DNA from: a virus
Lineage: Duplodnaviria > Caudoviricetes
Virus record (IMG/VR): IMGVR_UViG_3300035144_000004
Span: 1 to 60,965 of that record
Length of the DNA: 60,965 nt
Direction: 5' to 3' (one strand)
The notes under the pieces are model-generated. The model ran no database searches and was not told where the DNA came from. It worked only from the letters and a program-made list of their open reading frames with translations. Below are positions 1 to 60,965 of this stretch, piece by piece. Each line of letters begins with the position of its first letter. Position 1 is the first letter of the stretch. A program made the translations under genes and the position numbers.

Positions 1-127
1 AAAGGAAAATAGCCAATGCTAATCATTCTCGCCATGCTGTTGATAGTTGTGATATGGATGCTCTCTTCTATTCACAATGACAAGCATCCGCATGGCAAGT
101 GCTCAGGGTTCTGGTGTCCAGAGTCCA
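1..127. repeat. Terminal direct repeat identical to 60839-60965 (circular assembly overlap)
   Basis: 1-127 and 60839-60965 are identical; 127 is a common assembler k-mer length. Confidence 0.9.
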
Positions 128-267
128 AAGGAAGTAAGTCGCTGTGGCCTAATGGCCACCTATATGCCAACTGCGACGCCGCATGGTTCAGGGCTGTGTA
201 TGGCGTGTTATACTATAAGCGAGAGATGATAATCAGACTATATTGCCATTCTTCAATATTTGGTTGA
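16..267 (+). CDS. Hypothetical protein with N-terminal hydrophobic segment
   Basis: AAGGA RBS before ATG; follows the last gene across the circular junction. Confidence 0.5.
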   Translation: MLIILAMLLIVVIWMLSSIHNDKHPHGKCSGFWCPESKGSKSLWPNGHLYANCDAAWFRAVYGVLYYKREMIIRLYCHSSIFG

Positions 268-323
268 ATCCCTCGCGTTATGCAGTAGTTTATGAATGCG
301 TAGCGGGTAATGCCGCCGCGAAT

Positions 324-405
324 GCGAGAGTGGTGTAAATGGTAGCAAGCCGAGAGCGTAAAGTCGTGAAGGTTGATGTAGGTTCGAATCCTGCCTCTCG
401 CACCA
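324..405 (+). tRNA. tRNA-like RNA, anticodon undetermined
   Basis: Acceptor GCGAGAG/CTCTCGC then A-CCA; T arm GTAGG-TTCGAAT-CCTGC; D loop with GG; anticodon arm does not fold canonically. Confidence 0.75.
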
Positions 406-482
406 AACAGCCGAAAGGCAGTTGCAATTATGTTGAGTCCCGCCTTCGGGCGGGGTAGCTCACATAGAGATCTTTCAAAATT

Positions 483-857
483 GGGGCCGACATGGTTTCG
501 ACTGTTCAGTGGAAATCTTAGTCACATGCCGAGGTTGGTCGATGGCCTCGTAAAAATCGACCACACAAATAATTGCTAAACCAATTATGTTCCCAGGTCT
601 GCAAATGCAGGCTGTAGCTTAGTCTCGAATTAAGCTGACTCTTTAGCAGTATTGAGGGGTTGTCAAATCTGCATGAGCGAAAGGCGAACCAGCTCCGCAA
701 AAAATCGCCCACACCTTCACAGTATGGTGTATAATATCTGTCTGTTATTTGGAAGGAATCCAGTTCCTCCTGATGTGAAATAAGGCTGGAAAAAGCATGT
801 ATAATGACTGGATGGAATCTTTGCAGGACCCGGGTTCGATCCCCGGCGGCTCCACCA
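483..857 (+). ncRNA. ssrA: tmRNA; tag reading frame 575-622 = AKPIMFPGLQMQAVA*
   Basis: 5' GGGGCCGACATGGTTTCGAC; 3' T arm and CGGCTCCACCA with G3.U70; pseudoknot 1 (GAGG/CCTC, TGGTCGAT/ATCGACCA); ATAATT precedes the GCT resume codon. Confidence 0.95.
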
Positions 858-860
858 TAT

Positions 861-935
861 AGCGCGGTATAGTAATTGGTAACTTGCTAGGCCCATAACC
901 TTGTGATTCGGGTTCGACTCCCGACTGCGCTACCA
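861..935 (+). tRNA. tRNA with CAT anticodon (Met, initiator-like)
   Basis: AGCGCGG/CTGCGCT acceptor, loop CC-CAT-AA, T arm TCGGG-TTCGACT-CCCGA, encoded CCA. Confidence 0.88.
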
Positions 936-972
936 GACCTGGCAACTGGAAGGTCTCTATGGAAAGTTGCGT

Positions 973-1007
973 AAGCTCTGATCCTTTTGGGTCGGGGCTT
1001 TATTTTT
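973..1007 (+). terminator. Intrinsic terminator after the ncRNA cluster
   Basis: AAGCTCTGATCC-TTTT-GGGTCGGGGCTT hairpin followed by TATTTTT. Confidence 0.75.
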
Positions 1008-1028
1008 GCCCGTTTATCCGCTTTCTTC

Positions 1029-1057
1029 TTGACATACAGCGAATGCGTGTATACAAT
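1029..1057 (+). promoter_or_regulatory. Sigma70-type promoter for portal
   Basis: TTGACA-17 nt-TACAAT. Confidence 0.75.
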
Positions 1058-1100
1058 GACTGTACATCAATGCGCAAACGATGACATCAATTAGGAGTCC

Positions 1101-3104
1101 ATGAATATGGCGGCAATGAACGATAGCCGGGCAGTATCTCCCCTGGCGGAATACCTTACCAACGTACTGCACCGCCGTTGGGCCTCGGATAGGCGGGAAC
1201 TTGAAATAAAGTGGGAACAGAACGACAACACAATCCGCAGAATAAGACAGAAGAACTGGAAAAACGGAGAAGGTGAGGACTGGCGTGCAGATACTTCCAT
1301 CGGGGCAGTCAAACAAAAGTGGATGACCGGTTGTGCTCTGGTTCTGGATCATGTTCTTGAAGGCGGGGTACTCAATTTCGGGCTGAAGGTGGACAAGGTT
1401 GGTCAGGATATGACCGAGGAAGAGGAAGCAAGTTTCAGTGATGCCCTTGACGATGCCATTGCACGTATCAAAACCCAATTCGAGCTATGCCGCATTGACC
1501 GGACAGCCATCAAGACCGTTTTCGGGATGGGTAAGTATGGCATGGCATGGGCTGGATACAATGTTGACACCTACACCCGCTCCGAGTGGGTTCCTGTCGA
1601 GTATGATTTTGCAGTAGAGGATCCAGAAGACCAGCGATACGAAAAGGTTGTTCACCATATTGATTCCCCAAGTGTTGAGTGGATACCTTGTTGGGAAATG
1701 TATTGGGACATGACCGAAGAGGATATCCGAAAAGGTGACGGCCTATGCCGCGAGCGAAGTATTACCGCCTACAAGCTGCGGGATATGGCGAAAAAAGGCG
1801 ATGGATGGATTCAGGACGAGATTGAATATGTCATTACCCAATGCAAAGAAGCCATGGACAACGGGGAATCTGATGACGATCATGTAGCCCCCGGGCGGAA
1901 GTACCTCGAACACTCCAAGAACAATATCAAGATTCGTGAGTTCCGGTGTCGGGTACCAAAAAAGATCCTTGAAGACTTTGATAAGACGTTGCGTGATCGT
2001 GCGCCGGAGTTCTCCTATGAATCGGAAGTTCTGGAGGAAACGGACGGGCATGAGCAGGAAATACTTGCAGTCGTCGCCAATAACATTGTGGTACGGTACC
2101 TGCCGATTGACGATGAAACCGACCTACGCAAATTCTATCTGATTCCATGGGAAGATGACCTTGACCATACTCACGGAGTCGGGATTGCTGATAATGGCTA
2201 TCAGGCCCAGGAGATCCTAAACGGCGCTATCAACGCGTTCCAGGACAACAAACGGCTGGCCGGCGACGTTCAGGGTTGGTACAATCCGCGGTGTTTTAAG
2301 CAAGACGGCGACATGGTTATTGAACCTGGCAAGCTCCGGCCGCTCGGTACCGATGGATTCAAGAATATCGATGACGCCTTCAAGCAACTGGTAATTGCTG
2401 ATGTCGGGCAATCGTTCCTTGACGTGATCCGGCTTACTCAGGAGATGCTTGACGATGAAACGAATATCCCCAAGATAGCCCAGGGTGCCGCAGGTGTCGT
2501 AACGCCGAAGACAGCCTATGAAGCGTCGCAAATGATGGAGAAGTCGGGGAAATACATTGCTTCCGTTATTCGCAACTTCGACAATGATTTTACCGAGCCC
2601 GTTGTGAATGACTTCCACGAATTTAATATGATGGATCCTGAGAACTCAGTTGGACGCGGCAACTTCGTCGCCATGGCCAAGGGATTCACGTCATACCAGG
2701 ATAAGATTCTCAGAGTGCAAAAGCTGATGCAGGTTATGGGTATGGTAACACAGCATCCGGGACTTGAATCAATGGTCAAGCTGATGAAGCTCATGGAAGA
2801 GATTCTTAGGGCGAACGACATTGATCCGGACGAGATCCTTTATACCCGCGAAGAACTGGCGGAGCGTGAAGCAGCTGAGGCCGAAGCCCAGGCGGAAGCA
2901 GAGCGCGCCGCGCAACAGGAGCAGAACCAGCCGCAGGAGGATCCAGAAAAGGTCGAACTCGAAAAAGAGAAGCTGACGGCAGAGATTGAAGCTATCGAGC
3001 GCGAACAGGAGCGCAAAGACGAGCAGCAGGACTTTGAACAGGAAAAATGGACAGTCGAACAGGCTGCCAAAGAACAGGAACCAGAACCAGGAGTAGCAGA
3101 ATGA
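1101..3104 (+). CDS. Portal (head-tail connector) protein, podovirus type
   Basis: 667 aa, first gene of the head module; portal-like GVGIADNG..AQ..LN..IN...DN and TA.E..QM segments; acidic coiled-coil C-terminus. Confidence 0.85.
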   Translation: MNMAAMNDSRAVSPLAEYLTNVLHRRWASDRRELEIKWEQNDNTIRRIRQKNWKNGEGEDWRADTSIGAVKQKWMTGCALVLDHVLEGGVLNFGLKVDKVGQDMTEEEEASFSDALDDAIARIKTQFELCRIDRTAIKTVFGMGKYGMAWAGYNVDTYTRSEWVPVEYDFAVEDPEDQRYEKVVHHIDSPSVEWIPCWEMYWDMTEEDIRKGDGLCRERSITAYKLRDMAKKGDGWIQDEIEYVITQCKEAMDNGESDDDHVAPGRKYLEHSKNNIKIREFRCRVPKKILEDFDKTLRDRAPEFSYESEVLEETDGHEQEILAVVANNIVVRYLPIDDETDLRKFYLIPWEDDLDHTHGVGIADNGYQAQEILNGAINAFQDNKRLAGDVQGWYNPRCFKQDGDMVIEPGKLRPLGTDGFKNIDDAFKQLVIADVGQSFLDVIRLTQEMLDDETNIPKIAQGAAGVVTPKTAYEASQMMEKSGKYIASVIRNFDNDFTEPVVNDFHEFNMMDPENSVGRGNFVAMAKGFTSYQDKILRVQKLMQVMGMVTQHPGLESMVKLMKLMEEILRANDIDPDEILYTREELAEREAAEAEAQAEAERAAQQEQNQPQEDPEKVELEKEKLTAEIEAIEREQERKDEQQDFEQEKWTVEQAAKEQEPEPGVAE

Positions 3105-3427
3105 CCGAATCAACCGTATTGATTGCCAATTACCCGATGACCAATCTCCCGACTACCGTAGAGGAGTCCGAGGCGCAGGGTAAAGAAATCGTCGTAAAGC
3201 AAATGCAGGTGGTCGGGGATCTGATTGCCAGCGCATTCCAGGACGTATTCAACCGAAACATAAACGACGTGAAGCTGTCCTCCATCAAACGGAAAAAGGC
3301 TGGAGATGTCGAAATTCTCATGCACCGGGGTCGCCCTTTCCTGAAGTTGGGCGAGATGACCGAAGAGTTCAAGACAATCAAGGGCCAGCAGCATATGTTG
3401 ATCCACCAACACTATAAGGTTTTGTAG
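3101..3427 (+). CDS. Hypothetical protein
   Basis: ATGA overlap with portal stop; AGGAGTAGCA RBS at 3089-3098. Confidence 0.7.
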   Translation: MTESTVLIANYPMTNLPTTVEESEAQGKEIVVKQMQVVGDLIASAFQDVFNRNINDVKLSSIKRKKAGDVEILMHRGRPFLKLGEMTEEFKTIKGQQHMLIHQHYKVL

Positions 3428-3428
3428 C

Positions 3429-3743
3429 ATGGATAAGAACCAGGCGCGACAACAGGCAAACGCAGCTAAAGAGGCTGATCTGCAAAAATGGGTCGGTCGG
3501 TCGTACAACCGTGCAATGGAAAAAATCAAGACCAGGACGTTCAAAGGCGAAACCAGTTGCGAGATTGACCTGAAGTTCCCACCGCGTAATCCGGACGATA
3601 AGACCTCCTATGAAGTGGCTGAAAAGCTCGTCACGATACTGGAACAACTCAAGTATTCGGTTCAGGCAGTCCAGCGCACAAACCATACCGGCGCGATCTG
3701 CCGTATCTCGTGGGAAAAGAAGTCAAAGAAGAAAAGACGATGA
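3429..3743 (+). CDS. Hypothetical protein
   Basis: 104-aa ORF tightly packed in the operon. Confidence 0.65.
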   Translation: MDKNQARQQANAAKEADLQKWVGRSYNRAMEKIKTRTFKGETSCEIDLKFPPRNPDDKTSYEVAEKLVTILEQLKYSVQAVQRTNHTGAICRISWEKKSKKKRR

Positions 3744-3760
3744 CAATTTGTGCAAAACAC

Positions 3761-3789
3761 TTGACATCTATTGAATACGTGCGTACAAT
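3761..3789 (+). promoter_or_regulatory. Sigma70-type promoter for the head operon
   Basis: TTGACA-17 nt-TACAAT; spacer resembles that of the portal promoter. Confidence 0.75.
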
Positions 3790-3816
3790 TAATGCACACA
3801 CGGAGATCATTTACTA

Positions 3817-4071
3817 ATGGCAAGCCTTCTGGATCTGGATGAACATAAACTGGCTGTTTTGGCCAACATGGATCAAAATGAGTACTTTCAAATACTCAAG
3901 ACGGTGATAGACATGGATCTCAAAGGGCTTCAAAATGAAGTAGCAACACATCCAAGATTTTGTGATGAGGATCTAACGGAAGATCTTCGCTATAAACTGG
4001 GCGGCATTGACCGTCTGCAACGTGTTCTGAGGCTTCCTGATGAAGCTAAAGAACTAATGAAAAAGAGGTAA
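3817..4071 (+). CDS. Small head-module protein
   Basis: GGAG RBS; 84-aa helical protein of the kind found between portal and scaffold. Confidence 0.7.
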   Translation: MASLLDLDEHKLAVLANMDQNEYFQILKTVIDMDLKGLQNEVATHPRFCDEDLTEDLRYKLGGIDRLQRVLRLPDEAKELMKKR

Positions 4072-4075
4072 GAAC

Positions 4076-4966
4076 ATGTCTAGCTATGTTGAAAGAATGC
4101 TCAGGCGTTTTCTGAATGTGGCCCACACTTGGCAGAAGCCGCAGACCTACAGCGGTGCTGTAACTAACAGTAGCACAGTGACCAACAACGGTGCAGTAAC
4201 AAACAACGGTGCTGTAACAAACACTGCCGCTGTAACCAAAACCGGCGTTGGCAAACTAACCGGGTACAATGCTCTCTCCACTCGTTATGAGTTGAATTGG
4301 GTTGCCGGTCAGGATGGTAAGCCCGGCATCAATGCAGACATCCTCAATGCCACCGAAGCGACTCGGATGGTCACTGATCCGTTCTTTGAAGTACTCGGCA
4401 CGAATGCTTCCTCGGACGATGTGACCTATTATGCCGAGGGCGGTATCAAGGTTGAGACTGACGGCGCAGACGGCGATGGGGTATTCCTGCTCCCGCATCT
4501 CGACGCCAATCAGTCGCCATGGACTCAGATCACCTGGGGCAGTGACAAAGAGACTGTCTGGGAATGTGACATTACAACTGGCTCCGCCATTGACAACTGT
4601 ATCATCTGGGCTGGTCTGAAATTGACCAACACTGATGTCGTTGCCACTGATGACGACCAATGTTACTTCCGTTATGAAGATGCTGTGAATAGCGGCAAGT
4701 TCCAGGCTGTTTCCAGTATTGGCGGAACGGACGACGCTCACGATTCCGGCGTAACGGTCGCAGCTGATACCCGCTATCATCTGAAAATCGTTATCGATTC
4801 TGATCGTGTCGCCACAATGTACATCAACGGTACACTGGTTGAAACCACAAGCGCGTTGACGGATGAAATTGACTTCATCCCGTATGTGTGCATTGAAGCA
4901 GACGGCGCAGCCGAAGCCAAGCACATGTATATCCATGGTCAGTCTATCGGCCGGACAATCGGTTAA
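4076..4966 (+). CDS. Putative virion beta-sandwich protein (decoration/head fibre-like)
   Basis: GAGG RBS; N-terminal (GAVTNN)-type repeats; lectin-like C-terminus (YHLKIVIDSDRVATMYINGTLV). Confidence 0.6.
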   Translation: MSSYVERMLRRFLNVAHTWQKPQTYSGAVTNSSTVTNNGAVTNNGAVTNTAAVTKTGVGKLTGYNALSTRYELNWVAGQDGKPGINADILNATEATRMVTDPFFEVLGTNASSDDVTYYAEGGIKVETDGADGDGVFLLPHLDANQSPWTQITWGSDKETVWECDITTGSAIDNCIIWAGLKLTNTDVVATDDDQCYFRYEDAVNSGKFQAVSSIGGTDDAHDSGVTVAADTRYHLKIVIDSDRVATMYINGTLVETTSALTDEIDFIPYVCIEADGAAEAKHMYIHGQSIGRTIG

Positions 4967-5032
4967 TCTCACGAATGCAGTTCGGGGGTTGCATTGCAGC
5001 CCCCTTACCTAACTAAACAAAAGGAAAGCACT

Positions 5033-5977
5033 ATGCCAGACGACGCCACGACGAGCGCAGAGCAAGACGCACCCGAAGTAATTGAGGACGCCCTGAACGA
5101 AGAAGAGCTCAACGACGATGAGCTTGATGCTCTCTTCAGTGGTGAAGAAGCTACACCAGCCGAAGGTGACACTCCAGAAGAGGACAAAGAGGATGACGAA
5201 GATGCCGAAGAGGAAGAAGAGCCCGCTGAGGACACTCCGGCAGAAGACAAAGAGGATGACGAAGATCCTCTGGCCGAGATCAAGAAGCAGGCTGAAGCTC
5301 TGAAGACCGAAGAGGAGAAAGCCCAGGAAGCAGCCAAGGCGCAGGCAGAAGAAGCTGAACGCCGCAACGCTATGAAGGCTGACCTCCTGAAAGAACTCTT
5401 TGGCGGTGAAAAGAAACCGGATAAGATCAATATTGGCGACAAGGAGATTGACCTTGAGAACTTCCGCAACGAAGTCGGAGAAGACCTGGCCAACCAGATT
5501 GATGAGATTGTAACTGCCCGTTCCTTCCAAATGGCAGAGGCTATGGTGCAGAAGCAAATGGAGGCCGCGCAGTTCGCGTCTCAGGAGCAGGTAAAAGAGC
5601 TCATTGCTCAAAATGAAGAATTTAAGTTCCTGTCTCAGGTAGCTACCACACACCCCGAAATTTGGCAGCTTCAGAATGATGACGCCTTCTGGGGTTGGGT
5701 TGATAAGCAGGGCGACGACGTTGCCACGCTGATTGACCGTGGAGGAGTCGCCGGGACGAATACGGTTGTATCGGCCTACAAAAAGGCCATGATCCAATCG
5801 AAAAACAAAGAGATCGACACCAAATTAGGTGCAAAGCTCGACAAACACAAGAAATTGCATGGTTCAACCATGAAGAGTAAGGCAAGCGCCTCGAAAGCAG
5901 CAACCAAGCAAGGTGATGCAATCAGCGAAGATGAGGCCGATACCCTGTTCAACGAAATCAGCGTGGATGATGATTGA
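5033..5977 (+). CDS. Capsid scaffolding protein
   Basis: Very acidic N-terminus, coiled coil, F..WV..Q motif; lies just before the capsid gene. Confidence 0.75.
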   Translation: MPDDATTSAEQDAPEVIEDALNEEELNDDELDALFSGEEATPAEGDTPEEDKEDDEDAEEEEEPAEDTPAEDKEDDEDPLAEIKKQAEALKTEEEKAQEAAKAQAEEAERRNAMKADLLKELFGGEKKPDKINIGDKEIDLENFRNEVGEDLANQIDEIVTARSFQMAEAMVQKQMEAAQFASQEQVKELIAQNEEFKFLSQVATTHPEIWQLQNDDAFWGWVDKQGDDVATLIDRGGVAGTNTVVSAYKKAMIQSKNKEIDTKLGAKLDKHKKLHGSTMKSKASASKAATKQGDAISEDEADTLFNEISVDDD

Positions 5978-6186
5978 TGGCAGAATCGACCACAACAACC
6001 GCAATGTGTTCTTATAAGATGGAAACGGTCGTCAAGGCCGCCATGGACAATGAGACGCGTTGCCCGTATCCACGTTGCAATCGGATCCTTTTCAAGGGAA
6101 TGCTTGGCCCCGGCTCTCTGGTCGATGTCATGTGCCCGAAATGCAAAAAGCACACGATTTTACAAGTCGTACAAACCGAAAACTAA
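5977..6186 (+). CDS. Mu Com-like zinc-ribbon regulator
   Basis: RCPYPRCNRILFKG...VMCPKCKK; ATG overlaps the scaffold TGA. Confidence 0.75.
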   Translation: MAESTTTTAMCSYKMETVVKAAMDNETRCPYPRCNRILFKGMLGPGSLVDVMCPKCKKHTILQVVQTEN

Positions 6187-6215
6187 AATTTAACCGTATA
6201 AATGCCCTTTAGCCA

Positions 6216-6263
6216 GAACGCCGCGAGTGTCCGTGCATTGGAATCACAACACAGGAGGCTCGC
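6216..6263 (+). promoter_or_regulatory. Putative Com-binding hairpin and competing SD-sequestering stem before the capsid gene
   Basis: GAACGCCGCGAGTGTCC at 6216-6232; 6223-6235 can pair with 6250-6263, covering AGGAGG. Confidence 0.65.
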
Positions 6264-6266
6264 ATT

Positions 6267-7301
6267 ATGGCGACGAACTACAACACAAACGGCGATCTCG
6301 ACCAACGTACCGCCGTCTACGCTGCAAAGCGTCTGCTGAAACGCGCCCAGGAGAAAATGATCCTGGAACGCTTCGGTCAGAAGGATCCGCAGCCCCAAAA
6401 CAAAGGGAAGACCCGTACATACCGGCGTTATCATTCGCTGGCGGCTCTTCCTGCAACTGCTCCTCTCGCTGAGGGCATTACCCCAACTGCCAAGAAACTG
6501 ACGTTCTCGGACGTGTCCGTGACGTTGGAGACTTACGGTGATCTCATTGAGCTGACCCGTGAAGTCAAGCTGTACCACGAAGATCCGGTCTTTAAGGAGA
6601 CTATGGATATTCTCGGCGAACAGCAGGCAGAAGTCGTGGAGCTGATCCGCTGGAACGCACTCAAAGGCGGTACCAACGTGTACTATGCCAATGGCGTCAC
6701 TTCCCGCGCAACCGTCAACTCCCCCGCAAAAGTGTCCGATCTTAAGAAGATCGAGCGTGGTTTTATGAAAAATAAAGCCACGAAAATGGAACGCATTATC
6801 AAGGCATCTGCTGACGTTTCCACGGAGCCGATCCAGGCCGCCTTTATTCTGCTGGGACACACTGACTGCAAAGCTGACCTCGAAAACATGCCCGGCTGGG
6901 TTCCCGTTGCCAACTACTCCAACAGCATGAAAGCCATGCCGTGCGAAGTGGGAAGTATCGGCGCATTCCGCGTGCTGCTTTCGTCCTTGTTCTCCCCATG
7001 GGAAACGTCCGGTGCTTCCGGTACCACGTATCTCTCAGGTGGCGAAGAGGTGTCCGTTGCTGCTCAGGCCGATGTCTATCCGCTGATCGCAATCGCGAAA
7101 GACGCATACGCCATTGTCCCGCTCCAGGGTCGTGGTGCAACCAAGCCGGTTGTCCTTCAGCCGAAGCCTGCTCCCGGTGATCCTATGGGTCGTAAGGGTT
7201 CTGCAAGCTGGACTGCTGATCAGGCATGTGTCATTCTCACTCAAACTTTCGTTGCCCGTCTGGAAGTCGCTGCAAGCGCCGTTCCTCCGGGTGGTGAGTA
7301 A
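6267..7301 (+). CDS. Major capsid protein, N4-gp56 family
   Basis: AGGAGG RBS; LERFGQ..PQP.NKGKT..YRRY, LAEGITP, YGDLIELT and GDPMGR.G motifs. Confidence 0.92.
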   Translation: MATNYNTNGDLDQRTAVYAAKRLLKRAQEKMILERFGQKDPQPQNKGKTRTYRRYHSLAALPATAPLAEGITPTAKKLTFSDVSVTLETYGDLIELTREVKLYHEDPVFKETMDILGEQQAEVVELIRWNALKGGTNVYYANGVTSRATVNSPAKVSDLKKIERGFMKNKATKMERIIKASADVSTEPIQAAFILLGHTDCKADLENMPGWVPVANYSNSMKAMPCEVGSIGAFRVLLSSLFSPWETSGASGTTYLSGGEEVSVAAQADVYPLIAIAKDAYAIVPLQGRGATKPVVLQPKPAPGDPMGRKGSASWTADQACVILTQTFVARLEVAASAVPPGGE

Positions 7302-7316
7302 TTGGAGGGCTGAACT

Positions 7317-7979
7317 ATGATGCAACAAGTTTCAGGCACATTTGACGGCACCGGAGCAGATCTTTATATCTGCCTCGGCTTCATTCCCGACTGGGTAAAG
7401 ATCCGGACTCTGGAAACCACCGACGAGGAAATTGTCGAGTGGAACAAGAACATGCGCAGCGCGGAAGCTTTCGGCGGCTTCGACACTGACGATGATGGTG
7501 CAATCGCTCCTATCACTCACGGCGTCGGTATTGCTGAATATCGCGGCGGCGACCTTGTTTCCTCTGCTTCCACGGTCTACCTGCAACGTCGTGCTGATGA
7601 AGATCTGCGCGATGCCGGTACCGGTGATGTTATCAGTTCGTGGACGCTGGATACTCCGGCTAACCGCACTGGTCACGTTAATGCCGGTGTCAATACGACT
7701 CATGTGGGCGAAGGCTCCTTGATCTGTATCGGCAACGAAGCCAAGGGCGATGGCGAATGGGCCGTTATCCAGGCTATGACCAACGACGGTGATGCAACCG
7801 ACGAACTCACCCTGTCCAAGGCACTCGGCAGCGGTCAAGTTTTGGCCCTGAGAGGCATGTACGACTTTATTGGCGTACCTGCCGGAACTGTCACCAAAGC
7901 AGGGTTCTTCATCGACAGTACTGCGTCTGTTAACACGGACAACGAACTGCTGATGTTCGAGGCCGGCACCTTTAACTAG
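7317..7979 (+). CDS. Putative minor capsid/cement protein
   Basis: Directly after the capsid gene; G.F.G.G...YI.LGF.PDWV motif; GGAGG RBS. Confidence 0.6.
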   Translation: MMQQVSGTFDGTGADLYICLGFIPDWVKIRTLETTDEEIVEWNKNMRSAEAFGGFDTDDDGAIAPITHGVGIAEYRGGDLVSSASTVYLQRRADEDLRDAGTGDVISSWTLDTPANRTGHVNAGVNTTHVGEGSLICIGNEAKGDGEWAVIQAMTNDGDATDELTLSKALGSGQVLALRGMYDFIGVPAGTVTKAGFFIDSTASVNTDNELLMFEAGTFN

Positions 7980-7988
7980 GTCGGCAAG

Positions 7989-8031
7989 CCGGTGCCTGCT
8001 TCCTGGCGGGTACCGGCACCCCTTTCCTTTA
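7989..8031 (+). terminator. Hairpin/terminator after the capsid genes
   Basis: GCCGGTGCCTGC...GCGGGTACCGGC with a pyrimidine tail. Confidence 0.5.
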
Positions 8032-8092
8032 ACTGTTAACCCAATGTAACTACGAGTCTACAGCACACAACAAAGAGGCGAAAGACCACACT

Positions 8093-8713
8093 ATGCCAGT
8101 ACCAAAAAGAAAGCGCACCCCCCGCACCAAGAAGACGGAAGAAACCACAGTGGAAGTTGAAACCGAAGTCACAACCACAGAGCCCGTTGAAGCGGAGCCG
8201 GTAGAAGAGCCGGAAGTGTCCACTGAAGACAAGGACGCCATCATTGCCGAGCTTCAGGCAAGAATCAAGACCGAAGAAGAGCAGGCCAAGAAGATTGCCG
8301 AGCTTCGGGCGCAATTAGCCGAAGCAGAAAAGCAGCCGGCAAGCAAAGAGCAACGTGAATTTTCATTAAAACCAGATGAGGGCGAAAAGTACGCCTATTT
8401 TGCGATTGTCTTTCATCCCAAGCGTACCGACTCCGACGATGAGTTTATCACCATTGGCGTTAACGGGAAATTCCTTACGTGGCGTCGCAACGTGCCAACC
8501 GTTATCCGCAGTGACTACATGGAAGTCGCCAACAACGCATTTGTGCCTAAGTTCAAGCAGCTCCCCGGAGAAGAACGGAAAGAGATTGGCGGTCTGAAGC
8601 CGTACACGTTTACCATTGAGCGGCGCATTGACCGGTCAGAGTATGAACGACTCAAGGCCGAAGGCGATAAAGCCCTGAAAGCTGACCTTGAACAAAGAGG
8701 AATTTCTGCATAA
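8093..8713 (+). CDS. Hypothetical head/tail-module protein
   Basis: GAGG RBS; 206 aa; acidic N-terminus. Confidence 0.7.
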   Translation: MPVPKRKRTPRTKKTEETTVEVETEVTTTEPVEAEPVEEPEVSTEDKDAIIAELQARIKTEEEQAKKIAELRAQLAEAEKQPASKEQREFSLKPDEGEKYAYFAIVFHPKRTDSDDEFITIGVNGKFLTWRRNVPTVIRSDYMEVANNAFVPKFKQLPGEERKEIGGLKPYTFTIERRIDRSEYERLKAEGDKALKADLEQRGISA

Positions 8714-9294
8714 TGGCTATCTCCGCACTCTCAGAACTGGAAATCAAAGTAATTCGCGACCTGGCGCACCGGCCGGGGACTAATCTCGTTATGGATGCAC
8801 TCCGCGAGGCATGGCGCGAGTTCCTTACCCAGTCTGAGGTGTGGCGTGAAGATCTCACCGCGTTCGATGCCGTTGAGGATCAGGCATCCTACACTCTAAC
8901 ACCGAGCGACGGTGAGATTATCCGGATTACCAAGGTTGAGTTGGATGAATCAGAACTCGACCCCGACACCTATTACCTTGACGGAACTAATGATCTGGTG
9001 TTTGAAGAGGACTACGTACCTACCGAAGATTCAACGGACGGGCTGGAAGTCCAGGTGGCCCTCTCCCCAGAGATTAACGACACCAACGACCCGGGCCCGG
9101 CATGGGCACTCAACAAATGGTCAGACGGAATTGTTGCAGGTGCTCAGGCATTGCTTTATCGTCAGGCAGGCCGCAAATGGCACAACCCACAAATGTACCG
9201 CGAACGTCAGGCAGACTTTGAAGGCGCTATCGGCATGGCCGTAGTTGCCAAAGACCAGAAACGAACAACCAGAAAAACAGGATTTTCAGGATGA
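8713..9294 (+). CDS. Head-tail adaptor (tail tubular A-like)
   Basis: A.REF...S.VWRE and W.DGI.AGA...L..Q.G..W.NP motifs of podovirus adaptors. Confidence 0.75.
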   Translation: MAISALSELEIKVIRDLAHRPGTNLVMDALREAWREFLTQSEVWREDLTAFDAVEDQASYTLTPSDGEIIRITKVELDESELDPDTYYLDGTNDLVFEEDYVPTEDSTDGLEVQVALSPEINDTNDPGPAWALNKWSDGIVAGAQALLYRQAGRKWHNPQMYRERQADFEGAIGMAVVAKDQKRTTRKTGFSG

Positions 9295-9818
9295 CAGACA
9301 TTATGGAATGGATTAACGCACACTGGAAAGACATTGCTGCCGGTATCGGCGCTCTCTACGCCCTGGCCCTGGTCATTGTCAAGCTGACCCCGACACCAAA
9401 GGATGATGAGGCGCTGAAAAAGGTGAGCGTCATCCTCAAAGTAATTGCGAAGGTGTTCGGACTGAACCTGAAGCAGGGAATCACCAAGAAAAACGTACTT
9501 CTTTGTCTGGTTGCCGGCTCTATGTGCTGCTCCAGTTGCGCTATGCTCAGTGGATTGAAAGAGGATCCCAAAAAGCAATACCATTTGGCCGCGTCGGTTT
9601 ATGCCGAATCAGTGAACACACTGGCTACACTGCGACGAGCAGGAAAAATAAGAGAAAAAGACGCTGAAGCGATAAATCGCGTGGTCATTTTAGGACATGA
9701 CATACTCAAGGCATGGGCAGCAGCACTCAATGAGTGTAAAGATTACCCCGGGGTTTCGCACATGGCACCGATTCTACTCCAACTGAAGGAATTTGCCATA
9801 GTGGAGGATGAGGAATGA
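9291..9818 (+). CDS. Holin-like membrane protein fused to a lipoprotein-like domain
   Basis: TM helix followed by LTPTPKDD; second hydrophobic stretch ending in a lipobox-like SSC. Confidence 0.55.
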   Translation: MTDIMEWINAHWKDIAAGIGALYALALVIVKLTPTPKDDEALKKVSVILKVIAKVFGLNLKQGITKKNVLLCLVAGSMCCSSCAMLSGLKEDPKKQYHLAASVYAESVNTLATLRRAGKIREKDAEAINRVVILGHDILKAWAAALNECKDYPGVSHMAPILLQLKEFAIVEDEE

Positions 9819-10015
9819 ACGCAGCAGCACTATTACTCATCCTGCAACTTGTCCAGAAGACGGTTGACCTGGCTCCGGCTATTGTCGAACTGATCCAGAA
9901 GGCGAAAAATGGCGAAGACGTGACGGCGGAGGAAATCGAACAAGCCGAGAAACGCATAAACGACGCCGTTGCCAACTGGAACGACGCAAACCCCAAGGGG
10001 AAAGGAACCGCCTAA
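9815..10015 (+). CDS. Small amphipathic protein in the lysis region
   Basis: GAGG RBS, ATGA overlap. Confidence 0.6.
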   Translation: MNAAALLLILQLVQKTVDLAPAIVELIQKAKNGEDVTAEEIEQAEKRINDAVANWNDANPKGKGTA

Positions 10016-10017
10016 CC

Positions 10018-10314
10018 ATGATGGCCAATACCACATCATTAATCGAACAGAGTTACATTCAATACGGATTCGCAGGAGTCACATTAATCCTTCTAGGGAT
10101 TGTGGTTTGGATGGTTCGACAACTGATTGCAGTTATCAACAAAAACAACAAAGTATTGGCAAGAGTGTTTGACGGTCTTAACTCTGTGAAAAATGCGGAA
10201 GAACAGGTGAAAGAAGAAATCATAGAGGTTAAATGCGAAGTTCGCGGCCTACGTGATGAAATCATTCGCCGACCATGTATAACAACCAGGAGTGCGCAAA
10301 GTGTTAGCCAGTGA
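10018..10314 (+). CDS. Holin-like single-TM coiled-coil protein
   Basis: QYGFAGVTLILLGIVVWMV followed by a coiled coil; tandem Met-Met start. Confidence 0.55.
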   Translation: MMANTTSLIEQSYIQYGFAGVTLILLGIVVWMVRQLIAVINKNNKVLARVFDGLNSVKNAEEQVKEEIIEVKCEVRGLRDEIIRRPCITTRSAQSVSQ

Positions 10315-10633
10315 AGTCATTACCGAGATCCGCGAAAACGTCCTGGATACCGAAGAGGAATACCGTCACTCAGACGCCGAGATGCTTCGTGCGCTGACGG
10401 ACGCCTCGTACCAACTTTCCAAGGATCGGCCGGATCTGCTGATTGACACTGACGGCACAATTCTATCTGTTTCCGCGTTGACTGCTGTTGGAGATACCGT
10501 TTTATTCGGTGCCGACATGAAAGATGCCCTGGCAAGCTGGTCAAGTTACAAGCTGCTCAAGAAGGACGGCGAGGACAGCAACAACATTGCGCTGGCTGGA
10601 GTCCACCTCCAGACGTATCAAGCACAAATTTAA
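10301..10633 (+). CDS. Putative adaptor-like virion protein
   Basis: AGGAG + GTG; I..IR..V.D....R.SD.EML..L..A.......RPD motif. Confidence 0.6.
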   Translation: MLASEVITEIRENVLDTEEEYRHSDAEMLRALTDASYQLSKDRPDLLIDTDGTILSVSALTAVGDTVLFGADMKDALASWSSYKLLKKDGEDSNNIALAGVHLQTYQAQI

Positions 10634-10644
10634 GGAGTCGCCAT

Positions 10645-11394
10645 ATGCTACGTTCAAGACCATATCACAGGTTTGGCATCAGGAGTCTAAGCCGCTTGAC
10701 GGCTCCGCAGGCTGTTTTGCCTGATGTTGATATTGATGCGTTCATGCGGCTCATCCGCCGCGCCCAGATTCCTAAGATTAATTTAGCAGTAAGCAACTCG
10801 CAGGCAACAGGCCGAGACAGTATATTCTCAGACGGTTCTACCACGTCTTCAGGCGAGACTGATTATGTAATTCGTGGGGGAGTTGCTATATTGTCCTCTT
10901 TGTATGGGGCTGTACTACCAGGAACACCTGATACTGATGTTATTAGTTGCAGCCCATCATGGGGTAGCGAGGGTACTATTGTGCAGGCTGTTATGCCTTA
11001 TGGGTGGAGTGGGGGTGCTGGTGTTCTTGGCGTTGGTACTCGGTTGTTTGAATTAGCAGCACCAATAATGAACACTCAGACGTTCAGCACAACAATACAG
11101 GTATTAGGTAATTCATTTGCAACCGGCGGGGTCACTGATAGTCAACTTGATATAATAGCTGGTGATTGGAATGGAACCTTGCATGGTGGTAGACTTAATA
11201 CTGAGACTCGTAAGACTAATTCAGATACAGACATACCTAGCGGCAATCTCTCATTAGGTAATAGGGCAGCAGGTGACCGCCCATTCCACGGCGCAATCGT
11301 AACCCTCATATTTGACTGGGTGCTCAGTGATGCAGAATATGAAGTACTGAGAGTCGGACTGAATCGAATATTTGGCAATTTAACACTTACTTAG
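10645..11394 (+). CDS. Putative tail-associated protein with LamG-like C-terminus
   Basis: AGGAG RBS; LSLGNR....RPFHG.I...IFD.VLSD.E. Confidence 0.55.
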   Translation: MLRSRPYHRFGIRSLSRLTAPQAVLPDVDIDAFMRLIRRAQIPKINLAVSNSQATGRDSIFSDGSTTSSGETDYVIRGGVAILSSLYGAVLPGTPDTDVISCSPSWGSEGTIVQAVMPYGWSGGAGVLGVGTRLFELAAPIMNTQTFSTTIQVLGNSFATGGVTDSQLDIIAGDWNGTLHGGRLNTETRKTNSDTDIPSGNLSLGNRAAGDRPFHGAIVTLIFDWVLSDAEYEVLRVGLNRIFGNLTLT

Positions 11395-11418
11395 AATAAA
11401 CTCAAAAGGAGCAAGGAC

Positions 11419-11769
11419 ATGGCTACAACAGATCATATTCACAGAGAGGCAGACCCAGAAATGGCCAAGCGCGTCAAAGTGGTTGACGGCTTTGAAGACC
11501 ACATTTCTGAAAAGGTGACGCTCGTTGCCACGACCAGCAAAACATTGGAAGAGCTGTTAACCGCAGACTTCGCGCAAACCGACGTTGGTGTTACCATTGT
11601 CAGTGACGGCACGGTTCAATACAATCCGGTTGGTGCAGCTGATGGCAACAATGGCTTTCTCCCGACTGTTTACACCATTCACGGAGGCATTGACAAGCTC
11701 CAGCGCATTGAGCTATATGCAGCAGCAGAAACCACTCTCAGCATCATCATTTTTAAGATTGTTCAGTAA
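11419..11769 (+). CDS. Hypothetical virion protein
   Basis: AGGAG RBS; beta-rich 116 aa. Confidence 0.65.
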   Translation: MATTDHIHREADPEMAKRVKVVDGFEDHISEKVTLVATTSKTLEELLTADFAQTDVGVTIVSDGTVQYNPVGAADGNNGFLPTVYTIHGGIDKLQRIELYAAAETTLSIIIFKIVQ

Positions 11770-11843
11770 CGGACGCCTTCTCTCATGGCCACGAGCCACC
11801 AAATAAGTACCGCGATTACCAAGCGTAACACAGGAAACAACAC

Positions 11844-12332
11844 ATGAAGAAACTCGCTCTCTCAAATCAGAAAGTCCTCGACATGGACAAGACGTTGCAC
11901 GAACTCGGCACGATCAAATCAAAGCCTGAGTTCAGCATGAAGGTTGCACGCAATCGGGCAGCACTTAAGCCGTTTATCGAGGCATTGACCGCCGCAAGTA
12001 CGCCAAGCGAGGCTATGAAAGAGTTCGACAAAAAGCGGAATGCGTTGATACTGACGTATGGCAAAGAGCGGGTGAATGATTTCGGGCAGTCCATAACAGA
12101 AGTGACTCCTGAGAACAAGGATGTCTACCACGAAAAACTGGACGCCCTCAAAGAAGAGTATGACGCCGCTATCACTGAATACGACGACCAAATCAAAGAG
12201 TTCAATGACACCATTCTTCCCGGAATGGCCAACGACGGTGAGCTAATCGAAATGTACGAACTGCCGGAAGAGATGCCAGACGGCGTTTCAGGAAATCAGT
12301 TGTTCGTTCTTATCGACATCATCAAAGCGTAG
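11844..12332 (+). CDS. Hypothetical helical protein (possible tail chaperone)
   Basis: AGGA RBS; immediately before the tail fibre. Confidence 0.6.
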   Translation: MKKLALSNQKVLDMDKTLHELGTIKSKPEFSMKVARNRAALKPFIEALTAASTPSEAMKEFDKKRNALILTYGKERVNDFGQSITEVTPENKDVYHEKLDALKEEYDAAITEYDDQIKEFNDTILPGMANDGELIEMYELPEEMPDGVSGNQLFVLIDIIKA

Positions 12333-12363
12333 GCTTGGGAGATCCACATAAGGAATAGGCGCT

Positions 12364-14181
12364 ATGCCATTAACCGCGACACCGACAATACCGCAATCGA
12401 CTATCACGCCAAATCCGCTAGGCGAAGCTGAAGCAACTAATGTCGTTTATTCGTTTAACGGACGGACAGGCACAGTTGTACCGGTGGCAGGCGACTATTC
12501 CGCGTCTGATATTACCAACGACAGTACTGTAACCGGAACCAATGTTGACGATGCTCTGGAAACGCTTGATTCCGATATTTCAACGCATATCGCAGATACA
12601 GCAAATCCCCACAGTGTAACCAAAGCGCAAGTCGGCCTCAGTGCAGTCGAAAACACCGCGTTAAGTACCTGGGCGGGAACCACCAACATTACCACGCTTG
12701 GCACTATTGCAACGGGCACTTGGAACGCGACTGCTATCACATGGGCGAAAGTCAGCAAGACCGGCTCAAACCTCAACGAGATCGAGACGCGCAGTCATAC
12801 GGTTCTGACTGATATCGGCAGTAATACGCACGCCCAGATTGATACCCATATTGCCAATACCAGTAACCCGCACTCGGTCACAGCCGCGCAGATCGGCGCG
12901 CCAAGCGGTCGAAGCAACCTCACCACACAGTATCGCGGCGTCTTTGTTGATTCAGCCGGAGTCATTACCGAGAGTAGCTCGATTTTTACTAATGCTAGTG
13001 GGTTTCTTAACATCTCAACATCTGCTATTGGTGATCAATTAGCCATAACAACCACTGGAGCATACTCTGCGATATCCATTGAACGCGACTCTGACAACGA
13101 CCAAGGAGGCACGCAGAAGTGGCTACTTGTTTCTGGAGCCGGAGGAAATACGAGAGACTTTTCTATTGAGAATTCTACAGATGGCACGGAGGTCTTAAGA
13201 ATACAAGAATCAAGTAGTGCTTTGCTAATCGGCACAATGACTCAATACGCTTCAGAGAAGCTTGGCGTCAACGGGGATGGCTATTTTAATGGTTCAGTAA
13301 GTGCCAGCGTATTGACAGCAGGAGCGGATAACGACGACACCACCGCAGCACTAAATATAATTGGTGACGATTACTACTCAAGCGCTGTATTCCTGCAACG
13401 CTATGAGGCATCATCAAGCGGCCCAGGCATTACCACTGTTACAGGCCGAGGCACACCAGCATCACAAACGCAGGCATTGCAACTGGACGACCTCTTTTAT
13501 TTTGACATGTTCGCAGTTGATAATGTAGGCGGCTATCAACAGGCGGCAGGTATTGTATTTGAGCTGCGTGAGGACTGTACGACATCGCAATGCGGTTCAC
13601 AGATGGAAATCTATATAACTCCAGACGGAACTACAACACGCAAAGAAATGCTGACCCTTAAGCCTGCCGAACTAATCCTCGGCGAGGGTATCTCATCTGG
13701 AAACCCGCTTTTAAGGATTCATGGGTACCAAGGTGTGAGCAAGTATTCCGGTACCATTGGCATGTCTTCTACGGTAGCTGATGAAATAGAAGTCAAGGCC
13801 ATAGATAGCGTGCTATTGGAGTGCGACAGTGGCGACAAGCTGCGAATAAGCAATGACGGACTGATGCACACTGGGGCATCCAGAAGGGCCGTTGAGTCGA
13901 TTACAGGAAACACCACACTAGACGCCACTCATCGGACAGTTATTTGCACAACAAACGCATTTACAGTCACATTGCCTCCAGCCGCTACTTATCACGACGC
14001 AACTCTCGGCGTTGGCATTGATTACGTTATCAAGAATGCAAAGAGCAACACAGGGAATACAATCACGGTTGACGGCGACGGGGCAGAGACAATTGACGGA
14101 GCTACAACAATTTCACTTGCGCCAGGTGAGTCGATTACTATCACAACTGATGGAACCGAGTGGCACATAATTGAAGCATAA
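12364..14181 (+). CDS. Tail fibre / receptor-binding protein
   Basis: VYSFNGRTG.V motif, two NPHSVT.AQ.G repeats, C-terminal TLPPAA...IK...ETIDG domain. Confidence 0.85.
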   Translation: MPLTATPTIPQSTITPNPLGEAEATNVVYSFNGRTGTVVPVAGDYSASDITNDSTVTGTNVDDALETLDSDISTHIADTANPHSVTKAQVGLSAVENTALSTWAGTTNITTLGTIATGTWNATAITWAKVSKTGSNLNEIETRSHTVLTDIGSNTHAQIDTHIANTSNPHSVTAAQIGAPSGRSNLTTQYRGVFVDSAGVITESSSIFTNASGFLNISTSAIGDQLAITTTGAYSAISIERDSDNDQGGTQKWLLVSGAGGNTRDFSIENSTDGTEVLRIQESSSALLIGTMTQYASEKLGVNGDGYFNGSVSASVLTAGADNDDTTAALNIIGDDYYSSAVFLQRYEASSSGPGITTVTGRGTPASQTQALQLDDLFYFDMFAVDNVGGYQQAAGIVFELREDCTTSQCGSQMEIYITPDGTTTRKEMLTLKPAELILGEGISSGNPLLRIHGYQGVSKYSGTIGMSSTVADEIEVKAIDSVLLECDSGDKLRISNDGLMHTGASRRAVESITGNTTLDATHRTVICTTNAFTVTLPPAATYHDATLGVGIDYVIKNAKSNTGNTITVDGDGAETIDGATTISLAPGESITITTDGTEWHIIEA

Positions 14182-14193
14182 TAAGGAGGCAAT

Positions 14194-14970
14194 ATGCCGT
14201 TATTTACTAAAGATTGGTACGCTGAAGTTGCAAAAGGCAATGTTGATGGACATTACCCTATACGTATATGGGGTGTTAATGAGGATCTAGACGCGACAGG
14301 TACGGACGATTTTATCTGGAACTTGAACCAGCTTGTTTATACGTTCCGCAGTTCCGCAGATCTTGATACTATCTCGTCATCAAACGCAGGCGACACCCAA
14401 ACGATAGCTATCGATTACCTGGATGCTAACTGGGATAGAGCTACTCAGACCAAGGCGTTGAACGGGCAAAACAAGGTTACTTTGGATACAGCCTGTATTC
14501 GTGTGTTGAAGATCTATAACACAAGCACTACTGCTTTGTCTGGCGATGTTTACCTATATCCGGCAGCGGAAGCGATTACCGCTGGTGTACCTGATGCGTT
14601 TACCAATGTTGGTGCATGGATTAAGCAGGGAGATAACGAGTCAAACATGTTCCAATTCAGCGTTCCTGACGAGCATTACCTATTGGTGACTGAATTTCTG
14701 CTGTCTGCATTGAACTCTACTGCAACAGAAATACAATCATACCTCTATGCTGCCGAGTTTGGCAAGCCAGCAGGATTGAAGGGCACGACATCTATCGTAA
14801 CATCAGGTACCAGTCACTATACAATCAGAGAGTTGCCGCCAATCCTACTACCGCCAAAGGCTGACATGTATCTAACAGCTAAATCTTCGGCTAACAATGT
14901 TGGCATAACTGGCAAGTCTCAGGCTATGCTCATTCATCAAGACTACATTAACGCAGCCGGAGTACTGTAA
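14194..14970 (+). CDS. Hypothetical structural protein
   Basis: AGGAGG RBS; beta-rich 258 aa. Confidence 0.65.
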   Translation: MPLFTKDWYAEVAKGNVDGHYPIRIWGVNEDLDATGTDDFIWNLNQLVYTFRSSADLDTISSSNAGDTQTIAIDYLDANWDRATQTKALNGQNKVTLDTACIRVLKIYNTSTTALSGDVYLYPAAEAITAGVPDAFTNVGAWIKQGDNESNMFQFSVPDEHYLLVTEFLLSALNSTATEIQSYLYAAEFGKPAGLKGTTSIVTSGTSHYTIRELPPILLPPKADMYLTAKSSANNVGITGKSQAMLIHQDYINAAGVL

Positions 14971-14972
14971 TT

Positions 14973-15305
14973 ATGAACAGCATTCTATTTGACGTAAACG
15001 AAGAAAGCAATCTGCCAATCACGGTAACAGTTACCGACAGCGCGGGCGTTGCAGCTACCCCGACAGCGTTCAACTGGTCGCTTTCAACGCGTGACGGCAC
15101 GATTGTAAACAGCCGCACAAACGTATCTGAAACACCAGCCTCTACGGTCGTGGTCACGCTTGCTGCGGATGATCTTCAGATCCTCGACCAGACAAACGAC
15201 AGGGAATACCGGTTATTTACCGTTGAAACTGACGAAGGGGATGCCGATATTCCAGTCAAGATGCAGCTTGAATTCTGGGTAAAGAACCTCAAGGTGGTCA
15301 CATAA
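14973..15305 (+). CDS. Hypothetical tail-module protein
   Basis: 110-aa beta-rich ORF packed in the operon. Confidence 0.6.
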   Translation: MNSILFDVNEESNLPITVTVTDSAGVAATPTAFNWSLSTRDGTIVNSRTNVSETPASTVVVTLAADDLQILDQTNDREYRLFTVETDEGDADIPVKMQLEFWVKNLKVVT

Positions 15306-17515
15306 TGCCGAGTATTGTCCTTAATCAGTTTGGCGGTATGATACCGAAGATCGACCCGCGCAATCTTCCACAGGCGGCAGCGCAGCAAGCGCACAACTGC
15401 AATCTGGCGGGTGGAAAACTGGCACCGATTGACGTGCCAGGGCCGTTTAAGGTTCTCCATGATCCGGATACCGGCGCAATGAAAAGCATGATCCCTGATG
15501 GGAATATAATCAGTATTGAGGAGCCCATTGCGCCAACCATCGCCGAGCGCATAAAGATGTTTCGCCCTATGGACTGGACAGGCAGCTTGTTTACCATGGG
15601 GCTATGGGTATCGTATTTTGACCAGAACGACGCTCACCAGGTTGACCTTAAAAGTCCGTCGTTTGTTGCTGGGACTGATGAATGGGAGTATACCGAGGAC
15701 GGCATTATTTACCGGGTAAACATCACGGCAAGCACGCTGACCGCATACAAGGGGCTGTATTATCAATCACACGGCTTGAAGTTTGGGCTTTCGTTTGATG
15801 CAGACACCAAGTATTATGGCGGCCCGGACGCTGATTATACATTTCCAAGTGGATCGCTAACATGGTCTTCACCGGATTGGCCCGACTTCAGTATGCCTCT
15901 GACTGCCCCGATTGACTATACCGGATATGATGACGCTCCCGGAGATGGCGGGGCTGTTTATGCCGGAGAGCGTTACACCTACGGGCACCTTCAGTTAGTC
16001 TCCGTCAATGCACCCCGTCCATTAAAAACGATTGACCAAACTCTTGACCACAACGGACAGCCACAGGCTTATGACGGTTCGTCAACAAGCGTAACGCTCG
16101 TCGCTGCCGGTACAGTAGAGTTTCATTTCAAATGCAACTACATCAGGAATACGCAGGTATTTGCCAATTACGTGTCATGCAACGTGGATCAGCGGGTTTC
16201 TGACGGTGCCGCGAATATTGCACACACTGGGGCAATTACCAGGGTTGACGTAAAGGATGTCGATTATGGTACCAGTGATATTCCTTCAACTGGTTCTGTC
16301 CGGCTAATCAATTCGGCTGGTGAGTCAGAATATGTCGCATACACCGAGTACAGCGTTGTCGAGGATGTCTATCAGTTCACCGTTTCAACGACATTGACCT
16401 ATTCTTATGCAGAGGACGACGTAATAACGATTCTTGACCTTACGGCGGCTGGAAAAGAAGGCCCGGCCAGCGAATTAAGCAACTTGACGGCTGTTAACCC
16501 AGGCGATCTGCTGAAGATCACCGCAACGCGCTCGGAGGGGTATACCAGGCAGAATGTCTACAGAAGTAGCTCAGACTCAAACTTTCGACTGCTGGTCGAT
16601 GAGCTTGAAACCGATACCTATATTGACACATTCATGGAGAGTCTCGGGGCAGCCCTTCCTCCCAACGGGAATTTTCCACATTCAACACTTGCAGCGGCAA
16701 AAGAGGGCAGTGTAGTCCTGGCAGGGCACATTGCAATGATATTTGATGATGACGAAGCCCGGATAAGTGAGCCCTACAAGCAATGGGTATACCCCGAAGA
16801 ATACGCCTTTCCTCTTGACGGGCCTTTTCTTGCTGCTGCTGCATTCGGGAGTACTGCCGTAATCTTTACCGATACGCACCCCACGACAGGCGAGGTCGGC
16901 AAGGTCTTCTCGATATCCGGTCAAAATCCTGCATATCTGAACCGCTTGCTTATTTCTGATGATAAGCCACTGCTGAACAAGCGATCCCTTTGCATGATTG
17001 ACAATACCGCGTTTTATGCCACTACTGACGGGCTTATGGCTGTTTCCCCTGGTGGTATTCAGAATATCACAGAGGGGCTGTTTACAAGGGCGCAATGGGA
17101 AGATTATGACCCGGCCACTATGAGCGCGTACACTGCTGACAACTCTATTTTTGTGGTCAGTCTAAACGAAGACAATCCGATTCACTTCCGGTTTGACATC
17201 GGTGAAGCCGGCGGCCTGGCTGCATTCTCAACCTATGACGCGTTCTCCGATGCTGCTATGTACTACAAAAGCAAGGTGTTTCCCAGTCCGAAGAATATCA
17301 GTTTCCGAAACATTCAGGTCATTGCTGACGGGTTCCCTGTTGAGATTACATTGATCGGTGACAGCGGAAAGGCCGAGCATGCCGTCTTGATTCCTAATGA
17401 CAAGGTACGAATGTTGCCACGTATGCGTAAATCTCGTGAGTGGGAGGTGGAAATACGCGGCAGGAGCACCGTTAGCAGTGTGGCTGTTGCTACAAGCGTA
17501 CAGGAGCTTTATTGA
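15305..17515 (+). CDS. Tail tubular B / nozzle-like protein
   Basis: F.GM.PKIDPR.LP...AQ.A.NC.L..GKL start; SEPY...YP, YATTDGL and YKSK.F motifs; 736 aa. Confidence 0.75.
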   Translation: MPSIVLNQFGGMIPKIDPRNLPQAAAQQAHNCNLAGGKLAPIDVPGPFKVLHDPDTGAMKSMIPDGNIISIEEPIAPTIAERIKMFRPMDWTGSLFTMGLWVSYFDQNDAHQVDLKSPSFVAGTDEWEYTEDGIIYRVNITASTLTAYKGLYYQSHGLKFGLSFDADTKYYGGPDADYTFPSGSLTWSSPDWPDFSMPLTAPIDYTGYDDAPGDGGAVYAGERYTYGHLQLVSVNAPRPLKTIDQTLDHNGQPQAYDGSSTSVTLVAAGTVEFHFKCNYIRNTQVFANYVSCNVDQRVSDGAANIAHTGAITRVDVKDVDYGTSDIPSTGSVRLINSAGESEYVAYTEYSVVEDVYQFTVSTTLTYSYAEDDVITILDLTAAGKEGPASELSNLTAVNPGDLLKITATRSEGYTRQNVYRSSSDSNFRLLVDELETDTYIDTFMESLGAALPPNGNFPHSTLAAAKEGSVVLAGHIAMIFDDDEARISEPYKQWVYPEEYAFPLDGPFLAAAAFGSTAVIFTDTHPTTGEVGKVFSISGQNPAYLNRLLISDDKPLLNKRSLCMIDNTAFYATTDGLMAVSPGGIQNITEGLFTRAQWEDYDPATMSAYTADNSIFVVSLNEDNPIHFRFDIGEAGGLAAFSTYDAFSDAAMYYKSKVFPSPKNISFRNIQVIADGFPVEITLIGDSGKAEHAVLIPNDKVRMLPRMRKSREWEVEIRGRSTVSSVAVATSVQELY

Positions 17516-18084
17516 TGGCAAAAAGGCCCATAGCATCCAGTTCGGCAAGGCGTCCTGCCAATAACGATCCGAATACAGAGGAGGCGTTTCGCGTCCATGA
17601 TGCGCGTATGGACGAAATTGAGGCGCTCATCTCTACTGGGGTCACGCAACCTCAGTACGATGACACCTACGTCAAGAATCTGATATCAAACTTGCGGCGC
17701 GATCTCGAAGAACACAATCACCGGCGCATACAGGCTACAACGGCTGGCGATACGTACGACGGACAATTCAAAGTCACTCAGACTGACGGAGAAGATTTGC
17801 AGGTCACTATTGGTGTCGGTCGGTTTATCTATGGCACCGGTTCAAATGAAATAGCCGAGGCTACTGAAAATATAAGCGCGTCAACAGACACCTATTACCT
17901 GTACCTTGAGGCGAGTTACAGCGGTGGCCTGGTCACTGCAATAGAGTCCTTGTCAACATATCCGACTCAATCAACCATGCATGAGCGATTTGTTCTTGCT
18001 GAAATAGATGTTGCAGATAGCGCGATCTCTGAAATCCGCCAGATTCAGTACAATGAAATCCATAGTGCAAGGATTTGGGACTAA
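17515..18084 (+). CDS. Hypothetical tail protein
   Basis: TGATG overlap, AGGAG RBS. Confidence 0.6.
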   Translation: MAKRPIASSSARRPANNDPNTEEAFRVHDARMDEIEALISTGVTQPQYDDTYVKNLISNLRRDLEEHNHRRIQATTAGDTYDGQFKVTQTDGEDLQVTIGVGRFIYGTGSNEIAEATENISASTDTYYLYLEASYSGGLVTAIESLSTYPTQSTMHERFVLAEIDVADSAISEIRQIQYNEIHSARIWD

Positions 18085-19064
18085 TGGCATGGGATCCTAC
18101 ATTTGACTGGGCAGACGCGAGTAGCTTTAATGGAGAAGCGCGGAAGTTTTCTATCATGTCTGAATTAATTGATCAGCTCAATCTTAAAGGTGATGAGGTT
18201 GACGAGCCCAGTCTTTCACAGGTAGTCCGAGGGGAGGCTGTTGGCAAAGTTTCAGAGTTTACTTCTTCTTTTGATTCAGTTATCGCCGGGTTTTATGACC
18301 ACATAACAAACGATGGTCAAGACTGGACAGTAGCAAGGCTTGAAGCTGAGATCGGCATTAGTCGTCCGTCAACCGGCTCAGGTGGACTGCTTACACCTAC
18401 TTGGATTAATTGGACTTACCAAGCAATTAATCTGCTGTTGCATATATTTAAAAGAAGTGAGTACTGGACAGGTATCAATGGAAACTCAGGAGCTTGGAAA
18501 GATGGCTCATTCTCAAGGAGGTGGCCAACGTCGTCTAGTGTAAACGGCAGCGCCACAGTTAATACTGTATTGGGGCAGTTGGAGCTTATTATTACGGGCA
18601 CGACTGATTTAGAGGGTAATGACGAACCCGACACAGGTACGACTGAGTATGAGTACATTAATATGGTGACGTCCACACCAAGCAGTGATATGTATGTCAT
18701 AGGAAAGGGGTATATGTTCCGTTATGCTAACGATGCGACTGGATCAAATCCATCCCTGATATTATATGGCGATGGATTTACAACACCAGATTACATTGAT
18801 CCTGGTTGGATTTTGCTTGGATCAACAAGAGCTCTTAGCTATGATTCTTCTTACTACTCTGGAAAATGGACGCTTGTTAGGGATGATGCTGGAGCAGGTA
18901 GAATAGATCTAGAATATTATCACAATGACATTTTGATTGTAAGATACTTGAATATACAGATTGCGCCGCGTTTTGGCAGTCCGGAAATGAGAATACTTAT
19001 TAACAAGGGGACTGTAGATTTTGGATCTATTGAACTTTTTAACGATGGTTCCATTTTGCTGTGA
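18084..19064 (+). CDS. Hypothetical tail protein
   Basis: TAATG overlap; about 326 aa. Confidence 0.6.
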   Translation: MAWDPTFDWADASSFNGEARKFSIMSELIDQLNLKGDEVDEPSLSQVVRGEAVGKVSEFTSSFDSVIAGFYDHITNDGQDWTVARLEAEIGISRPSTGSGGLLTPTWINWTYQAINLLLHIFKRSEYWTGINGNSGAWKDGSFSRRWPTSSSVNGSATVNTVLGQLELIITGTTDLEGNDEPDTGTTEYEYINMVTSTPSSDMYVIGKGYMFRYANDATGSNPSLILYGDGFTTPDYIDPGWILLGSTRALSYDSSYYSGKWTLVRDDAGAGRIDLEYYHNDILIVRYLNIQIAPRFGSPEMRILINKGTVDFGSIELFNDGSILL

Positions 19065-19090
19065 TCAAGTACATAAAAGCGACATATTTA

Positions 19091-19118
19091 TTGAAACACG
19101 ATAAAGATAGCATATAAT
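19091..19118 (+). promoter_or_regulatory. Putative promoter for the ejection protein genes
   Basis: TTGAAA-16 nt-TATAAT in an intergenic gap. Confidence 0.6.
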
Positions 19119-19144
19119 ACATAACAAATAACGGAGGCTATACC

Positions 19145-20863
19145 ATGGCAACATTTGAAAGACGCAGGAAAGGACGGCAGGAACGCAGCAATATAATGGA
19201 ACAGGCTGGCGATGTGGCACAGCTTAACCGGATGTCTCCGCGTGTGTTCTCCCCAACTCGTGCAGATGAAGGTCGATTGCAGCGATCAAATGAGCAGCGT
19301 CAGCGTAATATTCTTGAGGGTCGGACACTGGATGTTCGGCGCTTCAATCAACGCAATATCGAAGAGGCTGAACGGATGGCGGAAGGTCGCCGCCGGTTTG
19401 ACCTTGGATTAGGCATGGACAAGAGACGCCTCGGCATGGCAGAGGAACGTCATAAGCTCGGCATGGAGGCTGGCAGGCATGGACTTCAGCGCAGTCGTAA
19501 GCTCGATGAGCGCGGCGATGTGGAATACGAGCACAAAAGAACTCGCAGGGGAATCATGGAAGGTCGAGCCGATGAAGAATACGGCAGAAATGCCATTATC
19601 CGCGACCTGCAACGCGGTTTGACCGAAAAGCAGATCCGCGAGAAACTTGGCAATGCTGACCCTGAATCAATCCGACTTGTGGCGCAACTATCAAAACAAT
19701 TCACACCCGATACGGTCAGAGGGCAGCTAAGGCGTCGCCGTGAGGCAGGCCAAGGCGTTGCTCCTGGACAAATGCGCCGACCTGGACAGGCTGATATTCC
19801 TGTTCAAGGGGAGGATGTTATTCCTCCAGTCGCAGATATTCCGGCAGCAGGCGAGGACGTAGATCCAGGCACAAGCGGTTTCCGCATTCGCCGGACAAGC
19901 TCCCTCCCACAGGGGCAGCAGCCGACACAGGTGGCACAGGCTCCAACCGATGATATTCCTATTTTGACCCCGCGTGAAGCGCCGGTTAGCTTGCGTGGTG
20001 CTCGCGGTACCCGTGGTGGGCAACGTGGCGGGGCTGGATTTGCCGCAACAAAAAACATTCAGATGATTGGTTCAGAGGCAGCTCAGGCCGGTATCACAGA
20101 AGATCAGCTATACGCCAATGGCAGGCCAACACCGAAACTTACAGCAGCAGCTCAATACATTGACCAAGGCATGACACCGCAGCAAGCGTTTGCCAGGGCA
20201 AGATTGCAGACTCAACAGCAGATTGCAGATCAGCAGTATGCAGCTGATAAGGAAATCGCCAAAGACAGCGTGTGGTATTTGCCTGATTCTGACGCGGTTG
20301 ATGAAGCTCAGGAGCGTATTGAGCAATATGAGGCTAATCAAGCCAGACTTGGCAGGCCGGTCACGCAGCAGGCCGCAGCCCCAGAAAAAGAGAAATACAT
20401 TGCTCCTCAAGGACGTGGCAGTCTGGCAATGAAAGCATTGAAAAGTGATGAGGCCACAGCACAACACAAAGCCGATGCGCTGAAGAACCTAAATGAGATG
20501 TTCCAAAACCCAGAGGATAACGCATACGAATTGTATGCCGCATTGAAGCAGCACGCCGGGCGTGACTTGATTAAGGATCATCCAGGAGCCAAACCTATAA
20601 TTCAACGCATGGTGTTTGAAAAAACCGGCATACGTTCAGAGTCACCAAAAGCTTTGGAAAAATCAGGACTCACAGAAAAAGACTTTGTTGAGGCTATTGT
20701 GCGCGAAAATCCATCATTCCTTGATGGCATTATATCTTTACTGGAAGCAACTGTAAATGTGCATTCCGGTGAACAGGCTGAACGCGAAAAAGCCGAAGCT
20801 GATCCGGCCAATATTGGCATGAGAATGTTCCGCGAAAGACAACGAGCAAGAGAGAGACGATAA
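19145..20863 (+). CDS. Putative internal virion (ejection) protein
   Basis: GGAGG RBS; R/Q/E-rich low-complexity 572 aa before the giant gene. Confidence 0.6.
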   Translation: MATFERRRKGRQERSNIMEQAGDVAQLNRMSPRVFSPTRADEGRLQRSNEQRQRNILEGRTLDVRRFNQRNIEEAERMAEGRRRFDLGLGMDKRRLGMAEERHKLGMEAGRHGLQRSRKLDERGDVEYEHKRTRRGIMEGRADEEYGRNAIIRDLQRGLTEKQIREKLGNADPESIRLVAQLSKQFTPDTVRGQLRRRREAGQGVAPGQMRRPGQADIPVQGEDVIPPVADIPAAGEDVDPGTSGFRIRRTSSLPQGQQPTQVAQAPTDDIPILTPREAPVSLRGARGTRGGQRGGAGFAATKNIQMIGSEAAQAGITEDQLYANGRPTPKLTAAAQYIDQGMTPQQAFARARLQTQQQIADQQYAADKEIAKDSVWYLPDSDAVDEAQERIEQYEANQARLGRPVTQQAAAPEKEKYIAPQGRGSLAMKALKSDEATAQHKADALKNLNEMFQNPEDNAYELYAALKQHAGRDLIKDHPGAKPIIQRMVFEKTGIRSESPKALEKSGLTEKDFVEAIVRENPSFLDGIISLLEATVNVHSGEQAEREKAEADPANIGMRMFRERQRARERR

Positions 20864-20865
20864 AC

Positions 20866-23800
20866 ATGAGCGAGTTTGACGCCCTTAGCAACCTTGACAG
20901 TGCAAAGCCAAAGCTTCCAGCATTAAGACGACCCAAAGCGCCGCAGGCTCCAAGGGTTGACGAGGTTAAAAGCGAGTTTGATGCACTGTCTGATATATCT
21001 GAGTTTGAAGCGCAACGCGCACAGCGTATTGCGGCAGAAGATCAGATCAGGCGTGAAGAATCTGCCGGCATGTCTACTTTCGGCAAGCAATTCCGTGCTG
21101 GCGTTCATGGAATGATCGGCACAGTTCATGCCGCGCGCGGGGCGCTCAACCGTCTGACTGGTGATTATGTTGACGAGGCTGCTGCATTGCGCAATGCTGA
21201 AGAACGTATGGCCATGGCCGCGTCATATCCTCGTCAAACGTCACTCACTGGAACTGAAGGAACGAAAAGTGCGTTTGAGGATCCGATTACATATTTCATG
21301 GAAACGGCAGGCCAAGCGGCTCCGTCGCTAATTGAATCTGTTGGAACCGGCATTTTGAGTGCTGCCGTTGCAACACAGATTACCCCTGGAATTGACCCGA
21401 CAGACGTTGCATTGGCTCCTACAGGTTTTGTCGCTGGCTTGCTTGGCAAGCAGGCCGTTAAGAAGATGCTTTTCAATTATCTCGGCAAAAACCTTGCTAA
21501 ACGAGTGATTGAGGTTGGGGCAAAGCATGGTGCAAAAGGTTTAGGTGTTGCGGCAGCCAGGAAGGTTATTCCGGCGATGTCGATTGCAGCCGTTACCGGT
21601 AGTCACGAAGCTGGCGGCATGTATATGGATCTCAAGGAGCGTGGTATTACTGCACCTGGCTCATCGTTGGCTATGGGGCTTGTTTCTGGATTGTCAGAAG
21701 GGCTTATGGGTGCAACTCCAAGCATGATGAAGCTTGTCGGGCATTTGGGTAAAAAAGGTATTGCCGATACGTTTAAGCGCCGGGGAGTCAAGGCCGCCGC
21801 AGGTATTCTATGGGATGCCGCTAAGGGTGCCAAGGAAGAAGGTATTCAGGAGGGATTTCAAGAACTATTGGCAATGGCCAACATGGATATCAACGATCCA
21901 AACCACAAGTGGACGAAAGAGAGCTTTATTCGCTTTGTAGAGTCGGCAGCAGCCGGCGCGGTTGTTGGTGGCGTTACCGGCGGTGCGGGTGGTATTCGCA
22001 CTGCTATTGGTGGTCTTCGTCAGGATCAGGCAGCAGCCCCGACAGCCATAATTGCAGAGGAAGAGGCCGCAATACCTCCGGAGAGCGCGGAAGGCCAGCC
22101 TTATGTGCCCCCCGATACATTGTCCGGACTGAGACAACCTCCAGCAGATATCGCCGATGCGGAGCTTGACTTGGGCATCCAGCCTATACCTCCAGAGCCA
22201 AGTTCGTTACAAGATCTCGATGACGACTCACGCAACCGCGTAGCCGCACACACTGGCAAAGGCAAGTTTCACCTTCTGAAGACTGCCAAGGACATGGGGT
22301 TGGACATTGACCCGAATTTGCCGAGAGCGCAAATTGCCCGGGCGATTGTGGATGCCGAAAATGCAGCCGTATCCCAACAAATCCAGCAGGAAGTTGCACC
22401 GGAACCAGTGCAAGAAGAGATTTTAGCTCCCGAGACACAGCAGGAACCAGAGGTGCAACCCGAAGTACGTCAGCCATTGGCTTTGACGGAAGATGAGGCA
22501 ATAGAACAATTCGGCACTCCAGAGGAACGCATTCAGGATGCCGGTAAAATCGCCATGAACGAACGCCGGATTGACAAGACTCAGCGCAGTTTTGACAGGT
22601 TCGCGCAGACCAATGAGGCGTTAAATAATCCTGCATTCGTGGCAGCAAATCAAGAGCTACTGAGTGCCGCCGAGAACGCGATTGCCCAGAACAACCATGC
22701 ATTGTTCAAGGATGCTCTGATCCCCCTGAAGAAAGAAATGCGCCGCTGGAAACGTGATCAGCGTCGGGCGATGGAGGTACGTCGTCAGAGCGCACAGGCG
22801 CGGCAAGCACAGCGTCGGCAACGTCTTCGCGATGTTACACCTATTCAAAAACCAGAAGTGGAGCAGATCCAAGATGAGCAGGACTTACAGGAGATTCCCC
22901 CAAGGCAGGAACAGCAGCAAGTGGGGCCGGTATTGCAGGAAGAAGCACAGCCGGTCACAGATCGGGAGCCGGAGGGAGTGTCCGTGGTGCCAGAGCGGGA
23001 AGCTGCACCGGCAGAAGAGGCAGACGCCGATCTAGATGCTCGCTACATTTCCAAGGACAGGTTGACAGAAGCAGAGGCCGCCGAGGTTACAGGCGTTGAA
23101 GCCATAGAGGGTGTTGAATTTGGGCAGTTCCGTGGAAAACGTGTTATGCGCTCAAGACGTACGGGCCCAGTATGGAGATTTCAACCGAGCCCAGGGGAAT
23201 TTGTTGCCGCAAAGAAAGCTGCACCAGAAAAAGTAGAGACAAAGAAGGCACCAGTTGAGCCCACCGAGGCACCCGCCCCCGCAGAGGCGGAGGCAAAGCC
23301 GGAAGAAGCCCAAGCGCAGGAGGTGGCACCGGAGGAAGAAGTTAAGGCAGAACCAACTACTGCCGCCAAAGAGCCAGCCCCGCAGCCAAAGGTGGAGAAG
23401 AAGGCCGAGAAAATTGAGGACTTTGGTGAAGTACTGCAAGGTGCACGTAAGCATTTTGCCGAAACATTTGAAGCCGCAAAAGAGTTGGATATCCGGTTAG
23501 TTCCGCTATCAAAGTCATTCCCTGCTCCAAATTATCAAGAGCTTGTTGACAAGGGCGTTGATCCTCTGGCGGTCGGCTGGGCTCGAACATTGCGCGAATC
23601 CATTGGGAATAAACCGCGCAAACGTGGTGTCGAGTATTGGGCAAAAACAACAGAATCAGTACGCAACGTGTTTGAAAAGCTGATTTCTGGCGACGTTTCT
23701 CCTGAAAAGATTGCAGCAGAGATAGGCAATACAAATGTGTACGGCAATCTCGATTATAAAACAAGGGGCCGTGCAGAATTGTATGCAGAGCTAGGGCATG

Positions 23801-26800
23801 AAAACTCATTGGCTGGCTACACTATGGCACAATCACACTTCAATCTCTACACTGATCGAAAAACTGGCGAAGTTCTTGAGAATGTTAATAGATGGCGTAT
23901 TTCAAATGATTCAAGGCGCGGTTATGCCTCGGATATTGCTACTGCTGAAACCAAGGAAGAGGTCATTTCCCTGTTCAAGACATTTCTTGATGAGAAGAAA
24001 GCTGCTGACAGTACCAAAGGAAAGAAATTCAAGATTGGCACTCTTCGACGCAATGGCAAGCATATCATTTTCAAAAAGATTCGCAGAAATGAAGTAATCT
24101 TAAGTCCTGAGTTTGATTCTCGTGTTGAGGCTGCGAAATATCTTGATGAGAATTTTGACAAAATCAATGAAGAGTTTGAAGCGTATCGGACGATTCACCC
24201 AGTCAGGAAGGATATCAATGACCCGCGTGTTGGTGAGGCGTATCGCGATGGCGATGTGACTCCTGAGTTATTTACCAATGCTTTTGGTTTTCGTGGCGTT
24301 CAATTTGGAAATTGGGTTGAAAATGACAAGCGGCAAGCTGATTTGAATGATTCGTTTGACGCGCTTATGGATCTTGCGGCCGTTCTTGGCGTTGAGCCCA
24401 AGGCACTATCTCTAAACAGTCGCATTGGCCTTGCATTTGGCGCTCGTGGCAAAGGTGGTAAGGGTGCTCCAAAAGCTCACTTTGAACGCGGTGCCGGTAT
24501 TATCAATTTGACCAAGAAAATGGGTGCAGGTTCATTGGCGCATGAGTGGTTTCATGCAGCTGATGAGACATTTGCTATTCAAGACGAATCAAATCTTACG
24601 ATGTTGTCAGATGCAAAGCCGTGGCATACTCCCAGGAAAATACGTCCAGAGTTACTACAAGCATTCAAAGACGTGCAAGCCGCCATTGCTGGAACAGAAC
24701 TAAAAAAGCGTTCAAAAGAACTGGACGCAAAGAGAACCAAGGATTATTGGTCAACAGACGTTGAAATGTCAGCGCGAGTATTTGAGCAATACGTAATTCA
24801 CATGCTGAACGCTCAGGGATTTTCCAACGACTTCTTGGCTAATATCGTAAGCGATCCTGAGGTATTTCTTGGAGGTGAGAAAGAGTTTCCGTATCTTCTA
24901 CAGTCAGAAGAAAAGCCTGTATTTCAGGCGTTCAATAATCTCTTTAAGGAAGTCAAGACGCGCAAGACTGATAAGGGTGTCGAAATGTTCCGTACCGCTC
25001 CCACCGCTACCCGCAAGACGTTGACCAAGCTCCAGGAGCGCGTGTTAGGCAATGAGTTTAAGCGGATGCTGGGAAGCAGCGCAAAACTTGAGTTTGCCGA
25101 CGCTCTGTTTGCTGGTGGTAAGGTTCGATTAGGTCAGTACGTTGACGCATTGGCCAAGGTTGCGCGTAATCAGACGCTGGAAGAAGCAGAGCTCACGACG
25201 TACCATGAGGCTTTCCACGCCGGGCTTGACCTGTTTGTTACTCCGAAGCAGAAAGAGTCAATCCTTGAGCAGTACAACGGCGACGAGGAAGCAGCAGCAG
25301 ACGCTTTCATGCAGTATGCCAAAGACCGTAAGAGTGTTGTCGGCAAGATCCGGATTGCATTTGGTAAGATCCTGAGTGCTATCAAGAAGGCGTTCGTAGG
25401 TGAGGGCAAGAAAGACCGCGCCATGGCCTTCTATGACAAGCTCTATACCGGAGAACTGGCAACACAGCCGACGACTGAAGTTGTTCCTGAGCTTGCCCCC
25501 GCGTTCCGCACTCGTAGCATACTAAGAAATACTATGGTTCAGTCATTAGGCCAGGAGACAAAGGCGTTGTTCGACAAAAGGATTGAACAAAAGCAGCCGC
25601 GTGAAAGGGCTAGGAGTTTGGAAGAGCTTATCGAGGCATCATTTGTGAATGAAGATAATGGAGATCATCCATTTGAAGGGTTCTCTGAAAAGGAATTACG
25701 TATCATAGATCCAACGTCATTCGATCCAAATGCGTCTACAGATGCGGTTGATGAGGCTTATGAAAAGGCCATTGGAATCAGCAATATCAGGTATCGCACG
25801 CTTGATATCAACGAATCATCCATAAAAGGCACTTTCCCAGGAGCTGAATTGTCCAAGGGTGATAAAATGTGGTCTGTGGTGCTTCCTGGCGGCTCAAAGT
25901 TTGACATCATTCTTGCCGAGGACATTCCGCTTGACGTTGAAAGCATAATGCGTGATTATAAAATGACACGTGAGCAAGCTAATTCGGTTAAATCAGCAGC
26001 CGGGGCAACTGCATCAGCCGGTGTAGCTCTCCGCCTTTCTGATGGCAATGTATTAACTCTCAATGACCTATCTATCTTGATTGATGAGTCGAAGTACGAT
26101 GACAGTACGATAAAGCACGAAGCGTTGCACACAGCAAAAGAGCTTGGCTTCTTCGATACGGCATACGGCAAAAGTCTTTGGGATGCGTTGATGTTGGAAT
26201 ATGGCAGCGAAGAAGCCATAGCGAAGGCACGAGGCGCGTGGGAAGGTCAATACGGCCTATGGGCGAACCTTGTGCAATGGTTCCATAGGATGGCCGCGAA
26301 TTTCGGTATTGAATGGAATCCGGACTTTGCCATGAATGAAACATTCACCTCTGAATTTTGGGCTCAAGGTGTAAAAGACTTTGATCCTAAGGAAATCAGT
26401 TATCAAGTAACGGTACCAGATCCGGCAAATGCACCTATAACAAGTATAAGAAACGACGTTGCCAATGAGTTGAGAAATCTCAGGGGCAAAGATAAGCTTG
26501 AAGGTGTTGAAGCTGAGACACAGGAAATGTGGCTCGACGATGCTGGCACCGCACTCCATTACGACAATTCTGCTGGAGGTCGCCTAATACAGGAAATGCT
26601 CAGAAATCCAAGGGTACTGAGCGATCGAGAAACAGCAATATTACAAGTTCACTATCGGCGTGAGTACAATGTCTATGAACGGCTTTCTGATAAGCTGTTT
26701 GTCCTCCAGGATAAAAATGCCCACCCGTCTGAAATAGCCACCGCTCAGGCTGAAGTTGATACTCAGTTCGCCGCTCTATCCAAGATTGAGGAAGCAACAA

Positions 26801-29790
26801 AATCTGCCGGCAGAGAGTGGGGGCGTGCCGGTGTAGCTCGTCAGATAGCCCTGGCAAAGGATTTCTCATTTCAGGGCATGGAGCGCAAGGCGCGCATTGC
26901 AAACGGCGGTAAACAGCTTTCACGTACGCAGCGCCAAGAAGTCAAAAAGATGGCTGATGAGATTGCCAGGCTTGAGAGTAGAATAAAGGAAGAGTCTGAC
27001 AAGATCGAGAACCGGGAACGTGATAAGGCTATCCGCGACAACATTGAGCAAGACATTAAGACTGAGAAGCCAAGGAAATCCGTAAAGAAACGTACTGTTC
27101 TCAATAAAATTGGAAAGATTCTCTCAAGTCTTGGATTTTCACTGCGGAAGCCAAAGGATGATATAAAGTTCCAAATTTCTGAAGTAGGCGATGGTAAGAC
27201 TGAAGCTCAAACCGTTATCAAGGAATTGTATGACGATGCTGTCAGAATGGCAAAAGTATACCAGGAAGAGGGTATTACAGATGTCGCTTCCTTCATTTCA
27301 GTATTCAGGAGCGAATTTGGCGAGGGTGCCAAGAATGCAGAATTCACCTTTAAAAAGGCGTGGACAGATACGGTCGTAGAGGCTGAAGCTGAAAAGGTAG
27401 ATGTCAATATAGATGATATAAAGGCTGTTACCCGGGAAGCTAGGCGCATACAGAAGCAACTGGTTAAGGCCGGAGTTGTTGAGCAAAATCTAATCATTGA
27501 TGCTGTCCATGAGATCCTTGGTGCTGTAATACCTGGCATGAATAGAAATCAAGCTATTGATGCCTTAAGCGGTTATGGTCAATACTCCAAACCGTCAAAA
27601 AGCGAAGTTGATGTGGCTATCCGAGATCTGAACGCACGGCACCTCCAGTTATCCAAGCAGCTTGTCCTTGACGAAGCAATCAGAAAGGCAAATGAATGGA
27701 AAAAGCAGGGGATGAGTGATGAGCAGATTGCAACCAAGCTTGTTGACGAAGGGTTGCAGTTAAAAGCAACTGGATTTGTGAGAGGTAAGCAGAGCGACAT
27801 TGTGCGGCATATGATTGCCAAAACAAACGAGATGAAAAAGGAGCTTCCCCCGTTACCTTCAGCAAAAGAGGGACAGTTACAATCAGCACTTGACGCGGCC
27901 AAACGAGCTACCAGGAATAGAATAAATGATCTACAATGGGAAATCGACAATAAGGAGCGTATCGTCAAGACTACCAAGGCTTTGAAGGCCGACAAAGAGC
28001 TTGAACAGCTTAGAAAGCAGCGTGATGAGCTTGTAACAGAGCATAAAAAGATATTCAAGCAAGGTGCCAGCGAGGAACAGCGCGTAGCTGCTGCTGAAAG
28101 ATCGCTTGAACGGTCTATCGCGCAGGTTGAGGATCAGCTCAAGACAGGTGACATTGCCCCCAAGAAACTGACCAAGGTAACGTCTCCGAAAATCGAGGCG
28201 CTTAGATCTCGCCTGAAGGCATTGCAAGCGCAGCGAAAAGTTTTGAGGGACGTCGCTAATCCGAAATTGACACCAGAGGAAAAAGCCCGTCGGAATTACG
28301 AGGCGAATATTCTTCGCCGCATTGCTGACTATGAGCAAAGGATTGCTGACAAAGACTTCGCCCCACAAAAGCGAAAGGATCCGCGACAGCTATCCGCCGA
28401 AGAGTTGAAACTAAAGCACAGGCTTGAGGATACAAAGCAGAAGTTCTTTGAAAAGGCCGGTCAGTACAGACTTGCAAATCTTAGCCCTGTTGGAAAACTC
28501 GTTGACTATGCAAGGGAAACTGCGCATCTGTCACGCGCTCTGATGACATCTATTGACTTGTCGGCAGTATTTAGGCAAGGTGGTATTACCGTCTATTCGC
28601 ATCCCAAGCTTGCAAAGGAAGCTGCCAAGGCCATGACTAAGGCACTGATCAGCAAGCAGGAGGCGTTCAACTCTGCTGAAGCGATCCGCAATGACAAACT
28701 GGGTCAGTTTGCCGAAACAGCAGGGCTCAATATTACTGCTGACGATGGCCGTATCACCCGCCAGGAAGAGGCATTTATGGGGCGTTGGGCTGACAAGATC
28801 CCCGGCGTTGCTGGTAGCGGCAGGGCATATGTGACGTTCCTGAACAATATGCGATTCAACCTGTTTAAGATGATGGTTGAAAATATCGGCAAAGACGGCA
28901 GGGTCACGCTTGATGAGGCCAAAATCATTGCAAAGTATATCAATGTTGCGACTGGTCGGGCTGACTTTAAAGCGCTCAACAGTGCTGCTGCAAACATGAA
29001 TACGGTGTTTTTCGCTCCAAGGTATGTTGCATCCCGGTTCCAGTACCTTGCGATGCCGTTCTATCTTCCGTTTATGAAGACATCAACAAGGGTAAAGAAA
29101 GCCCTTGCTTTGGAGTATGCACGGACGTTTGCAGGCGCATCTGTCTTTATGGGGTCTCTTATGGCATTAGCCTATATCAGCGGCGGTGAAGATGATGAAC
29201 CGACACTTGAATTTGATCCGCGTTCATCAGACTTTATGAAGATAAGGATTGGTGAGACACGTATTGACGCTATGGCTGGACTGCAACAGGCTCTTGTATT
29301 CTCTTCAAGGATAGCAACCGGAAAAACAAAATCTGTAACATCGAAAGAACTCAAAGAGCTTTCTGGAAAACGTGGGCCGTATGCCACAACACGATGGGAC
29401 GTAGCCGGTAGATTTTTGAGGACAAAGCTTGGCCCAATCCCAGGAGCCACAGTAACCGCCATGGATGACATGACTGACGTTGTAGGTAACAAGAAGACTC
29501 CTACTTCTTTAATTGGCGGCCTATTCTTCCCGTTATCTGTCAGGGAGGTAGTGGATACAATTAGCGCTCGGGGCATCACTAAGGGCACTGCAATTTCGAC
29601 TATGGCGATCTTTGGAATGGGTGTAGGGACCTATGGTGATCGTACCAGATACATATCTGCTTCTGCAGAAGAGCGAAAAGAAATGTTTGAGAAAGATCTC
29701 AAAAAAGCCAAGAAAGGCGATGCTCCGCTTGCTTACGCAGATCAACTATCTCCTGATATGCTGAGAAAATACCAAGCCAAAATACGGTGA
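20866..29790 (+). CDS. Large polyvalent ejection-type protein with LPD5/LPD1-like and zincin (HExxH) domains
   Basis: 2974 aa; KIEDFGE..QGARK, FGFRGVQFGNW, SLAHEWFHA, DYWS...EM.AR.FE; further HEAFH and HEALH. Confidence 0.8.
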   Translation: MSEFDALSNLDSAKPKLPALRRPKAPQAPRVDEVKSEFDALSDISEFEAQRAQRIAAEDQIRREESAGMSTFGKQFRAGVHGMIGTVHAARGALNRLTGDYVDEAAALRNAEERMAMAASYPRQTSLTGTEGTKSAFEDPITYFMETAGQAAPSLIESVGTGILSAAVATQITPGIDPTDVALAPTGFVAGLLGKQAVKKMLFNYLGKNLAKRVIEVGAKHGAKGLGVAAARKVIPAMSIAAVTGSHEAGGMYMDLKERGITAPGSSLAMGLVSGLSEGLMGATPSMMKLVGHLGKKGIADTFKRRGVKAAAGILWDAAKGAKEEGIQEGFQELLAMANMDINDPNHKWTKESFIRFVESAAAGAVVGGVTGGAGGIRTAIGGLRQDQAAAPTAIIAEEEAAIPPESAEGQPYVPPDTLSGLRQPPADIADAELDLGIQPIPPEPSSLQDLDDDSRNRVAAHTGKGKFHLLKTAKDMGLDIDPNLPRAQIARAIVDAENAAVSQQIQQEVAPEPVQEEILAPETQQEPEVQPEVRQPLALTEDEAIEQFGTPEERIQDAGKIAMNERRIDKTQRSFDRFAQTNEALNNPAFVAANQELLSAAENAIAQNNHALFKDALIPLKKEMRRWKRDQRRAMEVRRQSAQARQAQRRQRLRDVTPIQKPEVEQIQDEQDLQEIPPRQEQQQVGPVLQEEAQPVTDREPEGVSVVPEREAAPAEEADADLDARYISKDRLTEAEAAEVTGVEAIEGVEFGQFRGKRVMRSRRTGPVWRFQPSPGEFVAAKKAAPEKVETKKAPVEPTEAPAPAEAEAKPEEAQAQEVAPEEEVKAEPTTAAKEPAPQPKVEKKAEKIEDFGEVLQGARKHFAETFEAAKELDIRLVPLSKSFPAPNYQELVDKGVDPLAVGWARTLRESIGNKPRKRGVEYWAKTTESVRNVFEKLISGDVSPEKIAAEIGNTNVYGNLDYKTRGRAELYAELGHENSLAGYTMAQSHFNLYTDRKTGEVLENVNRWRISNDSRRGYASDIATAETKEEVISLFKTFLDEKKAADSTKGKKFKIGTLRRNGKHIIFKKIRRNEVILSPEFDSRVEAAKYLDENFDKINEEFEAYRTIHPVRKDINDPRVGEAYRDGDVTPELFTNAFGFRGVQFGNWVENDKRQADLNDSFDALMDLAAVLGVEPKALSLNSRIGLAFGARGKGGKGAPKAHFERGAGIINLTKKMGAGSLAHEWFHAADETFAIQDESNLTMLSDAKPWHTPRKIRPELLQAFKDVQAAIAGTELKKRSKELDAKRTKDYWSTDVEMSARVFEQYVIHMLNAQGFSNDFLANIVSDPEVFLGGEKEFPYLLQSEEKPVFQAFNNLFKEVKTRKTDKGVEMFRTAPTATRKTLTKLQERVLGNEFKRMLGSSAKLEFADALFAGGKVRLGQYVDALAKVARNQTLEEAELTTYHEAFHAGLDLFVTPKQKESILEQYNGDEEAAADAFMQYAKDRKSVVGKIRIAFGKILSAIKKAFVGEGKKDRAMAFYDKLYTGELATQPTTEVVPELAPAFRTRSILRNTMVQSLGQETKALFDKRIEQKQPRERARSLEELIEASFVNEDNGDHPFEGFSEKELRIIDPTSFDPNASTDAVDEAYEKAIGISNIRYRTLDINESSIKGTFPGAELSKGDKMWSVVLPGGSKFDIILAEDIPLDVESIMRDYKMTREQANSVKSAAGATASAGVALRLSDGNVLTLNDLSILIDESKYDDSTIKHEALHTAKELGFFDTAYGKSLWDALMLEYGSEEAIAKARGAWEGQYGLWANLVQWFHRMAANFGIEWNPDFAMNETFTSEFWAQGVKDFDPKEISYQVTVPDPANAPITSIRNDVANELRNLRGKDKLEGVEAETQEMWLDDAGTALHYDNSAGGRLIQEMLRNPRVLSDRETAILQVHYRREYNVYERLSDKLFVLQDKNAHPSEIATAQAEVDTQFAALSKIEEATKSAGREWGRAGVARQIALAKDFSFQGMERKARIANGGKQLSRTQRQEVKKMADEIARLESRIKEESDKIENRERDKAIRDNIEQDIKTEKPRKSVKKRTVLNKIGKILSSLGFSLRKPKDDIKFQISEVGDGKTEAQTVIKELYDDAVRMAKVYQEEGITDVASFISVFRSEFGEGAKNAEFTFKKAWTDTVVEAEAEKVDVNIDDIKAVTREARRIQKQLVKAGVVEQNLIIDAVHEILGAVIPGMNRNQAIDALSGYGQYSKPSKSEVDVAIRDLNARHLQLSKQLVLDEAIRKANEWKKQGMSDEQIATKLVDEGLQLKATGFVRGKQSDIVRHMIAKTNEMKKELPPLPSAKEGQLQSALDAAKRATRNRINDLQWEIDNKERIVKTTKALKADKELEQLRKQRDELVTEHKKIFKQGASEEQRVAAAERSLERSIAQVEDQLKTGDIAPKKLTKVTSPKIEALRSRLKALQAQRKVLRDVANPKLTPEEKARRNYEANILRRIADYEQRIADKDFAPQKRKDPRQLSAEELKLKHRLEDTKQKFFEKAGQYRLANLSPVGKLVDYARETAHLSRALMTSIDLSAVFRQGGITVYSHPKLAKEAAKAMTKALISKQEAFNSAEAIRNDKLGQFAETAGLNITADDGRITRQEEAFMGRWADKIPGVAGSGRAYVTFLNNMRFNLFKMMVENIGKDGRVTLDEAKIIAKYINVATGRADFKALNSAAANMNTVFFAPRYVASRFQYLAMPFYLPFMKTSTRVKKALALEYARTFAGASVFMGSLMALAYISGGEDDEPTLEFDPRSSDFMKIRIGETRIDAMAGLQQALVFSSRIATGKTKSVTSKELKELSGKRGPYATTRWDVAGRFLRTKLGPIPGATVTAMDDMTDVVGNKKTPTSLIGGLFFPLSVREVVDTISARGITKGTAISTMAIFGMGVGTYGDRTRYISASAEERKEMFEKDLKKAKKGDAPLAYADQLSPDMLRKYQAKIR

Positions 29791-29799
29791 GAATTCAAT

Positions 29800-29826
29800 A
29801 AAAAAGCCCCCTTTTTACAGGGGGCA
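29800..29826 (-). terminator. Intrinsic terminator at the convergence of early and late transcription
   Basis: GCCCCCT/AGGGGGC hairpin with an A-run on its left (U-run on the - strand). Confidence 0.75.
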
Positions 29827-30485
29827 GAACATTTGGATTTGAGGCATCGGTTTACTTCATAGGCTTCTCCTATTTTAATATCCTAACAAGTCTGCATTGA
29901 GCATTACAGCAGCCCTATGACTTGAGCTTGTGTAGTCTGGCACTTTTCCAACTTGAGCTCTTGCTTTTTCGATGCGATATTGCGTCGTCAGATCAAGGTG
30001 ATCAAATGAGTCGGTCAGATGTTTGGCGAGTTCTTTGAATTTCTTTTCTGTCAGCATGATGATATCTCCTATTTTTCTTGTTGGTATTTCTTTATTCGTT
30101 CAACTTTGTTTCTGGCTACTGCAATTACATGTTCTTTTTACTCGTAGTCACTCTCGTCACCACAATGGTCAGAATAAAGTTCATCCAGAACCCATAGTTG
30201 GTGTGCCAGTCGGTTTATCAGCGCATCTTTGTCGGCTAACTTGCGCTCATATTCTCGACATAGCCCACAATGGGGCTCGCCGTCTATTTGATCCCACTTC
30301 TCAGAGTACAGGGCTATCGCTCTACCACAGTTAAAACAATTCATGCTTTACCTCTTTAGTATCATGTTTCTGGTCAGCTTTGCCGAGTTGGTAGATACCC
30401 CAAGCGTAGAGGGTTACTGCTGCCACAATAGCAACGACGGTCAAAATCCGTCTGATTAGCCATCCTACTTCTGTAAGTCCGTTGG

Positions 30486-30974
30486 TCATTGCATTTTCAC
30501 TCTTTTGCATATTTTCACAATTCCTTTCCTGATTGCATCATATTCCGCAGCCCGTCTTTTCATAATTCCTTTTCTGATTGTCTCGTATTCCTCATCAGAC
30601 AATATCCAGTTAAAGGCCATTGACCACCATACGCCAGCCGTTCGCGTGATAATTGACTTCTCAATCTTCTTTCTTAGGCGCTTTTTCCGCTTCTTTGGTG
30701 CCGTATACCTCAATGAACCATACAGTTGTATTCTGGTCATCTGTTCCGGTGGCGGCCATTCTGGATTGCGATTTACGACATCGCTGTTATACGATGTGCC
30801 AACACCGCTTTCGCTGGAAAATGGGGGGATTGGTTCTGTGTTCCACGAAGTAATGTCAGTGTCAACAAGGTTTGTAGCTCGAAGTATTGGTTTCGAACCG
30901 TTTACAACTGGACAGTTTACCCCGGGAATCACCGCCTTGTCAAGTATGCTGTCAAATATGGATTTGCGTGTCAT
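30486..30974 (-). CDS. Hypothetical protein
   Basis: 162-aa ORF; ATGA overlap with the upstream gene. Confidence 0.5.
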   Translation of the reverse strand: MTRKSIFDSILDKAVIPGVNCPVVNGSKPILRATNLVDTDITSWNTEPIPPFSSESGVGTSYNSDVVNRNPEWPPPEQMTRIQLYGSLRYTAPKKRKKRLRKKIEKSIITRTAGVWWSMAFNWILSDEEYETIRKGIMKRRAAEYDAIRKGIVKICKRVKMQ

Positions 30975-31186
30975 AGGTCAAGCTCCAGCTGATCTTTGAT
31001 TACTGACTGCTTCGGGCGTGCCTTTTCCAGTATGATAAGCTGATCCGCCGTCTTGTGCCGTACGAGGCCGCTTTCCATTTCGATGTAATACTTAACTGAA
31101 GTAGGAAACGAAACGGGTCGGATTACCCTACCTCTCATATCGGTTCCAACGATCTCAACCAGGTCGCCTTTGTTAATCTTGCTCAT
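30971..31186 (-). CDS. Small SH3/KOW-like hypothetical protein
   Basis: INKGDLVEIVGT..RGRV pattern. Confidence 0.55.
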   Translation of the reverse strand: MSKINKGDLVEIVGTDMRGRVIRPVSFPTSVKYYIEMESGLVRHKTADQLIILEKARPKQSVIKDQLELDL

Positions 31187-31391
31187 CGATATCCCCCTTC
31201 TTTCGTCGCGTTACCTCTTGTTTCATCTGCAACTGGGCTTCGATACCGTGAATCCGCTGGATTGCCCGTTTCATTTCCGCGAATATCTGAACGCGGGTTG
31301 ACTGCCGTTTAGCCGAATGGAGATGGTGCCGGATTATGCGGCACTCTTCAAGAAGGGCTTCAGGCGTGGTAAGGTTTTGTACTTTTGGCAT
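31173..31391 (-). CDS. Hypothetical protein
   Basis: AGGAGTAGCA RBS (31396-31405). Confidence 0.65.
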   Translation of the reverse strand: MPKVQNLTTPEALLEECRIIRHHLHSAKRQSTRVQIFAEMKRAIQRIHGIEAQLQMKQEVTRRKKGDIDEQD

Positions 31392-31824
31392 TGGTTGCTA
31401 CTCCTCTGTTGTGTTTCTAATCTAACTGAGTCTTGGCGTTTGTCAAGGGGTCTTTGCTTGTTTCATAGCCTGCTCTACCCAGTACTCCGCAGTGTGAATC
31501 TCGTACCATCCACCGCTTGCGTCTTCGTCGATCTCCTGGAGCTGATTGGCAAGCCATTCGAGTGCGGCTTTGAGTTGTTTGTTTTCCTGCTCCAGATTCT
31601 CGGCGTGTCTCTCTGCAAATTCTCCACTCATTTCAATGCCCTCGTGTCTTTGGTCGTTGCTATTTCGATCTTTCCTGAGTCGTTCAGGATGCGGCAGAAC
31701 TGTTTGTTAGAGTCGGGATGTTCGATAAACGTGCCACGCTCAAATGCCAGATCGCCGCTTTCCTGTTTTAAGTATTCCCCGGTAACTCCGCATCGCTTTC
31801 GGTAGCTGACTGGTGTTCCGTGCC

Positions 31825-32343
31825 TCATTCTTCCACCTCGCCTGTTTTGAACACCATCATAGAATTGTGAAACAATGGAACATCAAGAATATCAGAGTAG
31901 AAATCTCCTTTCCCTGAAATATGCCCTTTAGGGATTTTGCATGGAGCGATATCGAACTCATTCCATGCATCTTCCGCCTCGTATTCGCCATACATACGAA
32001 TGTAGTCATTCTGCACTTTCTTAGGCATCTCTTTGAACGTCTTGTAATACTGGTCAGTGTCCTCAATATCACATATTCTTTGCCATCCTGGATTATCTCT
32101 ACACCACTTAATAGCATGTAGAGCCGCTTGACCAACGGTAAACTCTTCCAGTCTGATGACATAGGCATTCTTAAACGGTCTGAGCTTGCGAGCAGCCTTA
32201 AGTGCTTTTGCTGCCCTTGCCTCTCCGCTAAATACCTTTGCTACTCCAGCCTTTAATGTTCTGCCCGGATCTCCTGACCATCTTGCAAGCCAGCATCCTT
32301 TTTCTAGTTCGACAACATACATATCGCTACTCCCTTTACTCAC
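31825..32343 (-). CDS. Hypothetical protein (alternative start 32322)
   Basis: 172-aa ORF; GGGAGTAGCG precedes the ATG at 32322. Confidence 0.6.
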   Translation of the reverse strand: MSKGSSDMYVVELEKGCWLARWSGDPGRTLKAGVAKVFSGEARAAKALKAARKLRPFKNAYVIRLEEFTVGQAALHAIKWCRDNPGWQRICDIEDTDQYYKTFKEMPKKVQNDYIRMYGEYEAEDAWNEFDIAPCKIPKGHISGKGDFYSDILDVPLFHNSMMVFKTGEVEE

Positions 32344-32535
32344 TTATCAGTCCACGCTGTTCAAGGCTCTCTATCGTTCCATACTCCGCTTCGCGAGCGT
32401 AATAGCCTGCCAGAAAGAAGAAGTGGCATAGGCAGCACAGCGCAGTAAGCATAACGAAGATGAATACTATCTTTGCCAGGATCTTCAGGTTGTGCCAGAC
32501 TTCGACCCATAGTCGGTAGATTGCGTCTTTCATTG

Positions 32536-33105
32536 CTACACCTCAATTTTATACTTTAATCGCTTGATTTCAACCGCAAGCAAGTCGGCTTCGATCTTTG
32601 CACTGGACTCTTTATCAAAAAGTTTTACCAAGTTCTTTTTTCTGACCTTTTCAACTCTATCGCTCCGTCGCCTTAGCTGACCAATCCTTTCCAGAGATGC
32701 GCTGCGACCGCTCTCTACTGCCTTTTTGGTATCCTCTATGATTGAAAGAATCTCATTACCAACATTCATAGCCTCGTCAGATTCTCGCTTTGCCTTTTCA
32801 GCAATGCGAACGAGCTTCTTGTGATACTCTTCAGCTGCAATTAGCAATAGCTCTTCAATAATCGACCGTTGCAATCTTTTGGGCTCGACCCCTGTCCTAT
32901 CCAAGATTTCCTGTTTCACAGATCGAGCATTTCTATTTATAGCCGCCTGCTGCTTGGCAGTTACTGCCAGTCCACCTTCAGGGCAGATTGAATTGTCATA
33001 TGCTTCACAACGGTCATGATATTCCTTGGCTAGTTTCTGGAGTAACTTTTCGGTCTTTCCAAACTGAGGAGTATTCATATACATGGTTTTGAATTGCTCT
33101 TTCAT
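32536..33105 (-). CDS. Hypothetical coiled-coil protein
   Basis: GAGG RBS; TGATG overlap. Confidence 0.6.
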   Translation of the reverse strand: MKEQFKTMYMNTPQFGKTEKLLQKLAKEYHDRCEAYDNSICPEGGLAVTAKQQAAINRNARSVKQEILDRTGVEPKRLQRSIIEELLLIAAEEYHKKLVRIAEKAKRESDEAMNVGNEILSIIEDTKKAVESGRSASLERIGQLRRRSDRVEKVRKKNLVKLFDKESSAKIEADLLAVEIKRLKYKIEV

Positions 33106-33413
33106 CAGTCTTCCCTCAGCTTAAAGTGTTCACATTCTCTTGTTTTAAGCAATTCATCGTACTCGATGTTATCTTCTGTGACATTGCACCACCAATGGGG
33201 CGGCTCGTACGGTTCATAGTTGCCGTATATCTCTGGTTTCATAGGGCATCCAGATCCCCTTGTTTCAGACTCAAACTCCAGATTCACACATCCTTTGCAA
33301 TGCGACCTATTTGGGTTTTTCCGGCATCTGCTCTTTTCGTGTCTGATTACATGCCCCTTATATCGTGAGGTCATAGAGCAGTAGTCACAGCCGTAGGCTT
33401 GTATCTGTTTCAT
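33105..33413 (-). CDS. Cys/His-rich zinc-finger protein
   Basis: YGCDYC...H...HE..C..NP...C..C. Confidence 0.65.
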   Translation of the reverse strand: MKQIQAYGCDYCSMTSRYKGHVIRHEKSRCRKNPNRSHCKGCVNLEFESETRGSGCPMKPEIYGNYEPYEPPHWWCNVTEDNIEYDELLKTRECEHFKLRED

Positions 33414-34237
33414 CAGTCTTCCCTCCTGTCATCTTCCTTGCTGCCAATTATGTTTGCCTTGGGGATCATCCGAATCAGGCGAGCCAATACAGCGTCACCG
33501 TGATCATGGTCGCCGTTGCCGTTCAAGCGTCGGCGCAATTGCTTTCCGCCTTTGTTGGAGGTTATCCACAGCTTCAGACCGTCGCGCTCCCTGATGTCAA
33601 TCAAGTCATACAGTAGCTCGGCCTTTACTTCAGTCATCTTCTCTTTGCCGAGGTCGTCAAGGATCAATAAGCGTGTCTTGGCCGCTTTGTTGAACTCCGT
33701 GGTTGCCTCTGCCCTGGCTTTCCAATCTCCAGCACGTAAGGTGGACTGGTTCCTGAACCAGGAGCTACACCGGATTGCCCGACATGGCAGAGCGTGATTC
33801 TTGATCATCCGAAATGCAGCGTGCATAAGAGTGTGAGTTTTACCAATGCCATTGGTGCCACCGATCCAGACGTTTTGTTCCAGGCGGGCTTCAATCCATG
33901 GCAATAGTTGGTCACTGCCAGTCTCTTTCGCCTTTGCGTCATTCCAGACTTGATAGGCGCTTGGGATGCCGGAATTGATAATCATCTCCGGCACTGCATC
34001 AAACCGCCGCATTTCGTCAATCTCGGCTGACTTCTTGATTGCGCATGGGTCGCAGTACCTCGGGCCGCTGTTCTGGAACATCTTCGGAATGCCGCATTCA
34101 AACGTCACGCCGCATTTGCATGTCCGGGTAACTGTCACCAATTCGGAGAACGGGCTGACATCCAGTGTCGTTTCATTCTTCTTCTTGTCGGTCTTTGTGA
34201 AGTCGATACCAATGTCAATGTGTTCTTGTTCAGTCAT
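33413..34237 (-). CDS. DnaC/IstB-like AAA+ helicase loader
   Basis: CxC...CxxC zinc motif, Walker A GTNGIGKT, LLILDDLG, LWITSN; follows the initiator. Confidence 0.85.
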   Translation of the reverse strand: MTEQEHIDIGIDFTKTDKKKNETTLDVSPFSELVTVTRTCKCGVTFECGIPKMFQNSGPRYCDPCAIKKSAEIDEMRRFDAVPEMIINSGIPSAYQVWNDAKAKETGSDQLLPWIEARLEQNVWIGGTNGIGKTHTLMHAAFRMIKNHALPCRAIRCSSWFRNQSTLRAGDWKARAEATTEFNKAAKTRLLILDDLGKEKMTEVKAELLYDLIDIRERDGLKLWITSNKGGKQLRRRLNGNGDHDHGDAVLARLIRMIPKANIIGSKEDDRRED

Positions 34238-34922
34238 AAAGCCCATAGCCTCCCTGTTCTTGTTTCTCAGCCGGGGCAAGTCCACCCTTGCTTTGCTCAT
34301 CCCTAAGAGCCCTGATGACCCATTGCCTAATTGCTGAATAGTCACATTTGTAAGTCTTGCCGTTTGCCGCCTTGTAGGTAGACAGTTTTTCAATACACCA
34401 GTCCACTTCAGCCTTTGACAGTTCAGCGTTCAGCTTCTCATACTCACGGCACAGCATAGTGACATTATCCGCATAGGATGTTTTCTCTTTGGACTTATCC
34501 TTAATCTTATCCTTAGATTTATCTGTATCTTTATCCAGTACAGTACTAAGTACAGTACATAAACACTTTCCTAACCCTTTGGCAACTGTTATGTCAGCCT
34601 CAGAATACTGCTCAAGTCGTTTAATAACGGAAGCATGGGCTTTTACGTTAGGATTGAGTTTTGTGTACTGAAATGGGATGAAGTCAGGCATAAACCACTT
34701 ATCATCTGACAATACTTCTATCCTGTCGCCAAACGCCTTGCTGATCTCTTCTTTAGTGACTTTTTGTCCGATCATAAACGAAGCAAGCTCCAAGTCGCAT
34801 TCAAAAATTCCTGCATGGTCACATCGAGTAAAAAGATAGAAGAAACAGGCTTTCATCTTTGGAGTAAGCTTCCTAAACCATGCTTTGTTCCAAATGTCAG
34901 TATCTACGAATCGCTTAGCCAT
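34230..34922 (-). CDS. Phage replication initiator (replisome organiser)
   Basis: MAKRF.DT.IW...WFR.L...K..F.YL...CDHAGI N-terminus; DKDTDKSKDK linker; Y...N.K.YK.DY.AIR.WV C-terminal domain. Confidence 0.85.
   Translation of the reverse strand: MAKRFVDTDIWNKAWFRKLTPKMKACFFYLFTRCDHAGIFECDLELASFMIGQKVTKEEISKAFGDRIEVLSDDKWFMPDFIPFQYTKLNPNVKAHASVIKRLEQYSEADITVAKGLGKCLCTVLSTVLDKDTDKSKDKIKDKSKEKTSYADNVTMLCREYEKLNAELSKAEVDWCIEKLSTYKAANGKTYKCDYSAIRQWVIRALRDEQSKGGLAPAEKQEQGGYGLYD
34490..34560. repeat. Iteron-like repeats in the initiator linker (possible origin)
   Basis: Repeated TTATCC/TTATCT units and AGTACAGTAC twice. Confidence 0.4.
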
Positions 34923-35436
34923 TCCCGACCCCTTTTGTTACGCGTTTTGCTATTTCATTAAACCATTGTTTCGGAACTTCATGACCGTCGATTAAGAAAA
35001 TCTGCTCGGGGTGTATAACGACAGACATTTTCTGTCCGTACGATTTGACGTTACTGGATAAAAGATCAACAATATGAAGATTGACAAAGTCCGTGTTTGA
35101 TAACTGTCCTTCCTCATATGCGTCTGGTAGCTTGTGTCGCAAAAATGCAATCACAAATTGTTCAGCACTTTCAAAAGTTGCGTCCATTGAGTACTTATTG
35201 TGAATTGTATCGTGACAATCGGCACATGCAAGCATAACGTTTTCAGAACTATCATCGCTCCAGTCTTTTGGATATCTGAAATGGTGGCAGTGAAGCTCTA
35301 TGTTACTGCCGCTGCTCTCGCAAAGTCGGCATGTCTCATCGTCACGCCTATGCACTTCTTTGCGGATCTGCTCCCATTCTAGTGATTTAAGGTAGTCTTC
35401 GTAAGAATCCCACTTCTTGCGTTTTCTTGTTGGCAT
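34915..35436 (-). CDS. HNH endonuclease family protein
   Basis: Y..YL.S.EW...R..V..RD..TC.LC...HCHH..Y...L.C.DCH..IH. Confidence 0.85.
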   Translation of the reverse strand: MPTRKRKKWDSYEDYLKSLEWEQIRKEVHRRDDETCRLCESSGSNIELHCHHFRYPKDWSDDSSENVMLACADCHDTIHNKYSMDATFESAEQFVIAFLRHKLPDAYEEGQLSNTDFVNLHIVDLLSSNVKSYGQKMSVVIHPEQIFLIDGHEVPKQWFNEIAKRVTKGVGNG

Positions 35437-35451
35437 AGGTTTGACTCCTAT

Positions 35452-35570
35452 AAAATAAAAGCCACCCGGTCAAAGCAGGTTGCGTAGGATGCAAACCTCG
35501 GGTGGCGTAAATTGTTCCAGCGGCTTTGACCTCGCTATAAACACTCTACTCTACTCCCCGCCGCTTTCAA
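35452..35570 (-). ncRNA. Putative promoter plus ~85-nt leader/small RNA ending in a terminator before the replication operon
   Basis: TTGAAA-16-TAGAGT; GCCACCCG/CGGGTGGC stem followed by TTTTATTTT; internal hairpin; GGTCAAAGC/GCTTTGACC complementarity. Confidence 0.6.
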
Positions 35571-35910
35571 GCGGTTCCTGGGGATTTTCGGATACTTTGC
35601 TCAAAATACGCTCAACGCCCTTGCGCATAAAGAATCTAAGATCATCCCGAACTGTGGCATTAGCCATAAGCTTCTTGATGTCCACTGACATTTCAGTGAT
35701 AATCTTGTTTACGATTTTACGGGCGATCTCCTCTTCTAAGAGTTCACCCATTTTGGCGTAGATCTTATCGTAATCGATAGCCTTATAGGTTTTGACAAGC
35801 TCTGGAGTCAGATCAATCCGACTTTGATAATCAGTCTTAAAGAAGTCGCCGTTTTGAATTGCCTTGACGATTGCAACTTCTACGGCATCTGCAATTTTGT
35901 CTCTGTTCAT
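35551..35910 (-). CDS. Hypothetical protein
   Basis: AGGAG..GAGG RBS; 119 aa. Confidence 0.65.
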   Translation of the reverse strand: MNRDKIADAVEVAIVKAIQNGDFFKTDYQSRIDLTPELVKTYKAIDYDKIYAKMGELLEEEIARKIVNKIITEMSVDIKKLMANATVRDDLRFFMRKGVERILSKVSENPQEPLESGGE

Positions 35911-36236
35911 TTCCTCTTACTCCTGGTTGTTGTTTTCTCGTTTCTCAGCCTGGCAATCTCCATGATCTGAAGGCACAACTGGCAGTTTACGTGCTTCCAG
36001 CGGTAGTTGAGGATCTTCCGACCGGGCGGCTTGCAAAGCAAGCTGGATTGCCCATGTGGTCAGATATCCGTTTGTGAATGATGTCAGCGTTCATTGCTCT
36101 GCCTTTACAAGTAGTTGGTTTACGAGGTTCTTGAACTCTGTGTGAGTTGCGATAAAGCCGCGCTCTACCAGCCTGTATGCCGTATCGAGCCCTTCTGTAG
36201 GCGCGGCGCTTTTGCGTTTCATTCAGTATCGGCATT

Positions 36237-36425
36237 CTATACCTCAGTTGCCAAGTGGTGTGTTCGTATATCGGTGAGGAAGCGCTTTGGGATCCTGCCG
36301 CCGGTACTGCGTTCCCAAGTCCGGACTGCATGTACTGTCACGTCCATGTACTTCGCAAACTCACGCTGCGTCATGCCCTTGGACTCACGGAACGCCTTGA
36401 TTGAATCTCTGGTGATCTGTTTCAT
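36237..36425 (-). CDS. Xre/Cro-like HTH regulator
   Basis: IK.FRE.KGMTQREFA.YMDVT..AV.TWE; GGAGG RBS. Confidence 0.85.
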   Translation of the reverse strand: MKQITRDSIKAFRESKGMTQREFAKYMDVTVHAVRTWERSTGGRIPKRFLTDIRTHHLATEV

Positions 36426-36427
36426 GG

Positions 36428-36932
36428 TTATTTGACCTCCGTTTGGTTTTCGTTGTCAATTCGTTCATGTTCATATTCATAGGCTTTAGCAGCACGCTTT
36501 TCGTGTCTAAACCTTCCTAAAAACTTTCGTTTCCCTTTTATGTATATTGCTGCCACCCATTTTCCACGCTCTTTGTCAAAACTGACACCACGATACTTGC
36601 TTGATTTTTCAATCCTTGATCCAGATCTCTCATTGTTCTCTCTTTGAGACACATATTCAAGGTTTACCAGTCGGTTGTCAGTTCGGACCCCATTTATGTG
36701 GTCAACGTGTTTTTCAGAAACACTAACAAAAGCTGCCATTACTAGTCTGTGGACATTTTTCGTATTTCCTAATAATGATACACTTAAATATCCACTACTT
36801 GATAACCCTGGTTTGAGGATTGTTGGCTTTCTAAACCTTCCAAGATCGTCAACAAATCCAACACTTCTAACTCTTCCAATTTCGCTTACCTCGTAGCGAT
36901 CTTCATAGCCAATTTGCCTTCCATCTTTCCAT
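36428..36932 (-). pseudogene. NUMOD4-HNH-AP2 homing endonuclease whose start is out of frame
   Basis: Open frame 36931-36428 reads IGYEDRYEVSEIGRVRS...VHRLV...VDHING.RTDNR..NLE...SSKYRGV; the ATG at 36932 is in another frame. Confidence 0.7.
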
Positions 36933-37963
36933 TAAACATCCTCCAATCTTTGAAACTCGCAACACCAGACCCAGGGGTTGTCATCCCATGTGCCGTAGAT
37001 GGAGTTCCATATCTTTTTGAATGCAGAAACAGGGTTGCTTGTAAATTCACGCCACGGCCAGCCTTTGCCAAATGGCAAGCCGTCAACATCGCCAATGCCG
37101 TATTTGGTAAGCTTGCCGTCCTTAGTCACGGCACATAGCCCCTCTGCTATTGCATCATCATTGGTAATGTCCTGCACCCGCTCAACCCATACGCGCTTGA
37201 CCTTCAGCTTGATACGGCAGGCGGCTTTCGGCATGTTTCTCGGTAATTGGTCAGTATACTCAACCCATGTTTCTCCAGAGATGACACGAGATACTGTCTT
37301 GTGATTAACTTGATATTGACGTGCTAAATCAGAAATCGACACGCCAACATCATGAGCCACTCTGATTTTGTGGGCAATTTCCATTGAAAGCTTTGAGATT
37401 TGGTGTTCAGAGTGTATGCCTCTGCCGTGATATTTCCTATCGCTCCAATTGTCACTATATGTACCCCAGTCAAGATTTTCCGGAGCGTTATTAAGGCTAT
37501 TGCCATCAATGTGACGAACAACAGCTTTTTTGAAAGGAGCATTCCCGTACCATGCAGTACATACCAACTTGTGAACTGTCCTATTTACATCTTTTTTGTT
37601 AAGTCTCAGTGTTAGGCGCAGATAGTTGCTCGTCGCATTACTTTTTAGTTTTTTCCATTCACCGCTTGCTTTTGACCATATACTACCGAAAACGTCAGCA
37701 GCATACTTATTGTCATAACCTTTGATTTCCATAGCAGGGATCAGCACATCACCAGGCTTGCCGAATGGGGATTTTCTTGGATTACCTAAAGCATCAATAA
37801 CCCATTTGTTGCCTTGTAAATACTTTGGAAAATGCCTGCCATCAAACAAGCGAACTTTATCATATTCTGTTTGAAATTTGACTGGGCGCCGCGTCTGCGT
37901 CTTTGTACCGTCCAGGATTGCCCGCACCATTTCGCCGTTGAATAGTATTGGAATCTCTTTCAT
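36932..37963 (-). CDS. ASCH/PUA-like phage protein with an in-frame HNH+HTH insertion
   Basis: PILF...MVRAILDG.KTQTRR...PFGKPGD and MP..ACRI.L.V..V.VERVQDI...DAIAEG...NPWVW flank RHIDGN..NN...NL.WGT and an HTH. Confidence 0.8.
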   Translation of the reverse strand: MKEIPILFNGEMVRAILDGTKTQTRRPVKFQTEYDKVRLFDGRHFPKYLQGNKWVIDALGNPRKSPFGKPGDVLIPAMEIKGYDNKYAADVFGSIWSKASGEWKKLKSNATSNYLRLTLRLNKKDVNRTVHKLVCTAWYGNAPFKKAVVRHIDGNSLNNAPENLDWGTYSDNWSDRKYHGRGIHSEHQISKLSMEIAHKIRVAHDVGVSISDLARQYQVNHKTVSRVISGETWVEYTDQLPRNMPKAACRIKLKVKRVWVERVQDITNDDAIAEGLCAVTKDGKLTKYGIGDVDGLPFGKGWPWREFTSNPVSAFKKIWNSIYGTWDDNPWVWCCEFQRLEDV

Positions 37964-38310
37964 TTTACTGGTTCCTTGCCATAAAAGAATCGTTCAAAGT
38001 CAGTTTCGGCATCGTTTTCGTAGTCGTCACACTGTAAGGGCATTCGCATATCAGCGTCTCCAATAACGTCAAGTAAGCGTCTACGCTCCGCAGCGTATCC
38101 GTACATGGTCAGATTCTTTTTTCGGCATGTTATGGTAGTAGACCCATCACACTCGCGTTCTTTGTGAAGATGTCGGCACTCGTGATAGCATTTGTGGTCA
38201 TTGTCAGGGTTAAGGCGACAATGCTTCTCGTGCCATTCCGCGTGATGTTTGCGAACGTAGTATTTGCCGCAAAACTCACATATGTAATTTGTTCTTACGA
38301 TTTCTTTCAT
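37960..38310 (-). CDS. Cys/His-rich zinc-finger protein, paralogue of 33105-33413
   Basis: YICEFC...H...HEKHC..NP.N...C. Confidence 0.65.
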   Translation of the reverse strand: MKEIVRTNYICEFCGKYYVRKHHAEWHEKHCRLNPDNDHKCYHECRHLHKERECDGSTTITCRKKNLTMYGYAAERRRLLDVIGDADMRMPLQCDDYENDAETDFERFFYGKEPVK

Positions 38311-38839
38311 GTCACTTCCCTTTATTTCTGTTTTTGCGTGATTTGCGCAGTTCCCGGCGCTCCTGCTTTGTCAGTGTGGATAGCTGACGACTCCGCCAGT
38401 TGGTTGCAGCCTCAAGCTCTTCTCTGGTCTTGTATGGCACTATTCCGCCTCCTGGATCTCATAGGCCGGTAGCGTTTCACGGATCAGCCGCGCGTTTCGA
38501 CGCTCTTCGGCGAGCTGGGTTTCAAGCACGCTTGGAAGTTTAGAGAACTCCCGATCAACGTAGGTGTTGATGATTTCGCGCCACTGGTCGAAAGTGTATT
38601 CGTCCGATACGTCAATCACGGTGGTATCTGGTTTCTCGTCTGGTTTCAGGTCGTCCAGATCTCCGGTAGGGTATTCGCCGGTAAAAGAGTTCCTACTTCT
38701 TAACCAACTGACCTCAGCCATTTTGACGAGCTTTTGCAGTGATTTGCCGTAGACGGTACTCAATGCCCGGAGCTTTCCGCATTTCAGTTTAAGTTTTTTC
38801 TTCATGGTGATCCTATGGGGGCCGAAGCCCCCTGTTAGC

Positions 38840-39148
38840 TTACGGGTTGACTGCTTCTGTAAGTTCTTCTTCAGGAGCACGGCGTTCCTTTCGCAGGACA
38901 CGTAGGCACTGCTTGCAGTATTCTTCTTCTCCTGAATGCTCTTCGCAACCAGGGAAAGTGCATTGGTCAATCAGGCGCTTATCCTCCTCTTCGCAGCTGC
39001 GAATGGTCACGCCGCATCCGAGTTCCAGTAGGTCAAGGATTTCTTGGTGCTCTTGACGATGAATTCGGCTGTCAGTGATGTTGGAGGCTGTCTGTTGTTC
39101 CAGAAGGTTTCGAATAAGACCTATCTGGTTTGATGTCAGGTTTTTCAT
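38840..39148 (-). CDS. Hypothetical protein with C-terminal Cys cluster
   Basis: AGGAGTAGCA RBS (39154-39163). Confidence 0.65.
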   Translation of the reverse strand: MKNLTSNQIGLIRNLLEQQTASNITDSRIHRQEHQEILDLLELGCGVTIRSCEEEDKRLIDQCTFPGCEEHSGEEEYCKQCLRVLRKERRAPEEELTEAVNP

Positions 39149-39345
39149 GGTGATGCTACTCCTATCTTACGTGTTGTTTGTGGGTTGCGTTGAGAATATT
39201 GCGAAGGTCGCGTTCTTCCATCTCTTCAAGGCTTTTGTCGCCACGCATGGCAGTAATGCGGGACATTACCGCGTCGCTATTGGAAAGCTGCGGAACGGCA
39301 TCGCGGATCTTGTTCGCGAGGCGGCGCTTGTCGTGGGAAGGGGTG

Positions 39346-39534
39346 TTAGTTGTTCTGGTCATTGCGTTTCTCTTCTTTAAGAGAGTCAGTGATTTCTTTG
39401 ACGGTGAATGTGTCAGGGTCGGTTGTCCGGTCGGCAAGCATGTCGTTAAACGTGTTACTTTCCTGGCCTTCAAAGCCGTAGTGATCGGAGATGAAGCGCA
39501 GTGCTTCAAGCTTGGTCATGGGGATTTCTTTCAT
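39346..39534 (-). CDS. Hypothetical protein
   Basis: AGGAGTAGCA RBS (39539-39548); first gene after a promoter. Confidence 0.65.
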   Translation of the reverse strand: MKEIPMTKLEALRFISDHYGFEGQESNTFNDMLADRTTDPDTFTVKEITDSLKEEKRNDQNN

Positions 39535-39650
39535 CGGTTGCTACTCCTTTTGTAAAATGTGGCTAGGCTTTCCCTAGCCTGTTAACATAACGGTTAACCT
39601 CGTGTTACACATTACGGTTTTATCCAGTGGCGGTGTGCCTGTGTGTTAGT

Positions 39651-39679
39651 ATAGTAGTATAAATGTACTACCATGTCAA
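39651..39679 (-). promoter_or_regulatory. Sigma70-type early promoter
   Basis: TTGACA-17 nt-TACTAT on the - strand. Confidence 0.7.
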
Positions 39680-39749
39680 GCGCTCCGCAAAAGATTTTAC
39701 AAAAATAATCTGAAGTGGTATTATAGGTGAACTCAACCAGGAGGAAACT

Positions 39750-39962
39750 ATGTGGAATTGTTGCGGTAGAATGATATCAGACGGAGTGAAAAGATGCCGC
39801 AGTTGTGGCGGCGAAAAGAAAACTTACGGCGTGCTCGATGAGCCGAAAGAAAAGCGGAAAGAGCCAGCGACGGCAAAGAAGCCGCGAATACAGCGATTGA
39901 CCAACAAAGGTGATATCGCCCCCGACGAGGCTCCGGCGGTGAGTACGTTCAAAAAAAAATAA
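39750..39962 (+). CDS. Small zinc-ribbon protein, divergent orientation
   Basis: AGGAGG RBS; MWNCCG...C..CGG. Confidence 0.6.
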   Translation: MWNCCGRMISDGVKRCRSCGGEKKTYGVLDEPKEKRKEPATAKKPRIQRLTNKGDIAPDEAPAVSTFKKK

Positions 39963-40065
39963 AAAGGCCGTCCCAGGAGTAGCAATTCCGAAGAGGGACG
40001 GCCCAGAGTAGCAAGCCAAAGTTGGAGGGTAGAGGGTGAGGCAAGATGCCTGCTACTCGCGCTTA
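39951..40065 (-). ncRNA. Putative small antisense RNA complementary to the AGGAGTAGCA RBS motif
   Basis: Hairpin 40058-40006; terminator GGCCGTCCC/GGGACGGCC plus U-run, with loop ending AUUGCUACUCCU; upstream TTGAAT-16-TAGCTT. Confidence 0.65.
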
Positions 40066-40093
40066 TGTAAAGCTAATCAGTATTTCGCGTAAT

Positions 40094-40267
40094 TCAAGCT
40101 GTTGCGTGAAAATTGTCCTCCAGTATATTTTCGTTCATCGGCGCGGCAAGCATGTCCTCAAGCCGCCATATGGCATCGCGCTCAACCTGGCGCTGCTGTT
40201 CTGTCTCAGCTTCCACCAAACGGGACTCAGCCCGTCTGATGGTCGCCCTGATCTGGTGTTCGTTCAT
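40094..40267 (-). CDS. Small hypothetical protein (57 aa, absent from the ORF track)
   Basis: MNEHQIRATIRRAE...; ATGA overlap with the nuclease gene. Confidence 0.55.
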   Translation of the reverse strand: MNEHQIRATIRRAESRLVEAETEQQRQVERDAIWRLEDMLAAPMNENILEDNFHATA

Positions 40268-41328
40268 CCTTTCCTCAGATTAATGGATTGTTTGTTCGGC
40301 TTGTAGGCAACCTTAACCAGTTCGTTAAAATCCCTCTTTGCCGCCGATTTGGTCTGGTAGTCGCCAGCATCCACAGCCCTGCTGCAAAATTCCTTTTCCA
40401 TTGACCCCAATTTGGCATCGCAAAGACCAAGGAAGTCAGGTACGTCAAACCATTGTTGAAGAGATTCAAACGCCTTTTGCAGATCTGGAACGTAGCGGTT
40501 CCCTTTGGTTTCCTGGATATGAAGCCGGCCAATCTCTCCGCCTGCCTCAATGGTAAGTCGCTTGCAGGCTGCTTTGATTGCCTTAATGTGTTTCTCAACA
40601 ACGATAGCCTTTGCGTACATGTCCTCGGCGTTGTGAACGGTAACAGCAGTAACGCCAGTCGTTATCAACTCTTCTGACATATGACTAACCGCGTCACACT
40701 CCCCAATTGCTTTGCAGTAGCCGTCATTGCACCATTCCCCGGGGATGCACGGAGCGTCTGGGGCGTGGCATGCTTTCTCAACGCCCAGGAGCCATTTCTT
40801 GATCTCGGCAAACTTGGTGAACTCATGGCAGCTCACCGAACGAAGTCGGGGATTAATGATATACGCAATCACTTTCTTGACCCATGGAAACTTCTCTTTG
40901 ATGGCTAGGGCACCTCCAGCAACTTGCGGATTATCAACGCTGTCAGCGACCTCTTTAAAGCCGTATTTCTTTTCGATGAGAATTACAGTTTCAGTATCTT
41001 GTGTAACTTCAGAATGAGAGTCAACGGTGCCAAAGTTGACCAATCGACCGTCATTGTAAATCGGCAGTGTTTGTTCACCAATCCAGGTGCCAATACCATG
41101 CTTACAGGCAATTTTCTCAATCTCCATGTCGCACCACTGGACAAGCTGCGCCTCATCTTCAGAAAGGTTCTCGGTACCAGTCCACTCGGCATCGTGCAGG
41201 CGCGTACCCATCGCAGATAGATCAGAGTCGGGGCTTATTCGCCCTTCTTCCATGCGGAGAGATCCGGGGCAGTTTTCCCTTTTGTGTAACTGGCTAAATC
41301 CTAGAGAATGATGTTTAAGCGTTGTCAT
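40264..41328 (-). CDS. Cas4-like PD-(D/E)xK nuclease (DUF2800-like)
   Basis: H..L.FS......CPGS, GT.LH, FGTVD, IEKKYG, DNPQ, PGEWC...YC.....C. Confidence 0.8.
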   Translation of the reverse strand: MTTLKHHSLGFSQLHKRENCPGSLRMEEGRISPDSDLSAMGTRLHDAEWTGTENLSEDEAQLVQWCDMEIEKIACKHGIGTWIGEQTLPIYNDGRLVNFGTVDSHSEVTQDTETVILIEKKYGFKEVADSVDNPQVAGGALAIKEKFPWVKKVIAYIINPRLRSVSCHEFTKFAEIKKWLLGVEKACHAPDAPCIPGEWCNDGYCKAIGECDAVSHMSEELITTGVTAVTVHNAEDMYAKAIVVEKHIKAIKAACKRLTIEAGGEIGRLHIQETKGNRYVPDLQKAFESLQQWFDVPDFLGLCDAKLGSMEKEFCSRAVDAGDYQTKSAAKRDFNELVKVAYKPNKQSINLRKG

Positions 41329-41879
41329 TGCGCTACCTCCTCCGTCATTTTCCCGAGTTGAAATAGTTTGAATACGATTTTCGCTTCGTGCAATGCGTCA
41401 TCAGCCCCACGGTGAAGCTCAACGTAAGGCTCGTCTGGGAAGAAGTGTGTCCAAGCCTCTTCCACCTTTGGCCATTTAAATGACCCATATCGCCCAGGCA
41501 GCTTGCAAACGTCAGTGGCTTGCAGCATTGGACATGGCCACTCCTGTCCGAGGATTATGCCACGGTCAAGCAGGAATGTAAAGTCAAATCGCTTGTTGTA
41601 GGCGGTAACGGCATCGAAGCTGTCAATGTGTTTCTGGATCTCAGGTTTCAGATCTTCAAATAGCGGTGACTCGCGCACCTCTTCCACTGTCAGATCTGAG
41701 TTCTGAAATATCCATGCTTCTCGATCCTTTGCGGTCATACCGTCTTCGCGGCAGGTTGAATCAAATACAGTCTCTACGTCGCCTGTTTCAGTGTCAAGCG
41801 AGGCAATTCCGACCTCAACAATGAATCCGCCATTGTGGAAAAAATTGGTTGTCTCGATGTCAATAATTCCAATTTTCAT
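41325..41879 (-). CDS. DEDDh 3'-5' exonuclease
   Basis: IIDIETT, AYN..FD..FL, HRGADD motifs. Confidence 0.88.
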   Translation of the reverse strand: MKIGIIDIETTNFFHNGGFIVEVGIASLDTETGDVETVFDSTCREDGMTAKDREAWIFQNSDLTVEEVRESPLFEDLKPEIQKHIDSFDAVTAYNKRFDFTFLLDRGIILGQEWPCPMLQATDVCKLPGRYGSFKWPKVEEAWTHFFPDEPYVELHRGADDALHEAKIVFKLFQLGKMTEEVAQ

Positions 41880-41889
41880 ACTGCTACTC

Positions 41890-42246
41890 CTATTCCTGTT
41901 CGATAACGTATTTCTTAGTTGCTTTGCCTATCGCCTCACGTTCACGGATCATGCACGTAAAGCAGCCAGATTGGTAAAAATCAAACCGCTGGCCTGATTC
42001 AATGTGCTCTGCAAATACATGGTGTCCATTGGGCCATCCGCCATCGTAAGTATGACCACCGCCATCGACTGAGGTTGATACGACAACGCAGCGGCCAATA
42101 AGGTAGCTGAACTCTCCTGCAACCTCGATTTCACCTTTTCCTAAGTCCCATACACCTTTCTTGTTTGCGTAAAGAAAGTGCTTTGGAACTTCAGCATAAA
42201 CACAATCTCCCTCTTCCAAGTTAAATACATCGCCTTCATTAAGCAT
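41890..42246 (-). CDS. Hypothetical protein
   Basis: AGGAGTAGCA RBS (42249-42258) supports the MLNEGD start. Confidence 0.65.
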   Translation of the reverse strand: MLNEGDVFNLEEGDCVYAEVPKHFLYANKKGVWDLGKGEIEVAGEFSYLIGRCVVVSTSVDGGGHTYDGGWPNGHHVFAEHIESGQRFDFYQSGCFTCMIREREAIGKATKKYVIEQE

Positions 42247-42272
42247 ACTGCTACTCCTTTTGTTCGGGGTTT

Positions 42273-42349
42273 TGGTGTGAGAGGCAGGATTTGAACCTGC
42301 AACGTCCATTGACAACCAAGGTCGGCCGTGATGCTTTCACCACTCTCAC
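42273..42349 (-). tRNA. tRNA-like RNA; nominal TGG (Pro) loop on a bulged anticodon arm
   Basis: GTGAGAG/CTCTCAC then A-CCA; GTGA/TCAC D stem; GCAGG-TTCAAAT-CCTGC T arm; GAC-CTTGGTT-GTC. Confidence 0.75.
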
Positions 42350-42501
42350 AAGTTGCCCCGTTTCTACTCGGGGCGTTATTGTCTACAGACCAGGAATTTT
42401 CCAGGCTGACGGCGTCCTGCCGTGCAGCCAGGGGGATGTCAGCTGCGCCGCTTCCTCCGTCAAACATCCCACCTCCTGGGATGCCGCTATCGCCTCTTTA
42501 A

Positions 42502-42855
42502 TCATTGCGTTTCCTTCTCGATTGATAGTGGTGTCCAGAGCTTCTTCATGTGTTGCCATTTCTCTCCTAGGAACTTGCGGGCGCGTGGCTCATCGTCTGG
42601 GGTGACTTTGATTCTGACTGAGTAAGGGTAGGCTTTTCGCTGCATGATGTAGTAGATCAGGAGCCGGTGGTAATCAATCCGTGCTTCCGCGTCTGGTTGT
42701 TTCCAATCAAATCGAAAGATCAGATTCATATCTTCATCGGCGTTCTGCCATTCGGACAGGTAGTCGTCGAATGATTCATAATTGGCATGGTGATCCTTGG
42801 CGAAATAGCAGCCGTCGGTCATGTAATATGGGTGATCGTGGTCAAATAACTTCAT
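42502..42855 (-). CDS. Hypothetical protein
   Basis: AAGGA RBS; 117 aa. Confidence 0.65.
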   Translation of the reverse strand: MKLFDHDHPYYMTDGCYFAKDHHANYESFDDYLSEWQNADEDMNLIFRFDWKQPDAEARIDYHRLLIYYIMQRKAYPYSVRIKVTPDDEPRARKFLGEKWQHMKKLWTPLSIEKETQ

Positions 42856-42889
42856 GATGTTTCCTTTTTGTTTGGTTCAGGTCAAAGAC

Positions 42890-43822
42890 CTACAGACCGG
42901 GAATTTCCCCGTCCTCCGGGGGGAAATCAAGATTCTTTGGGTCTACTGCCTCTGGCTCAGCCTTCTTTTTCGTAGTTTTCTTCGGCTTGTCTGCCGTGTT
43001 TTCAGTCTCCATCTCAAACTTACTGACAGGAGTGAACCATTGATCTTTCTTGCTCATGCCGTTGTTGATGCTGTTATAGATCCCACGAAGATCCGCCATG
43101 TCTTGAGGTGTCGCCGCTTTCATTTTGCTTCCAAGTCGGCCCTCGATTTCTTCTTGGGTTACTCCGAGTTCCTTGAATGCCGCAACGCATTGCTTGATCT
43201 GGTCGGCAAGCGGAAGATTTGAGCCGTTGACGAGAGTGTTGTTGCACTCTGCAACTGCTGCATCAACCAGATCGCCTGGAATAATAGCAAGGATGCAGGC
43301 ACGCATACGCCGCGATCCCATGTTAGCATTCATCTCGTAGACATCGCGTGAGTCGTCAAGAATTGTGACCTCTTTCTGACCCGTCTGGCGATTGGTCTTT
43401 GAGCGCTGATGCTTAACAGTGAATCGCTTGGTTGAGCGAGTGTTCGTTTCTTTGTCCCAAGCAAACGCTTCCATGGTGCTTTCGCCGTGACGCTGTTCAA
43501 CTTCAGTTATGCCATAGTCCATGTTACCCCATGCACGCGCCAGGACTTCAGCAAGGCGGATTGATGGGCCTGAAACTTTCTGACCACCTTTCGGGTAGCT
43601 GTATGTTGCCTGCTCCGCCAATGCTGGCCGATGACATGCCTCCATAATCTTTGTGTATGCAGCAGCTTCGTCGCGGGGGAACTGCTTGGCAATGACCATT
43701 GAAGCCTGGACTTCGGCCACCTGTCGAGCGACCGAGGCCGCAACTTCAGTTGATTGGTTAACGAGTTGGCTGTTTTTGAATCCTGCCTCTCCAGCAGGTG
43801 TCTTCTTGATGAGTTGTTCCAT
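42890..43822 (-). CDS. Putative single-strand annealing/recombination protein
   Basis: PRDE..A...I...C.RP.LAE.A.Y.YP.GG..V.GPSIRLAE.LAR.WGN; lies upstream of the nucleases; AGGAGTAGTA RBS. Confidence 0.55.
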   Translation of the reverse strand: MEQLIKKTPAGEAGFKNSQLVNQSTEVAASVARQVAEVQASMVIAKQFPRDEAAAYTKIMEACHRPALAEQATYSYPKGGQKVSGPSIRLAEVLARAWGNMDYGITEVEQRHGESTMEAFAWDKETNTRSTKRFTVKHQRSKTNRQTGQKEVTILDDSRDVYEMNANMGSRRMRACILAIIPGDLVDAAVAECNNTLVNGSNLPLADQIKQCVAAFKELGVTQEEIEGRLGSKMKAATPQDMADLRGIYNSINNGMSKKDQWFTPVSKFEMETENTADKPKKTTKKKAEPEAVDPKNLDFPPEDGEIPGL

Positions 43823-44302
43823 GGTACTACTCCTTTCCTGTTTCGAGTGTTGTGGGGTCACAGTAATGCGTAAGCGTCATTTCATGTGCTCCGGTGATTA
43901 GTTGTTCGTACTTGCGGAGGTTATCCAGTTCGGCCTCAATCTTTCCCTTGGCACATTCCCATGAACCAATATTAATGCCGCGTTCAATTAGAATCTGAGA
44001 GTTATTAATCTTACGCTCTAACTCTCCAATCCGCATGTTGATAACATAGCCGATCTCGGTAACGTCTTGCGAGTTCAGTGTGATTACGTGTTTACCCATG
44101 GTCTATCTCTCCTAGAGCTTGAGCTGTTGATTCTGCAAGCCGTCTACGGTCGTCCTGATTACCCCAGTCAGTCTTGCCCCAGCCAAGAAGATGTAAACAC
44201 TCGTTACATTCAACAGCCCATGAATCTTCATCGGGAACGTAGGTCAACTGTATGCATCCACAGCAATCTTCGTGTGCGGGTGCGGTTGTTTGAATTGTTT
44301 GT

Positions 44303-44521
44303 TTACCCATTGCGATTCTCCCATGCTTCGCGTTCGTTTTCTCTGAATTGCAGCTCGGCGTCCTCTGGGTCTGGTCGATAGATGCCGTGCCTTTCGTTCT
44401 GGTCATCGATCAGGCAATTATCACATAAAGTACTCCCTCGGACTTCTGCATAGACTTTTGTGACGCGGAATTTCTTACCGCAATGTGGATTGGTGCATTG
44501 CACCGTGATTGGATCTGACAT
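44303..44521 (-). CDS. Small zinc-ribbon protein
   Basis: CTNPHC...LCDNC; AGGAGTAGCA RBS (44526-44535). Confidence 0.6.
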   Translation of the reverse strand: MSDPITVQCTNPHCGKKFRVTKVYAEVRGSTLCDNCLIDDQNERHGIYRPDPEDAELQFRENEREAWENRNG

Positions 44522-45259
44522 AGGTTGCTACTCCTTGTATTGAATTACTACTATAAGCCCGATACCGCCTTTTTAAAGTCGAGATATCGTTTTATTGCCA
44601 AATACGCCCGTAATTGTTCAATTTCATCAGTTAATCTTTCGTTCTCCCTGGTCAATGCTTCGTTCTCTATCGACATGCGCCAGATGATGTAACCGAGAAG
44701 CAGGAAGGCGAACACGAGGCCAATGGTTATTGAGATAATCATTTGTCGCTCTTCTCTCCTGTCATGGTTACAAGTTGGTGAATACATTTCCCGGTCGCAA
44801 TCGGTTTCCATTCCCGCGCGGCCTGCTGACGAACATGCTTTGTGATCTTCAGGTTGCAGACATGCTTGCACCACCAAGCCGCGCAGTATGGGACGGTTCC
44901 CTTGTATTTCAATTCCTCAGACATTGCCAAGCTCCCTAATGAGGGTGTTTTGCTGGATCAGGTTCACGAGGATGATAACTTCCGCCTGGGTCAGTTCGCC
45001 GATCTCTTCAACGATGTCAAGTTTGCCCTCCATGGCAATCGCGTTGAATACCTCCACGCTGCATTGCGCCGGAAACGTCAAGCCCTGAAGCGTCTCAAGC
45101 TGCTCCGTAGTAAATGCGCAATCCTTCAGGTTCTCGATGATGGCCGCACGGAGTTGAGGAAACAGGCGGCAGGCGGTCTTTGCCCCATGGTTCCGGGATC
45201 GGTAGCCTATCTCAAGGGCTTCGGCGTCCCGTACGTCTATTAGGGGGCTCACGGTGGTC

Positions 45260-45784
45260 TTAGTCATTGGGCACCTCCTTTGCGCGGTCTGCTGCGAGTT
45301 GTATAAGTTCTCCAGCAGGAATCCGTTCAAACTTTTCCAGAACAAATTGGTGTAGTGGCTCGTCGTCCCATCTCTTAGTGAGACAGAAGAACTTTCCATC
45401 AACACTATCAATCATCACATAGAGATTGCCGTCATGCTCAAGGCCGTCACCAGTTTGCCAAGGCGATTGTTTGGGGCGGCAGATATAGTGGTACTTATCT
45501 CCGGCAATTGCTTTATGCCAAGTACCGTTAGTTCTAAGATACTTATCACCCTCCTTTGCTGCAACACAGAAAAAATAATCAAACTCTTCCTCATTGACCT
45601 TGGCTTGCCGGAACAATTCAAGTGACTTCTGCTCAAGCTCGGTTAGTTGGGGTTCATTCCAGTGAGCCACAAAAGCGATACGCAGGCAAGCGGTGCATTG
45701 TGCTATCTTCTCAGACCACACGCTAGTCTGGTGCGTTGCAATTATATCGCAACCGCAGCTACATGATTTCAGTTCTTCAGTCAT
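45260..45784 (-). CDS. Hypothetical protein with Lar-like Cys N-terminus
   Basis: MTEELKSCSCG...C..C. Confidence 0.5.
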   Translation of the reverse strand: MTEELKSCSCGCDIIATHQTSVWSEKIAQCTACLRIAFVAHWNEPQLTELEQKSLELFRQAKVNEEEFDYFFCVAAKEGDKYLRTNGTWHKAIAGDKYHYICRPKQSPWQTGDGLEHDGNLYVMIDSVDGKFFCLTKRWDDEPLHQFVLEKFERIPAGELIQLAADRAKEVPND

Positions 45785-46131
45785 TCGCTTACTCCAGTAT
45801 TAGGCACCCACGAAAGCACACGCTCCGGGGATAGCCTTTTCCTTAGTTTGGTGTTGGTTGGTTGGTTAGGTGTCGTGTGGTAGCTGGTCTGCGGTTGAGC
45901 AACCCACTGCCACGGCTCGTTACTGTTCTTCCTGACTCGCACCGCCACATGGTACTTGAATCCGCCTGCCGCTTTGGGATCTAGATTCGACATATGCCAG
46001 ATCTCAGCATCATAACCAGCGTCCTTGAACGCGGCATACTGACTCAATACAATATGGCGGCACAGGGGACGCTCAGTGTGGCAGCAGGACGAAAGAGCCA
46101 GAAGGCAAGCAATCAATAATATAGTTCTCAT
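45781..46131 (-). CDS. Putative lipoprotein with transglutaminase-like Cys/His motifs
   Basis: MRTILLIACLLALSSC lipobox; LCRH...YHVAVRV...WVAQPQ. Confidence 0.55.
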   Translation of the reverse strand: MRTILLIACLLALSSCCHTERPLCRHIVLSQYAAFKDAGYDAEIWHMSNLDPKAAGGFKYHVAVRVRKNSNEPWQWVAQPQTSYHTTPNQPTNTKLRKRLSPERVLSWVPNTGVSE

Positions 46132-46152
46132 TTTCCCCTCCCCGGTGGGTTG

Positions 46153-46446
46153 TTAGTTTTCTTTAATCCAAAATTCAAGAAAAGTCAATGCTTCCGCGTT
46201 GTCCTTAACTCTAGCCAACAAAGCGTCTCGACTGTTCTCAAGCTTTCTGACAAGCTTAGTCACAGCATCTTTTTTGGAAGTACTGATGCGCTTGTCGTCA
46301 TGAGGAAGGCGACCGCAATATTCAATCTCACCATCGAGAATGTACATTTTTTTAGTCACCTTTTTTATGGTAGCTGTATCAATCTGTAGTGGATTCTTGC
46401 CGAACCACCATCTTGCATAATAGATTTTCGTTCCAACTTTCAACAT
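46153..46446 (-). CDS. Hypothetical protein
   Basis: GGAG RBS; LKVG.KIY...I.KVT.K pattern. Confidence 0.6.
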   Translation of the reverse strand: MLKVGTKIYYARWWFGKNPLQIDTATIKKVTKKMYILDGEIEYCGRLPHDDKRISTSKKDAVTKLVRKLENSRDALLARVKDNAEALTFLEFWIKEN

Positions 46447-46543
46447 AGTTTATCTCCGTTTAAGCTGCGCAAATGCAGCGGCAAGCGACACGACCGCGAA
46501 AAAGGTCAGGCCGACGATTAGAAAGGCTTCCTGGTAGGTGAGG

Positions 46544-46825
46544 TCAGTCATTGATTACAATCTCCGCATATTTGAAATGAAGGCTGTTGCCATATTTAGT
46601 AACCTTGAGGCCGCATTCACACCGAGCAGACTGGCCATGATCCAGATCTTTGTGGCCGAGACCGCATTTAGGGCAGGAAAGAAGGTCGATTGTCTTGGTG
46701 CCGGTGATTCCATTCAAAAAGGGAACTTTGAATCTTTTGCGAATCTGGTCACAACAAATAGTTTCCTCAAAGACAGTCACAGTCGCATTCATCAACTGAT
46801 TAATGGTGAGAAGTTCTTTATCCAT
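46544..46825 (-). CDS. Small zinc-ribbon protein
   Basis: CPKCG...CECG; AGGAGTAGCA RBS (46831-46840); follows TTGCAT-16-TATTTT. Confidence 0.6.
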   Translation of the reverse strand: MDKELLTINQLMNATVTVFEETICCDQIRKRFKVPFLNGITGTKTIDLLSCPKCGLGHKDLDHGQSARCECGLKVTKYGNSLHFKYAEIVIND

Positions 46826-47027
46826 CTGGTTGCTACTCCTATGTTATTAGTGGATACCATTAAAATAGGCAGATATGGCCATAATGCAAGTAATTCTACA
46901 AGTATTTTTGCAAGTGACGCGATTCAATAAGGCCACTCCCGGCTAAGTACCGAAAGGGGAGGGTGGGAAACGAAACGTAAAAATAAGAACTAGGGTAGGT
47001 ACTACCATAGCATTCGCCGCCGTAATG

Positions 47028-47246
47028 TCAAATTGACGCCGCAAGCATTACAATAGCCTGGGCCTCTTTGATCTGATTCGCGGTGAAGCCCTTTGTTTCC
47101 CAGACCTTGCGCACCCTGGACTCCGAGATGCCGGCCAGTTTAGCCAGTTCCCGTTGAGTCAGCCGGTGGCGCTTGCGGTATTCCTTGATTTGTTCGGGGG
47201 TGATATCGGCGAGGGATCTGTAGTCCCGATATGTGCGTTTGGTCAT
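47028..47246 (-). CDS. Xre-family HTH regulator
   Basis: PEQIKEYR....LTQRELAKLAGISES.V...WE. Confidence 0.8.
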   Translation of the reverse strand: MTKRTYRDYRSLADITPEQIKEYRKRHRLTQRELAKLAGISESRVRKVWETKGFTANQIKEAQAIVMLAASI

Positions 47247-47386
47247 GTTATTTGTACTCCAGTTTTGTGGCGTGCATTTAAACGCCACTTGGTTCTGATT
47301 TCCATCTGTCACATTGATAAAAGGTAGCACCCTCAATTATGACACTGTGAGAATGATAGCCACACCGGGGGCAAGGGTTTACTTTT

Positions 47387-48724
47387 TCAGTCATTGTGTT
47401 TCTCCAGTTGTTCTACCATTTCAATTCGTTTGCCAATCCATTCCAGAACCAGCACTGCAATGCTGTTCCCGGCAGCCTTATACCGATGGGAGTCCGGACA
47501 AAGCACATCCGGCCCCGTAGGTCTACCGTACGGAATATTCGTCCAGTTATCTGGAAATCCCTGCAACCGCTCGCACTCAAGCGGAGTAAGCCGGCGGACG
47601 GACATGCCTTGGTTGAGAAATGTTTGTTGTTTCATGCCGGGTTCAGCAGCAAGCGCACCGGCAATGCTCATTTCTCTGATTTCATTTCTCTGATTCTGCG
47701 CAAACGCTATTGTGTGCACCGGAAGATTTGCATCCAACGGTAGAGACAGATTCTCTACCGTGTCAGGATCTTGTCTACTACTGACGCATATCAAATCGGT
47801 TGCATCCTTGTAATCACGCTGTTTCAGTGTCGAAGAAGAAGAAGAAGACTTGTAGCCGCCAAAATCAGTCATTCGATACGTGCCAACTACCAACTTACTC
47901 TCATCAGCCGCGCCGCGATCCGAGTAAGGCCGCGTGGTAAGTGGTTCAACAATGGCTGTAGATACTTGGTTTTGCATTGGGCCGTTTTTACTCTGACAAT
48001 CCAGTGTATGACTTACGTTTGATTGCTTACCGCCTCCAGGGCCAACTTCAAATGTTCTGGCAATGTTCTCCCCCGCTTTTCCGCTCTTCGGAGGATTCCC
48101 CGACATGCACGGGCGCTCAAATAGAACCGCTGCGGAATGCTGCCAGTCTGCAATATGTCCGACAACGAAGATTCTACGGCGTCGCTGGGGTACTCCGAAA
48201 TATTGAGCGTCAAGCACTCTGTAGGAGAGATTATACCCGCATTCAACCAACGCACTGGTGAAGGCTGCGAAATCGTTACTTTGCAGGACGTCTTCCACGC
48301 AATGAGCCGCTTCGTGTCCGGACACCGCACAAGAACCGCAGTCGCTTTCCTGTTCTCGATTCTCTTCATCTGACCAGCACGAAAAACAGCCGGGGACGTT
48401 TTCCCAAACCATCCACCGGGGGCGTATTTCCGAAACAAGCCTAACGAAGTGCCACGCCAATCCAGAACGCTCGTCATCCAGTCCTTTTTTCTTTCCGGCG
48501 ACTGAGAAACCTTGGCAGGGTGTTCCTCCGAGAATAACGTCAATTGCTTCATAATAATCCTTTCCGTTGATTGTTGTCATATCCCCAAGGTTTGGTACAT
48601 CCGGATAGTGGTGTTCCAAGACGGCACTTGGAAATGGTTCTATCTCCGAGAAGAAGACAGGGTACCAATTCGGCCATGCTACCGAGGGGGCCTCGATGCC
48701 GCTGCATACTGTTGCGAATTTCAT
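47387..48724 (-). CDS. DNA (cytosine-5) methyltransferase
   Basis: CSGIE, GGTPCQGFS, WENVPG, QRRRRIF, RRLTPLECERLQGFPD, YKA.GNS. Confidence 0.95.
   Translation of the reverse strand: MKFATVCSGIEAPSVAWPNWYPVFFSEIEPFPSAVLEHHYPDVPNLGDMTTINGKDYYEAIDVILGGTPCQGFSVAGKKKGLDDERSGLAWHFVRLVSEIRPRWMVWENVPGCFSCWSDEENREQESDCGSCAVSGHEAAHCVEDVLQSNDFAAFTSALVECGYNLSYRVLDAQYFGVPQRRRRIFVVGHIADWQHSAAVLFERPCMSGNPPKSGKAGENIARTFEVGPGGGKQSNVSHTLDCQSKNGPMQNQVSTAIVEPLTTRPYSDRGAADESKLVVGTYRMTDFGGYKSSSSSSTLKQRDYKDATDLICVSSRQDPDTVENLSLPLDANLPVHTIAFAQNQRNEIREMSIAGALAAEPGMKQQTFLNQGMSVRRLTPLECERLQGFPDNWTNIPYGRPTGPDVLCPDSHRYKAAGNSIAVLVLEWIGKRIEMVEQLEKHND
48013..48552 (-). CDS. Nested alternative-frame ORF, M.EcoHK31I beta-subunit-like
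   Basis: 179 aa entirely inside the methyltransferase gene; LSDIL......RFYLSARAC.GILRRAEKRG..LP..L..AL. Confidence 0.6.
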   Translation of the reverse strand: MKQLTLFSEEHPAKVSQSPERKKDWMTSVLDWRGTSLGLFRKYAPGGWFGKTSPAVFRAGQMKRIENRKATAVLVRCPDTKRLIAWKTSCKVTISQPSPVRWLNAGIISPTECLTLNISEYPSDAVESSLSDILQTGSIPQRFYLSARACRGILRRAEKRGRTLPEHLKLALEAVSNQT

Positions 48725-49089
48725 TTACCACCTCAATCTATGGGTTGTATACGTAGAGAAGAGCAGGAGTGTCGTAGTACACTGTCACAAGGAGAAACTC
48801 CCCCAAGTCAATCATACTATAATCCATTCCGTCATCTGCGATTGCATAGAGAAGACTGCCAGCGTAGTCATCATCCCTTATAATTACAGTGAATTTGATA
48901 TCGTCTGAAATCAGGTAGTCTTGATTGTTTGATTCCAAAGTCTGCTTCAGCATATCAACGGTTCTTCCATTCTGCATTACTTTTATTTCCCTCTATTGTT
49001 ACTCTCTCTGTCCGTGACGTTCCCAATGACCGCCGCCAGTATCAACGCGATACCAGCGGCCCAAGCTTGGATGGTGGCTCCGAAGATGA

Positions 49090-49293
49090 TCATTTACCTT
49101 TCTCCCAAGTCTCAACAATGACTGTTGCGCCCGGCTGGTCAATCAGTTTGGCAATGCGCTCCAAGCTCTCAAGTTTGTCGGCCATGTGTGCGCTGGCATC
49201 CTCAAACTCTTTGAGACGTTTAATGTCCCGGCTGACTGTCAATCGAAGACTGATTAGGTCGTTGGTGGTGATCTCGGTTTGATGTTTCGGCAT
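49090..49293 (-). CDS. Hypothetical protein
   Basis: AGGAGTAGCA RBS (49296-49305). Confidence 0.65.
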   Translation of the reverse strand: MPKHQTEITTNDLISLRLTVSRDIKRLKEFEDASAHMADKLESLERIAKLIDQPGATVIVETWEKGK

Positions 49294-49340
49294 GATGCTA
49301 CTCCTTTGCGCCGTTTACCCGCGACGCTCGGGTTGGTGGT

Positions 49341-49610
49341 TTATGCCTTGGTGAATGATTCGCCTTTGCGCCATGTAATATCTTGCCCAATGAATACAAT
49401 GTTACCGTTACCATCAGTCATTGGTTTTGGGATATATTTTTTTGTGTCTTGATCAAAATCCCAATCAATCCTCATCTTCATATCTTCTTCAAGTACAAAT
49501 TCAAAACCGTAGGAATAGATAGTATCACCTTTTCGAGGGATATCGTAGTTTGTTACTGCGGTTACTTCGCCATGCTTTTCGGTCTTTCTGGTGTGTTTGT
49601 ACTGATTCAT
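49341..49610 (-). CDS. Hypothetical protein, first gene of the leftward operon
   Basis: AGGAGTAGCA RBS (49613-49622). Confidence 0.65.
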   Translation of the reverse strand: MNQYKHTRKTEKHGEVTAVTNYDIPRKGDTIYSYGFEFVLEEDMKMRIDWDFDQDTKKYIPKPMTDGNGNIVFIGQDITWRKGESFTKA

Positions 49611-49660
49611 GATGCTACTCCTGTTTAGGCGGCGCGGCTTTTCCGCTGTGCCTTTGTATT

Positions 49661-49755
49661 AGAATAGTCCAGAATGGACGGTATGCAAGCTGCTACAAAG
49701 GTTTTTTTGGACTATTTGCAAGATAATTTGACATTAGCAAAAAATTGGGTATGTT
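49661..49755. promoter_or_regulatory. Divergent promoter pair
   Basis: - strand TTGCAT-16-TATTCT (49688-49661); + strand TTGACA-16-TATGTT (49728-49755). Confidence 0.55.
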
Positions 49756-49786
49756 TAAAACAATCATTAACAAAGGAGTAGCATCT

Positions 49787-49975
49787 ATGAATGACTACAC
49801 GGAATTCGAGATTGAAGTGATGAAATTATGGCGGGAGATCTACACGACTGCTGTAAAAGGCAAGAACTTCGGAAAGTCAAAATCGACTTCACCAACACAG
49901 CAGGCCGACAGTGCCGTTGACCTGTTCAAAAAACGATTTGACAAATCCGGAAATGTACGGAGGTGCGGCAAATGA
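49787..49975 (+). CDS. Hypothetical protein
   Basis: AGGAGTAGCA RBS (49774-49783). Confidence 0.6.
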   Translation: MNDYTEFEIEVMKLWREIYTTAVKGKNFGKSKSTSPTQQADSAVDLFKKRFDKSGNVRRCGK

Positions 49976-50579
49976 GAATGGAAGAAACTAGAACAAATGT
50001 CATAATTGACGATGAAGATCTAGGCATATACAGATTTGACGGTTTCGACAAGCGGTCGTACATCTGTGGAATTATGGATGCTTTGGACACGATTGGTATT
50101 TTCGCCTATTCTGTTGATGGAATTGGGATGACCGTATGTGAAGATTGCGGTGTGCCTATGCCGTATTCGGATGACACACATTTTTGCGATAAATGTTCTT
50201 GACATTACCACTTTATACCCTTGAAAGGTAAAAACTCAGTGGAAAAAGAGGGAGAATCCCGAATCAGGGCATAGGTATGGGAATTGTTGTCATCTCCGTC
50301 CGTCGCTCACGCCTGTTCGCATAGGACTGCTTTATTTTAGCAAGAATCTCCCAAATTTCAACCCTTTCCACTATTTTAAGATCCTTACCCGCTTTACCTG
50401 GGAATTGCCTGAGTAAAAACCTACAAATTACCCCAAATTATCATATATTAAGACGTTCATCTCCGCCTACACAGAAAATGTTCCTCTATATTAATGTCAC
50501 TTGCAATATATTAAGATTTAGCCTCAAAGCACTGTCAAATGCGCTCTCCAGTATTTCAATCCAACTCTCATGCGTTCAT

Positions 50580-50607
50580 TTGACAAGCGCCGTTTTTCCG
50601 CTATAAT
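50580..50607 (+). promoter_or_regulatory. Promoter for the terminase operon
   Basis: TTGACA-16 nt-TATAAT. Confidence 0.7.
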
Positions 50608-50653
50608 AACCTCTCAATAGCCAGATATGCACAAACGTACAGAGCAAGGAATT

Positions 50654-51352
50654 ATGACAGACAAAAGAAAGTCGAAACACGGTCGGAAAGGACTTACTGC
50701 TGGAGAGCAAAAGGCAGTTGAGGAGAGGGTAAAGGATGATTGCAATACCAATGTTGAGGCATACAAGCGGGCGTATCCCAAGGCGGTAAACTGGAAGCCG
50801 GCCACAGTTCGTCGGGCATCCTGCACTCTATTCAATAAGCCCAGAGTGAAAGAGGCGTTGGAAAAGGAGCGGGAGAAGATCCGCAGCGTTGTGCGAAAAA
50901 AGATCGCCATTACCGCCGAACGCATTATTGAGGAATTTACCGCGCTCGCCACTTCCAGCATCTCAGACATAATGCAATATGAGATTAAGAAAGGCCCAAG
51001 CGACGTAAAGATATACGTCATGAAAATGACGGAGTTTGACAAGCTGACCGACGAAACGAAACGCGCCATAAAGAAGATCAAGGCCAGGGCGATCCCAAAA
51101 GTCAACAGTGAGGGCGAGACAGAACACATCGTCCAGGAGGTTGAATTTGAAATGTACGACAAGCAGCGCGCTCTTGACTCCCTTGCCAAGCACCACCAGC
51201 TCTACGTTGAGAAGGTTGACGTTCACCACCATGGCACGGTCGGAGTAGTCCATACCACAGTCCAGGAGCTGCGAACCCTTTTTGAGTCAATGACCCCCCA
51301 GGAGCGTGAGAAACACATGAACAAGCTGATTAAGGAGATTGAGGATGTCTGA
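50654..51352 (+). CDS. terS: Terminase small subunit
   Basis: AY.RAY...A..L...P.V, IT.ERII.E...LA, .YDKQRALD.LAKH motifs. Confidence 0.88.
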   Translation: MTDKRKSKHGRKGLTAGEQKAVEERVKDDCNTNVEAYKRAYPKAVNWKPATVRRASCTLFNKPRVKEALEKEREKIRSVVRKKIAITAERIIEEFTALATSSISDIMQYEIKKGPSDVKIYVMKMTEFDKLTDETKRAIKKIKARAIPKVNSEGETEHIVQEVEFEMYDKQRALDSLAKHHQLYVEKVDVHHHGTVGVVHTTVQELRTLFESMTPQEREKHMNKLIKEIEDV

Positions 51353-51528
51353 CAAAACGGCAGAGATGGCGGCTAATCGCCTTTTGGAAAGGTGGTGCAG
51401 ATTGAAAATCCCAGACATATCATACGCAAGATCCGCAAAGCGTCAGCACGTGTTCTTGCAAATCAAAGCATTGAAAGCGAAGATTGCCCTTCTGCAATTT
51501 GAGGCAAAACATAAGGTAGGAGGAGAGG

Positions 51529-51918
51529 ATGTCTGAGCTAACAACAGAGCGGAAAGAGGAATTTCTTGAGGAGTTGACAAAACTAAGCAGGAAACACAAG
51601 ATTGTTATCCGCATAGAGCCCTACGATGGATATTTACTGCCGTTGGATAACGATGGCCATTACATTGAGACCGCAGAAGGTACATTCTGGCATTGTGAAC
51701 CAGAGCCATGTCCAGATGGTTATAAACTTGTCACCGAAGAGGAAATGAAAAAATACAAAAAGCCTGAAACGCCAACCATCTACCTTTTTAGACTGCGCAA
51801 TAGGTCGCCAAGAAAAGACAAATGGCGGAGAAGCAGTAGTACTGATGGTCTTTGGCGGCCAGATGTCGGCGACTACGCTGTTCCAGTTGATCACATCTGG
51901 GAAGAGGTAGGGGGTTGA
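51529..51918 (+). CDS. Hypothetical protein
   Basis: AGGAG RBS; shares KLVT.E...K.K.P with 52533-53159. Confidence 0.6.
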   Translation: MSELTTERKEEFLEELTKLSRKHKIVIRIEPYDGYLLPLDNDGHYIETAEGTFWHCEPEPCPDGYKLVTEEEMKKYKKPETPTIYLFRLRNRSPRKDKWRRSSSTDGLWRPDVGDYAVPVDHIWEEVGG

Positions 51919-51921
51919 CAC

Positions 51922-52536
51922 ATGGAAAAAGTCCTACAAAAAACAAGGCTCTGCGAATCATGCAGCCTGAAAGAGAAATGCCGGACTGTGTGTGATACCG
52001 TAATGGAGAGAAGCAAAAAAGGCTTCGTCTCTTATAAGCAAGAAGTCGGCATAGTTGATATCAAAGGCCACGCTGCATTGCTGGCCAAGGCTCTTCGGGC
52101 ACTCTACCTCACCCGGGACTATGTTGAACCGACATGCGACCTGCCTGCACTTCCTGGGTGGGAGTGGTATGACACCGGAAAGGCGATAGCTGAGGCAATT
52201 CCCAATAGCGTCGAAGCAGCGGAGTTCTGGAGTCGCGTCAAGATAGATACCGAAACTCGCGCCATACGCAAAGATTTAGAAGAGTGGATGATAGAGCGTT
52301 CATGTTATTACAATGAGAATCGTGCTCGGTTATCATTTGATGACTTCATTCAAGAAAGCACGCTCGAAACTCCGAGGTACAACGTAAATGGAGCTTTCTT
52401 CAACGAACTTGTGCGCAATATTGTGCCAGCAAGGGTGGAGTGGCTCACCAAATGCAATGTGATTCGTATAGACGACATCATGAGCGATAAAGAGAAAGAC
52501 GAACTGTTCAACAACATAGAGGAGAGTAGCAGATGA
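51922..52536 (+). CDS. Hypothetical protein
   Basis: 204-aa ORF in the operon. Confidence 0.6.
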   Translation: MEKVLQKTRLCESCSLKEKCRTVCDTVMERSKKGFVSYKQEVGIVDIKGHAALLAKALRALYLTRDYVEPTCDLPALPGWEWYDTGKAIAEAIPNSVEAAEFWSRVKIDTETRAIRKDLEEWMIERSCYYNENRARLSFDDFIQESTLETPRYNVNGAFFNELVRNIVPARVEWLTKCNVIRIDDIMSDKEKDELFNNIEESSR

Positions 52537-53159
52537 AGAACAAAGAAGGACTCGAGATCAAAGTCGGGCAGGTGTGGCTGTTAACGGAGCCGTCTAAACA
52601 AGTTACGGTGGATGCCATAACCGAGAATGGTTTTTATTATGTTGAGTGTGAAGAGGAATGTGTTGGATGTATGCACGCAAACAGCGTATCATTATATGTT
52701 GACACCCTTATCTCAGATCCCGACTGGGGCGACATGACCGCCTGGAAGCTCGTCACAGACGAGCAGAAAGAGAAGTGTAAGGTTCCTAAGTGCGCCCAAT
52801 TTTGGCATATTGGAGGCGCGAATAAATCATGGTATGGCTTGGTTAAGCGTGAAGAAAGTAGGTGGATGTCAGATAAATATATGTGGCGCGTCCCTGCCGA
52901 CTTTGACGACTGGCAACCCGTAGCGCCCAAGAAGCCGCAGTATCGACTTTTTGAGATGGACTGGAACGAAGGCGAATGGTGCGTAATCAAACAAGACAAA
53001 AGAGCATCAGCCCCATTTCCCGGATACATAACAGATGACAAGTGCCGCATATTCGGCTTCACTGATGATCCTGGATGGCGTGACGGGGAACCATATGAAG
53101 TCGTCCCCTGTAATTCCGTGTCGAACTTCAAGTACGCAATCGGCAGGCTGGAGGAATAA
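52533..53159 (+). CDS. Hypothetical protein
   Basis: GGAGAGTAGCA RBS variant; ATGA overlap. Confidence 0.6.
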   Translation: MKNKEGLEIKVGQVWLLTEPSKQVTVDAITENGFYYVECEEECVGCMHANSVSLYVDTLISDPDWGDMTAWKLVTDEQKEKCKVPKCAQFWHIGGANKSWYGLVKREESRWMSDKYMWRVPADFDDWQPVAPKKPQYRLFEMDWNEGEWCVIKQDKRASAPFPGYITDDKCRIFGFTDDPGWRDGEPYEVVPCNSVSNFKYAIGRLEE

Positions 53160-53939
53160 GCATGGACAGTGAACAAGTACAATGCGGCCATTGCGGATGT
53201 GTATACCACTTCTCAGATGACCATGATTGCGTCCAGAAGCTTAAGAGATTCCGGGATATGGATACGGCCATCATCGAGAAGCTACAAGACGAGGTAGAGT
53301 CACTGGAACGGAAGGTCGAGTGGCTTGAACAGGAAATGTCAACAGAGATTGAGGACTGAATCATGATCAACAAACTAACACCTGCACAAGCTTATGCAGG
53401 GTATACGTGGTGTGCATGTGACAAAGACGGCGTCCCTGATGATCTTATTGGCGGGATGTCCCTTGTGGCTGTGCTCTTGGTTATCGCCATAATTGCAGCC
53501 GTGGCAAAGTGGCTATGGAAGCAGAGTAAAAAGGATTGAGTTATGAAGAAGATCGTAGTCGCGCACAGTCAAACCACAGCTGGTAAGGTTGTCACAGCGC
53601 TCGAATCGCTTGAACCGCACGCGGAGAGAAACTATCTTCCCGTTGGAGTCGGCGGTGCCTTATGTGGCATCGGGGCTGAATTGATCATCCTATGCGGTGA
53701 ACTGGTCTTGAAGCAAGAGGCAGAGTCGAAAGTAGTTCAGGAGAAGTGCCGAGACTGGTTTAGGAATGACCTGCAAACTCGTCTGATGCCTGATGCGGAG
53801 ATACTGAACCTGTCGGAATACATTGAACGGTACATTGAGGACTGAACTATGAACAGTAACACAGCAAACGCGTTAGGCTGCCTCGGAGTGTGCGCGGTAA
53901 TCATTACGCTGATCGTGTGCATGACACTGGTGAGGATTT

Positions 53940-54479
53940 ATGGATAGATTTAGTTTTAGATTTTGGAATACTCGAGTAAATGCGTGGGCACCTTGCATGG
54001 ATGGCGTTGACGGATTGAGCATTTTTGGCGAGACGATTGCTATAGGCAGTTGGCTTATTGGAACATCTGTTAAAGATCTCGACAACATCATTGCTGAACA
54101 ATGCACCGGCCTTCGAGACTGCAAACGAACAGAGGAATACCCAGAGGGGCAGTTGATCTATGAGGGGGATATAGTTGAGTGCCTATTCCAGATAGGCAGC
54201 ATAATGTCAACCAAAGAGAATGAAATATGGATGCGTGAAGATATCGACAGCCTGGATCTGAGTAGACTGGGGTCGGAGACTCTTCCAGCAGACGAAATAT
54301 GCAAAGAGTCTACATATTTCCACTATGAAGCTCTTGGCCAAGTTATTTTTGCTCATGATGGCTTCGTTGTGAACAGTTGTGATGTTTCGTTTTATGATGA
54401 AATGGGAGCCTGTTTTTCTTGGTGTCATTGTAGAGTCATAGGCAACATTCATGAGAACCCGGAGCTACTGAGTGACTGA
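53940..54479 (+). CDS. YopX family protein
   Basis: FRFW, EQCTGLRD, IYEGDIV, VIGNIHENPELL. Confidence 0.9.
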   Translation: MDRFSFRFWNTRVNAWAPCMDGVDGLSIFGETIAIGSWLIGTSVKDLDNIIAEQCTGLRDCKRTEEYPEGQLIYEGDIVECLFQIGSIMSTKENEIWMREDIDSLDLSRLGSETLPADEICKESTYFHYEALGQVIFAHDGFVVNSCDVSFYDEMGACFSWCHCRVIGNIHENPELLSD

Positions 54480-56109
54480 CACCGCCACAGACTTCGCTCA
54501 GTATCAGGCAGCACTAAAGAAGCTGCGGGGCATGGCTCCTGTCCAGAAAGCCCAGCCGCTTGCCAAGATAACCGAGGCGTGTCTACAGGCGGAAGCTACT
54601 CAAGACATGCTGAAGTTCAACGATTATACATGGCAACTTAATTCCCCGTATCTTGCCGGCCGACACACGATTGAGATTGCACAAGCTCTTGATGATGCGA
54701 TAGCGCGATTCTATCAGGGCAAGTCAACCTACATGATCGTGACACTCCCATTTCGACACGGAAAGAGCCAGATCGTATCGCGTTCATTCCCCCCATACGT
54801 GTTTGGCAGGCTCCAGGAGTACGAACCGGAGATTATCCTGAGCACATACGGCCAAGATCTTTCAGACGAGATGAGCCGGGATGCCCAGGAAATTGTCAAA
54901 AGCGAAGAATATAAGGAGCTCTTCCCCACGATAACCATTGACCCAAGGCGTGCGGGTGTCCAGAATTGGCGAATTAATGACAGTAATGCAAAGTTGACCG
55001 CCGTTGGACTTCAGGGTGCCGCGATTGGTAAAGGCGCTCACGTCCTGATTATTGATGACTATCTGAAGGGCAGAGAGAATGCAACGTCGGAAGTTATCCG
55101 AAATAAGACATGGCAGGGGTTTATCGACCTTATGACCCGCCTTGCCCCAGTCCACATTGTTGCGATTCTAGCTACCAGGTGGCACGTTGATGATGTTATC
55201 GGCCGGATACAGAACAAGAACAATCCAAAACATGAGGACTTTCAACCATCTTTCCCAAAGTTTAATGTTCTGAAGTACCCAGCTCGCTATGACGATGGAT
55301 CTTATCTGTTCCCTGAGAGAATGGGAGAGGATTGGTACAAGACTCAGTTCGGGACATTGCCCCCGTTTCGTATTGCTTCCGAGTTGCAGGGGGATCCGAC
55401 CATCCCAGGCGGCAACATGATCAAGACGGACAACATTCATTTCAACGCGGAGATGCCTGACGACCTTCTTTACTGCCGTTCGTGGGATCTGGCATCTACC
55501 GAGCAGGAGCGGAATAGCGACGATCCAGATTACACATTAGGGCTTTGCGTTGCAGTCCGTCAACAGATTGTCCGTGATCTGATGGGGAAAACCATACTTG
55601 ATGATGAAGGCGAACCGACAAAGATTCTGACAATCTACATCGAGGACGGTCGGTACTGCCGGGAGGAAGCGCCCAGGCGTGACGCTCTTATCCGTGCCAC
55701 AGCACTTGAGGACGGTGCCGAGGTATGGCAGGGCACAGAATCGGTTGCAGGCTACAAGGACAAGTACACCATCCTAAAGAAAACACTAGAAGGCGTGCGG
55801 GTAGTCCGGAAAATCACGCTCAGGGGCGATAAAGTGACCAGGGCAGCTATTCTGGAACCTGTTTTCCTGGTCGGCAACGTCTACATAAACGGGCACCCCG
55901 ACGAAGATCCGTGGGTTGCTCTGCTGATCAAACACCTTTCAGAGTTTCCAAACGGAGCGCACGACGACGGAGTTGACGCGCTAGTTAACGGCGTGAGTCT
56001 CTGCCTCCAACGTTATGCAGAGTATGGCATGACAGGAGAGGTAGGGGAATCACAGCAGAATAAACCCTACCACGGAGGCGATGACCTATGGGACAAGGCG
56101 GCAGTGTAA
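54472..56109 (+). CDS. terL: Terminase large subunit
   Basis: PFRHGKS Walker A, LIIDD Walker B, TRWH.DD, RSWDLA, FP.G.HDD.VDA. Confidence 0.95.
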   Translation: MTDTATDFAQYQAALKKLRGMAPVQKAQPLAKITEACLQAEATQDMLKFNDYTWQLNSPYLAGRHTIEIAQALDDAIARFYQGKSTYMIVTLPFRHGKSQIVSRSFPPYVFGRLQEYEPEIILSTYGQDLSDEMSRDAQEIVKSEEYKELFPTITIDPRRAGVQNWRINDSNAKLTAVGLQGAAIGKGAHVLIIDDYLKGRENATSEVIRNKTWQGFIDLMTRLAPVHIVAILATRWHVDDVIGRIQNKNNPKHEDFQPSFPKFNVLKYPARYDDGSYLFPERMGEDWYKTQFGTLPPFRIASELQGDPTIPGGNMIKTDNIHFNAEMPDDLLYCRSWDLASTEQERNSDDPDYTLGLCVAVRQQIVRDLMGKTILDDEGEPTKILTIYIEDGRYCREEAPRRDALIRATALEDGAEVWQGTESVAGYKDKYTILKKTLEGVRVVRKITLRGDKVTRAAILEPVFLVGNVYINGHPDEDPWVALLIKHLSEFPNGAHDDGVDALVNGVSLCLQRYAEYGMTGEVGESQQNKPYHGGDDLWDKAAV

Positions 56110-56403
56110 GAGATTTTATAGAAGGGCTGAGCGATAAAGAGTTTGAAGAGGTGCTTGATGAAGCAAAAGACCTGCCAAGAGTCGAAATCATCAATCCAAT
56201 GACCATGAAGCCGTTTAGTAAGGATTGCGAGTATGAGAATGCTTGCTTATTCGACGGTTGGGATTGGAAAAAGCACCCCGTTGCTCATCTATCATGCCCG
56301 TGCCCAAAATGTACGCCAAGATACTAAAAACCCCTTGACTTCCCCGCTATCTGCACTATGGTAATAGCTCACTGGAATAGGAAACGAAACAAGGAGTAGC
56401 AAC

Positions 56404-56601
56404 ATGCCTGAAAAAGATCAAATGAAAATCGGCGGTATTTACAAATTCAAGAGTGGAGACTGCCCGTACCTAATTTATAAAGGTTACAACTGGAGTGGCA
56501 ACGGGTACTGGCACCAATTCGCCAATAAATACAATGGCAAGATATGGTCTGAACTGCAAACTTCAGATTTGTGGATGATTGAGGAGGTACCAAATGCCTA
56601 A
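56404..56601 (+). CDS. Hypothetical protein
   Basis: AGGAGTAGCA RBS (56392-56401) after TTGACT-16-TATGGT. Confidence 0.6.
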   Translation: MPEKDQMKIGGIYKFKSGDCPYLIYKGYNWSGNGYWHQFANKYNGKIWSELQTSDLWMIEEVPNA

Positions 56602-57004
56602 GCAAGTAAATCACGAAGAATTGAACGCCCTAATCGCAACTGAGGTAATGGGGTGGGAAGTACATGAGCGCAATTCAAGCAACTACGTTTCAAAGGGCAA
56701 CGCAAATGCGCTAATGACTATTGAGACAGTCCGTACACGTGTTGCAGACTGGAACCCCACCACCGACGAACGCCACGCATTTCAGGCTTTGAAAGAGTGG
56801 GAAGCAAAAGAACCGCTAAAACGTTCAATTGTGATTGATACCCTCGGATTAACCAATGATTGGCGTATCCGATTGGACGAGGGGCCGACTGCTAACTATC
56901 CAAGCCATTACGCAGAAGGTGAATCCCTCCCCGCCGCGATCAGCCTAGCCCTCGCCGCTGCCTATGGCCATGACGTTGAGCTTAAGGAGGATTGTAAGCT
57001 ATGA
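56594..57004 (+). CDS. Phage ABA-sandwich (BC1872-like) protein
   Basis: ELNALIA..VMGW...WNP.TD...A......P.AI..A. Confidence 0.65.
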   Translation: MPKQVNHEELNALIATEVMGWEVHERNSSNYVSKGNANALMTIETVRTRVADWNPTTDERHAFQALKEWEAKEPLKRSIVIDTLGLTNDWRIRLDEGPTANYPSHYAEGESLPAAISLALAAAYGHDVELKEDCKL

Positions 57005-58473
57005 GACATTGTCCAGTCTGCAAAGTTCTTGCCAGGTGGCTATCGTGCCGTAGCACAAGGCCAAAGCAATCGCCAAAAAGACTACTAAAATCAGCAACAA
57101 AAAGAGCAGGAGTGAAAAGCATGCCCAAAGTAGAAGAGGCTTGGATTATCGAAAAAAGATCAGGATTAGCACTAGGTGTTAAGTGTGGCAAAATGAAATT
57201 TGGAGCCATAAGTAATGCGTTAAGATTTTCGAGGAAAGAAGATGCTGTAGATTTCTACGGTGCATTTTTGTCTGATCTCGGTGTTGACGCAATGTTCATA
57301 GAACATCAATGGATAGAGGATGGTCATGAAGACATTGAGCTTAAGGAGGTGGAGTGATGGACATACATGAGGCTATAGAACATGCTGAAACAGTAGCAAA
57401 CAGTTACAATGACACGGTGCCGAACTGTGATTGTGCGCGGCATCATAGACAACTTGCGGGATGGTTGCGACAGCTGATAAAGTACGAAGATATAATCAGG
57501 AAAGCGGCGAACTACCTTGACGCAACACACCGTGAATATGTGTTTCCTGAGGATATAGATTATTTGCAAAGTCTACTGAAAACCCAATGCACCGCAGACG
57601 GATGTGTTGACGGCTGCGACGGGTGCCACGAACCGCCGGAGGATAAGTGCGCGGATGATTGCCCGTTCTGTGACATAATGAACATTCTCACTTACTCAAA
57701 GCAGCAAAGCGAGGTGGATAACTGATGATCTACGAAAGCAACGGCATATCATTGCCGAACATGACCCAGACCGCAACGGCATCAGATTGCACTTGTCAAC
57801 TTAAAGAGATCTCCAGTTCTAACGCAACAGGAGAAGATATTCTTTACATTGAGACATGCAATAGCTGTTTAGCTTCTCATATACCCAAATCTGATCCTGA
57901 TTATGAACCAAAGAAAAAGAAGAAGCGCGGCTACGACTACAGCGCGTTCGTGAAAAAGAGGAGGAAGCGATGAATATTTTGAGATGGTTCAAGCGATTTG
58001 CTTGTGAGCACGCATGGGAGGTCTACAAGTTTCAAGCATTAAACAACTTGCCAGGAGAGGTGGATATTAAATGTACCAAATGCGGCAAAATGGATAAGGC
58101 GCGAAAGAACGCACGGAGGAAGAATAGATGATTAGCAAAGCAAGGGCATATTTGGCAACTGCGTTTGTAGTTGGGTATCTGGATGCAATGTGGTTCTTAG
58201 CGTATGGATTCATGGAAAATCACTCGCTAATCCGCACGGAATGGCTTTATTGGTCGATTGCAGCAATAACAATCACACACATCATGCTTTTTATTGTGTG
58301 CGTGCACAAGCATTGTGAGGAGGGTAAGTGATGAATTCACTCGTATTCGGACTGTCGGTTCTTTCTTTGTCTCTGATAGTTTTAGTTTTTATATTGTGCT
58401 ACCGTGTAACGCACTGGAAGTACAAGTCCGAAGCATGGAAAGCCGCAGCCCTCAAAGCAAAGAGAATAGATAA

Positions 58474-59115
58474 ATGACCAAAACAATCGTTGACCCAATC
58501 CGGCAGGCCATGGACATGAAGAGCGGCCTGGTTCAACTCTGGTTTGACCCGACCAAGAGCGTTGCCCCAGACGGTAAGTACCGTATGCTTGGCGGAATGT
58601 GGTTTCCCTCCAACATCAAAGACCCCGAGACTGGTTATAACCGTATAGTTGGATATGCTATGATGATGGGGAGACACGTCGATTCAAGGGTGACGTACCT
58701 CTTTGCCGAAACCGAGTGGATAACCGTTGAACACATCCTTGACCCAGACGACGGCGCGATTACGTGTGAAGGTATTGTGACCTGGCTCAACTACATATGG
58801 CCGCGATTCTTTGCCAAGTCCTTCGCTATGCGGCAGGACGACGAAACCCTCTTCCGGTACCAGCTTGATTTCAGCAGGTGCGCTATGGTCGAACCGACTC
58901 CGGACTTCCACGATGCGGAATGGAGTGACGACGCCCAGCCGATCAGCATGATAAACCGCGAAATGAAACTAAACCGCCTGAAGATGGGAAGAAATACTAT
59001 TATGGTTAAGCAGCTCGACCAGTACCGGGCGGATGACGACGCGGAGAGGCACGACTATCCAGCCGTTCACGCTCTGAAGTGCTGTATGAGCGTGCTTGAC
59101 CGATATTACAATTAG
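58474..59115 (+). CDS. Hypothetical protein (possibly RNase H-like fold)
   Basis: 213 aa; GG..FP...GYA...G pattern; fold assignment is weak. Confidence 0.55.
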   Translation: MTKTIVDPIRQAMDMKSGLVQLWFDPTKSVAPDGKYRMLGGMWFPSNIKDPETGYNRIVGYAMMMGRHVDSRVTYLFAETEWITVEHILDPDDGAITCEGIVTWLNYIWPRFFAKSFAMRQDDETLFRYQLDFSRCAMVEPTPDFHDAEWSDDAQPISMINREMKLNRLKMGRNTIMVKQLDQYRADDDAERHDYPAVHALKCCMSVLDRYYN

Positions 59116-59123
59116 GGAACATT

Positions 59124-59282
59124 ATGAAGAAAGTACGACTCAACCTCGATCTGGATGCGAAAACAAAAGCTCGCCTGGACGACTTAAAAGACAAAACATC
59201 GGCAAGCTCATTGACTGATGTGATCCGTAGATCATTGGCCCGGTATTACAACAAAAGGAGGTTTGAATGTATGTATGCGTAG
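59124..59282 (+). CDS. Ribbon-helix-helix protein (52 aa, absent from the ORF track)
   Basis: MKKVRLNLDLD...KARLDDLK......SLTDVIRRSL. Confidence 0.7.
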   Translation: MKKVRLNLDLDAKTKARLDDLKDKTSASSLTDVIRRSLARYYNKRRFECMYA

Positions 59283-59656
59283 ATTTTGACGGCACAATGG
59301 TCGCTCACGAGTACCCTAAGATTGGCAGGGATATAGGTGCGTTTGCATGGCTCCAATCAGCACAAAAGAAGGGAGCTCGCATTATTCTCTTTACTATGCG
59401 TAGTGGCAAAGAACTCGATGAGGCAGTGGCTTTGTGCAAAGAGCGAGGGATTGACCTCTACGGCATCAATCACAACCCAGACCAAGACGCATGGACGACC
59501 AGTCCAAAGGCATATGGAAATATTTACATTGACGATGCAGCATTTGGATGCCCTCTGGCTGTTAGTTCAAAGATAGTACGACCTTACGTTGATTGGTCAA
59601 TTGTCGGGCCTGGCCTTCTTGAGATGTTATCTGATAACCCAAACCCAAAGGAGTAG
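59267..59656 (+). CDS. HAD-superfamily phosphatase (BT0820-like)
   Basis: VDFDGT, ILFTMR, SPK....YIDD. Confidence 0.85.
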   Translation: MYVCVDFDGTMVAHEYPKIGRDIGAFAWLQSAQKKGARIILFTMRSGKELDEAVALCKERGIDLYGINHNPDQDAWTTSPKAYGNIYIDDAAFGCPLAVSSKIVRPYVDWSIVGPGLLEMLSDNPNPKE

Positions 59657-59660
59657 ACAC

Positions 59661-59966
59661 ATGAACCACGATCCAATGTGCGCCGTAGAAGCGCAAGGCG
59701 AAATTCGCGCCGTAGAAGCGCAAGGCGAAATTCCAGCTCAGGCAGAAAGACTCGGATGTGCTCTGGCACGCTTAAACGACAGGCTGAACGAACTTGGCCA
59801 GCGCATTTCGCGTGTTTGTCGGTTGTCCGACCCATGCCCAAGAGATGAAAAAGAGAAGTGCAGTGACAATATGTCCTCTCTGGCTCAAATACTCATGGAC
59901 AAGCGGCACAATGTTGAGGACATGATTGAGAATGTCGAAGACCTGTTGAGCCGTATCGAATTGTAA
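59661..59966 (+). CDS. Hypothetical coiled-coil protein
   Basis: AGGAGTAG RBS. Confidence 0.6.
   Translation: MNHDPMCAVEAQGEIRAVEAQGEIPAQAERLGCALARLNDRLNELGQRISRVCRLSDPCPRDEKEKCSDNMSSLAQILMDKRHNVEDMIENVEDLLSRIEL
59680..59733 (+). repeat. Perfect 27-bp in-frame tandem duplication
   Basis: GCGCCGTAGAAGCGCAAGGCGAAATTC twice (AVEAQGEI repeat). Confidence 0.9.
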
Positions 59967-60290
59967 GGAGTTGCACAATGATTGAACTACTGATTGTTGA
60001 TGAGGTTGACTTTACGTTCGGAGAGGATAGCAAGCATAAGCCGGAATATATTGGCAAAATTGTAACGGCAAAGAATGACCGTTCAAATAACACATGGCCT
60101 TACTATTTTCAAGAAAATGGCCTTTGCTATTATTCTATTCCATGGGAACTTGCCGACAGGATAACGTCCCCCGCGCCTGCATCTCCGCAAATGCCGCAGC
60201 CTAGCAGTCAGCAAAACCTGATTGGCTCCATCGGCGCAAAGCCGGCGAAGATTGAAATTACATTCTAACCCAAAACATAAGGAAACAACA

Positions 60291-60833
60291 ATGGAAAACA
60301 AAGAACATGAAATGAAGCAGTACATCGGTACAAAAATCATCAAGGCCACGCCAATGACAGCGGAAGATGCGTGGGGAGTGCTAGGACGCAAGCCATGCAC
60401 TGATAACGCAGAACTCCGTGCAGAATTTATTGACGGCAACTCCAAAAAATACGTTCATCCAGGTTATTTGGTCGAGTATCCTGATGGGTATCAATCGTGG
60501 TCGCCAAGGAAGCAGTTTGAAGAAGCGTATCGCCCAATGGTCGGCATGACATTTGGCCAGGCTATTGAGGCACTGAAAGCAGGTCAGAAAGTGGCGCGTG
60601 AAAGCTGGAACGGTAAAGGCATGTTTGTCTTTAAGCAAGTTCCGTCCCCAATCAAGCCGGAGATTGTGCCGAATATGACCAGCCTTCCCCAGTCTGTTAA
60701 AGATGAGTTCATTAAGCGTGAACAAGGCCCGAACTACCAAAACCAGATGGCTATCGTTAAGCCAGACGGTTCGGTCGATTCCTGGGTTGCCTCGTCTTCT
60801 GACACTTTCGCCGAAGATTGGTGCATCGTCTAA
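60291..60833 (+). CDS. DUF2829/Tad2-like nucleotide-sponge protein with an extra N-terminal domain
   Basis: MTFGQAIEALK.G.KVAR..WNGKGMFV...W..S..D..AEDW; N-terminal YIGTK.IKA.PM...GY.V.Y.DGY.SWSP...FE.AY. Confidence 0.8.
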   Translation: MENKEHEMKQYIGTKIIKATPMTAEDAWGVLGRKPCTDNAELRAEFIDGNSKKYVHPGYLVEYPDGYQSWSPRKQFEEAYRPMVGMTFGQAIEALKAGQKVARESWNGKGMFVFKQVPSPIKPEIVPNMTSLPQSVKDEFIKREQGPNYQNQMAIVKPDGSVDSWVASSSDTFAEDWCIV

Positions 60834-60965
60834 TCACTAAAGGAAAATAGCCAATGCTAATCATTCTCGCCATGCTGTTGATAGTTGTGATATGGATGCT
60901 CTCTTCTATTCACAATGACAAGCATCCGCATGGCAAGTGCTCAGGGTTCTGGTGTCCAGAGTCCA

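Follow-up and report, generated by a model that had tools for sequence, protein, structure and literature searches.

We report a locus in a virus of the Caudoviricetes, found in a window of 60,965 nucleotides (the whole stretch of DNA analysed), in which a Com-like zinc-ribbon protein probably activates translation of the major capsid gene, working in the manner of the com-mom operon of phage Mu; we put the probability of this reading at roughly 0.7. Com-mom is a classic translational-activation system that has been studied in one setting, and Com-type regulators have previously been linked only to accessory genes; a literature search for Com together with capsid returned no description of Com controlling a capsid gene. 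If the reading is true, Com-type control reaches from harmful accessory genes to a central structural gene of the virion, and it raises the testable idea that some phages time or ration capsid against scaffold at the level of translation. The clade described below furthermore offers 14 protein/RNA pairs that have co-evolved in nature and that differ in their stems and in the length of their loops.

Three genes on the + strand make up the locus. The putative scaffold gene (4994..5977), taken from the list of open reading frames, encodes 327 amino acids counted from a TTG and has an ATG at 5033 as its likely alternative start. Its product is acidic, with abundant Ala, Glu and Lys, and the gene is positioned between those for the portal and the capsid; Pfam and PHROG searches returned no family for the protein, and we infer its identity as a scaffold from this position and composition. 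The com-like gene (5977..6186, from an ATG at 5977 to a TAA at 6184-6186) encodes a C4 zinc ribbon of 69 amino acids. Its ATG overlaps the TGA of the scaffold-like frame (5975-5977) in the sequence UGAUG, which fits the coupling of the two genes claimed in a first-pass annotation of this DNA, and a stop/start overlap or a spacing of <=11 nt recurs in 12/12 relatives with an upstream ORF in the locus. The third gene (6267..7301) encodes a major capsid protein of the N4-gp56 type, 344 amino acids long, which matches phrog_1357 in a PHROG search (E 7e-55) and Pfam Phage_capsid_4 (E 5.2e-8) and is 35% identical to the annotated 'N4-gp56 family major capsid protein' of Pseudoalteromonas phage vB_Pun_Y3. 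The gap from the com-like stop to the capsid ATG at 6267 is 80 nt, as that annotation had it, and a base-by-base check found all of its coordinates and pairings to be correct. No promoter-like or terminator-like site was found on the + strand between 4800 and 7500.

Com activators are recognised by four zinc-coordinating cysteines in two knuckles, an arrangement that the com-like protein shares. The cysteines C29, C34, C53 and C56, together with L38-F39-K40-G41, are invariant in 21/21 family members; the protein carries this invariant core as ILFKG, an LLFK-type strand that sits between the two knuckles. Mu Com has an N-terminal finger with a CxxC first knuckle and a disordered C-terminal tail, whereas the protein described here has an N-terminal extension and a C-terminal finger whose first knuckle is CxxxxC (CxxC in the loci L154 and L158, as in Mu). 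BLASTP aligns it with Mu Com at 11/29 identities, all in the latter half of the finger (pairwise E 1e-7). An HMM match to Mu-like Com, proposed in the first-pass annotation as a check, was obtained in part: hhalign against Mu Com reaches 93.7% with a 6-sequence profile and 95.5% (E 1.4e-8) with a 21-sequence profile, and PHROG returns 'gpCom control of modification' (E 2.3e-4) and 'translational regulator' (E 0.009), but Pfam PF10122 (Zn_ribbon_Com) does not match this phage's own protein even at E<=1. That model matches 9/21 family members at E<=1 (best E 1.6e-4), fewer than the 14/21 matched by a sub-threshold IBR model. A search with the family profile recovered 201 representative proteins at E<=1e-3, and of 150 listed representatives 60 were scanned against Pfam, where PF10122 is the commonest family, with 24 matches at E<=0.01 (best 2.8e-8) against 7 for the next. 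Because PF10122 is unmatched, though similarity at the profile level is good, we file the protein on its sequence as one of an apparently divergent Com-like clade rather than as a certified PF10122 member. An AlphaFold2 model predicts a ribbon of four short strands (core pLDDT 75-82, mean 69.3); a fold search with it against the PDB returned nothing at E<=0.001 (best E 1.3), and a sequence search of the PDB found no solved Com structure.

The capsid leader contains GAACGCCGCGAGUGUCC at 6216-6232, and the hairpin that had been described there is present as GAACGCCGCGAGTGTCC, with a stem that joins A6218-C6221 to G6227-U6230 (ACGC/GUGU) and a core (6218-6230) whose loop, CGCGA, lies within the motif CCGCGAG. 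According to the available text of PMC6483171, SELEX with a Com zinc finger selected stems of 3-4 nt that have a closing C-G pair and carry CC(N)2-3GAG in their loop, and also GAG(N)2CC; ACGC-CGCGA-GUGU with CCGCGAG agrees with the first of these in loop, stem length and closing pair, a point independent of the first-pass annotation. The Mu hairpin that the annotation had quoted is genuine: GAATGCCTGCGAGCATCC is present in NC_000929 (L009:876-893) and is quoted in PMC6483171. The site letters are CC-UGC-GAG-CAU-CC in Mu and CC-GC-GAG-UGU-CC in this phage.

We propose as the Com-binding ('ON') element the 28 nt UAGCCAGA-ACGC-CGCGA-GUGU-CCGUGCA (6210..6237, + strand), whose flanks are invariant and whose stem covaries among 14 leaders. 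Alone, it folds as ..((..(.((((.....)))).)..)). in 12/14 leaders, at -3.6 to -7.0 kcal/mol, while the hairpin by itself has the stability of shuffled sequence (z about 0). The 23-mer at 6215-6237 occurs once in the window at <=3 mismatches, with 0 occurrences expected. A looser scan of both strands of the window, for a stem of >=3 bp closed by C-G around a C-N2-3-GA loop, gave 16 (+) and 15 (-) matches against 15.5 +/- 4.2 expected per strand, so that the bare motif is not rare; of these matches only 6218-6230 has both Mu-like flanks, 5' GA and 3' CC. No other site in the genome is fully Mu-like, and this one directly follows the genome's only Com-like gene. An Rfam search of 5500-6800 returned nothing relevant.

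The same nucleotides take part in a second predicted structure, which lies over the capsid ribosome-binding site. An anti-SD strand (6223..6235, + strand) consisting of part of the loop, the hairpin 3' arm and CCGUG pairs with the SD strand CACAGGAGGCUCGC (6250..6263, + strand), which contains the Shine-Dalgarno AGGAGG at 6253-6258, 8 nt ahead of the AUG. The alternative pairing that had been put forward, GCGAGU-G-UCC-GUG with CAC-A-GGA-G-GCUCGC, does exist on the sequence as 6+3+3 = 12 bp over AGGAGG, and RNAfold of 6187-6290 returns this SD-burying helix as both its minimum-energy and its centroid structure, adding four pairs (CGCC 6219-6222 with GGCG 6269-6272) that cover the G of the AUG. 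The hairpin and the helix are mutually exclusive, again as proposed, because the hairpin 3' arm is itself the anti-SD strand, and the RNAfold structure excludes the hairpin. The fold of 6187-6290 has an energy of -25.1 kcal/mol (z = -2.08; 7/200 shuffles equally stable), and an 87-nt version of the leader gives z = -2.86. An inhibitory structure next to the Com site is thus what these folds predict.

Among the homologous leaders this predicted inhibitory ('OFF') fold is hairpin-shaped, long and irregular (about 17-22 bp; -20 to -36 kcal/mol), and it is 3-17 kcal/mol more stable than the ON alternative. Enforcing the ON element raises the predicted SD-to-AUG accessibility in 14/14 leaders, from a median of 0.32 to one of 0.46, and costs 12.5 kcal/mol in the median; the gain stays modest, since a released SD can fold locally with the start region into a small hairpin. 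Given that the OFF fold is far the more stable and the ON hairpin unremarkable, activation would need tight or co-transcriptional binding, an odd demand where the target is the most abundant protein of the virion.

The hairpin is kept in all 14 distinct homologous leaders of our comparison set, which come from related phages, the counts being of sequences rather than of independent events. In the 12 distinct leaders aligned for stem covariation, 45/45 stem cells are paired, with both-side, compensatory changes in 3/4 stem pairs, which bears out the covariation that had been predicted for other loci of this gene order; the covariation score is reached by 0/500 shuffles, slid controls pair in 0-60% of cells and RNAalifold independently selects the same hairpin. 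The stems are of the types ACGC/GUGU, GGGU/ACCC, GGC/GCC, AGC/GCU and AGGU/GCCU, with GGAC/GACC in the outlier L154. CC(N)2-3GAG is found in 11/14 leaders, the loop GA in 14/14 and the C-G closing pair in 12/14; the three deviating loops are those of L136 (N5), L141 (UC..GAG) and L005 (UC..GAA). The sequences AGCCAGA and CCGUGC flank the element without variation.

Homologous loci, whose lack of both structures would have told against the first-pass proposal, retain the hairpin as above, and in 12/14 leaders the predictions have the SD paired (P unpaired <=0.28), its partner in most being the 3' arm of the hairpin itself. L001 and L154, the two exceptions, have a predicted pairing at the AUG instead, and most relatives have a further predicted helix at the start codon, AGCCA with UGGCU. 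A z-score of <=-1.5 was obtained for 10/12 folds; L001 shows no excess stability (z +0.47). In the OFF helices 81% of cells are paired, against 30-41% in slid controls; since the SD does not vary, their covariation is weak (both-side changes in 2/21 pairs; 212/500 shuffles do as well). The gene order scaffold-com-capsid is kept in L154 and L158, whose capsid proteins are 47% and 50% identical to that of this phage, and in L158 the leader is only 41 nt long and has no stable fold (z +1.15). At L159 a Com-like gene is followed by a terminator, with no target leader. These last two loci came from a wider survey by four single-protein queries, of which one was empty and one spurious (L160); the survey is too small for a frequency of the genes downstream of Com-like genes to be given.

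The leader might instead work without the zinc-ribbon protein, as a constitutive translational attenuator or as a hairpin that stabilises the mRNA or is processed in the manner of RNase III sites, such as are common between the late genes of podoviruses; the Com-like protein would then have some other target or role. The length and great stability of the OFF hairpin and the unremarkable thermodynamics of the small hairpin fit this account, as do L158, where com is kept between scaffold and capsid with no evident switch, and L159. We nevertheless consider it unlikely, as it leaves unexplained the perfect covariation of a stem of 3-4 bp that the stable fold lacks, the presence of the published Com motif in most of the loops and the placing of the sole full Mu-like site directly behind the sole Com-like gene.

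The sequences, predicted folds, covariation and published-motif match are set out above; binding, its activating effect, direction and purpose are what we infer in the reading that we prefer, Com-dependent activation. On this reading 5977-6186 would encode an RNA-binding zinc ribbon of a divergent Com type, its translation being coupled to that of the scaffold gene. The capsid mRNA leader would default to the long stable OFF hairpin, in which the small-hairpin 3' arm and CCGUG pair with the Shine-Dalgarno region. The weak 28-nt element, in general form UAGCCAGA-(3-4 bp stem, loop C-N-YGA)-CCGUGCA, would be bound by Com, probably while the RNA is still leaving the polymerase; Com would thereby clamp the anti-SD strand to the anti-AUG strand and keep the ribosome-binding site free (ON). 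Since Com would be made with scaffold, capsid protein would follow only after Com, and hence after scaffold; that this amounts to an assembly checkpoint tying capsid to scaffold synthesis is speculation on the basis of gene order and the stop/start overlap. A search of sequencing runs found no RNA run with this sequence, the sole match being a DNA run, perhaps that of the source sample itself.

The direction of a binding effect is not readable from sequence, and most characterised phage RNA-binding translational regulators are repressors. The protein might accordingly bind the hairpin and act negatively or homeostatically, repressing or tuning capsid translation or mRNA decay, and a protein footprint larger than the hairpin could account for the invariance of AGCCAGA and CCGUGC on either side. 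The hairpin, however, is placed some 20-30 nt 5' of the SD, which makes steric blocking unlikely; its formation frees the SD of the anti-SD strand, with a gain of accessibility in every leader modelled; and Mu Com, the sole characterised member of the family in the available text of PMC6483171, is an activator. We regard negative action as improbable, somewhat more so than a leader that works alone. Mere coincidence, a generic zinc ribbon of unrelated function beside a leader conserved for unrelated reasons, might be argued from the shortness of zinc ribbons, their many weak model matches (IBR, RNAP subunit P, TFS) and the insignificant fold search, but is very hard to credit when the protein similarity extends to the non-cysteine LLFK/ILFKG core and the E-x-x-C-P-x-C region, and RNA motif, structural context, position beside an SD-sequestering helix and gene order each reproduce the Mu system independently.

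In both Mu and this phage a small C4 zinc-finger protein is encoded directly upstream of its target in one operon, a 3-4-bp hairpin has 5' GA and 3' CC flanks and a C...GA loop, and the Com site adjoins a helix, predicted in the present case, that hides the SD or start codon of the target. The target in Mu, however, is a toxic accessory DNA-modification enzyme, whereas here it would be an essential structural protein and the most abundant one; the Mu hairpin lies inside the com coding region and the present one between genes, in a leader of 80 nt. Hairpin and inhibitory stem are predicted to coexist side by side in Mu, whereas the two folds of this phage exclude each other, a cleaner geometry, and the inhibitory fold is of -25 kcal/mol against -15 in Mu. 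How Com recognises RNA, and how its binding opens the inhibitory structure, is described as unsettled for Mu in the available text of PMC6483171.

Com-like genes also stand ahead of hin1523-type DNA methyltransferases (FluMu, Pnm1), L-type bacteriocins, tailocin cargo or lysis genes and levansucrase, and possible Com sites at the hin1523 5' end are mentioned, in the available parts of PMC3299994, PMC6240691 and PMC4684702. These systems likewise have a Com homologue directly upstream of its presumed translational target. Their targets, as far as those parts describe them, are all accessory proteins, many of them harmful, of Mu-like prophages or of tailocin clusters in Pseudomonas and include no core morphogenesis gene, and none has a covarying switch in the published descriptions considered.

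The scaffolding protein of P22 autoregulates its own synthesis negatively. There too, the amount of a head-assembly protein is set post-transcriptionally and linked to the state of other head proteins, but the regulator is the scaffold itself and acts negatively, whereas here it would be a dedicated RNA-binding protein, co-translated with the scaffold and acting positively on the capsid.

A stronger version of Com-dependent activation, which we hold only tentatively and on balance incline against, is that the leader strictly locks capsid translation and that the Com-type protein, kept at a fixed ratio to scaffold by the overlapping stop and start, clamps the 28-nt element, whose two invariant flanks would be the anti-AUG and anti-SD strands, giving a protein-operated, three-way RNA switch and a 'scaffold first' checkpoint for head assembly. 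If so, this would be the first trans-activator required for translating a phage major capsid gene, and Com-type zinc ribbons would be general-purpose translational activators, beyond toxic accessory genes. The 28-nt element and 69-aa protein are small enough for use as an orthogonal translational ON-switch.

Several other candidates were set aside. A conserved leader peptide (ORF 6202-6339) was rejected, its ATG not being conserved, and a transcription terminator or promoter in the com-capsid gap was rejected, none being present on the + strand. A second candidate hairpin, at 11786-11798, was rejected as a chance match: it lies in no stable fold (z +1.27) and has no counterpart ahead of the homologous gene in a relative. 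Hits of a degenerate hairpin pattern in viral contigs are mostly chance, apart from the known loci, and a recurring group in that scan is the unrelated Rfam Proteo-phage-1 RNA. A Com profile search of genome contigs found no relative and therefore gave no clue to the host. Among isolated phages there was no close relative of the Com-like protein (tblastn, E<=10) and none for the DNA; in the nearest isolate, vB_Pun_Y3, the gene at the scaffold position, whose product is annotated as a hypothetical protein, is separated from the capsid gene by 11 nt, with no com between them.

The 60,965-bp window covers a complete virus record, which has direct terminal repeats and encodes a capsid protein of the N4-gp56 type. 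Its head module begins with the portal gene (1101-3104) and several small ORFs, followed by an acidic 327-aa ORF (4994-5977), which we take as the putative scaffold gene and whose TGA has one A in common with the ATG of a 69-aa Com-like ORF (5977-6186); an 80-nt gap separates the latter from the major capsid gene (6267-7301). The first-pass annotation placed in this gap a switch of the com-mom type, known from the control of mom by phage Mu Com, and its coordinates and pairings were all exact when checked against the sequence. Computationally, the motif match, covariation and predicted burial of the Shine-Dalgarno (SD) sequence support such a switch, and we put the probability of Com-dependent activation of capsid translation at roughly 0.7.

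The 69-aa protein (...TRCPYPRCNRILFKGMLGPGSLVDVMCPKCKKHTILQ...) can be aligned to Mu Com (...IRCKNCNKLLFKADSFDHIEIRCPRCKRHIIM..., from NC_000929) with 11 identities in 29 positions and a pairwise E of 1e-7 (BLASTP). The anticipated resemblance to Mu-like Com was borne out by PHROGs (gpCom, E 2.3e-4) and by hhalign, which scored Mu Com at 95.5% against a 21-sequence profile, but not by Pfam, which does not assign the Com family PF10122 to the window's own protein and returns a sub-threshold IBR model as its top match. The 21 close relatives, found by a word-indexed search and including one named by its source 'phage FluMu protein Com', are invariant in Y13, R28, the four cysteines, LFKG, L43 and G46. 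When 1.84 billion representatives were searched in full with HMMER, 201 proteins matched at E<=1e-3; amongst 60 scanned, drawn from 150 listed, PF10122 was found at E<=0.01 in 24 and the next family in 7. We read the protein as a member of a divergent Com-like clade: compared with Mu Com, its first knuckle has two extra residues (CxxxxC), its N terminus is extended and it has no C-terminal tail. The AlphaFold2 model, of moderate confidence, is a four-strand ribbon, and neither a structure search nor a PDB search gave an informative match. Some distant relatives of 97-121 aa (P0024, P0025, P0028, P0029, P0031 and P0033) carry two tandem Com-like zinc ribbons.

Viral and metagenome contigs searched by capsid, together with Com-based searches, yielded 14 distinct leaders, all from loci with the order scaffold-com-capsid (L-numbers below denote loci on contigs of relatives, and capsid identities are to that of the window). 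Where capsid identity is 73-87%, Com identity is 33-53%, and despite this divergence of Com the flanks of the leader core, UAGCCAGA-stem-loop-stem-CCGUGCA, are almost invariant. The stem itself varies with full compensation (ACGC/GUGU, GGGU/ACCC, GGC/GCC, AGC/GCU and AGGU/GCCU). The covariation expected in other scaffold-com-capsid loci is indeed present: in a 12-sequence alignment 45 of 45 stem cells are paired, with both-side changes in three of four pairs, a covariation score that none of 500 shuffles reached, and slid controls are paired in 0-60% of cells. RNAalifold, given no prompt, picked the same hairpin and joined the flanks by three further invariant pairs below it. In L154, an outlier with a 47% identical capsid and a CxxC-type Com, the leader reads GCCAGA-GGAC-CUACGA-GACC-CCGAGCA; the architecture is unchanged and the stem is different again, containing an A.A mismatch. 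Because the sequences are related, leader counts overstate their independence; the independent stem replacements number about five.

The hairpin can be compared with a published site. From SELEX with a Com zinc finger, Nowacka et al. (2019; PMC6483171) report selection of hairpins whose loop contains CC(N)2-3GAG and whose stem, 3-4 nt long, always has a C-G closing pair, and of a further half-motif, GAG(N)2CC; Com binding protects the loop GA, and the Mu Com-site region is given as GAAUGCCUGCGAGCAUCCCACGGAG (PMC6483171). The window site reads CC-GC-GAG-UGU-CC. CC(N)2-3GAG is present in 11 of the 14 leaders, the deviants being L136 (five loop residues), L141 (UC..GAG) and L005 (UC..GAA), while the loop GA is retained in all 14 and the C-G closing pair in 12. 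Since the motif was defined independently of these phages, we give this match heavy weight. The bare motif is not rare in the window, its 31 loose hits on both strands equalling the chance expectation; the full Mu-like pattern (GA plus CC flanks) occurs only at 6218-6230, and a 23-mer of the hairpin is unique in the window. A second Com-type hairpin (CA-UGGC-CACGA-GCCA-CC; 11786-11798, + strand), intergenic and 46 nt 5' of an ORF at 11844-12332, is probably due to chance, having no stable surrounding fold (z +1.27) and no counterpart upstream of the homologous gene in the related contig L157. A loose DNA pattern run against viral contigs caught the unrelated Rfam Proteo-phage-1 RNA (RF03044, 66-70 bits) beside a tRNA gene, with copies on two of them (L011:7199-7296 and L025:523-620).

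RNAfold of 6187-6290 recovered the proposed SD-burying helix (6223-6235/6250-6263) as both the minimum-energy and the centroid structure (-25.1 kcal/mol, z = -2.08), lengthened by CGCC 6219-6222 / GGCG 6269-6272. For 12 of 14 leaders a paired SD is predicted (P unpaired <=0.28). Its partner in most of them is the hairpin 3' arm plus CCGUG, as in L141 with nine perfect pairs (GCCUCCGUG/CACGGAGGC), and in L135, L147 and L136, which have longer loops, the loop together with the 5' arm; for L001 and L154 the predicted pairing covers the start codon, not the SD. An outer helix, AGCCA/UGGCU, lies over the start codon in many leaders, its outer part differing in L154 (UUGAC.../...GUCAA). Against shuffles, leader folds gave z <=-1.5 in 10 of 12 cases (range +0.47 to -4.54). 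Taken alone, the proposed 28-nt ON element (6210-6237 in the window) folds weakly (-3.6 to -7.0 kcal/mol, z near 0), with a single shape in 12 of 14. Enforcing and shielding it raised SD-to-AUG accessibility in all 14, a modest modelled gain (from a median of 0.32 to one of 0.46), the median ensemble penalty being 12.5 kcal/mol. From the predicted SD burial and this gain, the natural reading of the models is a leader that would be OFF by default and ON when protein-bound. In the fold predicted for Mu, the Com hairpin stands next to the inhibitory stem and both are present at once (-14.7 kcal/mol), whereas the predicted window architecture is stricter, its two folds being mutually exclusive.

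With an SD that cannot vary, the OFF helices covary little, and the large energy gap, for a gene needing very high expression, means that kinetic, co-transcriptional capture must be assumed. One viral-contig locus, L158 (979-3262; capsid 50% identical), has the scaffold, Com-like, capsid order with a UGAUG overlap and a CxxC-type Com-like gene (phrog_6417, E 1.9e-4); its leader of just 41 nt holds a CC-AUA-GAG motif with a stem of 2 bp at most and no stable fold. On another viral contig a Com-like gene (L159:1923-2260; phrog_6417 'translational regulator', E 2e-10) has a large-terminase gene on one side and a portal gene on the other; directly after it comes a textbook intrinsic terminator, not a Com-type leader.

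In all 12 loci where the junction is visible, the scaffold stop and the com ATG overlap or are no more than 11 nt apart, and no + strand promoter or terminator was found between the scaffold, com and capsid genes; Com is therefore probably made together with the scaffold. Capsid translation would follow once Com had been so produced, and we infer that the arrangement may serve for timing, for control of a ratio or as a genuine checkpoint.

Com homologues are described, as known or proposed, upstream of mom in Mu, 5' of DNA methyltransferases in FluMu-type prophages and, in Pseudomonas, ahead of L-type bacteriocin, tailocin-cargo, lysis-enzyme and levansucrase genes (PMC3299994, PMC6240691, PMC4684702). 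These are all accessory genes, in contrast to the major capsid gene of the window, and full-text searches, in a library that lacks most subscription-journal papers, turned up no account of Com regulating a capsid gene or any other gene for a core structural protein. The proposed mechanism is Com-mom-like; its novelty lies in the class of target, in the divergent subfamily to which the protein belongs and in an architecture of two folds that exclude each other. The window also encodes a DNA methyltransferase (47387-48724, - strand; phrog_116, E 4.5e-84) and an HNH endonuclease-like protein (36932-37963, - strand; phrog_59, E 4e-38); neither lies next to the Com-like gene, which makes the methyltransferase no obvious Com target. 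Between portal and scaffold, a 296-aa ORF (4076-4966, + strand) carries a short internal repeat whose units, near residues 28-55, resemble GAVTNN, and gives a weak C-terminal SO2946-like match (E 0.0023). A 2974-aa ORF (20866-29790, + strand) matches phrog_616, which has no assigned function (E 7.8e-96), and, taken with the N4-gp56-type capsid and terminal repeats, may encode a giant virion protein as in N4-like phages.
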